DNA of 64,000 nucleotides from Octopus sinensis. Its lineage: Eukaryota. A program made the position numbers and the translations under genes. This document shows, one piece after another, positions 1 through 64,000 of this stretch; the stretch's first letter is position 1; each line of letters starts with the position of its first letter. The notes below the pieces were generated by a model. It saw nothing but the letters and a program-made list of their open reading frames with translations. It ran no database searches and was not told the origin of the DNA. The DNA is taken from assembly GCF_006345805.1 (NCBI RefSeq), contig NC_043001.1, forward strand, positions 13,764,001-13,828,000, given 5' to 3'.

Positions 1-125
1 CAAAATACGGCGCACTCATAGGTGAATGCTTAAGTATGAACCTAGAGCCTCATCAGAGCTTCAAGCATGAAGTTAATAACATAATTGTTTATTCATTTGT
101 TGTTCTAATTTCTCATTGATATACA

Positions 126-179
<54 letters not shown>

Positions 180-280
180 GTATATATATACATACATACA
201 TACATACATACATACACATATATATCAGGTATGCAAAGTGTACATACACCTCTAAATGCATATATAAATACAAAAAGTTG

Positions 281-511
281 AAGGCGGTGAGCTGGCAGAG
301 TCGTTAGCACGCCGAGCGAAATGCGTATCCGTATTTCGTCTGCCGTTACGTTCTGTGTTCAAATTCTGCCGAGGTCGACTTTGCCTTTCATCCTTTCGGG
401 GTCGATAAATTAAGTACCAGTTACGCACTGGGATCGATGTAATCGACTTAATCTGTTTGTCTGTCCTTATTTGTCCCCTCTATGTTTAGCCCCTTGTGGA
501 CAGTAAAGAAA
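281..511 (+). mobile_element. tRNA-derived SINE family 1 (Tx1-like tail), monomer
   Basis: A-box-like GGTGAGCTGGCAGAG and B-box-like GTTCAAATTC; conserved body GCCTTTCATCCTTTCGGGGTCGATAAA; probable TSD ATATATAAATACA (260-272 / 517-529). Confidence 0.85.
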
Positions 512-1525
512 TATATATATATAAATACAGAGTGGATCAAGAACGCAACAGAAGTCAATAAAACATCAGGAAAGATAGACAATGAAAAGACGGACAGGAA
601 TATATATATATATATGTAACTGGAAGTATTTTTCTTACCATTGTGAGAAACAATATGCACAGCACGAAAGCAAATAGGGAAACGGGATAAATAATATTAG
701 TGGGAAGTAATGTCTGTATAATAGTTTCAAAATACAATAAATTGTTTTAATGAAGGACATAGTCGAACCCGGTGGAATTTGAACTCAGAATGAAAAGACA
801 TAAAATTCCTCTAAGCATCATTGCTCGTCGTGCATACTGATTCAGGCCTCTCACCACCTTACGATTTGTGATATATTATCTAAGTATGTTATAAGCACAC
901 ACATATGTGCTTACATATTCTTGTTTCTCTAAATTAAGATACTTGACACGTATATAAATGGTTTTATACTTTAGTGATCGTACTCCCAAAAGATACCATT
1001 AGGCGAATATTTCATAGGGTTAATTCAAACCATTTCACACATTAAAGTTTTCCACTTATAAAGTTTACTGTAGATTCAATGTATTTCATTGTTTTCACCG
1101 TTCAATTAGTTTAAATGTTTTGAACGTGACTAAATCAGATAATGTGCATGGAGTAACAAAAGCGATTTCACATTTCATATAAGTTACGAAATCTTGTGGT
1201 TTTCACAAATAGCTTCCTACAGCTTCCCAGCACCGCTTCTTTTCAATAAAGCATCTTTTTATCCCTCTTTGGTCATATATAATGTATGTCTCATGTAGCT
1301 GTCTTCTCACCAAATACTTGTTTAAGTATTGTAATTTACAGATACTCTTCACTGTAACACTGTCTACGCAAATACTTATAATTTACAGAGAGAAAAATCT
1401 AAATAGATGTAGATGATATGAAGTATATATTTAAGCACTTGTTCAAGTCTCATGGCTTCCCGGTAACGAATTTCTATGCAACACATGGATAGTTTATACT
1501 GTTTATGCTATTGTATTAGCATTAT

Positions 1526-2126
1526 AAGGCGACGAGTTGGCAGAAACGTTAGCACACCAGGCGAAATTCTTAGCAGTATTTCGTCTGCTATTACACTCTG
1601 AGTTCAAATTCCGCCAAGGTCAACTTTGCCTTTCATCCTTTCCGGGTCGATAAATTAAGTACCAGTTACGCACTGGGGTCGATATAATCGACTTAATCCG
1701 TTTGTCTGTCCGTGTTTGTTCTCTCTGTGTTTAGCCCCTTGTGGGTAGTAAAGAAAAAGGTATTTCGTCTGCTGTTACACTCTGAGTTCAAATTCCGCCG
1801 AGGTCAGCTTTGCCTTTCATCCTTTCCGGGTCGATAAATTAAGTACCAGTTACGCACTGAGGTCGATATAATCGACTTAATCCGGTTGTCTGTCCGTGTT
1901 TGTTCTCTCTGTGTTTAGCCCCTTGTGGGTAGTAAAGAAAAAGGTATTTCGTCTGCTGTTACACTGAGTTCAAATTCCGCCGAAGTCAACTTTGCCTTTC
2001 ATCCTTTCCGGGTCGATAAATTAAGTACCAGTTACGCACTGGGGTCGATATAATCGACTTAATCCGTTTATCTGTCCTTGTTTGTCCTCTCTGTGTTTAG
2101 CCCCTTGTGGGTAGTAAAGAAATAGG
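1526..2126 (+). mobile_element. SINE family 1, head + three tandem units
   Basis: ~180-nt unit repeated three times from GGTATTTCGTC; 17-bp TSD TATTGTATTAGCATTAT (1509-1525 / 2127-2143). Confidence 0.9.
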
Positions 2127-2352
2127 TATTGTATTAGCATTATCATGCGTTTGAGAATAAATTATTTTTGTATCTTTCAATACATCTCAACGCTTCAAAA
2201 GCAAAATAGTTTGTATACTTTCACCGTAAGCTGAATATATATATATATCTATTGAAGACAGTAAAAAAAAGGTGGGGTGGTTATTACAATATTTGTGATT
2301 CTTTTCCTGTCGTGTGCAGGGATTTTCGCTTGTAACGGCGTTTATTTTTTTA

Positions 2353-2734
2353 CTAGCAAGTATCGCCCGGCGTTTCTCGGGTTTGTTACGAATTGGAATT
2401 TTTGAAAAGTAAAAATTTTGCATTGTGTAGATCGTTATTCTCTATAAGGGAACATTTTTCTGGTTGAAATACACTGAAAAATGGCGACACAGCAGTCAAA
2501 AAAATCGTAAAAATATGGATTTTCATAGTAAAAAGCTCCTTTTTGATGTAAATAATTTTTGATGTTAACATGGTCCGATTTAAATTTTTCTTCTATGGAA
2601 GGAAGAGCAAGCCTTCTTCTATCATACTCTCAAATTTGGTCAACTTGCGCCGCAGGGTCTCGGAGGAGATAGTGTTAGTTGAAGGCTACCAAACCTGCCA
2701 TACACAGACAAATTCAGCTTTATATAGAGAGAGA
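2353..2734 (-). mobile_element. Non-autonomous Helitron-like element, family A
   Basis: On the minus strand it starts TCTCTCTCTATATAAAG and ends with the CCCGAG-AAACGC-CGGG hairpin then CTAG, inserted between A and T. No TSD or TIR. Confidence 0.75.
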
Positions 2735-3170
2735 TTAATCCAGTGTATATATAATTTTTCCAGTGAACGGATCACACATTTGATTCGTTAAATTAGTGAT
2801 AGTGTCTTATTTTTCTGGTGGTGAAGTTTGTCGTTCCGCCTGGTTGACTTCCCGGTGGGGAGAGGTCATTCCAGTTGGTTGATTCTCTTTTTGCTGTATT
2901 TACTGAATCTGTGCATTTAAACAAGATTATCCACATTTTTCGCATTGTTGAATGTTGTGAATCATATTTGTTACTATTGAATCTTGGAAACATCGAATGC
3001 TTTAAACATGTTTTTCTATTTCGCAATTTTAAATTTTTACCATTGTTAAACAAATTAGTTTGGTACGTATGTAAATAAATTTATTTAAAAACAATTGAAA
3101 AGAAGTTTTTTCCAATTCAAGTGCATTTTCAACAAGTTCTCCTACACACCCACATACATATATACGTATG

Positions 3171-3322
3171 TAAAACTCCGAGTTTCGGATGCCGAGGTGG
3201 AAATCCACGCCGCCATCTTTTCAGTTATCCAGCCATCGGAAAAAAGCTAATGATAATTTTTCATAGCAGTTTTCCAATGGCGGCGTGGATTTCCACCTCG
3301 GCATCCGAGACTCGGAGTTTTA
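3171..3322. mobile_element. MITE, 152 bp including terminal TA, 46-bp inverted repeats
   Basis: 3171-3216 pairs with 3277-3322 with one mismatch; TA at both outer ends. Confidence 0.8.
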
Positions 3323-5463
3323 TCGTGGCTACCGAATAATTGTCACATATTACATTTACAGATAAATACCTCTATTTAAATATTATCGAGGTCTCTTTCT
3401 TTCTTTTGTTATCTTACCATTTTTATCAATATATATATATATTTAGGCGCCGGTGTGGCTGTAGAGTAAGAAACTTACTTTCCAACCACATTGAGATTGA
3501 ATTTCTAATCGAACAATCATTACTGTATGATATTTGAATACATGAAGTGTTGAAACATATTATGAACTTTTTACATGTTTAGATCATTAGACAGCAGCCA
3601 TGCTGGAGCAAAACCTTGAACATTTTTAGATGATTTAATCGATTCCAGTAACTTTTTAAGCTTGCTACTTATTTTCTGCATTTTTGTACCGAACCGCTAA
3701 GTTACAAGGACGTAAACACACCAACACTGGTGTCAAGCGGTGTTGGGGGACACAAGCAGACACAATGAAATACACATATAACACCCGTGCGCGCACACAC
3801 ACAGACACCCCCACAAACACACACATATATATATGCTTATGTGTGTGTACGTGTATGTATATACGACGAGTTCCTTTCAGCTTCCGTCTATCAATTCCAC
3901 TCACAAAGCTTCGGTCGGACCGAACCCAGAACCCTGTAGCTGAGAAGCAAACCTCTTGCCAAACAACCACACTGTCACTTATTATGGAAATAATTTAACT
4001 TCAAGAGATAACTTTAGCAAATATAGCTCCACAACAGAACTTATTTCATCTCAACACAGTCTTCGAATTTGTATAATATTGAGATGATAGCATGTGAATG
4101 AAGCGAAATTGCATGACAAAATAATCGACTCTACATTCAGATTTAATTCACATCGTGCTCACCACTTATTTCTGAAAGTGGTATGCTTGATATGTAAACG
4201 TATATGTTGCATAATGCGTTTCATGTCATTGTTATATATTTGCCATTTAGTCTTAGCGTTCTCATGTCTTTTTAAATCATACATACTGCTCGCTGGTTTC
4301 CTTCTCAACATGTATGCACCTCATTTACTTATAATCAAACAATGCATGTTTAGAGGTTGATTTCAAAGTATATTAGCGATTTATTTTTGAATTATTAATT
4401 TCTCCAAATGGATAATGAATTATGGTTTTCTTTGCTTATCATCCAAGTAATTGATTTAACTCGCATATTTTTTTAATATTTATTCAGTTCTTTCTGTTGG
4501 AGTTGTTGAGTCGAAATATGACTAAAGTTGTTCAAGCCGCGACTGTTCAATCTTTTGTTTAAATATATCCAGGACTAATATATCCGGGACTAAATCATAC
4601 TTCATACACCTCCTTTGTGTAAGCCCATATGGATCTTTTCACTTTGCCCGGCAGATTTAAAAAATAATTTCTTTGTAACTAAACACTTTTAAACTTCGTA
4701 TACTGGTAGAATGTGTTACATAAAACATCTTTTACTCTTGGCTTTCTTGAGAAAATTCTGTTGCTTGTAAGCTATTTGTTGTTAAATTTCTTGCATTTCG
4801 GCAATTTCAACCAATCAATGACGTCTATTGAGGTGAATACATTTCTGCTGTTTGCACTAATCATTGACAAGTCGTAAAATATAAACAATCTATTTTTAAT
4901 CATACATAACATTGCTGTTTCTACGGATATATGTTGACGTATAAACCGTCAATAACTCTGTAGCGTTGATGGGTACCCTCTAAAATCAAGAGAAAATACA
5001 AATCTACATGTTTGAATGAACTAAATAAGGAGTCAACAGCCCTCTCACGAATACATAAATAGAGCACTCATTAATATGTTTGAGCAACTCTCATACAGAA
5101 AAACCTGAGAGAGGACCTCTTGATAAGTGCGAGGGGCATCCCCGCACGTTGGTTTCTTTCATTCTGGGTTAACATTACCGTTGATGCATCTTTGAACGGT
5201 GCTACTCTTACCGCTGTGCCAGAAACGGCAAACGGATGTCATTCTTATAATTTACAAAGAAGTTTAAACAAAATGATCGGATGCCAGATTCATTGCAAGC
5301 ATTTCACTGAACTTTTGTTTAAAACAATTAAATACTCATGTATGAATTCACATGAATTCACCTGGCTCTTCAGTTATTTCCAAACTATCGTTACAAAATA
5401 ATCTTCAAAGGCTCACGTTGTAACTACAAATACCTCCTAATATAATAATGACCGTAGTGTTTC

Positions 5464-5494
5464 TATATATATATGATATATATATATATATATA

Positions 5495-5532
<38 letters not shown>

Positions 5533-5769
5533 TATATACATATATATATATACATATTCGGTTAAGTAATTGAGATTCTAGTGAATTCTAAAGAATTCAC
5601 ATGAATATGGTCCTTAACTAGGATGCACCGGATATCTATATGGTGTTAACCATACGACAAGTGGGGTGATTATAAATAGGAAAAAAGCATATATATATAT
5701 ATATATATACATATATATATAATACATATATATATATACATATATGTATACATACATATATATATATAT

Positions 5770-5861
<92 letters not shown>

Positions 5862-5866
5862 TATAT
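5464..5866. repeat. (TA)n microsatellite block with a 130-bp unique insert (5557-5690)
   Basis: Representative of many (TA)n/(CA)n/(CT)n tracts, e.g. 128-222, 6193-6286, 14630-14715, 14960-15030, 16253-16338, 30290-30397, 33260-33478, 50498-50585, 54895-54976 and 58670-58770. Confidence 0.95.
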
Positions 5867-6189
5867 AAGAAAATAGTAAAGTGTGAAAAAACGACAGAAG
5901 GCTTAAATGTTAAAAAATATATATATTGTGTCAAAATGTCTGGAGAATATTGGAAAAATTTTTTTCCTTTCCTTAAAATGACATAATTTTAAAATTTTTA
6001 AAGAAATTACCGGTTTCGCGTGTAGCTTTTCAAATTTCTAAGGAAAGGAAAAAAATTTTTCCAATATTCTCCAGACATTTTGACACAAATATATATATTT
6101 TTTAACATTTAAGCCTTCTGTCGTTTTTTCACACTTTACTGTTTTCTTATATATTCACCCACGTGCTTTACCAAACAAACTTTCTTATC

Positions 6190-6190
<1 letters not shown>
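5862..6190 (-). mobile_element. Hammerhead-bearing short repeat with ~115 bp inverted duplication, embedded in (TA)n
   Basis: 5862-5975 is the reverse complement of 6039-6154; the 63 bp spacer holds the hammerhead. (TA)n lies on both sides. Confidence 0.65.
6002..6039 (-). ncRNA. Type I minimal hammerhead ribozyme, U3-A8 core variant
   Basis: Minus strand: AGAAAT-TTGAAAA-GC(TACAC)GC-GAAAC-CG-GT-A-ATTTCT. 6-bp helix I, palindromic helix III ACCGGT. Confidence 0.68.
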
Positions 6191-6267
<77 letters not shown>

Positions 6268-6481
6268 CATACATATATATATATATTTGTCCAGAATCAC
6301 GATGGAGACGGAGGAGGGGAGGAAGTAGTAATTCAGTGATGGAGAAGTAGTGAGAGTAATAAACCTGGCTGAAAGGGAGTGAGAGAAAGTAATAATCAAT
6401 TAGAGAAAGAAAGGGTTTATAGACGAATAAGGAAGGTGTCAAAAGAAATCAGTGTTTCAAATCTGTGTGAGTATACGTGTT

Positions 6482-6519
<38 letters not shown>

Positions 6520-7396
6520 GGAAGTATGTGAATGTTTGTATGTGCGATTCTTATGTACCTTATTTTCTGTCTTATTCATATATAAAATACTACGATTAGC
6601 CGCCATTATTGACGGCACGTGGTCAGCTGGTATATATTATAAAACTGATGAAAATGGACAGAAACTAGATAATTAGATTGGATTAGACCTTTCACTTTAA
6701 TGAAAGACTGACACATCTAACAGAATTAGTGTGCGGTTATCTTCCGTTTCATGATAGGCACATGGCGAATATACGTATCGCATGTTTATTGAGTTATGCA
6801 TGTAATATTTACGATAATTTCAGTTCTGTGGTTCAAAAACTCGCTTCTAAACACATTATTTCGGGTTCAGTTCCACTGCACCTTTCGCAAATATTTTCTA
6901 TTATATTCCCGGGCTGACCAATAAACTGTGAGGGAAATTAGACTGAAACAGTTGAAGCCCATCATATATATATATATATATGTATAAAAGGTATTTCTCT
7001 CTCACAGTTCAAGCAATATTCCCCTTCAATGCCTCCAACAACTACAGAAGTAGGTATAACCAAAAATATAGAGGCGAGTGAGAAGGGAAATCCTTGCATA
7101 CTGAATGGGGAAATGCGAAACGTTTCCGATAAATAGATGTTTATTTAGAGCACGGAATAGATATATCTATACATTTTAGTGATCCAGCTACCAAAGATGG
7201 GGCTCGAACCAGTTCGCACTTTAACATCTACAAGTATTGACGAGGGCTCCTACAATACATTTCATATTCTGAATTGATCAGAACACTGCTAAAGCCAGAA
7301 AAATCCCCCACTGCACTGCAAGATTTTGTGTGCTTTAGATGTAATGGACGGAGTGCTGGATACAGTAAATATTATCTGTGATAATGCCTTAAAACT

Positions 7397-7730
7397 TACA
7401 CCCGAATGTTAAGAGCTGTCACAAACATATCGTCGAGAACGCATCGCACCATGAAACAGCTGTAAGGAGATCTCCCGCTTGTTTTCGTCATTATAAGAGA
7501 AAGGCGCTTGCGCTTGCAGGACATTGCTGGAAAGCTGAAGAATGGCTGTTAAGTGACCGACTGTTATGGATGCCAAAGCATGGCCGTACTGGAGCAGGTT
7601 GTCTGAACACGACGTAGATCAAATCAGCAGATACACTAGATGCCACCCACTGAAAACGTTTTATTTAATGCATGACCCGAACAGATGGCGTGTTAGGGTA
7701 CAAATGTCCAAGCAAGCTCAACCAGATAAG
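7397..7730 (+). pseudogene. Decayed LINE ORF2 3' end (RTE-like)
   Basis: Across frameshifts it reads YTRMLRAVTNIS..H.T..QL.GDLP..IRERRLRL(A)GHCWKAEE..S..LLWMPKHGR, the typical post-RT C-terminal pattern of RTE-type LINEs. Confidence 0.62.
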
Positions 7731-9006
7731 GATCAATTCTTGTGTTTAGTCGTAATTTATCTAATATTCACCCCTAAATGATTGCTACGTCTGGATCTCC
7801 ACAATTTGAAATGTTTCCATTGCATTGTAAAGAGAGTGATGACGGCAGCTACTGGCAAATACGTAGATGAGAAGTATAATGTTTTTCAAGCTATATTTCA
7901 TATACGCCAAGTAAAATACTTTAATTGATTAGAAAACTGTTGTAAAGTGTGTTTGTACAGCGTTGAAATCAATGTCCTTCAAGTCAGTTGAAAAAAAGAT
8001 TCCAATTAATTTACTAAGATAAGCTACCTGAGAAAATGTTCAACTGAAGCCAATTGGTAGAAAGAATTTAATGGGTGAAATAATCTGACGTAGTGATTAC
8101 AGAGAATTTACTAAATTTTCTAAGTATAATAAAACTTCAAATTCCAAGTGACGAACGTCAAATGTATTTTTTCTGACTTAATGAATAAAAATCTTAAATC
8201 CATGACCTTATATTTTCTTTCTGGCTGAAGGATGCGGCGAAAGCAAAATTATACTCTTATCAAGCTATCTTCTAATGTATTCCTCCCTAATCCGGTGCTT
8301 GTCGGCGACACCTGTCGTCATCATCATGATTTTTATATTTGTTTCACAATGGAATATGTGGCTAAAAATGTGGAAACAGCTGAAACAGTAAATTTGAGGT
8401 GAACGTCCTGAATTACAAACTGCGGGATTATAAGATAAAATTCTTATCCCATTGTATTCTGTTCCATATTAAAACGCATTACTTTCAAAGTATTAGCAAT
8501 AAATTCCTCTCCAAATCATTATCTACTTGGTTAGTGGTGCTTGAGGCATTTGGTTGCAATGAAAAAGATTCTTCCAAACAATGTAAACCCACATGAGACA
8601 AATTACTACAGATGCCAATGGCTAATAAAGAGAATATTATATTTTACTAATGCAAAACATTAAGCTAATCCGGGAAAAGAGGGATTTTACATTAATCCGG
8701 TTGCCAAAGGATCCTATATTTCCTATTACTATTCAATTTCGCTTTTGTACCAGATATTATTCAATTTTCAACGTGGCTGTTTCATTTATTAAGAAAAATA
8801 TATACTACAGTCTAAACAGAACTGGCTGACTTTGCTATTTTTATCTGAGAACTTGAATTTGTGATGTTCATATTTTCTTACAATGAATGAAATACAGTAA
8901 AATGTCTGTAACAGACATCATATCTTCTTTCGCGTAAATATTATCGCAAAATATTTGAAAATATAGTATAATGCGAATGTATTTCTACAATATTAAAGAA
9001 AATGGA

Positions 9007-9529
9007 GTAGTTGTATACTGTCCACTTAATGTGACAGTCCCATGAAGGGAATCATACTATTGCTATTTAGCCCAAGGAAGCAGCAACATTTCCTGTCGGC
9101 CTTGACATATTCCCTGTGTCCTTATATTTACAGCGGGGAGACAAGCATCTCTACCCAGCTAAACCTGCAGCCAGAGACTAGTTTCTGATTTTTTCTCGTC
9201 ATCAGTCTGGAGATGCATGTCCTACTAGTTTGAGATGACTACCTAGCTCTTGTAAACATATAAGAATTCTTGTGAAATAAATCCACTGATTACAAAAATA
9301 GACATAATCCATTTCCAAATATCTCAGAGAGATTTATGCAGTAGTGCTACGATAAGGTAGTTGTATACTGTCAACTTAATGTGACAGTCCCATGAAGGGA
9401 ATCACACTACTGCTATTTAGCCCTAGGAAGCAGCAATGCTTACTGTCGGCCTTGACACATTTCCTGTGTCCTTATGTTAACAAGGGGGAGACAAGCACCC
9501 CCACCCAGCTAAGCCTGCATCTAGAGACT
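9007..9529 (-). mobile_element. Retrozyme-like tandem repeat, 350-nt unit, ~1.5 copies
   Basis: 9007-9179 repeats at 9357-9529 (about 88% identical), with the hammerhead at the unit junction. Confidence 0.68.
9171..9210 (-). ncRNA. Type I minimal hammerhead ribozyme
   Basis: Minus strand: CCAGA-CTGATGA-CGAGAAAAAATCA-GAAAC-TA-GT-C-TCTGG. Perfect 5-bp helix I, GUC triplet, palindromic ACTAGT; helix II is weak. Confidence 0.68.
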
Positions 9530-10830
9530 GAATACTGGAAAAAGATGTGAGGCTTGTATCTGCAATAATTTAGTACACAGAAGTGATTATAAATCAAATG
9601 CCATGATGCATAAATTTTTATGTTTAGGAACTTCTATGGATGAAGGCCAGAAAAGGATTCGTCATTTTGATTGTACTTGGACTTGATTAAACACACACAC
9701 ATACACACACACATACACACACACTCTGTGTATGCCGGAGTGTGAGAGATTACGGAGCTTGTACTTTTATGTTATATCCTGTCGCCCTTTTCTTATTTTC
9801 TTTTTCGTCTAATTAATCCTACAATCTCACACGAGAAGTATATATTTATTAATGCATTCATTCCTAGAGCCATAGTAATTCTCTGATGTCGGCACCTAAT
9901 ACAACAATCACTTTAACCTACATTTTGACGATAACGCATATCATCGAAGAAATTTATCAGATTTTGGTGGGTACAGAAAATGAAAAACCTGATTGTTTTT
10001 TTTATTTTCGTAAACACCAAATAATTAATAAAGTTATAATAATTACACCATTATATCAGTATAATTATTTCATTAGCATATCATTAGCTTTATAACGCAA
10101 TTAACGCTATCATAAGTTTGAACCATTAATCTAAGACTACTTAATGAGCTTTTGCCGCTTTGTTTCCTTGCTTGTTCCTATTGTTGTCCCTCAAAACATC
10201 AGATAATTTCCTAGCAGAAGAAAAGGCAGCGTCTGAATGTCTATAACTGAATGCTGGTTGTGTTACACCAATCTATATCATACAGTCTTTCACGCCATCT
10301 TTTTTTTTAATTGGCAATGTATACGTTAATCTAACAGGAAATCTGTAAAATGAAATGGTAAGTTAATTAATAAGTGCCTGATTAGCATTAGATATTAACA
10401 CTCGCTAATCTGTCAGATCCTCATTCATTAGAAAGCTTTCAATGCCATTAAGACTAAGTTAACACTTCTTGGTCTGTGCTTAAGACGAAACCAATGATGA
10501 ATTTATACGTTTCCTAATAGCATTACAAATGATCCGATTCGTTTAGAAAGTTACATTTTTAGGGTTTCAAAACGTATCACTGCAAAATTAATTCAGTATG
10601 TAAGGGCATATTAAATAGTGACAAGTCTTCTAGAAAGTTTTCAGGCGTAGTCTAACGTTCCAATATTCCTAGCCGCACAATCGTACTACCATGTTCAAAA
10701 TTTGGTATAATTATTTTGTTTGAACTTTTCTCAGTTTTTGTAGTGTTTTGCTCTTGGAATCTGCGGCAGTAATTGATAACTGATTGTGTTTTGCTGTTCA
10801 ATGCTATTAAATACGTGATCTTATCTAATA

Positions 10831-11220
10831 CTAGCAGTATCGCTCGGCATTGTTCGGGTTTGTTTCGACCCTTTAGAATTAGAATTTTTTAAAAGTAAAT
10901 ATTTTGCATTATGTAGCTTGTTACTCTCTTTAAGTGAGCATTTTTCTGGTTGAAATACACCGAAAAATGGCGACACAGCAGTCAAAAAGTCGTAAAATAT
11001 AGGGATTTTCATAGAAAAAAAGCACTTTTTTTATGTAAATAATTTGTGGTGTTAACATGGTCCGGTTTGAATTTTTTCTTTTACAGAAGAAAGAGCAAGT
11101 CTTCTTTTATCAAACTCTCAAATTTGGTCGCCTTGCGCCGCAGGGTCACGGAGGAGATTGTGTTAGTTGAAGGCTACCAAACCTGCCATACACAGACAAC
11201 TTAAGCTTTATATATATAGA
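10831..11220 (-). mobile_element. Non-autonomous Helitron-like element, family A
   Basis: Homologous to 2353-2734, with 5'-TC and CTAG-3' ends at an A|T site. Confidence 0.75.
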
Positions 11221-11503
11221 TGTATTACAACGATATTATTCATTAAAGATACCATGACGTTAGCTAAATAGTGACCGCATTCATGAGCTTTCATCTGGTT
11301 TCACTGCGCACCATCGAAGTTTGTTATGCGTAACTAGTTACTACAGCTCTTCAGTTTTAAGGAAGAAGGTAGATGGGGTATAGAAATACTGTCCCTAATC
11401 ACTGAAAAGATAAAGTCTTTGGCATGCATATGTAATTACTTCTACTCCAATTGAATCACAGGAGCTGACACGATTGTAACTCTTCATATATATATATATA
11501 TAA

Positions 11504-11784
11504 GTTTCTTTATTGGCCACACAGGGCTGCACACAGATGGGACAAGTTACAAGGTAGAGCTTTTCTTTTGGGGGATGAAAAAAACAAAAAACAAAAGAAA
11601 CAAAAAAAGGGGTGGCGTAGGTTTTCGATCAAGAGGGATCGTAAAAGGGAAGAAAAGAACAAAAAAAATAAAATTAAAATAATAAAATAAAAATAATAAA
11701 AAAAAGAAGAAAAGGAAAAGGAACAAAAGAAAAGAGAAATGAAAAAAGAAGAAAAAAGGGGAAAAAAGGGGAAGAGGGAAAAAA
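11504..11784 (-). mobile_element. Tx1-like element copy A, 3' UTR-only fragment
   Basis: Same 3' terminus; flanked by (TA)n on the left and a (GATA)n linker on the right. Shares TTGGCC and GTTACAAGG variants with copy D. Confidence 0.85.
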
Positions 11785-11805
11785 GATAGATAGATAGATA
11801 GATAT

Positions 11806-12855
11806 GTTTCTTTATTAGCCACACAGGGCTGCACACAGACGGGACAAATTACAAAGTAGAGCTTTTCTTTTGGGGATAAAAAAGGTGGTTTGGTTTTCGA
11901 TCAAAAGGGATCGTAAAAGGAAAGAAAGAATAAAACAAAAAAGGGGGGATAAAAAGAAAAGGAAAAGGAAAAAAAATCAATCAATAAGGATCGTTATCAC
12001 AGAAATGTCAATATAAAGTGTAAAGGAGAGGACAGGTGAGGTTTACCCGTGGAAAGAAAAGCCTACGGAAAAGACCATGGTAACCTCGGTCAATGAAGTC
12101 CCATGTATTTTTTTTTTTGCAAATAAGCAACTCTCTGTATTAATTTTTTACGGTTCATAGGATCATAGTCAAGGTGGCTTCGTCATTCATACGTGCCATC
12201 CTTGCTACATTCACCCATCTTTTTTTAAAACATTCACTAGACAAAACTTGCCTCTCTTCTCTCACTTTCCTCTTCAAGTGATACTTGAAGAAGTTGATGA
12301 GAGATTGACCAGAGAAGAAAGTGTTTGTCTCTAATCCTTTCAGGCGCGTCCACCAGATACATTCTTTCGCCATAGCCACAAGCATGATAAAAATAGCTCT
12401 TCCTTCCCGTTTGAAGGAAGGAGGCGTGACGATATTAACGATAGACTCGGCTGATAAACCGACTCGTCCCACACGTGACAGCAGTCGTTCGACATAAGCC
12501 CACAGGTCAGAGATTGTTGGACACTGCACGATTGCGTGCAGAACGGTTTCGTCGCTCTGCGCGCATCTCGGGCAGGTCGGCCCCGTGTTTCTCGAGCCAT
12601 GCCTATAGAGCTTATCCCGAACGGGTAGCGCTTCTCGGTAGCACTGCCAGGCCAGGGATCTCTGGAAGTTGTCCATAGGTCCCGGCCCGAAAGTCGTTTG
12701 AAACAGGCGGGTCAGGTATTCCTCGTCGACGCCCAGGTTTGCCCCAGGATCATCGTCGTACCTCCCCTCCACTAATCCCCTATAGAATGCTTTGGTTGTG
12801 TTGAAGTCACTCAAGGTCGACCCGGGACGGCAGAGTTGCTTGAGAGCAACGCGGC
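11806..12855 (-). mobile_element. Tx1-like element copy B, 5'-truncated (3' UTR + last ~230 codons of ORF2)
   Basis: ORF 12155-12814 contains [18 protein letters not shown] and matches the ORF2 C-terminus of E and F. The 5' break is joined to (GATA)n at 12856-13022. Confidence 0.9.
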
Positions 12856-12938
<83 letters not shown>

Positions 12939-12943
12939 TGGTT

Positions 12944-13022
<79 letters not shown>
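12856..13022. repeat. (GATA)n microsatellite flanking Tx1 copy B
   Basis: About 40 tandem GATA units. Confidence 0.97.
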
Positions 13023-13769
13023 GGCTACTTTTGGGGGTTATCCGGCATTTCATGTCCAAAAGACACTTAGCTGAACAGCGTTTCTTCAGATCCTAAACTT
13101 GTCCAATGGTCTGTCTAGCAATATATATACATATATATGTACACCAGAATATTATTACGTATCATTTTCACGCAACCAAACGTCTCATGTGTTCCAGATA
13201 AGGGATATACTTTATTTCATTTTTAAGCAATTCAGATGTTCATCTCTATATCTAAACACGTCTCAATGATTATTTAGAATATTTATGTCAATTTTATATG
13301 TTTCTACTTGAGGATTATGTTTCTATTTCCTTTATATTTGCTCATCTCCACTGCCATTCCTCTATTCCTTGTGATTTATCCATCTGCTCTAACCTCACAC
13401 CTTCCTGTTTCATTCAAGTTCTTTATTTTCTTCTTTGATTGATTGATTTAGTCTGACCAGTTTTTAAATAAAATCAAAATCTATAAACTGCTCACTTTTC
13501 AATAACTAGCGTGCGACAATTTTTATATTAATATGCATACAGTAAACGGATGGAAAATAACCAAATTTCATTGCTCTTCCATCTTTACCACTCTCAGTGC
13601 CAACACCAACACTTCCATCAACCACCGTCTTGGCTCATAACACCATGATAAAACAACCAAAAAACTTTCACAATATATATCACTTGTGTGTTTAGACGTG
13701 TGTGATTGTAGCAGCATATAGCGTTCCATATAACTCGTCACTCTGACTCTGAGATCTTTCATTCAATAC

Positions 13770-13812
<43 letters not shown>

Positions 13813-14646
13813 TCATTCACTCCGTCTTGCAAACTCTCTTTCTCCCTCACTGTCTAAGACGTCAATCAGGACAATTCTTTATTCTACAAGAAATTCTTTT
13901 TTAAGCGTGTCACAGCTGTAAATATGTTCACACGTTTTCTACCATAAATATATTTTACACTGAGGAGACTTAACTCAGCATATTTCTCGATATGATTCGA
14001 ACTTAATTAAATCATATAGTTGATTATTAAATACTTTGAAAAAACTGCCTTTCGCGACTTAAAATTTCAACGAGATTCACCATCTTTACAGTCTTAAAAT
14101 CAAGAATCTTTGTATTCTTTATATTTAAAACTCCACTTTAAATTTAAATAATTCCAGTGACATAATTGTCACCAATAGCAAATATCAATAAGATTTCCCA
14201 ATGTTAACTAATTCTCCTCTTTACACAGCTTGCATTTTAAAATCATTTTTAAATCAACAACATATTAGTTCTCTTTTTATTTGAATTATATCTATAAATA
14301 TGTCACTAATTAGGAGAAGATTACCTTCATGTATCTCAGAGAAAATTAATGTAATAAGATTTTGAAGTATTCATCTGGCGAAATGGACAGATTCGCTTGA
14401 TCCTCTTATTTCATACAAAAGTTGATTAAAATTACTGCAAATATAATTACAGCTATTTTAAGTAATTGTTCTTCCTATTATTTATTATAGATTATACTCC
14501 AAGAAATATTTATGGTAAATTGTTTTAAGTAGACGACATGGATTTATCATTGCGTAAGTTAGAGCTTACATCAATAAAGGCCTTTTATCGTGCAACGGAT
14601 TTGAAAATGGAAATTGCAATTGTCTTTCACACACACACACACACAC

Positions 14647-14715
<69 letters not shown>

Positions 14716-14978
14716 TTTTTACTTTTTATCTTATATTAAACTTTTTAATACTTTTTGATAGTTATATATATTTAATAAATTTAATATATATATATATATA
14801 TTTATATGAATTAATAATTTTTAATTTTTAACTTTAAATTTAAATAATTTAAATTTTGAATTCTATATTTTATATATTTTGTATATTATATTAATTAATT
14901 TTATTTCTCTGTTTTGTTTATGTTTTTCACTGTTTGATTTGCCTAATAGTGGTTTTCATCTCTAATTTATATATATAT

Positions 14979-15034
<56 letters not shown>

Positions 15035-15357
15035 ATTACATTATATAAAAGGGCTTAGTAAAATAAATTACTTTGCCGCATACTGAACTCATTAGAAATA
15101 GCAGCTAAAAAACTTTTTAAAACTATTTCTAATACTTAAAGAAAACCTCTCTCATATAGTGTTTGCTCAATTCAACTCACGAAAGTATGGGGGTAGAGAC
15201 ATTAAAAAATCAAATGCAAAGGTTATTTGAGAGCAGAAATTCTTCGCTTGCATTTTTGAGTTTGCTGGCACTGTTAGTTTCGAGCAGATCTTCAGAAGCG
15301 ATAAGAAGCCGAAAGGGTATGCTCCCACTTTCAGTGTTTTCAAATCCAAACCAGGGA

Positions 15358-15420
15358 GTTCTGAGCTGATGATAGAAGTGTCGAGTTTGACTAATCTTGA
15401 AACGTACGTTCTCAAATAAC
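15358..15420 (+). ncRNA. Type I minimal hammerhead ribozyme, copy 1
   Basis: TGAG-CTGATGA-[t aga..gtc loop gac..tct t]-GAAAC-GTAC-GT-T-CTCA. Palindromic helix III ACGTACGT; predicted cleavage at 15410/15411. Confidence 0.72.
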
Positions 15421-15916
15421 CTTTGCATTTGATTTTTTAATGTCTCTACCCCCATACTTTCGTGAGTTGAATTGAGCAAACACTATATGAGAGAGGTTTT
15501 CTTTAAGTATTAGGAATAGTTTTAAAAAAGTTTTTTTTAGCTGCTATTTCTAATGAGTTCAGTATGCGGCAAAGTAATTTATTTTACTAAGCCCTTTTAT
15601 ATAATGTAATAATTTGAATTCGCCTTAATTGGTCCCTTTGCATACTGAATACTTGGTGAAATTGATTAATTAATTAATTTTACCCTCAATTGTTGAAATT
15701 ATAATTCATCTCTCTCTATATAATGCCTCGGATTTTACCGAAAAAAGCATAGTGTTTACTGATTTTAACCCACGCTGGTGGAAAGGGGAGAGCAGAAATT
15801 CTTCGCTTGCATTTTTGAGTTTGCTGGCACTGTTAGTTTCGAGCAGATCTTCAGAAGCGATATGAAGCCGAAAGGGTATGCTCCCACTTTCGGTGTTTTC
15901 AAATCCAAACCAGGGA

Positions 15917-15979
15917 GTTCTGAGCTGATGATAGAAGTGTCGAGTTTGACTAATCTTGAAACGTACGTTCTCAGATAAC
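15917..15979 (+). ncRNA. Type I minimal hammerhead ribozyme, copy 2
   Basis: Same motif 559 nt downstream, with a better helix I (TCTGAG/CTCAGA); predicted cleavage at 15969/15970. Confidence 0.76.
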
Positions 15980-16250
15980 CTTTGCATTTGATTTTTTAAT
16001 GTCTCTACCCCCATACTTTCGTGAGTTGAATTGAGCAAACACTATATGAGAGAGGTTTTCTTTAAGTATTAGAAATAGTTTTAAAAAAGTTTTTAGCTGC
16101 TATTTCTAATGAGTTCAGTATGCGGCAAAGTAATTTATTTTACTAAGCCCTTTTATATAATGTAATAATTTGAATTCGCCTTAATTGGTCCCTTTGCATA
16201 CTGAATACTTGGTGAAATTGATTAATTATTAATTTTACCCTCAATTGTTG

Positions 16251-16341
<91 letters not shown>

Positions 16342-16604
16342 GAGGGGGGGGGTGCTAAAGGTTCCTTGCTTTAAGGCAATTGTAAAAGGTATTGCTGGAG
16401 GCCCAACATTCCGAGATCTTTTAGAGAGTTAAGAGAAACTGAAGGAGAGCTGGAATATGTGTGGGAATCCGGGAGGGAGGATGCTGAATAAAATCATAAT
16501 TTACAGATACGCCAGTATTTTCTTTTACTCGAAGTCACGAACTTTTCAGCACCTCCACGTAATGTGTACACATGCATATTTATCATATACTTAGACTCAC
16601 CGAC

Positions 16605-16614
16605 AGATAGGTAA

Positions 16615-16647
<33 letters not shown>

Positions 16648-16652
16648 CAGAC

Positions 16653-16730
<78 letters not shown>

Positions 16731-16742
16731 GTAAATATATAT

Positions 16743-16793
<51 letters not shown>

Positions 16794-16846
16794 TATAGGT
16801 AGATAGGTAGTTAGATAGATAGGTAGATAGATAGATAGATATATAA
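16605..16846. repeat. (GATA)n microsatellite flanking the Tx1 array on the left
   Basis: Tandem GATA with GGTA/TA interruptions. Confidence 0.97.
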
Positions 16847-17493
16847 GTTTCTTTATTAGCCACACAGGGCTGCACACAGATGGGACAAATTACAAGGTAG
16901 AGCTTTTCTTTTTGGGGATGAAAAAAAAAGTGGGGTAGGTTTTCGATCAAAAGGGATCGTAAAAGGGAAAAAAGTAAAAAAGAAAAAAAGGAAAAGAAAC
17001 AAAAGAAAAGAAAAAAGAAAAAAAGGAGAGAAAAAGAAAGAAAAAAAGGGGAAAAAGAAAAAAACTATCAATAGGGATCGTGTATCACAGTGTCATAACG
17101 TACGGTTCAAAGGTGGAAGCACATTAGGTTTATCCGTGGGAAGAAAAGCCTATGGAAAAGACCACGGTAACCTCGGTCAATGTTGTTACATGTTACCACA
17201 TTTGTTTGCAAGTGGGTAACCCTCTTTTTTCAATTTCTGGGTTCATAGGATTATGCTCAATGTGGCTCCGTCATTCATACATACCATCCTTGCTACATTC
17301 ACCCTTCTTTTTTTAAAACATTCGCTAGGCAAAACTTGCCTCTCTACTCTCACTTTCCTTTTCAAGTGGTACTTGAAGAAGTTGATGAGAGATTGACCAG
17401 AGAGGAAAGTGTTTGTCTCCAATCCTTTTAGACACGTCCACCAGATACATTCTTTCGCCATAGCCACCAGGATGATGAAAATAGCTCTTCCTT
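16847..17493 (-). mobile_element. Tx1-like element copy C, 5'-truncated, divergent 3' UTR variant
   Basis: Same terminal ~110 nt and ORF2 C-terminus ([23 protein letters not shown], 17243-17467), but the internal 3' UTR at 17080-17240 differs from copies B, E and F. Confidence 0.88.
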
Positions 17494-17499
17494 AGATAA

Positions 17500-17736
17500 G
17501 TTTCTTTATTGGCCACACAGGGCTGCACACAGATGGGACAAGTTACAAGGTAGAACTTTTCTTTTGGGGGATGAAAAAAACAAAAAACAAAAAACAAAAG
17601 AAGCAAGAAAAAAGGTGGCGTAGGTTTTCGATCAAAAGGGATCGTAAAAGGAAATAAAAAGAACAAAAAATTAAATTTTAAAAAATTAAAAAAAGAAAAA
17701 AAGGAAAAGGAAGAAAAGAAGAAAAAAAAAAAGAAG
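17500..17736 (-). mobile_element. Tx1-like element copy D, 3' UTR-only fragment
   Basis: Begins GTTTCTTTATTGGCCACACAGGGCTG and is separated from its neighbours by AGATAA and GATAGATAT linkers. Confidence 0.85.
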
Positions 17737-17746
17737 AGATAGATAT

Positions 17747-20700
17747 GTTTCTTTATTAGCCACACAGGGCTGCACACAGATAGAACAAATTACAAGGTAG
17801 AGCTTTTCTTTTGAAGGTTAAAAAAAAAAAAAAAAGGAAGGGGGAGTTTCGATCAAAAGGGATCGTAAAAGGAGAGAAAGAGGACAAAAAAAAAGGGGGG
17901 GGGGTTAAAAAAAAAAAAAAAAGGGGGAGAGGAAAAAAAATTGATCAATAGGGATCGTTATCACAGAAATGTCAATATGAAGTGTAAAGGGGAGGACAGG
18001 TGAGGTTTACCCGCGAAAGAAAAGCCTACGGAAAAGACCACGGTAACCTCGGTCAATGAAGTCACATTTTATATTTCTTTTTTTTTTTTTTTTTTTTGCA
18101 AATAAGCAACTCTCTGTTTTCGATTTCTGGCTTCATAGGACTATGCTCAAGGTGGCTTCGTCATTCATACGTGCCATTCTGCTACATTCACACCCATCTT
18201 TTTAAAACATTCGCTAGACAAAACTTGCCTCTCTACTCTCACTTTCCTTTTCAAGTGGTACTTGAAGAAGTTGATGAGAGATTGACCAGAGAGGAAAGTG
18301 TTTGTCTCCAATCCTTTCAGACGCGTCCACCAGATACATTCTTTCGCCATAGCCACAAGGATGATGAAAATAGCTCTTCCTTCCCGTTTGAAGGAAGGAG
18401 GCGTGACAATTTGGCGATAGACTCAGCTGATAAACCGACTCGTCCCACACGTGACAGCAGTTGTTCGACATAAGCCCACAGGTCGGAAATTGTTGGACAC
18501 TGAACGAGTGCGTGCAGAACGGTTTCGTCGCTCTGACCGCATCTCGGGCAGGTCGGCCCCGTGTTTCTCGAGCCGTGTCTGTAGAGCTTATCCCGAACGG
18601 GTAGCGCTTCTCGGTAGCACTGCCAGGCCAGGGATCTCTGGAAGTTGTCCATGGGCCCTGGCCCGAAAGTCGTCCCGAACAGGCGGGTCAGGTACTCCTC
18701 GTCGACGTCGAGGTTCGCCCCGAGCTCGTCGTCGTACCTCCCCTCCACTAAACCCCTATAGAATGCTTTGGTTGTGTTGAAGTCACTTAAGGTCGACCCA
18801 GGACGGCAGAGTTGCTTGAGAGCAACGCGACACTCGCGGTGCCATTCGCCCTTCCTCGGCCTCTTTTTGATCCACGACTGCAGTTCGGTCATGGAGACGA
18901 GCTGCGGGAAAGCGTGCCTCAAAAACGGCGACCACACCTGTTCACCGTCGCCTACATAGAGCCAGAGATGTCGCAGTCTCAGCGCGTGTCTGCGCATCAT
19001 CAACCACGGCATGCCCAGCCCTCCTTTTAACGGGTGTTGACAGCAAATGGATCGCCTGACCATCGGGACGCATCCTTTCCACAAGAAGCGAAAGAGGATG
19101 CGTTGTAGTTTGGTGATGGTAGGGTCGGGACAAGGTACGACGGTCAGGCGGTAGTAGAGGACGGACGCGATGTACGTGTTCGCCACCTCCGCTCGACCTT
19201 TTAGGGACAGTTTCCTCTCGGCCATTGCCGGGCGAGAGTGACCACCCTACTCGTTATCTCGTTCCAGTTCTTCTCCACTGGAGGTCCGGACCAAACCAGA
19301 CCCCGAGCAACTCAACCGGGCCGTCGGTCCAGCGTCCCACGACGGAGGCGCTGGTGGACGGCATGGGCTTGCTTCTCCAGGTGCCTAGTCGCAAGCCCAC
19401 TGACTTTTCCCGGTTGATTTTCGCTCCTGTCACTGCTTCGTAGTTTTTTCAGTGTCTCGCCGACCAGCTCGATGTGCTCGTGGCTAGACACTATGACGGT
19501 GACGTCGTCCGCGTTGCAGAAACGCTCGTCCCGCATCCCAATTCTCGCGGGATGCCCCTTAGAGTCGCCAGCTTCCGCAGTAGTGGCTCAAGAGTCAATA
19601 CGTATAGAAGCGCCGAGAGGGGGCATCCCTGACGGACCGAACGTGCAATGTCGAAAGGTCTCGATAGATGTCCATTTACGCGAATTACCGAACGGATGCC
19701 TCTGTACAAGGCAGCTATCCAGCCGCGGAAGACGGGACCGAAACCAGCCGCTCTCAGGACTGCCTCCAAGTATCGATGGTCTACCCTATCAAAGGCTTTC
19801 GATTGATCCAAGTTGATCAGGGCCCCACCCATGCCAGGTTCGTTAACTACCCTGTCTATGATGTAGCGCATCAGATGGAGGTTGTCATGGATGGTCCGGC
19901 CTGGCACGGCGCATGTTTGCGCCTTGTCGACCAGTTTCTCGATGACAAGCGCCAACCTCTTGGCTAGCACCTTGGCCAAAATTTTCAAGTCTGCATTAAG
20001 CAGAGTGATGGCCTAAAGTTATCTATTACATTTCCCTTGTTTAGATCTTTCTTCAGCAGTGTTACGGCTCCTCGGCTCACAAAACCAGGAATGCTCCCGT
20101 TTTGCTGCCAGTTGCAGTACACCGCCGCCAAGAGATCTCCAAACAAGTCTGGCATACAATTGTAAAGCTCGTAGTAGACCATCCAAACCCGGAGATTTGT
20201 CCCTCGAGCATTCTGCCATCGCTTCCCGCACTTCCGCCGCCGTGATGGCACCTTCGCAGCACCCTGCCTTTCTTGTCGAGAGTCGTGGTAGGCTATGTAG
20301 GTAGGCACTGAAGTCCACCCTACGTTCTTGCCCTCCACTCGTTCCGAACAGTCGGGCAAAATGCTGCTGAAAGGCCTCACACATTTTACTTGGCTCGAGC
20401 AATTCGCGCCCCTGTTCATCTACCAGTGACCGAATGGTGGCTTTGTTGCCCTGTTGCGCCTCTGCCACCCGGGCCTCTCTCGCGGCTCCAACACCTTCGT
20501 TCCTTAGAGCACGCATCCTAGCTCTGACAGCACATCCTTCGTGTTTGGCGTTGAAGTGTTGGTCGAGGGCCAACCTCGCCGCCAAAACGTCGGATGCGAT
20601 GCCGCTTCTAATTGCCTCTTCTAGCTTCTTAACTAGCTCAACCTCTACTCTATTTCTGTCTATGGCTAGTGCTTTGCTGTACCTAATCGCTTCTGCTTTT

Positions 20701-21898
20701 ACTGCTCTATTGAGGGCAAACCACCATTTGTTGTTGATGATGGCTCCCGTCAAAGCCCTCTTTACTAGTGTGCTAATCCGGTCTCTGAAAACTTGTCTCG
20801 ATGGGAAAGACGCGTTTAGTTTCCAGTATCCGGGACCCTGCCTAAGTGTCTTACCTAAGTCTAGCGTACATGTCACAAGTTTGTGATCCGTGTAGCTGAC
20901 TATGTGGAATTGTGGACATCCTATGCTATCTCTATCTACTGTCCTACACAGTATCCTATCTAGATACGATCTCGACGACCCGATGCGGTTGCTCCATGTC
21001 CACGTTGGCGCATTCGGGTGGTCTAGTCGGAACCTGTCAGACAGTTGAAAGCGTCTGAGCAGGTCTCTGAGGCATTTGCATCCCCGTCTATTCCTATCTC
21101 TACCCACGTAGTCTACATGCGTGTCCAAGTAGCATTCCAATCCCACTAAGAGTAAAGGACGAGACGTTCCAAGAAAACTTCTAGACGTTGAAAGAAATCC
21201 GCCGACCTGTTAGGGCGGTGCGTAAACTGATACGAGTCGAAAAGCGCACCCATTGCTGCCGTCGACATCCAGGACGACCAGTCTACCCTCCGGGTCTACG
21301 AATATTGTCCTTACATTGAGATCCAGACTCTTGTGAAAAAGTACCGCGGTGCCACTACCGCCCATTCTCGGCAGACAGGGGGAAAAATAAACGTTGAAAC
21401 TGTCCGCCAAACATGGTCTTTAGGGCCCGCGGATTGTGGAGTCTGGTCTCGCTTATGGCTATGATTTCTACTTATGTGACTTTATGTCATTTAGAGGTCC
21501 CTTGTTTCAAGGGGACCCCAAGCCACGCGCATTTACACAACCAATCTTGATCATAGTTCTAATGAATTAGAATACAGAGGGTTACTTACTGCTCGAAAGT
21601 TTTTGCTTTCTCCTCCGTTGGTTTGTCCTCGAGAAGATCCCAGTACAGTTTCTTTGTGAGATATTTTTGGCATTTACAACCGCACTGGGGAAAATGCCTT
21701 TGAGTGTGTGGTGCAGACTTTTGGAGATGTGTAATATTTTGATGTGGTCTGGTGTGTTGTGTATGGGTGATTGTTTGTTTTTATGTCATCTTCTGTTATG
21801 TTTGTTTTTGATTGGATGTATTCCATCAAATTTGTGTTTTTGGTGTCTATGGCTGTGAGCATGTTTGCTGTATATGTTTTTGTGGTGTTGGTGTGGCT
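17747..21898 (-). mobile_element. Tx1-like element copy E, 5'-truncated within the end of ORF1
   Basis: Near-identical to copy F over ~4.15 kb. 3' end AATAAAGAAAC at 17747; the 5' break at 21898 is joined directly to (GATA)/(GGTA)n. Confidence 0.92.
18133..21554 (-). CDS. Tx1-like ORF2 (APE + RT + zinc finger), copy E, frameshifted
   Basis: Starts MIKIGCVNARGLG at 21554. Contains SYLDRIL, YTDHKLV, GPGYWKLN, LDQSKAFD, RQGCPLS and [18 protein letters not shown]; TGA at 18133-18135. Confidence 0.92.
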
Positions 21899-22014
21899 AT
21901 AGATAGATAGATAGGTAGGTAGGTAGGTAGGTAGGTAGGTAGGTAAGTAGGTAGGTAGGTAGGTAGGTAGGTAGATAGATAGGTAAATAGATAGGTCGAT
22001 AGATAGATAGATAT
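21899..22014. repeat. (GGTA)/(GATA)n linker between Tx1 copies E and F
   Basis: Tandem tetranucleotides visible directly. Confidence 0.97.
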
Positions 22015-22378
22015 GTTTCTTTATTAGCCACACAGGGCTGCACACAGATAGAACAAATTACAAGGTAGAGCTTTTCTTTTGAAGGTTTAAAAAAGAAAAA
22101 AAAAAGGAAGGGGGAGTTTCGATCAAAAGGGATCGTAAAAGGAGAGAAAGAGGACAAACAAAAAGGGGGAGAGGAAAAAAAAAAAATTGATCAATAGGGA
22201 TCGTTATCACAGAAATGTTAATATGAAGTGTAAAGGGGAGGACAGGTGAGGTTTACCCGTGGAAAGAAAAGCCTACGGAAAAGACCACGGTAACCTCAGT
22301 CAATGAAGTCACATTTTATATTTCTTTTTTTTTTTTTTTTTTTGCAAATAAGCAACTCTCTGTTTTCGATTTCTGGGT

Positions 22379-25300
22379 TCATAGGACTATGCTCCAGGTG
22401 CTTCGTCATTCATACGTGCCATTCTTGCTACATTCACCCATCTTTTTTTAAAACATTCGCTAGACAAAACTTGCCTCTCTACTCTCACTCTCACTTTTCC
22501 TTTTCAAGTGGTACTTGAAGAAGTTGATGAGAGATTGACCAGAGAGGAAGTGTTTGTCTCCAATCCTTTCAGACGCGTCCACCAGATACATTCTTTCGCC
22601 ATAGCCACAAGGATGATGAAAATAGCTCTTCCTTCCCGTTTGAAGGAAGGAGGCGTGACAATATTGACGATAGACTCAGCTGATAAACCGACTCGTCCCA
22701 CACGTGACAGCAGTTGTTCGACATAAGCCCACAGGTCGGAAATTGTTGGACACTGAACGAGTGCGTGCAGAACGGTTTCGTCGCTCTGACCGCATCTCGG
22801 GCAGGTCGGCCCCGTGTTTCTCGAGCCGTGTCTGTAGAGCTTATCCCGAACGGGTAGCGCTTCTCGGTAGCACTGCCAGGCCAGGGATCTCTGGAAGTTG
22901 TCCATGGGCCCTGGCCCGAAAGTCGTCCTCCTGAACAGGCGGGTCAGGTACTCCTCGTCGACGTCCAGGTTCGCCCCGAGCTCGTCGTCGTACCTCCCCT
23001 CCACTAAACCCCTATAGAATGCTTTGGTTGTGTTGAAGTCACTTAAGGTCGACCCAGGACGGCAGAGTTGCTTGAGAGCAACGCGACACTCGCGGTGCCA
23101 TTCGCCCTTCCTCGGCCTCTTTTTGATCCACGACTGCAGTTCGGTCATGGAGACGAGCTGCGGGAAGGCGTGCCTCACAAACGGCGACCACACCTGTTTC
23201 CGTCGTCTACATAGAGCCAGAGATGTCGCAGTCTCAGCGCGTGTCTGCGCATCATCAACCACGGCATGCCCAGCCCTCCTTTTAACGGGTGTTGACAGCA
23301 AATGGATCGCCTGACCATCGGGACGCATCCTTTCCACAAGAAGCGAAAGAGGATGCGTTGTAGTTTGGTGATGGTAGGGTCGGGACAAGGTACGACGGTC
23401 AGGCGGTAGTAGAGGACGGACGCGATGTACGTGTTCGCCACCTCCGCTCGACCTTTTAGGGACAGTTTCCTCTCGGCCCATTGCCGGGCGAGAGTGACCA
23501 CCCTACTCGTTATCTCGTTCCAGTTCTTCTCCACTTGAAGGTCCGACCAAACCAGACCCCGAGCAACTCAACCGGGCCGTCGGTCCAGCGTCCACGACGG
23601 AGGCGCTGGTGGACGGCATGGGCTTGCTTCACCAGGTGCCTAGTCGCAAGCCCACTGACTTTTCCCGGTTGATTTTCGCTCCTGTCACCGCTTCGTAGTT
23701 TTTCAGTGTCTCGCCGACCAGCTCGATGTGCTCGTGGCTAGACACTATGACGGTGACGTCGTCCGCGTATGCAGACACGCTCGTCCCGCATCCCAATTCT
23801 CGCGGGATGCCCCTTAGAGTCGCCAGCTTCCGCAGTAGTGGCTCAAGAGTCAATACGTATAGAAGCGCCGAGAGGGGGCATCCCTGACGGACCGAACGTG
23901 CAATGTCGAAAGGTCTCGATAGATGTCCATTTACGCGAATTACCGAACGGATGCCTCTGTACAAGGCAACTATCCAGCCGCGGAAGACGGGACCGAAACC
24001 AGCCGCTCTCAGGACTGCCTCCAAGTATCGATGGTCTACCCTATCAAAGGCTTTCGATTGATCCAAGTTGATCAGGGCTCCACCCATGCCAGGTTCGTTA
24101 ACTACCCAGTCTATGATGTAGCGCATCAGATGGAGGTTGTCATGGATGGTCCGGCCTGGCACGGCGCATGTTTGCGCCTTGTCGACCAGTTTCTCGATGA
24201 CCAGCGCCAACCTCTTGGCTAGCACCTTGGCCAAAATTTTCAAGTCTGCATTAAGCAGAGTGATGGGCCTAAAGTTATCTATTACATTTCCCTTGTTTAG
24301 ATCTTTCTTCAGCAGTGTTACGGCTCCTCGGCTCACAAACCAGGAATGCTCCCGTTTTGCTGCCAGTTGCAGTACACCGCCGCCAGAGATCTCCAAACAA
24401 GTCTGGCATACAATTGTAAAGCTCGTAGGGTAGACCATCCAAACCCGGTGATTTGTCCCTCGAGCATTCTGCCATCGCTTCCCGCACTTCCGCCGCCGTG
24501 ATGGCACCTTCGCAGCACCCTGCCTTTCTTGTCGAGAGTCGTGGTAGGCTATGTAGGTAGGCACTGAAGTCCACCCTACGTTCTTGCCCTCCACTCGTTC
24601 CGAACAGTCGGGCAAAATGCTGCTGAAAGGCCTCACACATTTTACTTGGCTCGAGCAATTCGCGCCCCTGTTCATCTACCAGTGACCGAATGGTGGCTTT
24701 GTTGCCCTGTTGCGCCTCTGCCACCCGGGCCTCTCTCGCGGCTCCAACACCTTCGTTCCTTAGAGCACGCATCCTAGCTCTGACAGCACATCCTTCGTGT
24801 TTGGCGTTGAAGTGTTGGTCGAGGGCCAACCTCGCCGCCAAAACGTCGGATGCGATGCCGCTTCTAATTGCCTCTGCTAGCTTCTTAACTAGCTCACCTC
24901 TACTCTATTTCTTTCTATCTATGGCTAGTGCTTTGCTGTACCTAATCGCTTCTGCTTTTACTGCTCTCTTGAGGGCAAACCACCATTTGTTGTTGATGAT
25001 GGCTTCCGTCAAAGCCCTCTTTACTAGTGTGCTAATCCGGTCTCTGAAAACTTGTCTCGATGGGAAAGACGCGTTTTAGTTTCCAGTATCCGGGACCCTG
25101 CCTAAGTGTCTTACCTAAATCTAGCGTACATGTCACAAGTTTGTGATCCGTGTAGCTGACTATGTGGAATTGTGGACATCCTATGCTATCTCTATCTACT
25201 GTCCTACACAGTATCCTATCTAGATACGATCTCGACGACCCGATGCGGTTGCTCCATGTCCACGTTGGCGCATTCGGGTGGTCTAGTCGGACCTGTCAGA

Positions 25301-25807
25301 CAGTTGAAAGCGTCTGAGCAGGTCTCTGAGGCATTTGCATCCCCGTCTATTCCTATCTCTACCCACGTAGTCTACATGCGTGTCCAAGGTAGCATTCCAA
25401 TCCCCCACTAAGAGTAAAGGACGAGACGTTCCCAAGAAAACTTCTAGACGTTGAAAGAAATCCGCCCGACCTGTTAAGGGCGGTGCGTAAACTGATACGA
25501 GTCGAAAAGCGCACCCATTGCTGCCGTCGACATCCAGGACGACCAGTCTACGAATATTGTCCTTACATTGAGATCCAGACTCTTGTGAAAAAGTACCGCG
25601 GTGCCACTACCGCCCATTCTCGGCAGACAGGGGGAAAAATAAATGTTGAACTGTCCGCCAAACATGGTCTTTAGGGCCCGCGGATTGTGGAGTCTGGTCT
25701 CGCTTATGGCTATGATTTCTAACTTATGTGACTTTATGTCATTTAAGAGGTACCCTTGTTTCCAAGGGACCCCAAGCCACGCGCATTTACACACCAATCT
25801 TGATCAT
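22379..25807 (-). CDS. Tx1-like ORF2 (APE endonuclease + reverse transcriptase + C-terminal zinc finger), frameshifted, copy F
   Basis: Motifs across frames: [80 protein letters not shown] 13-nt deletion between GTCTAC repeats near 25545 relative to copy E breaks the frame. Confidence 0.92.
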
Positions 25808-25926
25808 AGTTCTAATGAATTAGAATACAGAGGGTTACTTACTGCTCGAAAGTTTTTGCTTTCTCCTCCGTTGGTTTGTCCTCGAGAAGATCCCAGTACA
25901 GTTTCTTTGTGAGATATTTTTGGCAT

Positions 25927-28925
25927 TTACCAACCGCACTGGGGAAAATGCCTTTGAGTGTGTGGTGCAGACTTTTGGAGATGTGTAATATTTTGATGTG
26001 GTCTGGTGGTGTTTGTATGGTGATTGTTTGTTTTTATGTCATCTTCTGTTATGTTTGTTTTTGATTGGATGTATTCCATCAAATTTGTGTTTTTGGTGTC
26101 TATGGCTGTGAGCATGTTTGCTGTATATGTTTTTGTGGTGTTGGTGTGGCTGTTGTTTTTGCGTTGGGTTTTGAAATGTCTTCGGGAGATGTATTTCCCC
26201 CTGCTTTGTTCGTGTTGCATTTGGTTTGGTTGTGTTTTCTGCTCTTTATTTTCCTTCTTTTTGTAGCTATTTGCCATTCCTCACTGGTTTCGTCTTCCGA
26301 CGAAATTTCTGAGGAATCAGAAGGGGGTAGGGGTATGTTTGTGGGTTTCTATGTATGTCTGTGTAAGTGGTTTGTGTTGTTGTTTTCGTTGTTGTTGGTT
26401 GTTGAGTGTTTGTGTGTGTTGAGTGCGGTATAAGGGATGGGGGATCAGTTTGTGTGGTGTTTTTCTTTGTTTTTCTGTTCCTTTGGGTTTTGCTGTTGTT
26501 GGTGGTGTGGTATTTTTTTCAGGTGTGAGTGGTTTTGGTTGAGACGGATTAGCTTGTGTGCTTCTCTTGTCGTCTCTGTGTTGATGGTGGTGTGGGTAGT
26601 AGAGCTTTTTTTCCGGAGTGCTTTGGTTGTGGTAGTGGTTGTTGTTGTTGCTCTTGGTGTGCAGTGGTTGGGCACGTCTTTTTCAAGTGTGTTTCGCTTC
26701 CACACAAATAGCAGCGTGGTCGCCTGCCCTCTACCACTATATAGAGTTTGTAGCCCCTGGCAGTTCTATAGAGGTGGGTATCTTCTCTCTTGCTGCTTCA
26801 TCCAATGAAGCAGGAATTCGATTGATTTGCCCCATAGTCTTTCTCTCCTAGAACCGCGATTTCCAGGATGTTTGTCTCTGACATTGTCTCTGACATTTCA
26901 AAGCAGATGGCAGAGACCACCATTGTGTTTTCGACATCAAATGGTATGTTTTTTTATTTGGACTTTCGTGACCCTTTTGTTTAAATAGACTGGTATCATT
27001 ACCAAGTCGTCCGAATGCAGCTCCAATGTGGAAAAACGTTTTTTCTAACTTCGTTGAGGAAACGTACTTGGACGTACCAATTTGTTTCCCCAACTGATAT
27101 ATTCCTTGGAGTCCCATACAGGACGAAGGCATTTTTCGATTTTTTCCTGCGGTGCATTTTCTGTTCTTCTTGTTTTTTTGTTATTACTTTATAAATTATT
27201 GTTTTTTTTGTGTGTTNNNNNNNNNNNNNNNNNNNNNNNNNNNNNNNNNNNNNNNNNNNNNNNNNNNNNNNNNNNNNNNNNNNNNNNNNNNNNNNNNNNN
27301 NNNNNNNNNNNNNNNNTTGCATTTGGTTGGTTGTTGTTTCTGCTCTTTATTTTCCTTCTTTTTGTAGCTATTTGCCATTCCTCACTGGTTTCGTCTTCCG
27401 ACGAAATTTCTGAGGAATCAGAAGGGGGTAGGGGTATGTTGTGGGTTTCTATGTATGTCTGTGTAAGTGGTTGTGTTGTTGTTTCGTTGTTGTTGGTTGT
27501 TGAGTGTTTGTGTGTGTTGAGTGCGGTATAAGGGATGGGGGATCAGTTTGTGTGTGTTTTCTTTGTTTTTCTGTTCTTTGGTTTGCTGTGTTGGTGGTGT
27601 TGGTTATTTTTTCAGGTGTTGAGTGGTTTTGGTTGATGACGGATTAGCTTGGTGTGCTTCTCTTGTCGTCTTCTGTGTTGATGGTGGTGTGGGTAGTAGA
27701 GCTTTTTTCCGGAGTGCTTTGGTTGTGGTAGTGGTTGTTGTTGTTGCTCTTGGTGTGCAGTGGTGGGCACGTCTTTTTCAAGTGTGTTTCGCTTCCACAC
27801 AAATAGCAGCGTGGTCGCCTGCCCTCTCCACTATATAGTTTGTAGCCTCCTGGCAGTTCTATAGAGGTGGGTATCTTCTCTCTTGCTGCTTCATCCAATT
27901 GAAGCAGGAATTCGATTGATTTGCCCACATAGTCTTTCTCTCCTAGAACGCGATTTCCAGGATGTTTGTCTCTGACATTGTCTCTGACATTTCAAAGCAG
28001 ATGGCAGAGACCAACCATTGTGTTTCGACATCAAATGGTATGTTTTTATTGGACTTTCGTGACCCTTTGTTTAAATAGACTGGTATCATTACCAAGTCGT
28101 CCGAATGCAGCTCCAATGTGGAAAAACGTTTTCTAAACTTTCGTTGAGGAAACGTACTTGGACTGTACAAATTTGTTTCCCCAACTGATATATTCCTTGG
28201 AGTCCCATGCAGGACGAAGGCATTTTTCGATTTTTTCCTGCGGTGCATTTCCTGTTTCTTGTTTTTTTGTTTATTACTTTATAAATTATTGTTTTTTTTT
28301 GTGTGTTTTCCACGATGTGTTGTGGAATATGAAGGTGCAATTTGTCTCCTTCTTTGGAGAAGAGTGCCTTTGTGCGGTATATCTCTTGTGTGGTGAATGT
28401 TACAATTGTTCTTTTTTGTTTTGTTACGTCCGCAAAATTCGTTTTGAATTTGGCAGTAGAAGTGTTAATTGTGGCAGTGTTAATTGAAGCCATGGTAGTG
28501 GTGTTGGTGTTGGCGATATTAGCAGCAGAAGGCTTGGATGTAGCATTTGACGTCGTAGTAGTGGTGTTGGTGTTGGCGGTGTTGTCTTTGGTAGGCGCTT
28601 TGTGCCAATTTCGTTGTTGTTGTTGTTGGTGGTGATGGTGGTGGTGCTGGCATTCATGTTTTCGTTTGTATTCATTTTTGAAAATCCCTTTCTCTGTCCC
28701 TTTATCATCAACAAGTGGTGGGGGAGTGAGGGGAAATCTAAGTTAATGTCTTTGGTCGCGGCGATGGTGAATGCGACGTTAGATTTGTTGTTGTTGGTGG
28801 TGGTGGTGGTGATGGTGGTGACAGCGGTGTTCACGCTGCGATGTTTTTAGCAGTAGTGGTAGCAATAGTGTTTTGCTACCGTTCTGCATGACTGGCGGGC
28901 TAGCCACGTGGTTTCTAGTTGCCAT
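25927..28925 (-). CDS. Tx1-like ORF1 (gag-like nucleic-acid-binding protein with one CCHC knuckle), frameshifted
   Basis: GRRPRCYLCGSETHLKKTCP zinc knuckle at ~26690-26750 and again at ~27770-27830 (assembly overlap). Lies upstream of ORF2 on the same strand, with T/N/Q/H-rich low-complexity flanks. Putative ATG at 28925 (MATRNH...). Confidence 0.78.
27217..27316. other. Assembly gap (100 N) with ~1 kb contig overlap
   Basis: 26215-27216 is repeated at 27317-28307, differing mostly by small indels. Confidence 0.9.
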
Positions 28926-29159
28926 TTCAAAATGAAAAATGGCTAAAAAACCCACGAAAGTTTTGAAAGTTTTTTTGTAATTTCGCCCATACAGGGGCGG
29001 AATTCTACGTGAATAATTCTCAGTTTTTTTAGTGAATGAACTTGCACAACGATTAAAACAAAATATTTGACAACAAGGAGTTTTAAACATGTAAAACTGG
29101 CCAACTTACGTGGAGCCGATATGACTAGCGTCCGTCCATTGTGAGAGATGAGGAGACAG

Positions 29160-29160
<1 letters not shown>

Positions 29161-29248
<88 letters not shown>

Positions 29249-29249
29249 T

Positions 29250-29281
<32 letters not shown>

Positions 29282-29333
29282 GTGGATAGATAGATAGGTA
29301 AATAGATAGATAGGTAGATAGATTGATAGACAG
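29161..29333. repeat. (GATA)n microsatellite flanking the Tx1 array on the right
   Basis: Tandem GATA units visible directly. Confidence 0.97.
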
Positions 29334-30290
29334 ACATGTGCTATAACTTTATGCATTCTTGCACTATGAGAAAGGGAAACGCAAAAAGCTTCACCATAAG
29401 ATGCCAGGGTGTAATTCAAACGCTGCTTCTAACATCAATGCATGAGTTGGTTAATTCAAGACTTTATGTCTTTGGAATCAGCTGATCCGATTTTTGTCTG
29501 TTTTTGTTTATTCTACGTTGCTTCTGCCTAACTACGGACGCGCTGTGTTGCGAGGATGTCGTACAGTTTACCACTGAAAGCCAGCTAAAATGAATATGCA
29601 ATTCCCTTCAAGATGTCTTTCATATGTCGATTCATCCTGGCTATCATCAATTCTCGGTAAACGCTGCGTTATCTAAACCAGATGAGAAAAAATAATTGTT
29701 GCTTGTTAGTCGTATAGCAGAGCTTAGCAACAATGGCGTGCCAGTGAATGTCACACCTTCGCCCTTTGAGATGCATTATAAAAGCTGGTAGCAACTCAAC
29801 ATCGCCTCACTGTTATTAGAGAGCAAATGATTGTTGTCAACTCGAAGAAGCAAAGAAAGAAATTCAGTGATAGATTTGGCAGGGCGCCGAACTAAACGCC
29901 ATGTGTTGTTTATCAACGTTCCATTAGTTCTGAATTCACCTCCTGTCAAGTCCTATTTTAGCATTTACGATCGCATCAGTGGTGGTGTCGTTTAAATGCC
30001 TGCCCCATCTCCCCTGCCAGATATTTTCTTCCGGGAAAATCAATTTCCTTTGCGTTTCACCAGAGAAATGATCGATATGTAACAAATATGATTGAGTGAG
30101 TCTTGCCGTGATATGAATTATATTCTTGAAAGGTTTCTAAAATTATCGAGGTCAGAGTGGAGAAAGTAGGGAACTAAGAGTAATCGACATAATGTTTTGA
30201 TGTAGCGATATTTGGAACGACGATGGAGGGAGTCAGTCACAAACACAACGCCATTACACACACACACAAACAAACAACACACCTTCACAC

Positions 30291-30382
<92 letters not shown>

Positions 30383-30486
30383 TATATATATATTATATGG
30401 AGTGTTTACGAGAAAACAAAAGACAAAGACAGGTGGTGTACAAAACAAACAGATGTTTTAGTATAACGCTCAGGAATAGAAAAAGT

Positions 30487-30522
30487 GTTTTACGTTTCGA
30501 GCCTACGCTCTTCTACAGAAAG
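30487..30522 (-). ncRNA. Hammerhead-like motif with atypical core (CUGUAGA)
   Basis: Minus strand: CTTT-CTGTAGA-A-GAGC(GTAG)GCTC-GAAACGT-A-AAAC. Lies within a ~190 bp repeat (30397-30590) next to (TA)n. Confidence 0.5.
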
Positions 30523-30823
30523 GGACACAGAAAAAACAAGGAGAGAAAAAAAATGTGTGTAGTGGCTAACGATCTATCATGGCGATATATATTCTTTTAC
30601 ACTTTTATTCGTTTCAGTCATTTGTCTACAGCCATGCGGGAGCACCGCCTTAAAGTGTTTTAGTCGAAGAAATCGACCACGGGATTTATTCCTTGTAAGC
30701 CTAGTACTTATTGTATCAGCCTGTTCTGCCGAACCGTTGGGTTACGGGGACGTAAACATACCAATATCGATTGTCAAGCGATGGCTGGGGGTGGCAAACA
30801 CAGACACATAAATATATATATAT

Positions 30824-30866
<43 letters not shown>

Positions 30867-30941
30867 TTTATATTTAAAAGATGAGGAATTATTTACATTA
30901 TTTACAATTGACGGATATTTGTTCGCATCTTGTTTGTTGTT

Positions 30942-30987
30942 AACACAACGTTTCGGCTGATATACCCTCCAGCCTTCACCAGGTGTC
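30942..30987 (-). ncRNA. Type I minimal hammerhead with A6G core change (probably inactive copy)
   Basis: Minus strand: GACAC-CTGGTGA-A-GGCTG(10 nt)CAGCC-GAAACGT-T-GTGTT. Lies in a repeat next to (TA)n at 30810-30862. Confidence 0.6.
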
Positions 30988-31875
30988 TTGAGGAAATTTT
31001 GAACCTGGGTTCTCATTCCTAAGGTATTTTTCGATGTTGTTATTATTATTATTATTATTGAGGTCCCTGTCTGGAATCGAACTCGGAATCTTGGGGTTAG
31101 TAGCCTGCGCTCTAGATATAAATATTTAGCTTCTAGGTACTACGCCATATGCCCGTAATTATGTATATAATTATTATAATATTAGTAAAAGTCACATATA
31201 AGTTGTTTTTTTTATATCCGCGCTGACCCCTTGGTTCGTCTATCAAGTCCACTCACAAATTTTTGGTAGTCTCGAGGTTGTAGTAGAAGTCACTTCTCCA
31301 AGCTGAGCCGCAGAGGGAGAATACACGCTTTTTGAGCGCACAGTCACATATATATTGATAGATTCGATTGAGAAGTATCTTGATACTATGTACTATATCG
31401 TAGCAAGAGCTAAATAATGCATCATAGTGTTATTCCACGTTTCCCAACGATATATATGGAATATCATTGTTGCTTACTGTTGCTATTCATTTCCAGACAG
31501 TTTCGAGTGCGCAAGCTAAGGAGAAAACGCTACATAATCATAATACTGCATACTTGCAGCTGATATTCTTACCATTATAATGTGTGATAGGAAGAGACTC
31601 ATTTTCTGATGTGTTCCTTCTACTTAAGAGAGTAACTTTGTCATCTGGTTTCAGCACCATTATATTTGAATCTTAATTACCTTCAGTGGATTCTTCACTT
31701 ATCCACGAATTGGAATCAGTTCTGAATATCTCTAGATATCGTATACTCAAAACCTCGGAAAATCTGAAAAATTATTTGGCCGTATATATGGTCACTCAGC
31801 CTATGTGATAAGAAAATATACGAACATCTCAGGGAATTTTTCCTACAAAGTCTAGTGTGTTTTGTGAACACTCTC

Positions 31876-32245
31876 TTACTCTTTTACTCTTTTACTTGTT
31901 TCAGTCATTTGACTGTGGCCATTCTGGAGCACCGCCTTTAGTCGAACGAATCGACCCCAGGACTTATTCTTTGTAAGCCCAGTACTTATTCTTACGGGCT
32001 CTTTTGCCGAACCGCTAAGTTACGGGGACGTAAACACACCAGCATCGGTTGTCAAGCGATGTTGGGTGGGGGACAAACACAGACATACGCACACATACAT
32101 ATCTACAAATACATATATACGACGGGCTTCTTTCAGTTTCCGTCTACCAAATCCACTCATAAGGCTTTGGTCGGCCCGAGGCTATAGCAGAAGACACTTG
32201 CCTAAGATGTCGCGCAGTGGGACTGAACCCGGAACCACACAGCCA
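31876..32245 (-). mobile_element. SINE family 2 copy
   Basis: TACTCTTT tail through to the B-box region. Confidence 0.83.
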
Positions 32246-32423
32246 CAATTTCTTTCGTTGTGTAAAATGTCATAAGTGATACATATATGAAATATCCCAC
32301 GTTGCATTCTGGTATGAATTATGTGATATATTCTAGGATTATGCGGTGCATATTAATGTTGAGGGGTATACAACAGTGCCAGAGTTATATAAAATATATA
32401 ATTATATATCGTATATTGTGTTA

Positions 32424-32822
32424 TCTTTATATATAAAAGTGAGGTTTTGTGCTGTCTGTCCCCTACGATTTAGATTCCTAACTACTTCCATATTTTGCGG
32501 TGCAGTTTAACCAAAACCGGGTATCTTATAGTCGTGATTCATATCGAGCCTTTCTGGGTATTAGCGCGCGTCTACGATGAGTCTACGATTAAAAAAAAAA
32601 CTTACCATCAATTTTTCCCATTTTTAATGCATTTTTGGCATATATAAGGGAAGTAACTCTTTCAAAATTTATTATTAAATCTCAGAACGTAAAAAGCTAC
32701 AGTAACACCCACCCACCCTTTGTGGTTAGCCATATTGAGATGGCTATTATACTTTACATCTCTAAAATGCTTATATAGTTATTTCCCTTACAAACCCGAG
32801 CAACGCCGGTAGATACTGCTAG
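32424..32822 (+). mobile_element. Non-autonomous Helitron-like element, family B
   Basis: A|TCTTTATATATAAAAG ... AAACCCGAGCAACGCCGGTAGATACTGCTAG|T. Confidence 0.78.
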
Positions 32823-33313
32823 TACAGTATAACGTAAACAACGTGTGATATATTTAATACTGCAAGGCTAAGAAAGGAAACGCCAATATTCTATCAATAA
32901 AACGCCAATAATTTATCAATGATCATAGAGAGATATGAAATAAACAAAGAATATGACAGTCAATATTTTAAATGTTTGAAATAGCCCAAGTATTATTAAT
33001 TCTTATGTTATTATTGCATTTATCAGCATTAAATCTAAAAACTTGATGATTGCATTCTCACTTTCCTAGATATTCGTCAGAAATAACACAAAATCTTTAG
33101 ATCTCTAAAACAATGGTGTCAATACTTTTTTTATTTAAATAGTAAATCTCCGACATTAATCAGTCTCTATTGACTTTCAATAGACATCTACACTCCGCTG
33201 GATTTACATACCCGACCACAAGCACACATATACACACATATACACAATGAAAAAATACATATGAATATATATATATTATATATATATATATATATATTAT
33301 ATATATTAAATAT

Positions 33314-33375
<62 letters not shown>

Positions 33376-33380
33376 TATAT

Positions 33381-33424
<44 letters not shown>

Positions 33425-33436
33425 AATATATATATA

Positions 33437-33480
<44 letters not shown>

Positions 33481-33561
33481 AATGAGGATAAAATTTGTTT
33501 CGAAAAAAATTTTATCAATGGCCAGCACATTCAAAAATACCTTAAACGGTTAAATTTATAA

Positions 33562-33725
33562 ACAATTCATAAATGAGGGCAAAGGAAAACATTTCTAATG
33601 CCAAATATGCCGAAAAATTGGACATATTGTCCATTAACCATATAATTATAAGGTTAATGGACAATATGTCCAATTTTTCGGCATATTTGACATTAGAAAA
33701 TTTTTTCGTTTGCCCTCATTTATGA

Positions 33726-33730
<5 letters not shown>
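33562..33730. repeat. 169-bp near-perfect palindrome inside a (TA)n-flanked short repeat (33478-33730)
   Basis: 33562-33639 pairs with 33652-33730; the centre TATAATTATA is itself palindromic. Confidence 0.85.
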
Positions 33731-33768
<38 letters not shown>

Positions 33769-34347
33769 TGAGTATAATACACATAGCTACATGCGTACGC
33801 ACAGACACAAACATACGCACATATGTGTGTATCAAAGACGAGGGATTAAAAATGCGAGCAAATATTTTGTAAGCTCCCTGTGTAGATCGAAATCGGTTAA
33901 CTAAATTAACCAGTGAAGGCCGTTTGTATGTGTGCTTGGCCGTGTGAGTGTGTGTGTGTGTTCATATCACACGCAATTTATTTGTAAAGCGCGTTCTGGG
34001 ACACCGGCTTTTCGACGCGATTTACTTCACATGTGTCCACGTAAGAATTTGTTGAAAGCTATAAAACATAGAAGAGAAAGTGTTAGCACAGATCACCGAT
34101 CTCTTTACAAAAGTTTCTGTGTAAATTCCTTTGCCAAATCGAACAAAGAAATAGTAAAGGAATAAAAGTATGAAAAGCACCCCTTGAAACTAGCAGACAT
34201 TTTGGCTGTAAGGGATTTCACAGAAGATGTGTTAGATATATCATGGATTTGTTCACTCGTAGTAGACGTGTGTGTGTTTGATTTTGTGTGTGTGTGCGTA
34301 CCTGTGTCACAAGATACTGTGAAAAATTTCCTCCTGTTTTCTATTTT

Positions 34348-34733
34348 TGGAAGCACTCCGTCGGTTACGACGACGAGGGTTCCGGTTGATCCGAATCAAC
34401 GGAACAGCCTGCTCGTGAAATTAACGTGTAAGTGGCTGAGCACTCCACAGACACGTGCACCCTTAACGTAGTTCTCGGGGATATTCAGCGTGACACAGAG
34501 CGTGACAAGGCCGGCCCTTTGAAATACAGGTACAACAGAAACAGGAAGAAAGAGTGAGAGGAAGTTGTGGTGAAAGAGTACAGCAGGGATCACCACCATC
34601 CCCCCTGCCGGAGCCTCGTGGGGCTTTAGGTGTTTTCGCTCAATAAACACTCACAACGCCCGGTCTGGGAATCGAAACCGCGATCCTATGACTGCGAGTC
34701 CGCTGCCCTAACCACTGGGCCATTGCACCTCCA
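34348..34733 (-). mobile_element. SINE family 3, full copy
   Basis: High identity to 54157-54538. Confidence 0.88.
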
Positions 34734-35048
34734 CTATTTTCTATTAATCTTATTACAAATAGAATAATGAACTTAGCGTATACAGTGATCAGGTTCACTC
34801 GTCAGAAGAAAGTAAAAAAAAACTGCATGAACAGTACATAGAATATGCACCGGTAAAGAACAGTGGAAGGGGGAATCAGGCATATTTTGGACGAATTTCA
34901 GGAAGCATGAACGTTTTGAAGCGTTTAGTGTCTCGACAGCTAACAACTAAAGCAGGTAGGTTATTCCATGCTTCAGCAAATTTTAGCGATGCGTTTCTAT
35001 TGAAGTTTGTAGTGATTGTTGGTTTTTTGTTAAAGTAGAGAAAGGATA

Positions 35049-35444
35049 TCTTTATATATAAAAGTGAGGTTGTGTGCTGTCTGTCTCCTACGATTTAGAT
35101 TCCTAACTACTCCAACATTTTGCGGTGCAGTGTAATCAAAACCGGGTATCTTATAGTCGTGATTCATATCGAGCCCTTCTGGGTATTAGCGCGCGTCTAC
35201 GATGAGTCTACGATTTAAAAAAAAAATTACCATCATTTTTTCCCATTTTTAATGCATTTTTGGCATATATAAGGGAAGTAACATTCTAAAAAATTATTAT
35301 TAAATCTCAGAACGTAAAAAGCAACAGTAACACCCACCCTTTGTGGTTAGCCATATTGAGATGGCTATTATACTTTACATCGCTAAAAATGCTTATATAG
35401 TTATTTCCCTTACAAACCCGAGCAACGCCGGGCGATACTGCTAG
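35049..35444 (+). mobile_element. Non-autonomous Helitron-like element, family B
   Basis: Near-identical to 32424-32822, with the same TC...CTAG ends and subterminal hairpin. Confidence 0.78.
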
Positions 35445-35528
35445 TCATAAATAAACATGATTTGTGACATTAAGAGATTCTGACATGTATTGTTCTTATT
35501 TTCAATCTTAATATTATCTTGAAGTTTC

Positions 35529-35922
35529 AGGAGGCGAGCTGGCAGAATCGTTAACACACCGGGCGAAATGCTCAGCGGTATTTCGTCTGCCGCTACGTTC
35601 TGAGTTCAAATTCCGCCGACGTCGACTTTGCCTTTCATCCTTTCGGGGTCGATTAAATAAGTACCAGTTACGCACTGGGGTCGATATAATCGACTTAATC
35701 TGTTTGTCTGTCCTTGTTTGTCCTCTCTGTTTTTAGCCCCTTGTGGGTAGTAAAGAAATAGGTATTTCGAACATTTTCACGTTCTCCTCTCAAATTCTGT
35801 CGTTAACTTTCATCATTTAGGTTTGATTTTTAAAAAAATAGGTACCAGTTGAGTAATGATGTCGATTTAATCGACATAGCCCTTCTCTAAAATATCTGGT
35901 CTTGTGCCAAAATTTGAAATCA
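35529..35922 (+). mobile_element. SINE family 1, head + unit + degenerate second unit with alternative tail
   Basis: The second unit from 35761 is diverged and ends CTGGTCTTGTGCCAAAATTTGAAA. Confidence 0.8.
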
Positions 35923-35997
35923 GTATCATTCTTCCAGTTGGTCGCTTCAACTCAGATTAGGTAAACACTATTTGATGGCATAAAAGAAGTACCGTCA

Positions 35998-36412
35998 TAG
36001 GCGCAGGAGTGGCTGTGTGGTAAGTAGCTTGCTAACCAACCACATGGTTCCGGGTTCAGTCCCACTGCGTGGCATCTTGGGCAAGTGTCTTCTACTATAG
36101 CCTCGGGCCGGCCAAAGCCTTATGAGTGGATTTGGTAGACGGAAACTGAAAGAAGCCTGTCGTATATATGTATATATATATATAGTGTGTATGTATGTTT
36201 GTGTGTCTGTGTTTGTCCCCCTAGCATTGCTTGACAACCGATGCTGGTGTGTTTATGTCCCCGTTACTTAGCGGTTCGGCAAAAGAGACCGATAGAATCA
36301 GTACTGGGCTTACAAAGAATAAGTCCTTGGGTCGATTTGCTCGACTAAAGGCAGTGGTCCAGCATGGCCGCAGTCAAATGACTGAAACAAGTAAAAGAGT
36401 AAAGAGTAAGAG
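35998..36412 (+). mobile_element. tRNA-derived SINE family 2 (CORE-like body, internal (TA)/(TG) microsatellite, AAGAGTA-repeat tail), full copy
   Basis: Head GGCGCAGGAGTGGCTGTGTGGTAAG..GGTTCAGTCCC and body GGCATCTTGGGCAAGTGTCTTC. Other copies or fragments lie at about 3682-3975(-), 30597-30835(-), 31876-32245(-), 36587-36953(-), 51297-51587(-), 57163-57473(-), 59143-59495(+), 61806-62060 and 62115-62490(+). Confidence 0.85.
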
Positions 36413-36586
36413 TATACTAGACGCAGCCCAATCTCAGCAGCGCATATTCAGGAGGAAAATGTGTCTTATAATCCATCAAAGTCAGGGGGTTACCCCTTGT
36501 CATACACCGTGCGTGTGTGTCAATATAGTGTATGAGTGGTGTGCCATACCTTTATTATATATATATATATATGTATGTATGTATAT

Positions 36587-36953
36587 ACTCTTTTACTTGT
36601 TTCAGCCATTTGACTGAGACTATGCTGGAGCAGTGCCTTTAGTCGAGGAAATCGACGCCAGGACTTATTCTTTGGAACCCTAGAATTTATTCTATCGGTC
36701 TCTTTTGCCGAACCGCTAAGTTACTGGAAGGTAAACACACCAGCATCGGTTGCCAAGCGATCTTCGAGGGACAAACACAGACACACGAACATATACGCAC
36801 ATACATATACATATAGTTTCCATCTACCAAATCCACTCACAAGGCTTTGGTCGGCTCGAGGTGATAGTAGAAGACACTTGCCCAAGGTGCCACGCAGTGG
36901 GACTGAACCCGGAACCATGTAGTTCGTAAGCAAGCTACTTTCCACACAGCCTG
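36587..36953 (-). mobile_element. SINE family 2 copy, inverted relative to 35998-36412
   Basis: Reverse-complement homology over ~360 bp. Confidence 0.85.
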
Positions 36954-36998
<45 letters not shown>

Positions 36999-39036
36999 TA
37001 TATTCTTGATTTAAATATATGAATAATAGGATTATCATTCTGGATGTGTTTTACGGCAGACAGAAAAATGATACGACGACTTGCATTTTCTTAATACTTT
37101 CCGAGTGATTCGAACGTGAATATGCTAATTGCTGTTCTGTTCGTAACAACATCTCCTTTACGACGTCTATGTGTTCAGAATAAACGCGATTCATTAGTAG
37201 AAGGAATTCTGGGACAATGGTTTTTCGACCTGTCGTGTTTCCACTGCTAGAAGCACCTCCGAATCAATGACTCTAACAAAAGTTAATAGTGTTGTATATA
37301 ATTTCAACGAACACATTGTCGGTCGATCGTGCTGATATCTGAAAATAAGAAAATTGGGAAATATGAAATAAGAAAAGGAAAACATAGAAAATAAAAAAAT
37401 TAAGAAAATATAACGGAGGCAGAAATCATCCTTAGATATTTCGGAGGTGAAGTGTAGGTTACTGGAACTTTAGCAATATTCTCCTGACTTGGCAGTTCAT
37501 TTGTTAAACTGCTGTGATTTGGAAAAATGCTTCAAGGATAAAAATTGAATGGAAATCTTCCGGTTAATCATAAATTCTAAGCAAAAAGAAAACTTTCCCA
37601 CTTTGGTATTTCATTTCATTTGCTATATTACACGATAGCTATGTCATCCAGCACTGAAGGCTATGACTGGTATTTCTACTGTTTAATCTACACAGATAAA
37701 CAAATACTTTATCAGAAAATTGTTCTAAAACTATTTAAAATCAACAATTGAATGTCTTTCATTCTTTTAAAGCTTCTGTCATTTCCTGTTTGAATTAAAT
37801 TGATTCTTTTATTCAGGTTGATTGCATAGAATGCTAAGCTAAGTGTGAAATTAAACAGAGTGTTGCGGTAAAGACGCGCGTAAATTGGATAAAATATATC
37901 GCCATATTGATTATGGTTTATTTCGGTTACGTAACACCTGCATCATCGATGGCTTGAAAAGGAAATGAAAAATATGAAAAAACACGATTGCGATTATTAC
38001 TAACAACAGTCTACAGAAAGAACCTGAAGTTTTTTGTTGCCAAAATAAATTCTCGGCTTGCGTCAATAGTTATTGTTAACGCTCACATAACCAAGCAGAT
38101 TCGTAAGCTAAATATTTATATCTAGATTGAGTAGTTTTTACTTTTCAGGTGAATAATCTTCCTTTGAGACAGTTGAAAAGTAAGATTCCTAGCAGAGCTG
38201 ATACTATTTATCGCAATAATAGCATTGCTATAAGCATTTCTTACCTTCTTGTGCATAAATATATCTGTAGTCTTACACAGGAATAAAGCCGTAAGTTGCA
38301 TATTGCTATTAAGCGTGATATCAAATTTTTTTGCTTGAAACTCGGTATTAAGATGTGTTATTAAGTTCTGCAGAAACATATATGGTTCCAGAAAAGTTAC
38401 TAAAAGTATTTACACCATCTCAAATTGTAAATAACAAATAAGAGCATTAAATTAAGCATCATCAACGTTACCTAAAATTAGACAGTTGAGATGCAAGGGA
38501 TTCTTAATGTTTAGTCAAAGACCCCTGGTGTAAAATGTAAATAAAAGCTAATATTTTCCTAGCATGAAAATGTAAATAAATAGCAAAATATATATTAACA
38601 TAAACATACAGTATTTTGCACATAGAAGATTTACACCTAGTATGTAATCCTTTTTAATCTTAAGATGTTTACGTATTTCATTACTCTGAGTATTAGCGAT
38701 TTTAGCATGTGCATGTTTGTTCAAATCACTTCCCTTTCTATGTCGCTCACTTTATTTTCAGCAGCATAGTTCATAATAGCTGCTTACATATTTCTTCTTT
38801 TCTTCCAAGACCCTCCACTCGCTTTAGTTTGACCTGTTATTCAGGTTTTGGTTATAAGCTTTCAGAGGTGTATGAACAAGTATAAATCACCACAGCGAGA
38901 TATTTTTAAAATTAGAGCTGTAATAACTTTTATTCCTTTTCTTTTTGTCAATTTTTATACTGCACTACAGAATACATCTATAGATTTTACAAAACATTGT
39001 ATGCATAGTTTCAACCGTTTGCCTTTAAATCTAATA

Positions 39037-39269
39037 ACTATTTCTTTACTGCCTACAAGGGGCTAAAGATAGAGTGGACAAACAAGGACAGACACGGATT
39101 AAGTCGATTATATCGACTCCAGTGTGCAACTGGTAATTAATTTAGCGACCCTGAAAGGATGAAAGACAAAGTCGACCTCGGCGGAATTTGAACTCAGAAC
39201 GTTACGGCAGACGAAATACTGCTACGCATTTCGCCCGGCGTGCTAACGTTTCTGCCAGCTTGCCGCCTT
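39037..39269 (-). mobile_element. SINE family 1 monomer
   Basis: Full head-to-tail match; 14-bp TSD CTTTAAATCTAATA (39023-39036 / 39270-39283). Confidence 0.88.
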
Positions 39270-39974
39270 CTTTAAATCTAATACCCTCATGGACAAAAAA
39301 AAAAGAGGGATCAGTTGGTATCGACTCCTATATCTTCAATCAGTAATTATTATTTCATTTTGATGAGTACCCTATTTTACAAACCACGGGGACATTCCAT
39401 ATAACCCCCACTATAAAACTATTCATTTTTCTGTTCTTGATTCTATTGTATATAAAAACAAATGTTCACATTCAAATGTAAATACAGTTGACCAAAACTA
39501 TGAATGCAATCTATATAACATTGATCTATTGATCTGTTTCATGTTCGAACGTCAGGTGGCTTTCCATAATGATCTTTTCCCGACAGCTATAATATCCTGC
39601 TGTTCTTGATACTTACGCTAGGCTAAGAGCAAACGTTATTATTCTTTTTGTGAAATAGAAAAACCGGAGCAATAAGTTATTTACGGGAATTAATCTGCCA
39701 CAGGTTTAAAGTATTCTTGACAATTAATTACATAAATTATACGTTCTACCACATCGTTTTCAAGCCAAGACGGAATACGCTACGGAGTTTCTGGATTGCA
39801 ACAATTATCGCTTAAATTCACACAAATCAAATTTTATTGTCTTCCATAATAGCGGTGACAATATTTTATTTAGTTTCATAAATATTAAAAAAGACAAAAT
39901 CAACGCCAATGAAATGTCATTGATCATACGACGACCACTCAACTTTATTCTACATGTGTGTGTATGTGTTTGTG

Positions 39975-40017
<43 letters not shown>

Positions 40018-41421
40018 ATGTGTCTGTATGTGTGTACAGCGAGAAAGAGAGAGATTAATTTGCGAACATATACATTAATGAATTCACTCTTACACAGAAA
40101 TACTTCATATATTTATATTAATTCAAATATATATGCACAGGTTTCTATAGCGGAATGATCTCAAGGTCTATCCGAAATAGATCCTTGATGGGGCTTTCTT
40201 TATTTGTCGAAAAGAAGTTCATTCTTTACAATGAACAACATAAATATACACAACCAATAACTCTCTCACGGCCACACGTTTCCCTGAAACTTTATTAACA
40301 AAAGATTTTGAACCCTGAAGTTAATTTAACTGATACAAAAGCCTCATACATATATACACGTAATGTAAAATTATTATATGTACGCATCATACATCCAAAG
40401 ATTCATAGGAGCGTCCAGATTGGGAAATTGTAAAAAGAAATGAAGGTAAGCTTTCTGATTGACTACGTGTTATCCAAAGTACCTAAGAAAAATCCCCGAA
40501 ATTATTGCATGAGTATTATAGAAAAAAACACGCTCACATTTCTGTATGGACTAATGTCACCTGCAACCTGCAGTTTTTGATAGGAACGATACTGCTAAGC
40601 AAAATCAATGACCAAAATTGCACAGGCGGTTCTTTCTTCGCGGAAATTGCGAAAACGATGAACTAACAATCTAAACAAAAACGGAAACTCTAATATAAAT
40701 ATGATTGTTGCCATTATACAGATGTGCAGTATCCGATAAGGAATATGTAGAAATTAGGGAAAGACACAAACAGCTTGAAACCCGGCTTGATTTACGGAAC
40801 ATCACTGAATACATAAACAAACCACTCAAGAAGTAAGATTATAACACGAGTCAATACAATATCAAATGGCTTCAGGTTTTCTTTCATCGATCAAGTTTCT
40901 AAGAAACACCTCACTAATTGAAGTGCAGAGCAATTGGAAATTTAATATCCTTCTGCATTATAATACTAGAAATAGCATTCGTCAACAGATGGCATTAGAA
41001 ATGATAGATCGCAGCTATAACGTATAAACTTGTCTTCATAAGAACAGCGAAAGTTTGCGGAAGATATCGGATTCAGGATACAATTTTTGGATGCGAATTG
41101 AATAATGGACGAGCGAACTGTCAGCTGCCAATTCCGGATAGGCTATCCAATATCTACGGCAACTCACAGATAAATTTCTACTCTTAAACACGTAAGTAAA
41201 GGGCTTTGTTGTCGTAAGTAATTAAAAGAAAGTTACTCTATCAGCTGTAAGATATTGTATATGGCAACATCAAAAGCCATACCACCAGGGTAGTAATGAT
41301 ATCTTCCGTGGATGATGTTGTTTAGATAGTCAACAGTATAATCAACTGTTCAAATGTCCTTCCAAAATCATACCTCAGTAGCAACGAAACATAGTTGATA
41401 ATTATTGAAAACTACATATTA

Positions 41422-41966
41422 TTGGGTTGTCTGGAAAGTTCGTGCCGATTTATAGTAGCTTATCTTTCGACTTATTTCAGAACATGTTTGAGTCCATAAA
41501 ATAGGATTTGACTACGCCTCCATTTAGAGCACAGTTTAAGCTATCTTTTCGTGGAAGAAGGTTTATGTTCCTATAACCTGTGCTAATTCTGTAACCCTTT
41601 AAAATGGAAGATAAGAAAGTTCATTTCGGCACCTGCTGCTTTGGGAACCAGACAAAAATTGCTGCAGCTTGGTTGGCATGTGTTACCCAACCCTTCATAT
41701 TCACCAGATATTGCTCCTTCGGATTTCCACTTATTCAGGTCTCTGCAGAATAGTTTTGATAGTAAAAAATTCAATTCCTTGGATGACGTAAAAAAATACC
41801 TTGATGAAATCTTTGCCATGTATCCACCTCAATTCTGGGAAGAGGGTATTTTCAAGTTAAAGGAAAGATGGAGACGCATATTTGGTTGATTAAAAATGTA
41901 ATGGCAAGTATTCATTGACCTTTTTCTTTCCTTTAAAAATCGGCACGAACTTTCCGGACAACCCAA
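41422..41966 (+). mobile_element. Internally deleted mariner (Tc1/mariner) DNA transposon
   Basis: ~30-bp TIRs TTGGGTTGTC(T/C)GGAAAGTTCGTGCCGATTT and TA TSDs. Retains the transposase N-terminus MEDKKVHF fused to a C-terminus containing PSYSPDIAPSDFHLFRSLQN (41641-41889). Confidence 0.93.
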
Positions 41967-42472
41967 TATAATATCAGGAGATGTTTGATAGCCGGGTAAG
42001 AAACTCGTTTAATAAATAAATATCTCACGAAATAGTTGAAGAAAGCATTAGAACATTCTACACTATTATGACTTCTTGACTAGCAGAGGCATTTACTGCC
42101 GTGTCTGTCATATCGTAAATGGACAAACGTGAGAGGCAGCGTAAACTTGTATTTGCGGAATTGGCTGACTCGGTTTATTTGGAGGCCATCTTGTATCAGA
42201 AAGACTCCATTAATTATGTATTCACGTATTTGTATACTAGTAGACATTTTAGTGCAATTGTCCTTCTTCCACCGAGTCTCATTTTTTATATACCTCACAC
42301 GTACGCACACCTTATGTAACCTGTCTTTGAAATGTCTATTTCAATTGACGCCCCGGAGGCAAATACAGGAAATGATCATAATAATGAGAATAATAGTGAT
42401 AGTTGTTATTATTATTTGTTGTTGTTTTCATCATGATAATAATTTTGTTATCGATAGTTTTAATGTTTCTTA

Positions 42473-42704
42473 TTTCTTTATTGCCCACAAGGGTCTAAAC
42501 ATAGAGGGGACAAACAAGGACAGACAAAGGAATTAAGTCGATTACATCTACCCCAGTGCATAACTGGTACTTAATTTATCGACCTCGAAAGGATTGAAAG
42601 GCAAAGTCGACCTCGGGGGAATTTGAACTCAGAACTTTGCAGCAGACGAAACATTGCTAAGCATTTCGCCCCGCGCGCTAACGTTTCTGACTGCTCGCCG
42701 CCTT
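42473..42704 (-). mobile_element. SINE family 1 monomer
   Basis: Full-length match to the other copies. Confidence 0.85.
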
Positions 42705-43103
42705 TTTTTGGAGCAACGTGAAATGAAGTGTTTTGCTCGAGAACACAACGCGTAGCCCGGCCCAGGAATCGAAACCACAATCTTACGATCATAATGCTGA
42801 CTCCCTAACCAATAACCTACGCGCCTCCACCATAGTTTTAACGTTGTTGACATTATTATTAAGATGGCATCGAACTGGAACAATTCTTAGTATTTCGAAC
42901 AAAATGCTTACAAGCTTCTAATTCTACATTGGTCAACCTTGCCATTCATCCTTTTAGAGTTGATGAAATAAGTACCAGCTATGTACTGTGGTCTATCGAC
43001 AAGCTCTTGCCACAAACATTTCATTCATGTGTCCATAATAGAATGGATTATGGTTGCGGTGGCTCTTGTTATTATTACAATTATTATCATTATTATTGTG
43101 AAG

Positions 43104-43870
43104 AAGGCAGGGAGATGGCAGAATCCTTAGCATGTCGGGCGAAATCTTGACGGTATTTCGTCTGCCGTTACGTTGTGAGTTCAAATTCCGCCGAGGTCGA
43201 CTTTGCCTTTAATCCTTTCAGGGTCGATAAATTAAGTACCAGTTACGCACTGGGGTCGATGTAATCGACTTAATCCGTTTGTCTGTCCTTGTTCGTCCAC
43301 TCTATGTTTAGCCCCTTGTGGGTAGTAAAGAAATAGGTATTTCATCTGTCGTTACGTTCTGAGTTCAAATTCCGCCGAGCTCGACTTTGCCTTTCATCCT
43401 TTCGGGGTCGATAAATTAAGTACCACTTACGCACTGGGGTCGATGTAATCGACTTAATCCGTTTGTCTGTCCTTGTTTGTCCACTCTATGTTTAGCCCCT
43501 TGTGGGTAGTAAAGAAATAGGTATTTCGTCTATCGATACGTTCTGAGCTCAAATTCCGCCGAGGTCGACTCTGCCATTCATCCTTTCGGGGTCAATAAAT
43601 TAAGTACCAGTTACGAACTGGGGTCAATGTAATCGAATTAATCCGTTTGTCTGTCCTTGTTTGTCCTCTCTGTGTTTAGCCCCTTGTGGGTAATAAAGAA
43701 ATAGGTATTTCGTCTGTCATTACGTGCTGCGTTCAAATTCAGCCGAGGTCGACTTTGCTTTCATCTTTTCGGGGTCGATAAATTAAGTACCAGTTACGAA
43801 CTGGGGTCGATTTAATCGACTGGCCCCCCTCTCACAAAATTTCGGGCCTTGTGCCGAGAATCGAAAAGAA
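43104..43870 (+). mobile_element. SINE family 1, head + four tandem units (last with alternative tail)
   Basis: Each unit begins GGTATTTC; the first three end AAAGAAATA and the fourth ends AAATTTCGGGCCTTGTGCC. Confidence 0.88.
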
Positions 43871-44765
43871 TATCGAACTGGTGAGCAATGAGGTGATGGT
43901 GGTCGTCGTGGTGATACTACTGTTGGTGATGGCGGCGTCGCTGTTACACTTGCTGTTGCCCTTGATAGACTTGTTATTACCTACAATAGTCTTATTTCTA
44001 TTTATGATTTCAATATACGACTCACCATATTACTAAGACCCCGGAGCATGTATTGTATTTGCTTTGGCTTTTCTATTGACTATTCCATTCACAATACTTT
44101 ACGTAATACACGTTCTATGCCTTGCAGTATCATTTGTTGTGTATTATGTGTACATGTAATCTGTGCGCTTACGCCTATGTATTAGTATTATTACCCTTAA
44201 AGCATTGGCAAGGACCCTATTATTTTACTATTGTTTTCTTCCCATTCATAGTCCCTATTCTAGTTGTCTGTATTTGCAAACATATTCAAGCGAGTTGTTC
44301 ATTGTTTTAGAGTAACTGTATCTCTGGTGTGAAAATTTCTATTGTCAGGCAATTCTTTTCAATGGTCCATTAACCTTCATATTCGTTACCATGTTTTTCA
44401 CGTTTTCGCCGTGAAGCATTTGCCGTACAGCATTTGTGTCACAAATAAGAGTCGTGTGTGTATATATGTATATAGTCATTTATATATATATCAATAATAA
44501 TAGTGATTGTTCTTATTAGGAACAAGAGGGTTAACTGGACTGCAATAGAAGTGCTCGAGTAAATGAGACGAAAATAACAAACTTTGGTTGTAGAACAAAC
44601 AACAAATTTAAAGTCATCCACTTAACATATCACATCTCGAACATTTAATCACATATAAAGAAACATAATGCTTTTTCGTATACAAAGAATACGGATGCAC
44701 AAAACCACAGTAGATGAAACAATATTTCATTTAGACAAGCATATAAAAAAAAGAGGCAACATTAA

Positions 44766-45033
44766 TGTTTCGTTCAACACCCTTAAACAAACCCTATTCA
44801 GGGACCACTTGATCGGGATGGCCTATTTGACGTGAAGAAATATTTCATTGGCCCCACCTGCAAGATTATGCTCGGCAAGGTCATATTTTTATGTGGGATT
44901 ACCATGTTGCGCACAAATGGTTGTGATGCATGCACCTGATGTACGCTTATCAGGCGGTTAATCAAGTTGGGTATGCTGGGCTTTGTATATTTGTATTCCA
45001 GTGTCACTTTGATGGTATGCACTACGTTCTCAC

Positions 45034-45070
<37 letters not shown>

Positions 45071-45587
45071 TAATAATAATAAATGCCCTGGTGCGGTAAG
45101 CAATACCAGGCAGTGACTCTTAACTGATTGGAAGTGTTACCATGTGCGTTTTATTTTTGGTACAAAAGATGAGCTATAGTATATATTTTGTTCAATACCA
45201 CAGGTTTATTTGTCAGATGCTTGGCTTTAACCGTTTGAGCATGTCCCTTAGTGTTTCCTGATATGTGCATCACTGACCAGGTGCAGATGTAATGGGGAAA
45301 CATCATAGCTATGTGTTGAAAGTTCTTTGGAATTTGAATAATTCACCTCTGGGAACATGGTTGTTTGTTCCTTCATCCTTAAACAACCCTTATTCAGGAA
45401 CCTTTTGAGTGGGATAATCTACTGGACCTGAAGAAAATCCTACCTGGCCCCCACCTCCAAGATCATACGCTTGCTGTTTGTGTTCATATGAGATCACTAT
45501 GTCGTCCACATCTGGTTGTAAAACATGTGCCTGGTGTATTCTTATCAGACGAGTTGTCATGGTGGAAATATTGAGTTTCGTATATTT
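44766..45587 (+). repeat. Interspersed repeat present as ~1.4 tandem units (period about 595) joined by (AAT)n
   Basis: 44766-45000 is homologous to 45361-45587; (AAT)n lies at 45036-45081. Confidence 0.65.
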
Positions 45588-47915
45588 GTTCGAAGAATTG
45601 GTTTTGAGAAAGTGGTTTTAAAATAATTTTCAGTTTTTGATATGTATTGTAAGCGAAGAAATGTTACGTTTATGACATTATTTTAGTATTAATTTTTGTA
45701 TCAGTTTTAGATAAAGCTTCAGGCGGGCATCTGCACGTGATCATTCAAGAAATAAGCTTAACATTTAAAACCTATTTTGTATGAACAACTTCTACACAGT
45801 GAAAATGCAACTTCTCAAGTTGATTCCTAGCAGAATGTAAAACATAAAATTGATAACAATGAACGTCCCAGTGAGGAACTAAGTTCAAGCAGCTTGTAAG
45901 TGGAAATTTTCTTTTCGCAATGCTCAGATAATTTCAAAGGATATATTTTCTCAAGTACAAGTTATACAAGGAATAGTGTGTGTTGTGTGACCTCCTTCGG
46001 TCCTGAATGACCATGGAATTGCACCTAGAAAGTTACCCTCCGAGGTACAAGTCTGTGCAAGGTTGTTTATGGAAGACCAACAGTCACCCACGCATACCAG
46101 CCTCCCCTCTCCACGCCACCAATGTTATCCAAGGGAGAGGCAAAGGGGCCGATACAGCTTGGCACCAGTGACGTCGCAGCTCATTTTTTAACATGCAGGT
46201 GGCTGAGCACTCCACAGACACGTGTACCTTTAACATAGTTCTCGGGGAGATTCAGCGTGACACAGAGTGTGACAAGGCTGGCCCTTTGAAATACAGGTAC
46301 AAAAGAAACAGGAAGAAAGAGTGAGAGAAAGTTGTGGTGAAAGAGTACAACAGGGTTCACCACCACCCCCTGCCGGAGCCACGTGGTGCTTTACGTGTTT
46401 TCGCTCAATAAACACTCAAAATGCCGGGTCTGGGAATCGAAACCGCGAGTCCGCTGTCCTAACCACTGGGCCATTGCGCCTCCACTGCAAGGACTAGTAC
46501 CTATTGTAAAATAGTATGTTTGACTCAACAACCGTTAATGATTTTTTTTTGGTCTCATATAAAATAATTGATAACTGTTCTTTACATAAATAAAACAAAT
46601 CCGGTTTAGAAGAAATTAATGACAACGATACCGAGAAGAAATAACGATGTTCTATTTCAAGCAATATGGAAAGATACTTAGAAATATGGGAGCAGTGAAC
46701 GAAATAATTGTGAAGACCGATCCCAACATCGAAAGAATCGCTCACATCGACAAAGTTTTCCTAACTTACGAGTGTATCTGTCAAGATTTAGAATAAATGA
46801 AAGTAGTAAAATCTTCCCTGTTTAATTAATTTAAAACCCAATAATCTTTTCCACAGCTAAGATTTAGAATTATTTTATCTATATTTACATTCCATTACGT
46901 AATTATATTTTTCGCAAAGTTTTTATATTATATTTATGTTACATTATATTATGTTATACTATATTAAGTTATATTTCATTATAATATATTAGATTATATT
47001 ATATTCTTCATTTCAAAAATCTAATGGTTTACATTGTACATAATAAAAAAATATTTCGCGGTGTTTGTAAAAATAAAATGTCAAAAGGTGAAATGGAAAT
47101 GCTGAAAAGCAAAATATATTATAGTTCATGCATACTCAGCATGAAGAAGTATTTCGCACTTAGACTTGATTATGAATGTCTAATATCAAGATAATGAAAA
47201 ACCTTCTAATTATTAATTAGCTGAATAATGAACTCTTAATAATTTTTTTTCGCCAGTTACAATTTGTAAAAAATATTTCGTTTCGTCGTTTCAGTACCTT
47301 TTGTTGTTTTTTTCTTTTTTTACGTTTTACTTTAGAATTGGATTGACCTATTTAATTAGCGATTTTTATCTTAAGGTTACTCCCGAAAGAAATGTCAGAG
47401 TACGAATGTGTTTACGTTTTCAATTTTGGTATTGATTAGTCATAAAAATTCGGTGGCACTTCGCTACCATGGTCGTCTCATCGAATTGAAAATGCTCACC
47501 TTTTCGAAAATTAAGAGTTTCCCAGATCAAAAATTGAAAGTGTTTTTTTTTTTGTACCTTTGTTTTGTTTACTTGAATGACTGTATTTATGTTATTTATT
47601 CTTTATTCCCTATTGCAGTAATCTTCAAACTCCATATTTATGCTTAACAAATGATAAACAAATCCTTACCTTGAACAAATCGTTCAAATACGTAATAAAT
47701 AAAAGCTTATCTCGATTACATAAAATGTCCATTGTTCGCTTAGACTATGAATGTTCAGTTCCCGTCAGCTTGTTTGCTTAATTCTGGGGCAATTTGGCAG
47801 TGTTTCTGGTTGCATTCATAACCGAGTCCACGAAATTCGGTGAATGTGTCAGGTATTCAAAACATTTTTGAACGACACTGTTGAATAACGTTCTACAATT
47901 GCTTATAACTCATCA

Positions 47916-48028
47916 TATTTCTTTATTGCCCACAAGGGGCTAAACATAGAGGGGACAAACAAGGACAGACAAACAGATTAAGTCGATTATATCGATCCCA
48001 GTGCGTAAGTGGTACTTATTTAATCGAC
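47916..48028 (-). mobile_element. SINE family 1, 3' half
   Basis: Tail and part of the body, fused to a Helitron fragment at 48030. Confidence 0.75.
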
Positions 48029-48768
48029 ATGGTGTTAACATGGTCCAATTTGAATTTTTTCTTCTACGGAAGGAAGAGTAAGCCTTCTATCATACTCTCA
48101 ATTTTGGTCAAATTACGCCGCAGACAACTTCAGCTTTATATATAGAGAGATGTAAAAAATATGCAATAGTATTAACAGCTTTTCCTCTTAGTTTTTAGAG
48201 GGACGCGTTCTGGTGTAAGAATGATATCTTGGTTTTGTTAATGGAGACAGATTAGAAATATGCTCCCGATGAAAAATGTGTATTTTGCCAAGAATACTCC
48301 CAATTGAATGTGGTAATGTGATTGACAAAGCTGAGACGCCGAAGAAAGCGTAAGATGGAAGGGAAGATTTCTTTCTCCCTCGGCCTGTAAAAATTCGTGT
48401 ATACTTAAAAATATTTTCAAATCCTCTACGGTGAGTTACGTTTAGTACCGTCCGAAAGCCATTTGTTATGTCGAGCGTCAACCGCTGCAAGGTAATGTAT
48501 TTCATTTTGATAAAAGTCTGGAAGGGTTTTGCCGCCAAACACAACGTACCGTGACAAGCTTTTAGGTATAACTTTTCACGTTTCTATAAATTCTTGAATA
48601 ATTCGTATGCTATTAATTCCTTCATGCGAAATTTTTCAGAATCAATATTTAACAATTTTCGACGTAGCATAATAAGTACATGGTTCCTGAAGCAATTACG
48701 ATAGGGAGGGAGAGCAATTCGCTGGTCCAATGGAGTTAGACAGGAGCAGCGACTGTAAAATTGTCGTT

Positions 48769-49041
48769 GGAGACTCGTTTTGAATTCAAGCTGGTTAGTC
48801 CACGTTATTCAGTAAGGAGAATAGGGCGGGTTTCCCGGTTTCTGTGGCTAACATATTCCACCCTGGACGGGACTCCGCTCCGTCGCAGGGTTACTAATTT
48901 TTAACCGCTGAGCGGACTAGAGCAATGGGTGGGACTAAAGCAATTTGCTCAATAACACAACGAAAATCCCGGTCCATGAATCGAAACTACAATCTTTTTA
49001 TCATGATCTGAACACACTAACAACTAATCCATGCGTCTCCA
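48769..49041 (-). mobile_element. Older tRNA-derived SINE (related head fragment at 42711-42829)
   Basis: tRNA-like head on the minus strand followed by a TTGAGCAA-type CORE-like block; diverged. Confidence 0.55.
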
Positions 49042-49514
49042 CTAACTACAGCAAGACTACTTAGCTTCAATTCTTTTAATACAAAATTTATAATATGATG
49101 TGTTGAGGAGGAAAAAGAAATTAAATTTAGAAATTCTTTGACAGTACTGGAAGTGATGACGCAACAGATGTATCTGGGTATATTTTTAAGACAGGCGACA
49201 TTGGACTGAGAAATATATTGAATTTTATTTGAGAAGCTACTATCGCGTCGTGGTTTATGACATTAATAAGTTAATGAGAAACAATATTAACGCGTATATT
49301 CGTTCAGTAATAATACAAATTTAATTTCCTTGACAAAAGGAAGGCTTATTGGAATCTTTTTCGTCTATAAAATACGACTTTTTAAAGTTTTCTGTGTGGG
49401 AAAACATGAAAATTTAATGTGACTTGGAAAATAAATAATTTTACTACTACCAGTGTGAACTGGAATTTTTTAAACATCTTTCGCTAAATTTCATGAAAAA
49501 CAGTTCTAATCCGG

Positions 49515-49894
49515 AAGGCGGTGAGCTGGCAGAAACGTTAGCGCGCCGGGTGAAATGCTTAGCAGTATTTCGTCTGCTGTTACGTTCTGAGTTCAAATTC
49601 CGCCGAGGTCGACTTTGCCTTTCATCCTTTCGGGGTCGATTAAATAAGTACTGGGGGCGATATAATCGACTTAATCTGTTTGTCTGTCCTTTTTTGTCCT
49701 CTCTGTGTTTAGCCCCTTGTGGGTAGTAAAGAAATAGGTATTTCGAACGTTTTCACGTTCTCCTCTCAAATTCTATCCTTCAGGTTTGATCTTTAAAAAA
49801 AGGTACCAGTTGACTAATGGAGTCGATTTAATCGACATAGCCCTTCTCTAAATATCCTCTCTGTATTTATCCCCTTGTGAGCAGTAAAGAAATA
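49515..49894 (+). mobile_element. SINE family 1 dimer with degenerate second unit
   Basis: 20-bp TSD GAAAAACAGTTCTAATCCGG (49495-49514 / 49895-49914). Confidence 0.88.
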
Positions 49895-50503
49895 GAAAAA
49901 CAGTTCTAATCCGGCCATTCCTATTTGTGAAGTTAAGAGCACGTCACCATTATAAACTCTCGCACCGGATGCTCCCATAAAGTTAAGAAACAATGCAATT
50001 CCGATATTTTTTCAATCAGAAGAAATTTTCCAAAAATGTAAAAAAAAGAAGAAACCAATAGAATTTTCGACCTGCGTTCCAAGATAGGTACTATAGTGTT
50101 AGCAAAAACAAATGCTTTCAAAAAAGAGAGAGATAAAAGTCTTTACTATTGAACCAGTTGAATTTTCTGTGCTATTTGTCCCTAATGTTATTATCTTTTC
50201 TGCATTTGTTGACAAACCATTGTTCAAAATGCCATTTTCGTTGTAAACAAAATTGCGTCTAGTATACGCTTGATAGATATTCGTAAAATGTTCTTTCTCG
50301 GAGATAATTGGCCTTCAGTCAGGTTTACTTTAAAAATTAGGTTAGTGTACTTTAAGGTAATAAATGTGAAACATATTTTCCAATGTTGGTAGATTATTAA
50401 ATTTAGTTTTATTTACTCTGCAAAGCTTTTGGCGTTAACTAAGTTGGGGGGATTTTAAATATTATTTGTTTACATAAACACACCACACACAAACACATTT
50501 ACA

Positions 50504-50572
<69 letters not shown>

Positions 50573-51501
50573 GTGTGTGTGTGTGTAATATAAATGAGTA
50601 TATTTATGGGTGAATGTATACAGAGGCGTAAAAGCGTGCTTATACATATTTACATATTAACATGCACGTACACACATACACACACATAGATTACACATGC
50701 ATATACTTATATATAAGGAAGAAAGGATGACATGGTAGGAAGGATGTATGTTTTTATTGATACATGCATAAACAACAGATATGCAGTCATACTCGACGTG
50801 ACTATTTTGCCGTTCGCTTTTATTTCGAAACTAATTTGATGGAAATTATTTCCGATGTTGTTGTTTTGTTTTTCCTTGTGAATAATTGATAAACACAATT
50901 AAGTCGTTCCTGTCACATATTTCAAACTTATTTGGATTCACTTCTGTGAAGATTAATACATTTCCACTGCAACCATTTACTACTCAACTCTACAACAAAA
51001 CATTTGTATCTCTCTCATGGTAATTTTGGCGTGTTGATTTCAAATATGCCCTCAGATGTTTTCATTCACCCCAAAAGCTTGCTTTAGACTAAACACCACG
51101 TTTTGAGTATTATTAGACAAAATTAAGTTTTGAATTAAGGATGAAATACAACAAGTACATTCGTAGAACATCGAGTGAAAATAACACTAGAATATAAACG
51201 TTTGCAATGGTTTTAAAGTATGAAGATAGCAAATTATAAGTCATTTAATGAACAGTATCGGTTAAACTATGTATGGTTTTTTGCCATATGTATCTCTCTT
51301 TACTCTTTTACTTGTTTCAGTCATTTGACTGCGGCCATGCTGGAGCACCGCCTTTAATCGAGAAAATCGATCCCGGGACTTATTCTTTGTAAGCCCAGTA
51401 CTTATTCTATCGGTCTCTTTTGCCGAACCGCTAAGTGACGGGGACGTAAATACACCAGCATCAGTTGTCAAGCAAAGCTAGGGGGACAAGCAGACACACA
51501 A

Positions 51502-51532
<31 letters not shown>

Positions 51533-52356
51533 CATACATATATACGACAAGCTTCTTTCAGTTTCCGTCTTCTTTCAGTTTCCGTCTGTATATGTATTTT
51601 GCCTATATCACATAGTGCTATTTAAAGCTGGTTACCTTTAATACGAATGGAACCCGATCCAGAGCAAAATTGAATGTTAATCCACTATTTATATTAGAGG
51701 AATTGAGATCGACATCGTTTTATTTGTTTGTTTTTAGAGCATTTGTTGGCCTCAAGCTAGCTTTGCGTAAGTTGCATAAACAATGATAACTTATGCATTA
51801 AATATTTAAAGAATTCCTCTCAGAGCAATGCACCATATCATTCTCCCCACTTGACAAAAAGTCGTGCTGCCAACTTCCCTCGGGTTACTTAAGAGTTTGA
51901 TTTTTTGTCACCCTATCAGAAGGTAAGGTAGAACCCACGTGAAATTATCAGGCTTCCAAGACTGATGTGAAGGCAGGAGAGAGGGAGGTATCCGAAAACC
52001 AGGAGCTTGTTGCGAAAGCTTGCAACATAGTGAACTACACTAAAAGCAGTCGTGTATTTCGCAGTATGTGTATGTTAAGCCAAACCTACAATACATTAAT
52101 ATGACTGATTACTATTTTCTGATTGTTGTTCCTTTTAGAGGGAATGTAGTGTTTCTTAGTTATACTCACAATTATATATTTTCTGGATTGCATTGTTCCG
52201 TTTTTGGTTGTTGTTTTGATCAAAGGCATTCCATCCGCGGTCACCCATTTCCATTTTATTTTCAGGAGCATCATTATCCAACCTGCTTTAAAGCAGTAGT
52301 GGGATTTCAGGGAAACTTTTCTGGATGTTTCAGTTGGTATTTTCTCTGATATTAAA

Positions 52357-52866
52357 CTAGCAGTATCGCCCGGCGTTGCTCGGGTTTGTTTCGACCCTTT
52401 AGAATTGGAATTTTTGAAAAGTAAAAATTTTGCATTATGTAGCTTGTTATTCTATTTAAGTGAACATTTTCTCTGGTTGAAATACACCGAAAAATGGCGA
52501 CACAGCAGTCAAAAATCGTGAAAAATAGGGATTTTTATAGAAAAACAGCACCTTTTTGATGTTAGTTAGTTAGTTAGTTAGTTAGTTAATTTGGCTCAAA
52601 AGCAAATAGCAAGGCCATGTAGGGGGACATGGAGTTAAGTTCAGGGTGGTGTTCATGTAAAGAGTTCAGGCCACTTGAGGTCCAGGGAGGCTTTGGTGAT
52701 AACATGGTCAGATTTAAATTTTTTCTACTACGGAAGGAAGAGCACGCCTTCTATTATACTTTCAATTTTGGTCAACTTGTGCCGCAGCGTCTCGGAGGAG
52801 ATAGTGTTAGTTGAAGACTACCAAACCTGCCATACACAAACAACTTCAGCTTTATATATAGAGAGA
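52357..52866 (-). mobile_element. Non-autonomous Helitron-like element, family A, carrying a 132-bp insertion
   Basis: Same termini; foreign sequence at 52562-52693. A partial, internally deleted copy also lies at 48030-48150. Confidence 0.75.
52562..52693 (-). mobile_element. Short 5'-truncated retroposon 3' end with (TAAC)n tail, nested in a Helitron
   Basis: Absent from sister Helitron copies. On the minus strand it ends GGCCTTGCTATTTGCTTTTGAGCCAAAT(TAAC)n. Confidence 0.55.
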
Positions 52867-53777
52867 TTTGCATGGTGTCCATTGCTGTTCAGATCATTGT
52901 CAGCGGGATTATTTTGTATGTGAATAGTATACCGCTGTAGATAAACATAGTTACCACAATAAAATCTGAAAGTTGATTACATAGAAGAATGTTAAACACC
53001 ACACTTCGTTTTGCGTTGTATCATATAATATTACTTGTTTGGCTAAACACGAAAGCAGACCATTGCAAATATTATTTTTTCCGATTGTTGTAGTTTATAC
53101 ACGATACAGGCAATGGGTTTGCCAGAGTCAAATAATTCTAAAGCAAGTAAACATTTTGTGAATCAAGTTGTGAATCTGAAATTTGGAAGGAGAGGAGATA
53201 CACAACATTTGTCGCTACCAGTTGCTTTACGCAAGTCTTGTAGTGGTGGAGATATTAAATCTGTCAGCATACATTTCCTAGTTACGTGTATTTCTGAACT
53301 TTTATCAAAGCATGAAGACTACATGAAATTCTGAAGAATGTCCAATTGACAAATGAAAAGTAGAAGTTAGTTGGATCTATGATTACAAGAATGGAGACTT
53401 TTCCCTTCGACCTTTATAGTTCAAAATTATTCAATTTGCTATTTCAGGTTTCAACGATGGTTTGAAATATATTAAGTTAGAATTTAGCAACTATATTGAT
53501 CTTCATCACACGTTGTGTTATGGAAAGTTCATCATTCCTAACAAAATATCATGAAAAATCACGGTATCTTAAAAATATTTTTGTAAACGTCGAGTATTTA
53601 TCAGAAATCACAGATCTGAAAACTGCTTGGAGATTGTGTCACATGGTGAATGCATTTTAAACAATCGGCAGCAGGATATCTTTCTACGTACATGCTTTGC
53701 ACTAACACCTTGGCGTATACCTTGCATATCAGTATTGAAGTATTATTCTCACCAAGAGAGATTTGTCAACGAATCTG

Positions 53778-54014
53778 CCACCTATTTCTTTACTATCCAC
53801 AAGGGACTAAACACAGAGAGGACAAACGAGGACAGACAAACGGATTAAGTCGATTATATCGACTCCAGTGCGTAACTGGTTCTTATTTAATCGACCCCGA
53901 AAGGATGAAAGGCAAAGTCAACCTCGGCGGAATTTGAACTCAGAACGTAGCGGTAGACGCAATACCGCTAGGCATTTCGTGCAGCGTGCTAATGTTTCAG
54001 CCAGTTCGCCACCT
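53778..54014 (-). mobile_element. SINE family 1 monomer
   Basis: 16-bp TSD TTTGTCAACGAATCTG (53762-53777 / 54015-54030). Confidence 0.88.
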
Positions 54015-54156
54015 TTTGTCAACGAATCTGATACCAAGGTAAAAGTTAAGCAAAGTATGATGGGTAATATTTGTTGGGCCATATCATGAAACACTTCTAA
54101 ATATCATAAACGAAATATAACAAAAAAACAAAAGGTGGCAGAGTTTTGCTTTGCAA

Positions 54157-54538
54157 TGGAAGCACTCCGTCGGTTACGACGACGAGGGTTACGGTTGTTC
54201 CGAATCAACGGAACAGCCTGCTCGTGAAATTAACGTGTAAGTGGCTGAGCACTCCACAGACACGTGTACCCTTAACGTAGTTCTCGTGGATATTCAGTGT
54301 GATACAGAGAGTGACAAGGCCGGCCTTTTGAAATACAGGTACAACAGAAACAGGAAGTAAGAGTGAGAGAAAGTTGTGGTGAAAGATTACAGCAGGGATC
54401 ACCACCATCCCTGCCGGAGCCTCGTGGAGCTTTAGGTGTTTTCGCTCAATAAACACTCACAACGCCCGGTCTGGGAATCGAAACCGCGATCCTACGACCG
54501 CGAGTCCGCTGCCCTAACCACTGGGCCATTGCGCCTCC
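54157..54538 (-). mobile_element. tRNA-derived SINE family 3, full copy
   Basis: Minus-strand head GGAGGCGCAATGGCCCAGTGGTTAGGGCAGCGGACTCGCGG..GGTTTCGATTCCC is tRNA-like. TSD TGCTTTGCAAT (54147-54157 / 54539-54549). Other copies lie at 34348-34733, 46188-46485, 58071-58455 and 62867-63193. Confidence 0.88.
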
Positions 54539-54892
54539 TGCTTTGCAATATGTAAATGCAACACAGATTAATGTCAAGTGATAACTTGATGCATATACGC
54601 TTTATGGCTTCGTCATAAAGAGCAACTTAAGCCGTGAATATATAGTGTTTGACGTAAACCAGATTAACGAAATGATGTCTGCCCAACATTTTGTTCTCAG
54701 CACTTTTTTTTTATTATAGATGATATTGAAAGGTACCTAACAATATAAAACTCCAGTTGGGAGAGAGAAAAGGCCATTATTTGAATATTTGTACATCATA
54801 GCGAAATCTGGATTCAGATCTGAAATTGATAACGCTAAATTATTAGAAATACGCCTTGTCATTCTAATTAGAAAAATATGTGTGAGTGTGCG

Positions 54893-54979
<87 letters not shown>

Positions 54980-55144
54980 CATAGGTACAAAGCAACGGTA
55001 GTTGAATCCCAAAAGTAGAGTAAAATATGATTTTATTAAAACCGAAAATACTTCACAAGCAGTGAAAACAGATAAAGAACTATTGAACAGTATGTAAAAG
55101 CCTGGTTATGACGTATTCCTCAGACAGACGTGAGTTTTCTGAGT

Positions 55145-55199
55145 ATTCACGGTTGTCTGATGAGCGGTTACGCGAAACTCTGAGTAACAGTTTGTGAAT
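55145..55199 (+). ncRNA. Type I hammerhead ribozyme with canonical core
   Basis: ATTCAC-GGTTGT-CTGATGA-GCG(GTTA)CGC-GAAACTC-T-GAGT-A-ACAGTT-T-GTGAAT. 12-bp helix I with one bulge and three G-U pairs; about 170 bp from a (GT)n tract. Confidence 0.82.
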
Positions 55200-56149
55200 T
55201 TTTCTCCAGCTTCAAAAGTTACAATACAAATTTATGAAAATAATCAATTGCTGGAAGTTAGTCTCTTTTGAGTATTATATAAGAACGATATTATGTTTAA
55301 AGACGAAATAAAAATAATTAGGAAAGAAACAAAATTTTATAAACCTATAAACGTCACTTTCTCGAATAGTTTTAATGTTATTTTATGTAAGATTTCTCGA
55401 AGCTGGTAAGTATCGATTTTCAACCAATATATTGATTATGTAACCAAAACTTCTAATTATGAAATTATATCAATATATATAAAAGTTTTATACCAATAAT
55501 GGCACTTGAATTGAAGTCATTCTCTACGTTAAGACATTCCCATTCAATGTTACATCAGTTGAATGGAAGTAAATCAATGAAATCTAATCCTAATTATTAA
55601 TGGTATATAATGTGTGTGTCTATATATGTATGTATGTGTGTATTTGTTTCGACATTACATTCAGGATTGTTCAATACACGCTTACTTAACGTTGCTTCAG
55701 TAAAAACCGAAATCGTTCATATTTTCTCAGGCATCTTATTAGTTTCTCGGTTGTTTCGGTAGAGAACTGATGGCAATTTCTAACATATCCAAAGTACTTA
55801 AAAGATCTTATCGACGTGCAGTACTGGAATGGCAGCGGTAGTCTCCTTAGTTCTTTTATAAGTAAGAAATACTACCCAGATCTCCTTGAAATTATATCCA
55901 ATTAATTCAAAAGGGGAGGGCGCAATAAATATAGTTCTGGGTACGCAATACCTGAGAAAAGAAGGTCTTAGTGGTCACTCTTGGAACACTCGTTAGTATT
56001 ACTTTGCCTGCAAAAACAATAAGACATCAGCGACAAACTAGCGAAATGGTTGTAAGATTGTATGTGGCTACTGCTATTGTGTTGTATCCGGAGGAGAAAC
56101 GATTATTTCTCAACTGTAGAATCAGCCAATCTTTAACATAGTATCTCAG

Positions 56150-56900
56150 AATATTATAGGAGTAGAATTAATTTGTATTTCAATGTAATCTCTTCATATT
56201 CTGAAATAATGAGCACCTGCAGCTTATCACTGTCGCTTCTGTGAATTCCGTTCTTGTCAAACCACATTTCAACTAAATTAATTCATGTCATGAATGCTCC
56301 TATAGTATAGTTCCAGCTATTCACTTTCATAGCTCATTATTCTCATGAATAACGTGGGGAAGCAATTTCCTCTGATAGGACTTTCTGAGGATCTCATCGC
56401 AAACATGCTTCAGGACTTCTCATGGCTGTATTCACAAGCGAGACCAAAAGAGTCTGAGGATTTTATCCTATCACTGCCATAGAGTATAACCGTATGTCTC
56501 CCGCCGAGTGGTCCCGCACTTAAAATACCTCCCGCAGTTCTTTACTCAGATATGTTAACAACATGCTGGTTATACTGGAGGGGTGACATCTCAGTGTGAG
56601 AATAGTGGCTCAGTCTTGAGTGATTCTCTAATCTCCATGCTATCTACTCTATCTAGTAACGCTTCCCCAATACCCCCGTATAAGTTTCTTGTTGGTGATT
56701 GTACGACCAGGCTGAAAATCAGTTTTGCGAGGACTTGAGAGATGGTTGTTCTCAAGAAAAGCCGAACGAATACTCACGGCACCGTAGCAGGTCAGGAATT
56801 TCAAATGCCTTGTGGATGTTAAAGCGTGTGATTGTATGTATATTTGATTCCACCGCAGGCAAACATTGTTGGCGCTTGTACAATGATGCTCTAACTAGAA
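56150..56900 (-). pseudogene. Heavily decayed LINE reverse transcriptase (CR1/L2/Jockey-like)
   Basis: Minus-strand remnants FLENNHLSS..FQPGRTITN, a degenerate VPQG..L.P.LF region and WFDKN, with many stops. Confidence 0.48.
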
Positions 56901-57162
56901 TCAGTGCTTCATCATCAGATGGTGGGAAGTTGGCTTAAAGGCCAAACTCATATACAATTCGATTTTTTTTTTGGTCCTTCTCTAACCTACAGTTGGGAAT
57001 CTTAAGTGGTGTCAAAAGAGTAAAATCGCGAATAAACGGGGCTGGAATAAGGTTTCTCCTATTACATATTAAATATCTAAAATAGTGGTTATATCTAGTT
57101 GCATGAAGATCTTCTTTGAATATACTAATTGTTTAAATATATAATGACAAAACAAGCTCTCT

Positions 57163-57473
57163 CTCTTTTACTCTTTTACTTGTTTCAGTCATTTGACTGC
57201 GGTCATGCTGGAGCACCGCCTTTAGTCGAGCAAATCGACCCCGGGACTTATTCTTTGTAAGCCCAGTACTTATTCTATCGGTCTCTTTTGCCGAACCGCT
57301 AAGTTACGGGGACGTAAACACACCAGCATCGGTTGTCAAGCAATGCTAGGGGGACAAACACAAGGCATTGGTCGGCCCGGGGCCATAGCAGAAGACACTT
57401 GCCCAAGATGCCACGTAGTGGGACGGAAACCGGAATCATGTGGTTGGTTAGCAAACTACTTACCACACAGCCG
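57163..57473 (-). mobile_element. SINE family 2 copy with internal deletion
   Basis: Lacks the central microsatellite block present in other copies. Confidence 0.82.
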
Positions 57474-57956
57474 ATTGTAATTGTTGTGTGTAAGGGAGAG
57501 TTTAACATGAATAGATTGTTAGAAAGTTCATATCGAAATGCCGTTAGAATTCATTCTTTGGCTGTCTCAGAGGACAAGGAAAAACCGGCTTTAACCTGAA
57601 CATTCACAGATCGATCTGCTGACTAATCGTGGCAGATCAATTAGACCAGTGTAACGTAATGCATTCGACCTATATTCATAAAGGAATGCTAAACAGATGG
57701 CATAAAATTTCAAACTTTACTTATTTTAAGTTAGAAAGATGGATTTCATAATTCTATATAACATAATACGAACAGAATAGTAGATTAAATTTAATTATTC
57801 AATCCAATTTTTCAATTAACTTTCCTTCACAAAGAAACTAATATTTCATTTTGATACTTTTAAACGCTAGATATAATCCATGTATTACAGTGGCTCGCAG
57901 CGAACAATTTGTGCTAAGACAGTTTAATGTCCATAAGTTACATGTATTAGGAAAAC

Positions 57957-57994
<38 letters not shown>

Positions 57995-58070
57995 TAATAT
58001 GCCGAAATACTGCTTCGGTGTAGTATGGTATTGGCTCTGCAAGTCTTAAGATAATATAGTAGAATAAATG

Positions 58071-58455
58071 TGGAAGCACTCCGTCGGTTACGACGACGAG
58101 GGTTCCGGTTGATCCGAATCAACGGAACAGCCTGCTCGTGAAATTAACGTGTAAGTGGCTGAGCACTCCACAGACACGTGTACCCTTAACGTAGTTCTCG
58201 GGGATATTCAGCGTGACACAGAGAGTGACAAGGCCGGCCTTTTGAAATACAGGTACAACAGAAACAGGAAGTAAGAGTGAGAGAAAGTTGTGGTGAAAGA
58301 GTACAGCAGGGATCACCACCATCTCCTGCCGGAGCCTCGTGGAGCTTTTAGGTGTTTTCGCTCAATAAACACTCACAACGCCCGGTCTGGGAATCGAAAC
58401 CGCGATCCTATGACCGCGAGTCCGCTGCCCTAACCACTGGACCATTGCGCCTCCA
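58071..58455 (-). mobile_element. SINE family 3, full copy
   Basis: High identity to 54157-54538. Confidence 0.88.
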
Positions 58456-58682
58456 CAGTAGAATGAATATGTATTCAATGAGAATATAGCTTCACAAGTG
58501 ATCTCAACACTGAAAACAAAAGCAGCACCAACGTTTGATCGGCGTTCCGGCCATGGACTTTCAGCCTTTTATAGTATGGTATATGCAGGATTAGTCTAAA
58601 CATTATATGCATCTCTTTTAAGGTATATTACGTAGATGTTGCTGGTATTTCTAACAGACATATTACCAACACACACACGCAT

Positions 58683-58773
<91 letters not shown>

Positions 58774-58850
58774 ACAACACGAATATACGCCATGATAGAT
58801 CGTTAGCCACTACACACATTTTTGTTCTCTCCTTGTTTTTTTCTCTGTCC

Positions 58851-58886
58851 CTTTGTGTAGAAGAGCGTAGGCTCGAAACGTAAAAG
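58851..58886 (+). ncRNA. Second, core-mutated copy of the same hammerhead-like motif
   Basis: CTTT-GTGTAGA-A-GAGC(GTAG)GCTC-GAAACGT-A-AAAG. Lies within repeat 58770-58945, homologous to 30397-30590 and also bordered by (TA)n. Confidence 0.45.
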
Positions 58887-58965
58887 ACTTTTTCTATTCC
58901 TGAACGTTATACTAAAATATGTGTTTGTTTTGTACACCACCTCTCTTTTTTTTTCGTGAACTCTC

Positions 58966-59009
<44 letters not shown>

Positions 59010-59142
59010 ACAAATATTCCTTTTCCCAAGCTAAATGCCTTGTTTCTCCTTTTTATCGGGAACACCAAATAACTGCAAATGGCTTTATACTTCCCACTCA
59101 GTGAGATAAACACACTTCACTGCTTTAAAATAAACATGGGTG

Positions 59143-59495
59143 AAGGAGTGGTTGTGTGGTAAGTAGCTTGCTTACAACCACATGGTTGCTAAGCAAGTGC
59201 CTTCCACTATAGCCTCGGGCCGACCAAAGCCTTGTGAGTGGATTTGGTAGACGGAGAGTGAAAGAAGCCCGTCGTATATATATATGTGTGTATGTTTGTG
59301 TGTGTGTGTGTGTGTTGTCCTCAGCCTCGCTTGTCAACCGTTGCTGGTATGTTTACGTCTCTGTAACTTATCGGTTTGGCAAAAGATATCGATAGAATAA
59401 GTACTAGGCTTACAAAGAATAAGTCCTGGGGTCGATTGTTTCGACTAAAAGTGGTGCTCCAGCATAGCCGCAGTCAAATGACCAAAACAAGTACA
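59143..59495 (+). mobile_element. SINE family 2 copy with a deletion in the head
   Basis: Homologous to 35998-36412. Confidence 0.8.
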
Positions 59496-60048
59496 TGAAT
59501 AAAAGTATAATATGAATTGCAAACGATACTACTACACGATATAATGAGATGTAGAAGACAGAGCAGCAAGCGAAAATGGCACAGAGACACAGGGGCACTC
59601 GTATGTATCGCCTTTAAAGAGCGGAAGAAGAAATCAAACGATGGAAAATGCTACTTTGACTGAGCTTTGATTTTTACGAAACGAAACCACAATTATATAC
59701 AGGAATACAAAGCAACACTCTTCAGCGTATACATACAATGCACAACTGCATATAATATCTATGGTGACATAAATATAAATAGGAAAACACAATGGAAATA
59801 TGACGAGCAAAATTTGTTGTTAAATCGAGCTCGGATCTTTAACTTCGTAAATATAAGTTTTTCTCAAAAATGCTAAGAGTAAAAGATGTTTTATATGATA
59901 CATTCTACTAGTGTCCGAAGTCTGAAAGTGTTTAGTGACAAAAAATTATTTTTTAAATCTGTAGGTCAAAAGGTAAAGATCCTTGAACTCCATCTTTGCA
60001 AATGCCTCCAAAGAATTATTAGAATCCACTACAAACAAAAACTAAGCA

Positions 60049-60461
60049 TTTCTTATTTACTGCCCACAAGGGGCTACACACATAGAGGACAAACAAGGAC
60101 AGACAAACGGATTAAGTCGATTATATCGACCTCGGTGCGTAACTGGTACTTATTTAATCGACCCCGAAAGGATGAAAGGCAAAGTCGACCTCGGCGGAAT
60201 TTGAACTCAGAACGTAGCAACAGACGAAATACCTATTTCTTTACTGCACACAAGGGGCTAAACACAGAGGGCGGAAAACAAGGACAGACAAACGGATTAA
60301 GTTGATTATGTCGACCCCAGTGCGTAACTGATACTTGTTTTATCGACCCCGAAATGATGAAAGGCAAAGTCGACCTCGGCGGAATTTGAACTCAGAACAT
60401 AACGGCAGACGAAATAGTGCTGAACATTTAACCCGGCATGCGAACGATTCTGCCATCTCGC
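60049..60461 (-). mobile_element. SINE family 1 dimer
   Basis: Two units joined at GAAATACC|TATTTCTTT, with the head at the right end. Confidence 0.85.
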
Positions 60462-61066
60462 AAAATCCAAAGATGCTATGCGAACATCTATCTAAAAAAT
60501 ATTGTCTCCGTTATTCAATCTAAACAAGGATATCATCCTTATACACACGATATTAAAAATATTATCAATAACATCGTTTAATTTAAACATTTTGCCAGAG
60601 TGCTAGTCGAAAAAAATTAACGGAATGCCAACCTTTCAGCAAGAATATTTTATTCACCTTCATGTTTTCGTTATTTTTTTTTTCGGCAGCACAGCCATAG
60701 AAATATTATTCAAGTTTCATATTTACGTGTATGACGCTCAACAAAAGAAATTGAACAAAAGATTTGTGTGTTTCTCGCTTGGTACACTATGATGATCTTA
60801 AGAAACAACAACCCAACTGCCAGCACAATGGCAACGTGATAAACACGTTGTACTATTGATCACAGAACTACAGAAGGCTTCTACTCTAGTCTAACAAAAG
60901 AAAAAGACAGTAACTGTAGAGTAAATTGCTTTCACAAATCTACACATTTTCTGAAATCTACGGTAACTATGGGACCAGGAAAGCACATACAAAATATATT
61001 ACAAACGTGACTGGTTGAACTTATTCAAATTATTGTCTATACTGTGTACTATCGTATTTTATGTAA

Positions 61067-61483
61067 AAGGCGGTGAGCTGGCAGAAACGTTAGCACGCCG
61101 GGCGAAATGCGTAGCGTATTTCGTCTGTCGTTACGTTGTGAGTTCAAATTCCGCCGAGGTCAACTTTGCCTTTCATCCTTTCGGGGTCGATAAATCAAGT
61201 ACCAGTTACGAACTGGGGGTCGATGTAATCAACTTAATACCTATGTCTGTCCTTGTTTGTCCCCTCTATGTTTAGCTCTTTGTGGGTAATAAAGAAATAG
61301 GTATTTCGTCCGCTGCTGCGTTCTGAGTTCAAATTCCGCCGAGGTCGACTTTGCCTTTCATCCTTTCGGGGTCGATAAATTAAGTACCAATTACGCACTG
61401 GGCTCGATGTAATAGACTCAATCCGTTTGTCTGTCCTTGTTTTCCCCCTCTATGTTTAGCCCCTTGTGGGTAGTAAAGAAATA
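61067..61483 (+). mobile_element. SINE family 1 dimer
   Basis: 13-bp TSD CGTATTTTATGTA (61053-61065 / 61484-61496). Confidence 0.88.
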
Positions 61484-62514
61484 CGTATTTTATGTATATG
61501 ATAGTCTATTATATGTGCATACGTGCAAAGCCGCCCACATACACACGCACTCATAACATGTGTGTGTGTGTTTGTGTGGGTGGGTGAATGTGTGTGTGTG
61601 TGTAAAGGGTTGGCCAAAATTCACCCGACAGTAAATCAAAATTCCATAAATACCATCTGTAATTCTGTATTGAGTCGAATAGAAAAATGTGTCGCTCAAG
61701 AAGGACTTCAGTTTGAACAATTTTCTTCTTTCGTATTTAAATGTTTTTATTAAATTCATTCAGTTGTTAAACATAAATAAATCTTTGAAGTAAATGGTTC
61801 TGATTTACTGATATACTCCCTTTTTACTCTTCTACTTGTTTCAGTCATTTGACTGCGGGTGTGTTTGTCCCCCTCCATCGATTGACAACATATGTTGTTG
61901 TGTTCACGTCCCCGTAACCTAGCTGTTCGGCAAAAAAATCGATAGATTAAGTACTAGGCTTACAAAGAATAAGCCACGAGGTCGATTTGTTCGGCTAAAG
62001 GCGGTGCTCCAGCATGGGTGCATTCAAATGCCTGAAACAATTAAAAGAATAAAAAGAATATATAAGGCATGAGAACTGACGAATAAGATGGCATACATTA
62101 TAGGACATCACCACGCAACCACATGGTTCCGGGTTCAGTCCAACTGTGTGGTACTACTATAGCCTAAGGCTGACCAAAGCCTTATAAGTGGATCTGGCTG
62201 GCGGAAATGAGAGAAGCTCTTCGCATATATACTTGTGTGTGTGTGCGTTTATGCGTATGTCTGTTTGTCTCCCCGCCATTGCTTGATAACCGATGCTGAT
62301 GCTTTTCTTTCGCCATAACTTAGCGGTTCGGAAAAATAAAGCGATAGAATAAGTAATAGGCTCACAAAGAATAAGTCCTGGCGTCGATTTCTTCGACTAA
62401 AACACTTGCGAGTAAATGAAACCATGCGGTGCTCCAGCGTGGTCGCAGTCAAATGACCGAAACAAGTAAAAGAATAAAAGAACAAAAGTATATATAGACA
62501 GACATACAGAGAGG

Positions 62515-62516
62515 GG

Positions 62517-62565
<49 letters not shown>
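62515..62565. repeat. (GATA)n microsatellite without an inserted element
   Basis: About 11 GATA units with no Tx1 sequence adjacent. Confidence 0.9.
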
Positions 62566-63428
62566 TGTATTATTCTGTACATTCTACTTTTGATACTAAG
62601 TTTATACAAATTGTTTTGTTTGCTTGCTCATACAACCAGGCTCCAGATTTCTGTAATAATGGTAACAATAACAAACTGGATTCAATTTTCTTCCACAAAA
62701 AGTAGTAAGCAAAGTTGCAAATTAGTTTCCGAATTCACTGCCAATTTCAATGCGGTTAATACACATATATCTCTGATAACTTTCAATCACTATACTTGAA
62801 ATCTCTGAAGAAATACCATTTATTACGTTATATATCATTGTCAAAATGAATATATAAAATGATATATAACGGAACAGCCTGCTCGGGAAATTAACGTGCA
62901 AGTGGCTGAGCACTCCACAGATACGTGTACCCTTACCGTAGTTCTCGGGGAGATTCGGCGTGACACAAGGCTGGCCCTCTGAAATACAGGTACAACAGAA
63001 GCAGGGAGAGAGGAGGAGCGGAGAAAGTTGTGGTGAAAGAGTATAGCAGGGTTTGCCACAACCCTCTGCCGGAGCCTCGTGAAGCTTTAGATGTTTTGCT
63101 CAATAAACACTCATAATGCCCTATCTGGGAATCGAAAACGCGATCCTTCGATCGCGAGTCCTCTGTCCTAACCACCGGCCATTACGCCTCCACACTGCAA
63201 AATATAAGAATATGGTTTTCAACTCAGGACTGTTGGTTAGACTTCGAGTAATTCATAGTCAATAATTAAATTGATTCTTATTAGGTAATTAAAAGATCGA
63301 CAAGAAATACCGAATGTCTCTTTTGGGAAAATATCTTTTCTCCATTTGCCAGAATCATATAAATTAATCTATTCTTGAATTAAAATCTTCTATACAATCG
63401 CTCCTTTAGGTTGATTATTCCTGTGTCG

Positions 63429-64000
63429 GGATCCTAACCTTTTGACCTACAGATTTAAAAAATAATTTTTTTGTAACTAAACACTTTCAAACTTTGAACA
63501 CTGGTAGAATGTGTCATATAAAACATATTTTACTCTTAGCATTTTTGAGAAAAACTTATATTTACGAAGTTATTTCACGTTAAAGTTGTCCTATTTCGGT
63601 AATTTCAACCAATCAATGACGTGTATTCAGCTGAATAATGTTACTGCAGTTGTTTGTCAACAACAACTTCTTCTGGCGTTGTATATTTCGTTTGTCACTG
63701 TTATTTATGTTAACCCTAACCCTAAAACCTTAACCCTAACCCTAAAACCTTGACTCTTACCCTAAAACCTTAAAACCAGTACGAATGCACGAAAGATGCC
63801 ACAAATAACAGTGACAAATGAAATATACACCACCGATAGTTGTTGTTGACAAACAACGGCAGAAATTTTATTCAGCTGAATACACGTCATTGATTGGTTG
63901 AAATTACCGAAATACTACAACTTTAACGTGAAATAACTTCCTAAATATAATCTTTTCTCAAAAACGCTAAAAGTAAAAGATGTTTTATATGACACATTCT
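63429..64000. mobile_element. Fold-back / MITE-like element with long TIRs and central (CCCTAA)-like repeats, running off the window
   Basis: 63506-63706 pairs with 63803-64000. Single-arm relatives lie at 4631-4870(+) and 59840-59982(-). Confidence 0.8.

Follow-up and report, generated by a model that had tools for sequence, protein, structure and literature searches.

A common 3′ terminal segment suggests a partnership between a tRNA-like SINE and an L1-superfamily LINE in octopods

Introduction

SINEs make up the largest class of repeats in Octopus genomes, and brain transcripts and lncRNAs show an enrichment of them (PMC8967140, PMC9115989). In papers on octopus repeats, tRNA-Core and tRNA-Deu SINEs predominate and L1-Tx1 elements appear among the LINEs, and the two are never paired (PMC8967140, PMC13282606, PMC9115989, PMC9795677). 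A 2012–13 survey of 58 SINE/LINE pairs with shared tails, mostly involving CR1/L2 and RTE elements and in a few cases plant or algal L1 elements, contains no Tx1 pair and no mollusc pair, and gives octopus SINEs no partner LINE (PMC3747384). The LINE that amplifies the octopus SINEs is unnamed in the literature that we searched. The locus described here, a 64-kb stretch of DNA that was analysed as a whole and is referred to below as the window, carries copies of a tRNA-like SINE, its most frequent short repeat, together with copies of a LINE whose 3′ end resembles that of the SINE, and thereby raises the question of whether this LINE lineage mobilises the SINE. The original prediction was that the SINE is a non-autonomous partner of a Tx1-group LINE, either the family present in the window or a close relative of it. 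This reading fits all of the sequence evidence presented below; the Tx1 label is one that we infer.

Results

The SINE and the LINE end in the same segment

The LINE-sense 3′ end, that is the reverse complement of positions 16848–16897, reads CCTTGTAATTTGTCCCATCTGTGTGCAGCCCTGTGTGGCTAATAAAGAAA, and the third unit of the SINE array at 43104–43870 terminates in ...CCTTGTTTGTCCTCTCTGTGTTTAGCCCCTTGTGGGTAATAAAGAAA at position 43701 (tail segment 43660–43701). The original prediction of a shared tail with 35 of 42 positions identical was reproduced by blastn-short as an ungapped alignment with seven mismatches, and the further match that had been noted beyond a 3-nt gap was recovered by local alignment, which adds CCTTG past that one gap. 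When consensus tails are compared, the SINE and the LINE agree at 38/50 positions (score 25, z = 9.3), and the SINE subfamily carrying GGGCAATAAAGAAA, as represented by the 47918 copy, agrees with the LINE tail at 39/50 (score 27, z = 10.0). The null distribution for these scores was built from 2000 dinucleotide shuffles (mean 8.8, standard deviation 1.7–1.8, maximum 17–18), none of which attained the score of the SINE/LINE match; with its one gap, the tail match lies far above these controls (z = 9–10). The likeness reaches 35–40 nt upstream of the AATAAA motif, and the SINE tail and the tail of the window LINE differ at seven fixed positions.

Within the 64 kb, the LINE tail has no blastn-short matches other than itself and the tails of the SINEs, and the converse is also true; the tail motif was counted 17 times at SINE ends and six times at LINE ends. 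All of this evidence is drawn from a single 64-kb window and from four LINE loci fetched in addition. The LINE tails compared with the SINE belong to this one lineage, and a still closer tail may exist among the other abundant octopus LINE clades (RTE-BovB, CR1, Dong-R4). No other LINE family was found in the window, where all open reading frames of at least 130 amino acids with a Pfam match belong to the same LINE.

Arrangement of LINE and SINE copies in the window

The positions of the LINE copies, the microsatellites adjoining them and the SINE copies are compiled in Table 1. The tail forms the 3′ terminus of all six LINE copies in the window. In A1, B1, B3 and C the tail follows without a break on the end of ORF2 and a 3′UTR of approximately 350–450 nt, and these copies are mutually only 83–87% alike (87% for A1 and B, 83–84% for B3 and the corresponding part of B1), with the exception of B and C, which are 97.5% identical over 4 kb. 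For this reason the presence of the tail at LINE ends cannot be attributed to a later insertion into one copy; judged by their divergence, the four are old, separate copies. The double-tail arrangement seen at B2 recurs in copy A, with 85.7% identity. Copy C contains zf-RVT (22504–23481), RVT_1 (23629–24675), an endonuclease fragment (25474–25797) and an ORF1-like region. In B1 the reading frames of the endonuclease, the reverse transcriptase and zf-RVT are broken by frameshifts, and an intact ORF2 was not found anywhere in the 64-kb window.

Table 1. Positions of LINE copies, microsatellites and SINE copies in the window.
Feature	Position	Strand	Description
LINE piece A2	11505..11795	-	3′UTR fragment and tail (11505-11559); joined to (TATC)5 after A1
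LINE copy A1	11807..12853	-	5′-truncated; ORF2 C-terminus including zf-RVT, 3′UTR, tail (11807-11861)
(TATC)n tract, 167 bp	12856..13022	-	adjoins A1 5′ end
(TATC)n microsatellite after B3 tail	16605..16847	-	LINE terminal repeat or else target tract
LINE 3′ tail, copy B3	16848..16902	-	ends ...GGCTAATAAAGAAA, then C and TTATATA(TCTA)n
LINE piece B3	16848..17493	-	5′-truncated; ORF2 end, 3′UTR, tail; joins B2 tail
LINE piece B2	17501..17739	-	about 240 bp of 3′UTR and GGCCAATAAAGAAA tail variant
LINE copy B1	17748..21898	-	5′-truncated; tail (17748-17802) preceded by 3′UTR
(TATC)n/(TACC)n microsatellite	21899..22015	-	between copy C tail and copy B 5′ end
LINE copy C, longest	22016..27000	-	tail 22016-22070; 5′ limit uncertain, N gap near 27100
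Single SINE copy	283..513	+	13-15 nt target-site duplication ATATATAAATACA
SINE array, three tails	1528..2124	+	17-nt target-site duplication TATTGTATTAGCATTAT
SINE copy and strongly diverged second unit	35530..35760	+	
SINE copy	39039..39267	-	tail 93% identical to query tail
SINE copy, GGGCAATAAAGAAA subfamily	42471..42702	-	
SINE array	43106..43821	+	full first unit (tRNA-like head) followed by 184-bp units; tail ends 43333, 43517, 43701
SINE copy, GGGCAATAAAGAAA subfamily	47916..48060	-	5′-truncated; subfamily nearest LINE tails
SINE copy and diverged second unit	49517..49894	+	
SINE copy	53783..54013	-	16-nt perfect target-site duplication CAGATTCGTTGACAAA
SINE array, two units	60056..60416	-	
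SINE array, two units	61069..61483	+	13-nt target-site duplication CGTATTTTATGTA

Each LINE tail is followed by C(A/T)TA(TCTA)n or by TA repeats, and since all of the tails run into such repeats the LINE ends in a microsatellite and not in poly(A). The SINE terminates in AAAGAAATA with the target-site duplication directly after it, so the original prediction that neither element carries a poly(A) tail was borne out. The (TATC)n or TA microsatellite that follows every LINE tail had been overlooked in that prediction; the SINE has no TATC or ATT repeat at its end.

The tail is retained in 17/17 SINE copies in the window, which are 88–100% identical to the tail consensus, none of them being demonstrably young. 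The SINE contains A-box-like (TGGCAGAA) and B-box-like (GAGTTCAAATTCC) sequences of the kind found in type-2 promoters of RNA polymerase III, and a tRNA was recognised in its head neither by ARAGORN nor by Rfam at gathering thresholds. As a probe for the central ~60-nt CORE domain of the CORE-SINE superfamily (octopus OR-type), a non-curated MIR consensus was aligned locally with the SINE; its score of 13 did not differ significantly from that of shuffled sequences (mean 11).

Classification of the LINE

The broken reading frames of the window LINE match RVT_1 (2e-30) and zf-RVT (3e-8) and, weakly, Exo_endo_phos in Pfam. Longer frames are available in a relative from Argonauta hians (L008), which matches Exo_endo_phos (5e-11), RVT_1 and zf-RVT and has a 639-residue ORF1 upstream. 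The best match of known structure in the PDB is human L1 ORF2p (E = 5e-22). A CX2CX4HX4C knuckle, CYLCGSETHLKKTC, lies in an ORF1-like region of copy C at 26549–26737, upstream of the endonuclease; neither this region nor the Argonauta ORF1 had a Pfam match. ORF2 combines an endonuclease of APE type with a reverse transcriptase and, at its C-terminus, a CCHC motif (zf-RVT), the layout expected for the Tx1 clade.

By its predicted domain architecture, the LINE lineage is placed in the L1 superfamily. Database matches to its ORF2 are unnamed cephalopod proteins that supply no clade name, and assignment to the Tx1 branch, which we consider most probable, draws on the domains, the zinc knuckle of ORF1, the association with microsatellites and the literature on molluscs. 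A list of mollusc LINE clades based on ORFs and trees includes Tx1 and names no L1 clade (PMC10294476), the recently active LINEs of O. vulgaris include 13 L1-Tx1 families as well as RTE, CR1 and Dong-R4 elements (PMC13282606), and microsatellite targeting is common among families of the Tx1 clade (PMC4494074).

The tail is conserved in octopod relatives of the LINE

Relatives were found with the ORF2 C-terminus as query and the contigs encoding them were fetched, which provided three further LINE 3′ ends. The element on a JGI contig (L001, 69–76% protein identity) ends in ...GGGCCCTTGTGGCCAATAAAAGAAATC(ATT)n, i.e. ...TCCGGGCCCTTGTGGCCAATAAAAGAAATC(ATT)n, the Argonauta hians element (L008, 56% protein identity) ends in ...GTCCCCTCTATGTTTTTGCCCTTGTGGCTAATAAAAGAAATA(ATT)5, i.e. 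...GTATCGTCCCCTCTATGTTTTTGCCCTTGTGGCTAATAAAAGAAATA(ATT)5, and the element on a Logan contig (L029, 58% protein identity) ends at the contig edge in ...GTTTAACCCTTGTGGTTTGAATAAA, i.e. ...CCCGTCTTTGTTTAACCCTTGTGGTTTGAATAAA. Tail identity between the LINEs ranges from 36/50 to 40/49, whereas the 3′UTRs outside the tail are 43–59% aligned with many gaps. That the tail is conserved while the remaining 3′UTR can barely be aligned marks it as the constrained part of the 3′UTR across this octopod LINE lineage.

The window SINE tail is slightly closer to the Argonauta LINE tail (42/52, z = 10.7, score 30) than to that of the window LINE (score 27), and has an identical 15-mer, GTCCCCTCTATGTTT, in common with it. 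By these comparisons the SINE tail sits within the diversity of the LINE tails, an indication that the SINE captured its tail from the LINE lineage. Two relatives from cuttlefish/ENA records (L003 and L004, 52–57% identity in the reverse transcriptase) have 3′UTRs that could not be aligned and in which no clear tail was recognised. The sequences of two other relatives (L006 and L007) stop short of the tail, and that of another (L028) is interrupted. A protein-pattern scan of metagenome contigs for LINE 3′ ends returned 55 matches, of which 0 were confirmed, and 19 matches to a DNA pattern of the tail in the same contigs were rejected as chance occurrences, as the upstream similarity was absent.

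The tails could in principle resemble each other by chance, or because both contain a common signal for 3′-end formation (AATAAA and an A-rich stretch) without shared descent. Both do end in a low-complexity AATAAAGAAA-like motif, and the blastn-short E-values of single tail copies are modest (0.009). On the other side, no dinucleotide shuffle attains the observed score, there is no other match site in the 64 kb, and the similarity lies well upstream of the AATAAA motif and includes the 15-mer identical to the Argonauta LINE, unlike the rejected metagenome matches, which have the look that chance matches would be expected to have. We regard coincidence or a common processing signal as extremely improbable.

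Two SINE families of Argonauta carry the LINE-type tail

The Argonauta SINE data come from one 20.8-kb locus, in which copies homologous to the window SINE in both the mid-body motif and the tail are located at approximately 4480–4740 and 11915–12160. The mid-body motif differs from that of the window SINE by 3 mismatches in 22 nt, and the two tails read ...CCCCTCTATGTTCGGCCCTTGTGGCTAA... and ...TTCGGCCCGTTTGGCTAATAGAGAAATC. A second, tRNA-like SINE of 157 bp forms an array at 4900–5352 and ends in TGTTCGGCCCTTGTGGCTAATAGAGAAATC, so that two Argonauta SINE families with unrelated heads bear the LINE-type tail. Between 4480 and 5352 the first SINE, a 130-bp LINE 3′ fragment with (ATT)18 and three units of the short SINE abut one another in this order. 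In Argonauta the SINE and the LINE have the segment GCCCTTGTGGCTAA of their tails exactly in common; in the window the two elements differ at those positions.

These arrangements bear on the direction of transfer. If the LINE end had come from the SINE, whether through an inserted 3′ fragment or through recombination, the tail would carry no information on what moves the SINE, and the stacking of 5′-truncated elements on resident tails offers in principle a route by which the 3′ remnant of a SINE might have been retained as the end of a LINE. Such an origin would nevertheless have to account for a tail at the end of four LINE lineages whose ORF2 proteins are up to 44% divergent, for its presence behind two unrelated SINE heads in Argonauta, and for the finding that no LINE copy has any further SINE-derived sequence beside the tail; we consider it very unlikely. 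Capture in the other direction is the preferred reading: the last ~50 nt of the SINE are quite likely to be a captured 3′ terminal element of an octopod LINE lineage of the L1 superfamily, most probably Tx1.

Integration signatures and stacking

The original prediction gave the SINE copies target-site duplications of 13–20 bp. Duplications are present at four of the seven insertions that could be assessed, with lengths of 13–15, 17, 13 and 16(–21) nt, that is 13–17 nt apart from the one upper bound, and the claim holds for these insertions; the others are without a clear duplication. Two of the four duplications enclose whole multi-unit SINE arrays.

In the window, (TATC)n adjoins each of the four independent LINE 5′ junctions, a sample of only 4–5 junctions in which a target tract is indistinguishable from a tail repeat made by the element itself. 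A1 adjoins the 167-bp tract, B1 the tail repeat of copy C and B3 that of B2, while A2 and B2 adjoin those of A1 and B1, respectively. LINEs and SINEs are stacked tail-to-head at the LINE terminal microsatellite. In Argonauta this microsatellite is (ATT)n, in the window (TATC)n.

Secondary structure of the tail

A further element of the original prediction, a GCC..GGC hairpin directly before AATAAA in both tails, found no support. RNAalifold placed 0 base pairs in 10 LINE and SINE tails, the 4-bp GCC..GGC stem requires different registers in the LINE and the SINE, and neither register shows more pairing or covariation than column-shuffled controls.

Small hairpins are present outside the shared segment. 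In the LINE 3′UTRs one lies upstream of it, with stems GAUC/GAUC, GUGUU/AACAC, CCCCC/GGGGG and CCUC/GAGG across the relatives, and the SINE has a 7–8 bp hairpin (GGUCGAU..AUCGACU) 20 nt before the tail. The LINE and SINE hairpins are not homologous in sequence and each is weak (z from 0 to -3.7), and they are to be taken as leads only.

Discussion

A LINE lineage as the probable mover of the SINE

The sequence comparisons suggest that the LINE lineage very probably copies the SINE in trans. The SINE would be transcribed from its tRNA-like internal promoter, and the tail of the resulting RNA would be offered to the ORF2 protein of a LINE of the same lineage, in the manner of 'stringent' 3′-end recognition. 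The RNA would be copied at the nicked target by target-primed reverse transcription, giving rise to duplications of 13–17 bp. The terminal repeat of the LINE, (TATC)n in the window and (ATT)n in the relatives, would probably pair with the nicked target, and this pairing may steer new copies into like tracts and onto resident tails. The tail-to-head stacks would be explained if the terminal repeat guides integration in this way. Proven stringent pairs usually have their terminal repeats in common. Here the terminal short repeats differ, as the LINEs end in (TATC)n or (ATT)n and the SINE in none, which counts against the SINE/LINE pairing. Further points against it are the seven differences from the tail of the window LINE, the lack of support for the hairpin from energy or covariation, and the absence of an intact ORF2 from the window.

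Within the lineage, a close relative appears more likely to be the driver than the exact family of the window, because LINE tails of the (ATT)n type resemble the SINE tail more closely and the SINE is without a (TATC)n end. The window family would have in its favour that LINE and SINE co-occur in the window, that the 97.5% identity of B and C indicates a recently active family, and that 35 of 42 tail positions match. The SINE tail nevertheless scores higher with the (ATT)n-type tail of Argonauta (30 against 27), the SINE ends in AAAGAAATA with no TATC repeat, and GCCCTTGTGGCTAA is exact between SINE and LINE in Argonauta only, so that we find it rather doubtful that the (TATC)n family itself currently drives the SINE. 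A sister family whose tail comes closer to GCCC(C)TTGTGGG/C-T/C-AATAAAGAAATA is a more likely actual driver than the broken (TATC)n family.

The tail might also be a fossil of an old capture, with a LINE from a different clade mobilising the SINE today or with the SINE no longer mobile. None of the SINE copies is demonstrably young, their identity to the tail consensus being 88–100%, and RTE, CR1 and Dong-R4 elements are among the recently active LINEs of O. vulgaris (PMC13282606). Retention of the tail in every one of the 17 window copies and the stacking of Argonauta SINEs on LINE tails, which implies a shared integration preference, argue against this, and the same species has 13 recently active L1-Tx1 families (PMC13282606); a fossil tail is in our judgement unlikely. 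Returning to mobilisation by the LINE lineage, we incline, with some reserve, to the broader view that an octopod-wide LINE of L1/Tx1 type, and not an RTE, CR1 or L2 element, drives the SINE expansion that makes up about a tenth of the octopus genome. In this expansion an element of ~50 nt would have been captured by several independent tRNA-SINE families, and integration would be directed to the LINE's own microsatellite or tail, building head-to-tail arrays.

Significance

The proposed partnership is a new example of a well-known type of tail sharing and not a new mechanism; what is unusual is a partner of Tx1 type. A literature search for an octopus SINE/LINE pair or a tail-sharing pair involving Tx1 returned only the work of Kojima (2015), which argues from target preference, and curated libraries such as Repbase and Dfam may already imply an octopod SINE/LINE pair. 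If the assignment is correct, it would be the first well-documented 3′-tail-sharing SINE partnership for the Tx1 branch and would indicate that stringent 3′-end recognition is present in animal elements of the L1 superfamily. It would thereby add an animal case to the argument, which now draws mainly on plants and algae, that stringent recognition is ancestral in this superfamily. An L1/Tx1-type element is in addition a concrete and testable driver for the octopus-specific SINE expansion, and tail-directed stacking would offer a simple account of the many tandem SINE arrays, which make these genomes harder to assemble and their repeats harder to annotate.

Comparison with known SINE/LINE systems

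The experimentally proven pair of stringent type is UnaL2/UnaSINE1 of the eel, in which the LINE belongs to the L2 clade (Kajikawa & Okada 2002, as cited in PMC3747384). As in that pair, the octopod SINE has its last ~50–60 nt in common with the LINE, a short tandem repeat takes the place of poly(A) at the LINE terminus, and the tail is the conserved part of the LINE 3′UTR. The octopod case differs in that the LINE is L1/Tx1-like, the SINE is without a terminal repeat, the shared segment has no supported stem-loop and the case is built on sequence comparison.

For Tx1 elements, the crocodilian Tx1-Mar has been inferred to mobilise SINEU from their common target (Mariner-N4_AMi) and from snRNA-derived 5′ heads (Kojima 2015, PMC4494074). 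In both cases a LINE of the Tx1 group, in octopods a probable one, would mobilise SINEs, and part of the argument is a common integration preference, with elements piling up at the same sites. In octopods, by contrast, the two elements are linked by the 3′ tail that they share, and the heads of the SINEs resemble tRNAs. Microsatellite-specific LINEs of the Tx1 clade include Kibi at (TC)n, Koshi at (TTC)n and crocodilian families at (TTCC)n or (TTTC)n (PMC4494074). As with Kibi and Koshi, one type of microsatellite flanks the octopod LINE on both sides and all visible 5′ junctions lie at (TATC)n; the octopod units are TATC and ATT, and with 4–5 junctions a target repeat and a self-generated one look the same.

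Stringent pairs are known from the L1 superfamily in maize, where LINE1-1_ZM is paired with ZmSINE2/3, and in Chlamydomonas, where L1-1_CR is paired with SINEX-3_CR (Ohshima 2012/2013, PMC3472496, PMC3747384). The octopod pair resembles these in that a conserved 3′ end of ~50 nt of what would be a stringent-type L1-superfamily LINE is shared with tRNA SINEs. The plant and algal elements differ from it in ending in poly(A) or T runs, and the maize tail forms a hairpin with compensatory changes, of which the shared segment in octopods gave no sign.

The window SINE itself has the tRNA-like head and the very high copy number in an octopod genome that characterise previously described octopus SINEs. 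Ohshima and Okada reportedly described three of these, the tRNA-derived OK, OR1 and OR2, in 1994. Elements annotated as 'tRNA-Core' SINEs dominate the octopus repeat annotations (PMC8967140). By these general features, the window SINE probably belongs to the same family as one of OK, OR1, OR2 and the tRNA-Core SINEs.

Stacking at terminal microsatellites

Within the window, copies of the LINE and 5'-truncated LINE pieces are stacked tail to head through the (TATC)n microsatellite that terminates this element (11505-13022 and 16605-22070). At the Argonauta hians locus L008 (4480-5352), a SINE, a fragment from a LINE 3' end and a second, different SINE are likewise stacked through (ATT)18. Together the two arrangements suggest that integration is directed to the terminal repeat of the element itself. 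A further (TATC)n tract of 175 bp, in minus-strand sense, lies at window positions 29160-29334 with no recognisable LINE tail adjoining it; such tracts therefore occur also independently of the LINE, and they could act as targets. The 5' end of the LINE as represented by copy C is unreliable here, since an N run (assembly gap) interrupts the 5' part of this copy at ~27100-27200 and the sequence flanking the gap is duplicated on both sides (26065-26433 versus 27082-27531).

SINE arrays and variants

The SINE forms head-to-tail arrays with a unit of 184 bp at 1576-2130, 43152-43821, 60056-60416 and 61100-61481. Units are always joined as AAAGAAA(T/A)A followed by GGTATTTCG, and because this junction falls at SINE position ~50, the later units are without the A-box part. 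The arrays at 1528-2124 and 61069-61483 each have a single target-site duplication at their flanks, and the units of one array have array-specific variants in common. In the last unit of the third-listed stretch's array, at 43800-43870, ...GGGGTCGATTTAATCGAC is followed by an unrelated 3' sequence, TGGCCCCCCTCTCACAAAATTTCGGGCCTTGTGCCGAGAATCG..., that occurs only once in the window; it may belong to a variant of the SINE that has another tail, or it may mark the junction of a deletion. Two other SINE copies share a second unit behind them that is strongly diverged, GGTATTTCGAAC(A/G)TTTTCACGTTCTCCTCTCAAATTCT... (35758-35800 and 49734-49894), which suggests an old dimeric SINE subfamily. A second, distinct tRNA-like short repeat on the minus strand, GGTGGAGGCGCGTAGGTTATTGGTTAGGG...GGTTTCGATTCCTGGGCCGGG... 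(~42740-42870), immediately precedes the SINE copy that occupies 42471-42702.

Other repeats

Three copies of a segment of ~170-260 bp, 98% identical, lie in a stretch of 1.3 kb (15031-15200, 15442-15703 and 16001-16259), with one copy inverted and AT dinucleotide tracts adjoining. A local rearrangement may account for them, or the segment may be a small foldback element. Three units of TTAACCCTAACCCTAAAACC at 63710-63773 form a degenerate telomere-like (TTAGGG/CCCTAA) interstitial repeat.

A hairpin in the LINE 3'UTR

The 3'UTR of the LINE contains a small hairpin that keeps its position among relatives and differs in stem sequence, the stems being GAUC/GAUC, GUGUU/AACAC, CCCCC/GGGGG, CCCC/GGGG and CCUC/GAGG. 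These differences may be compensatory changes, and the structural element concerned would then lie beyond the part that the LINE and the SINE have in common.

Positions of the LINE 3'UTR hairpin in the window and in fetched relatives
Sequence	Position	Strand	Remarks
Window	~22180-22200 and 22120-22140	minus	equivalents in copies A, B
L001 (JGI contig)	~1850-1870		
L006 (LINE relative)	~1050-1065		
L007 (LINE relative)	~1620-1635		
L008 (Argonauta hians)	~11058-11075
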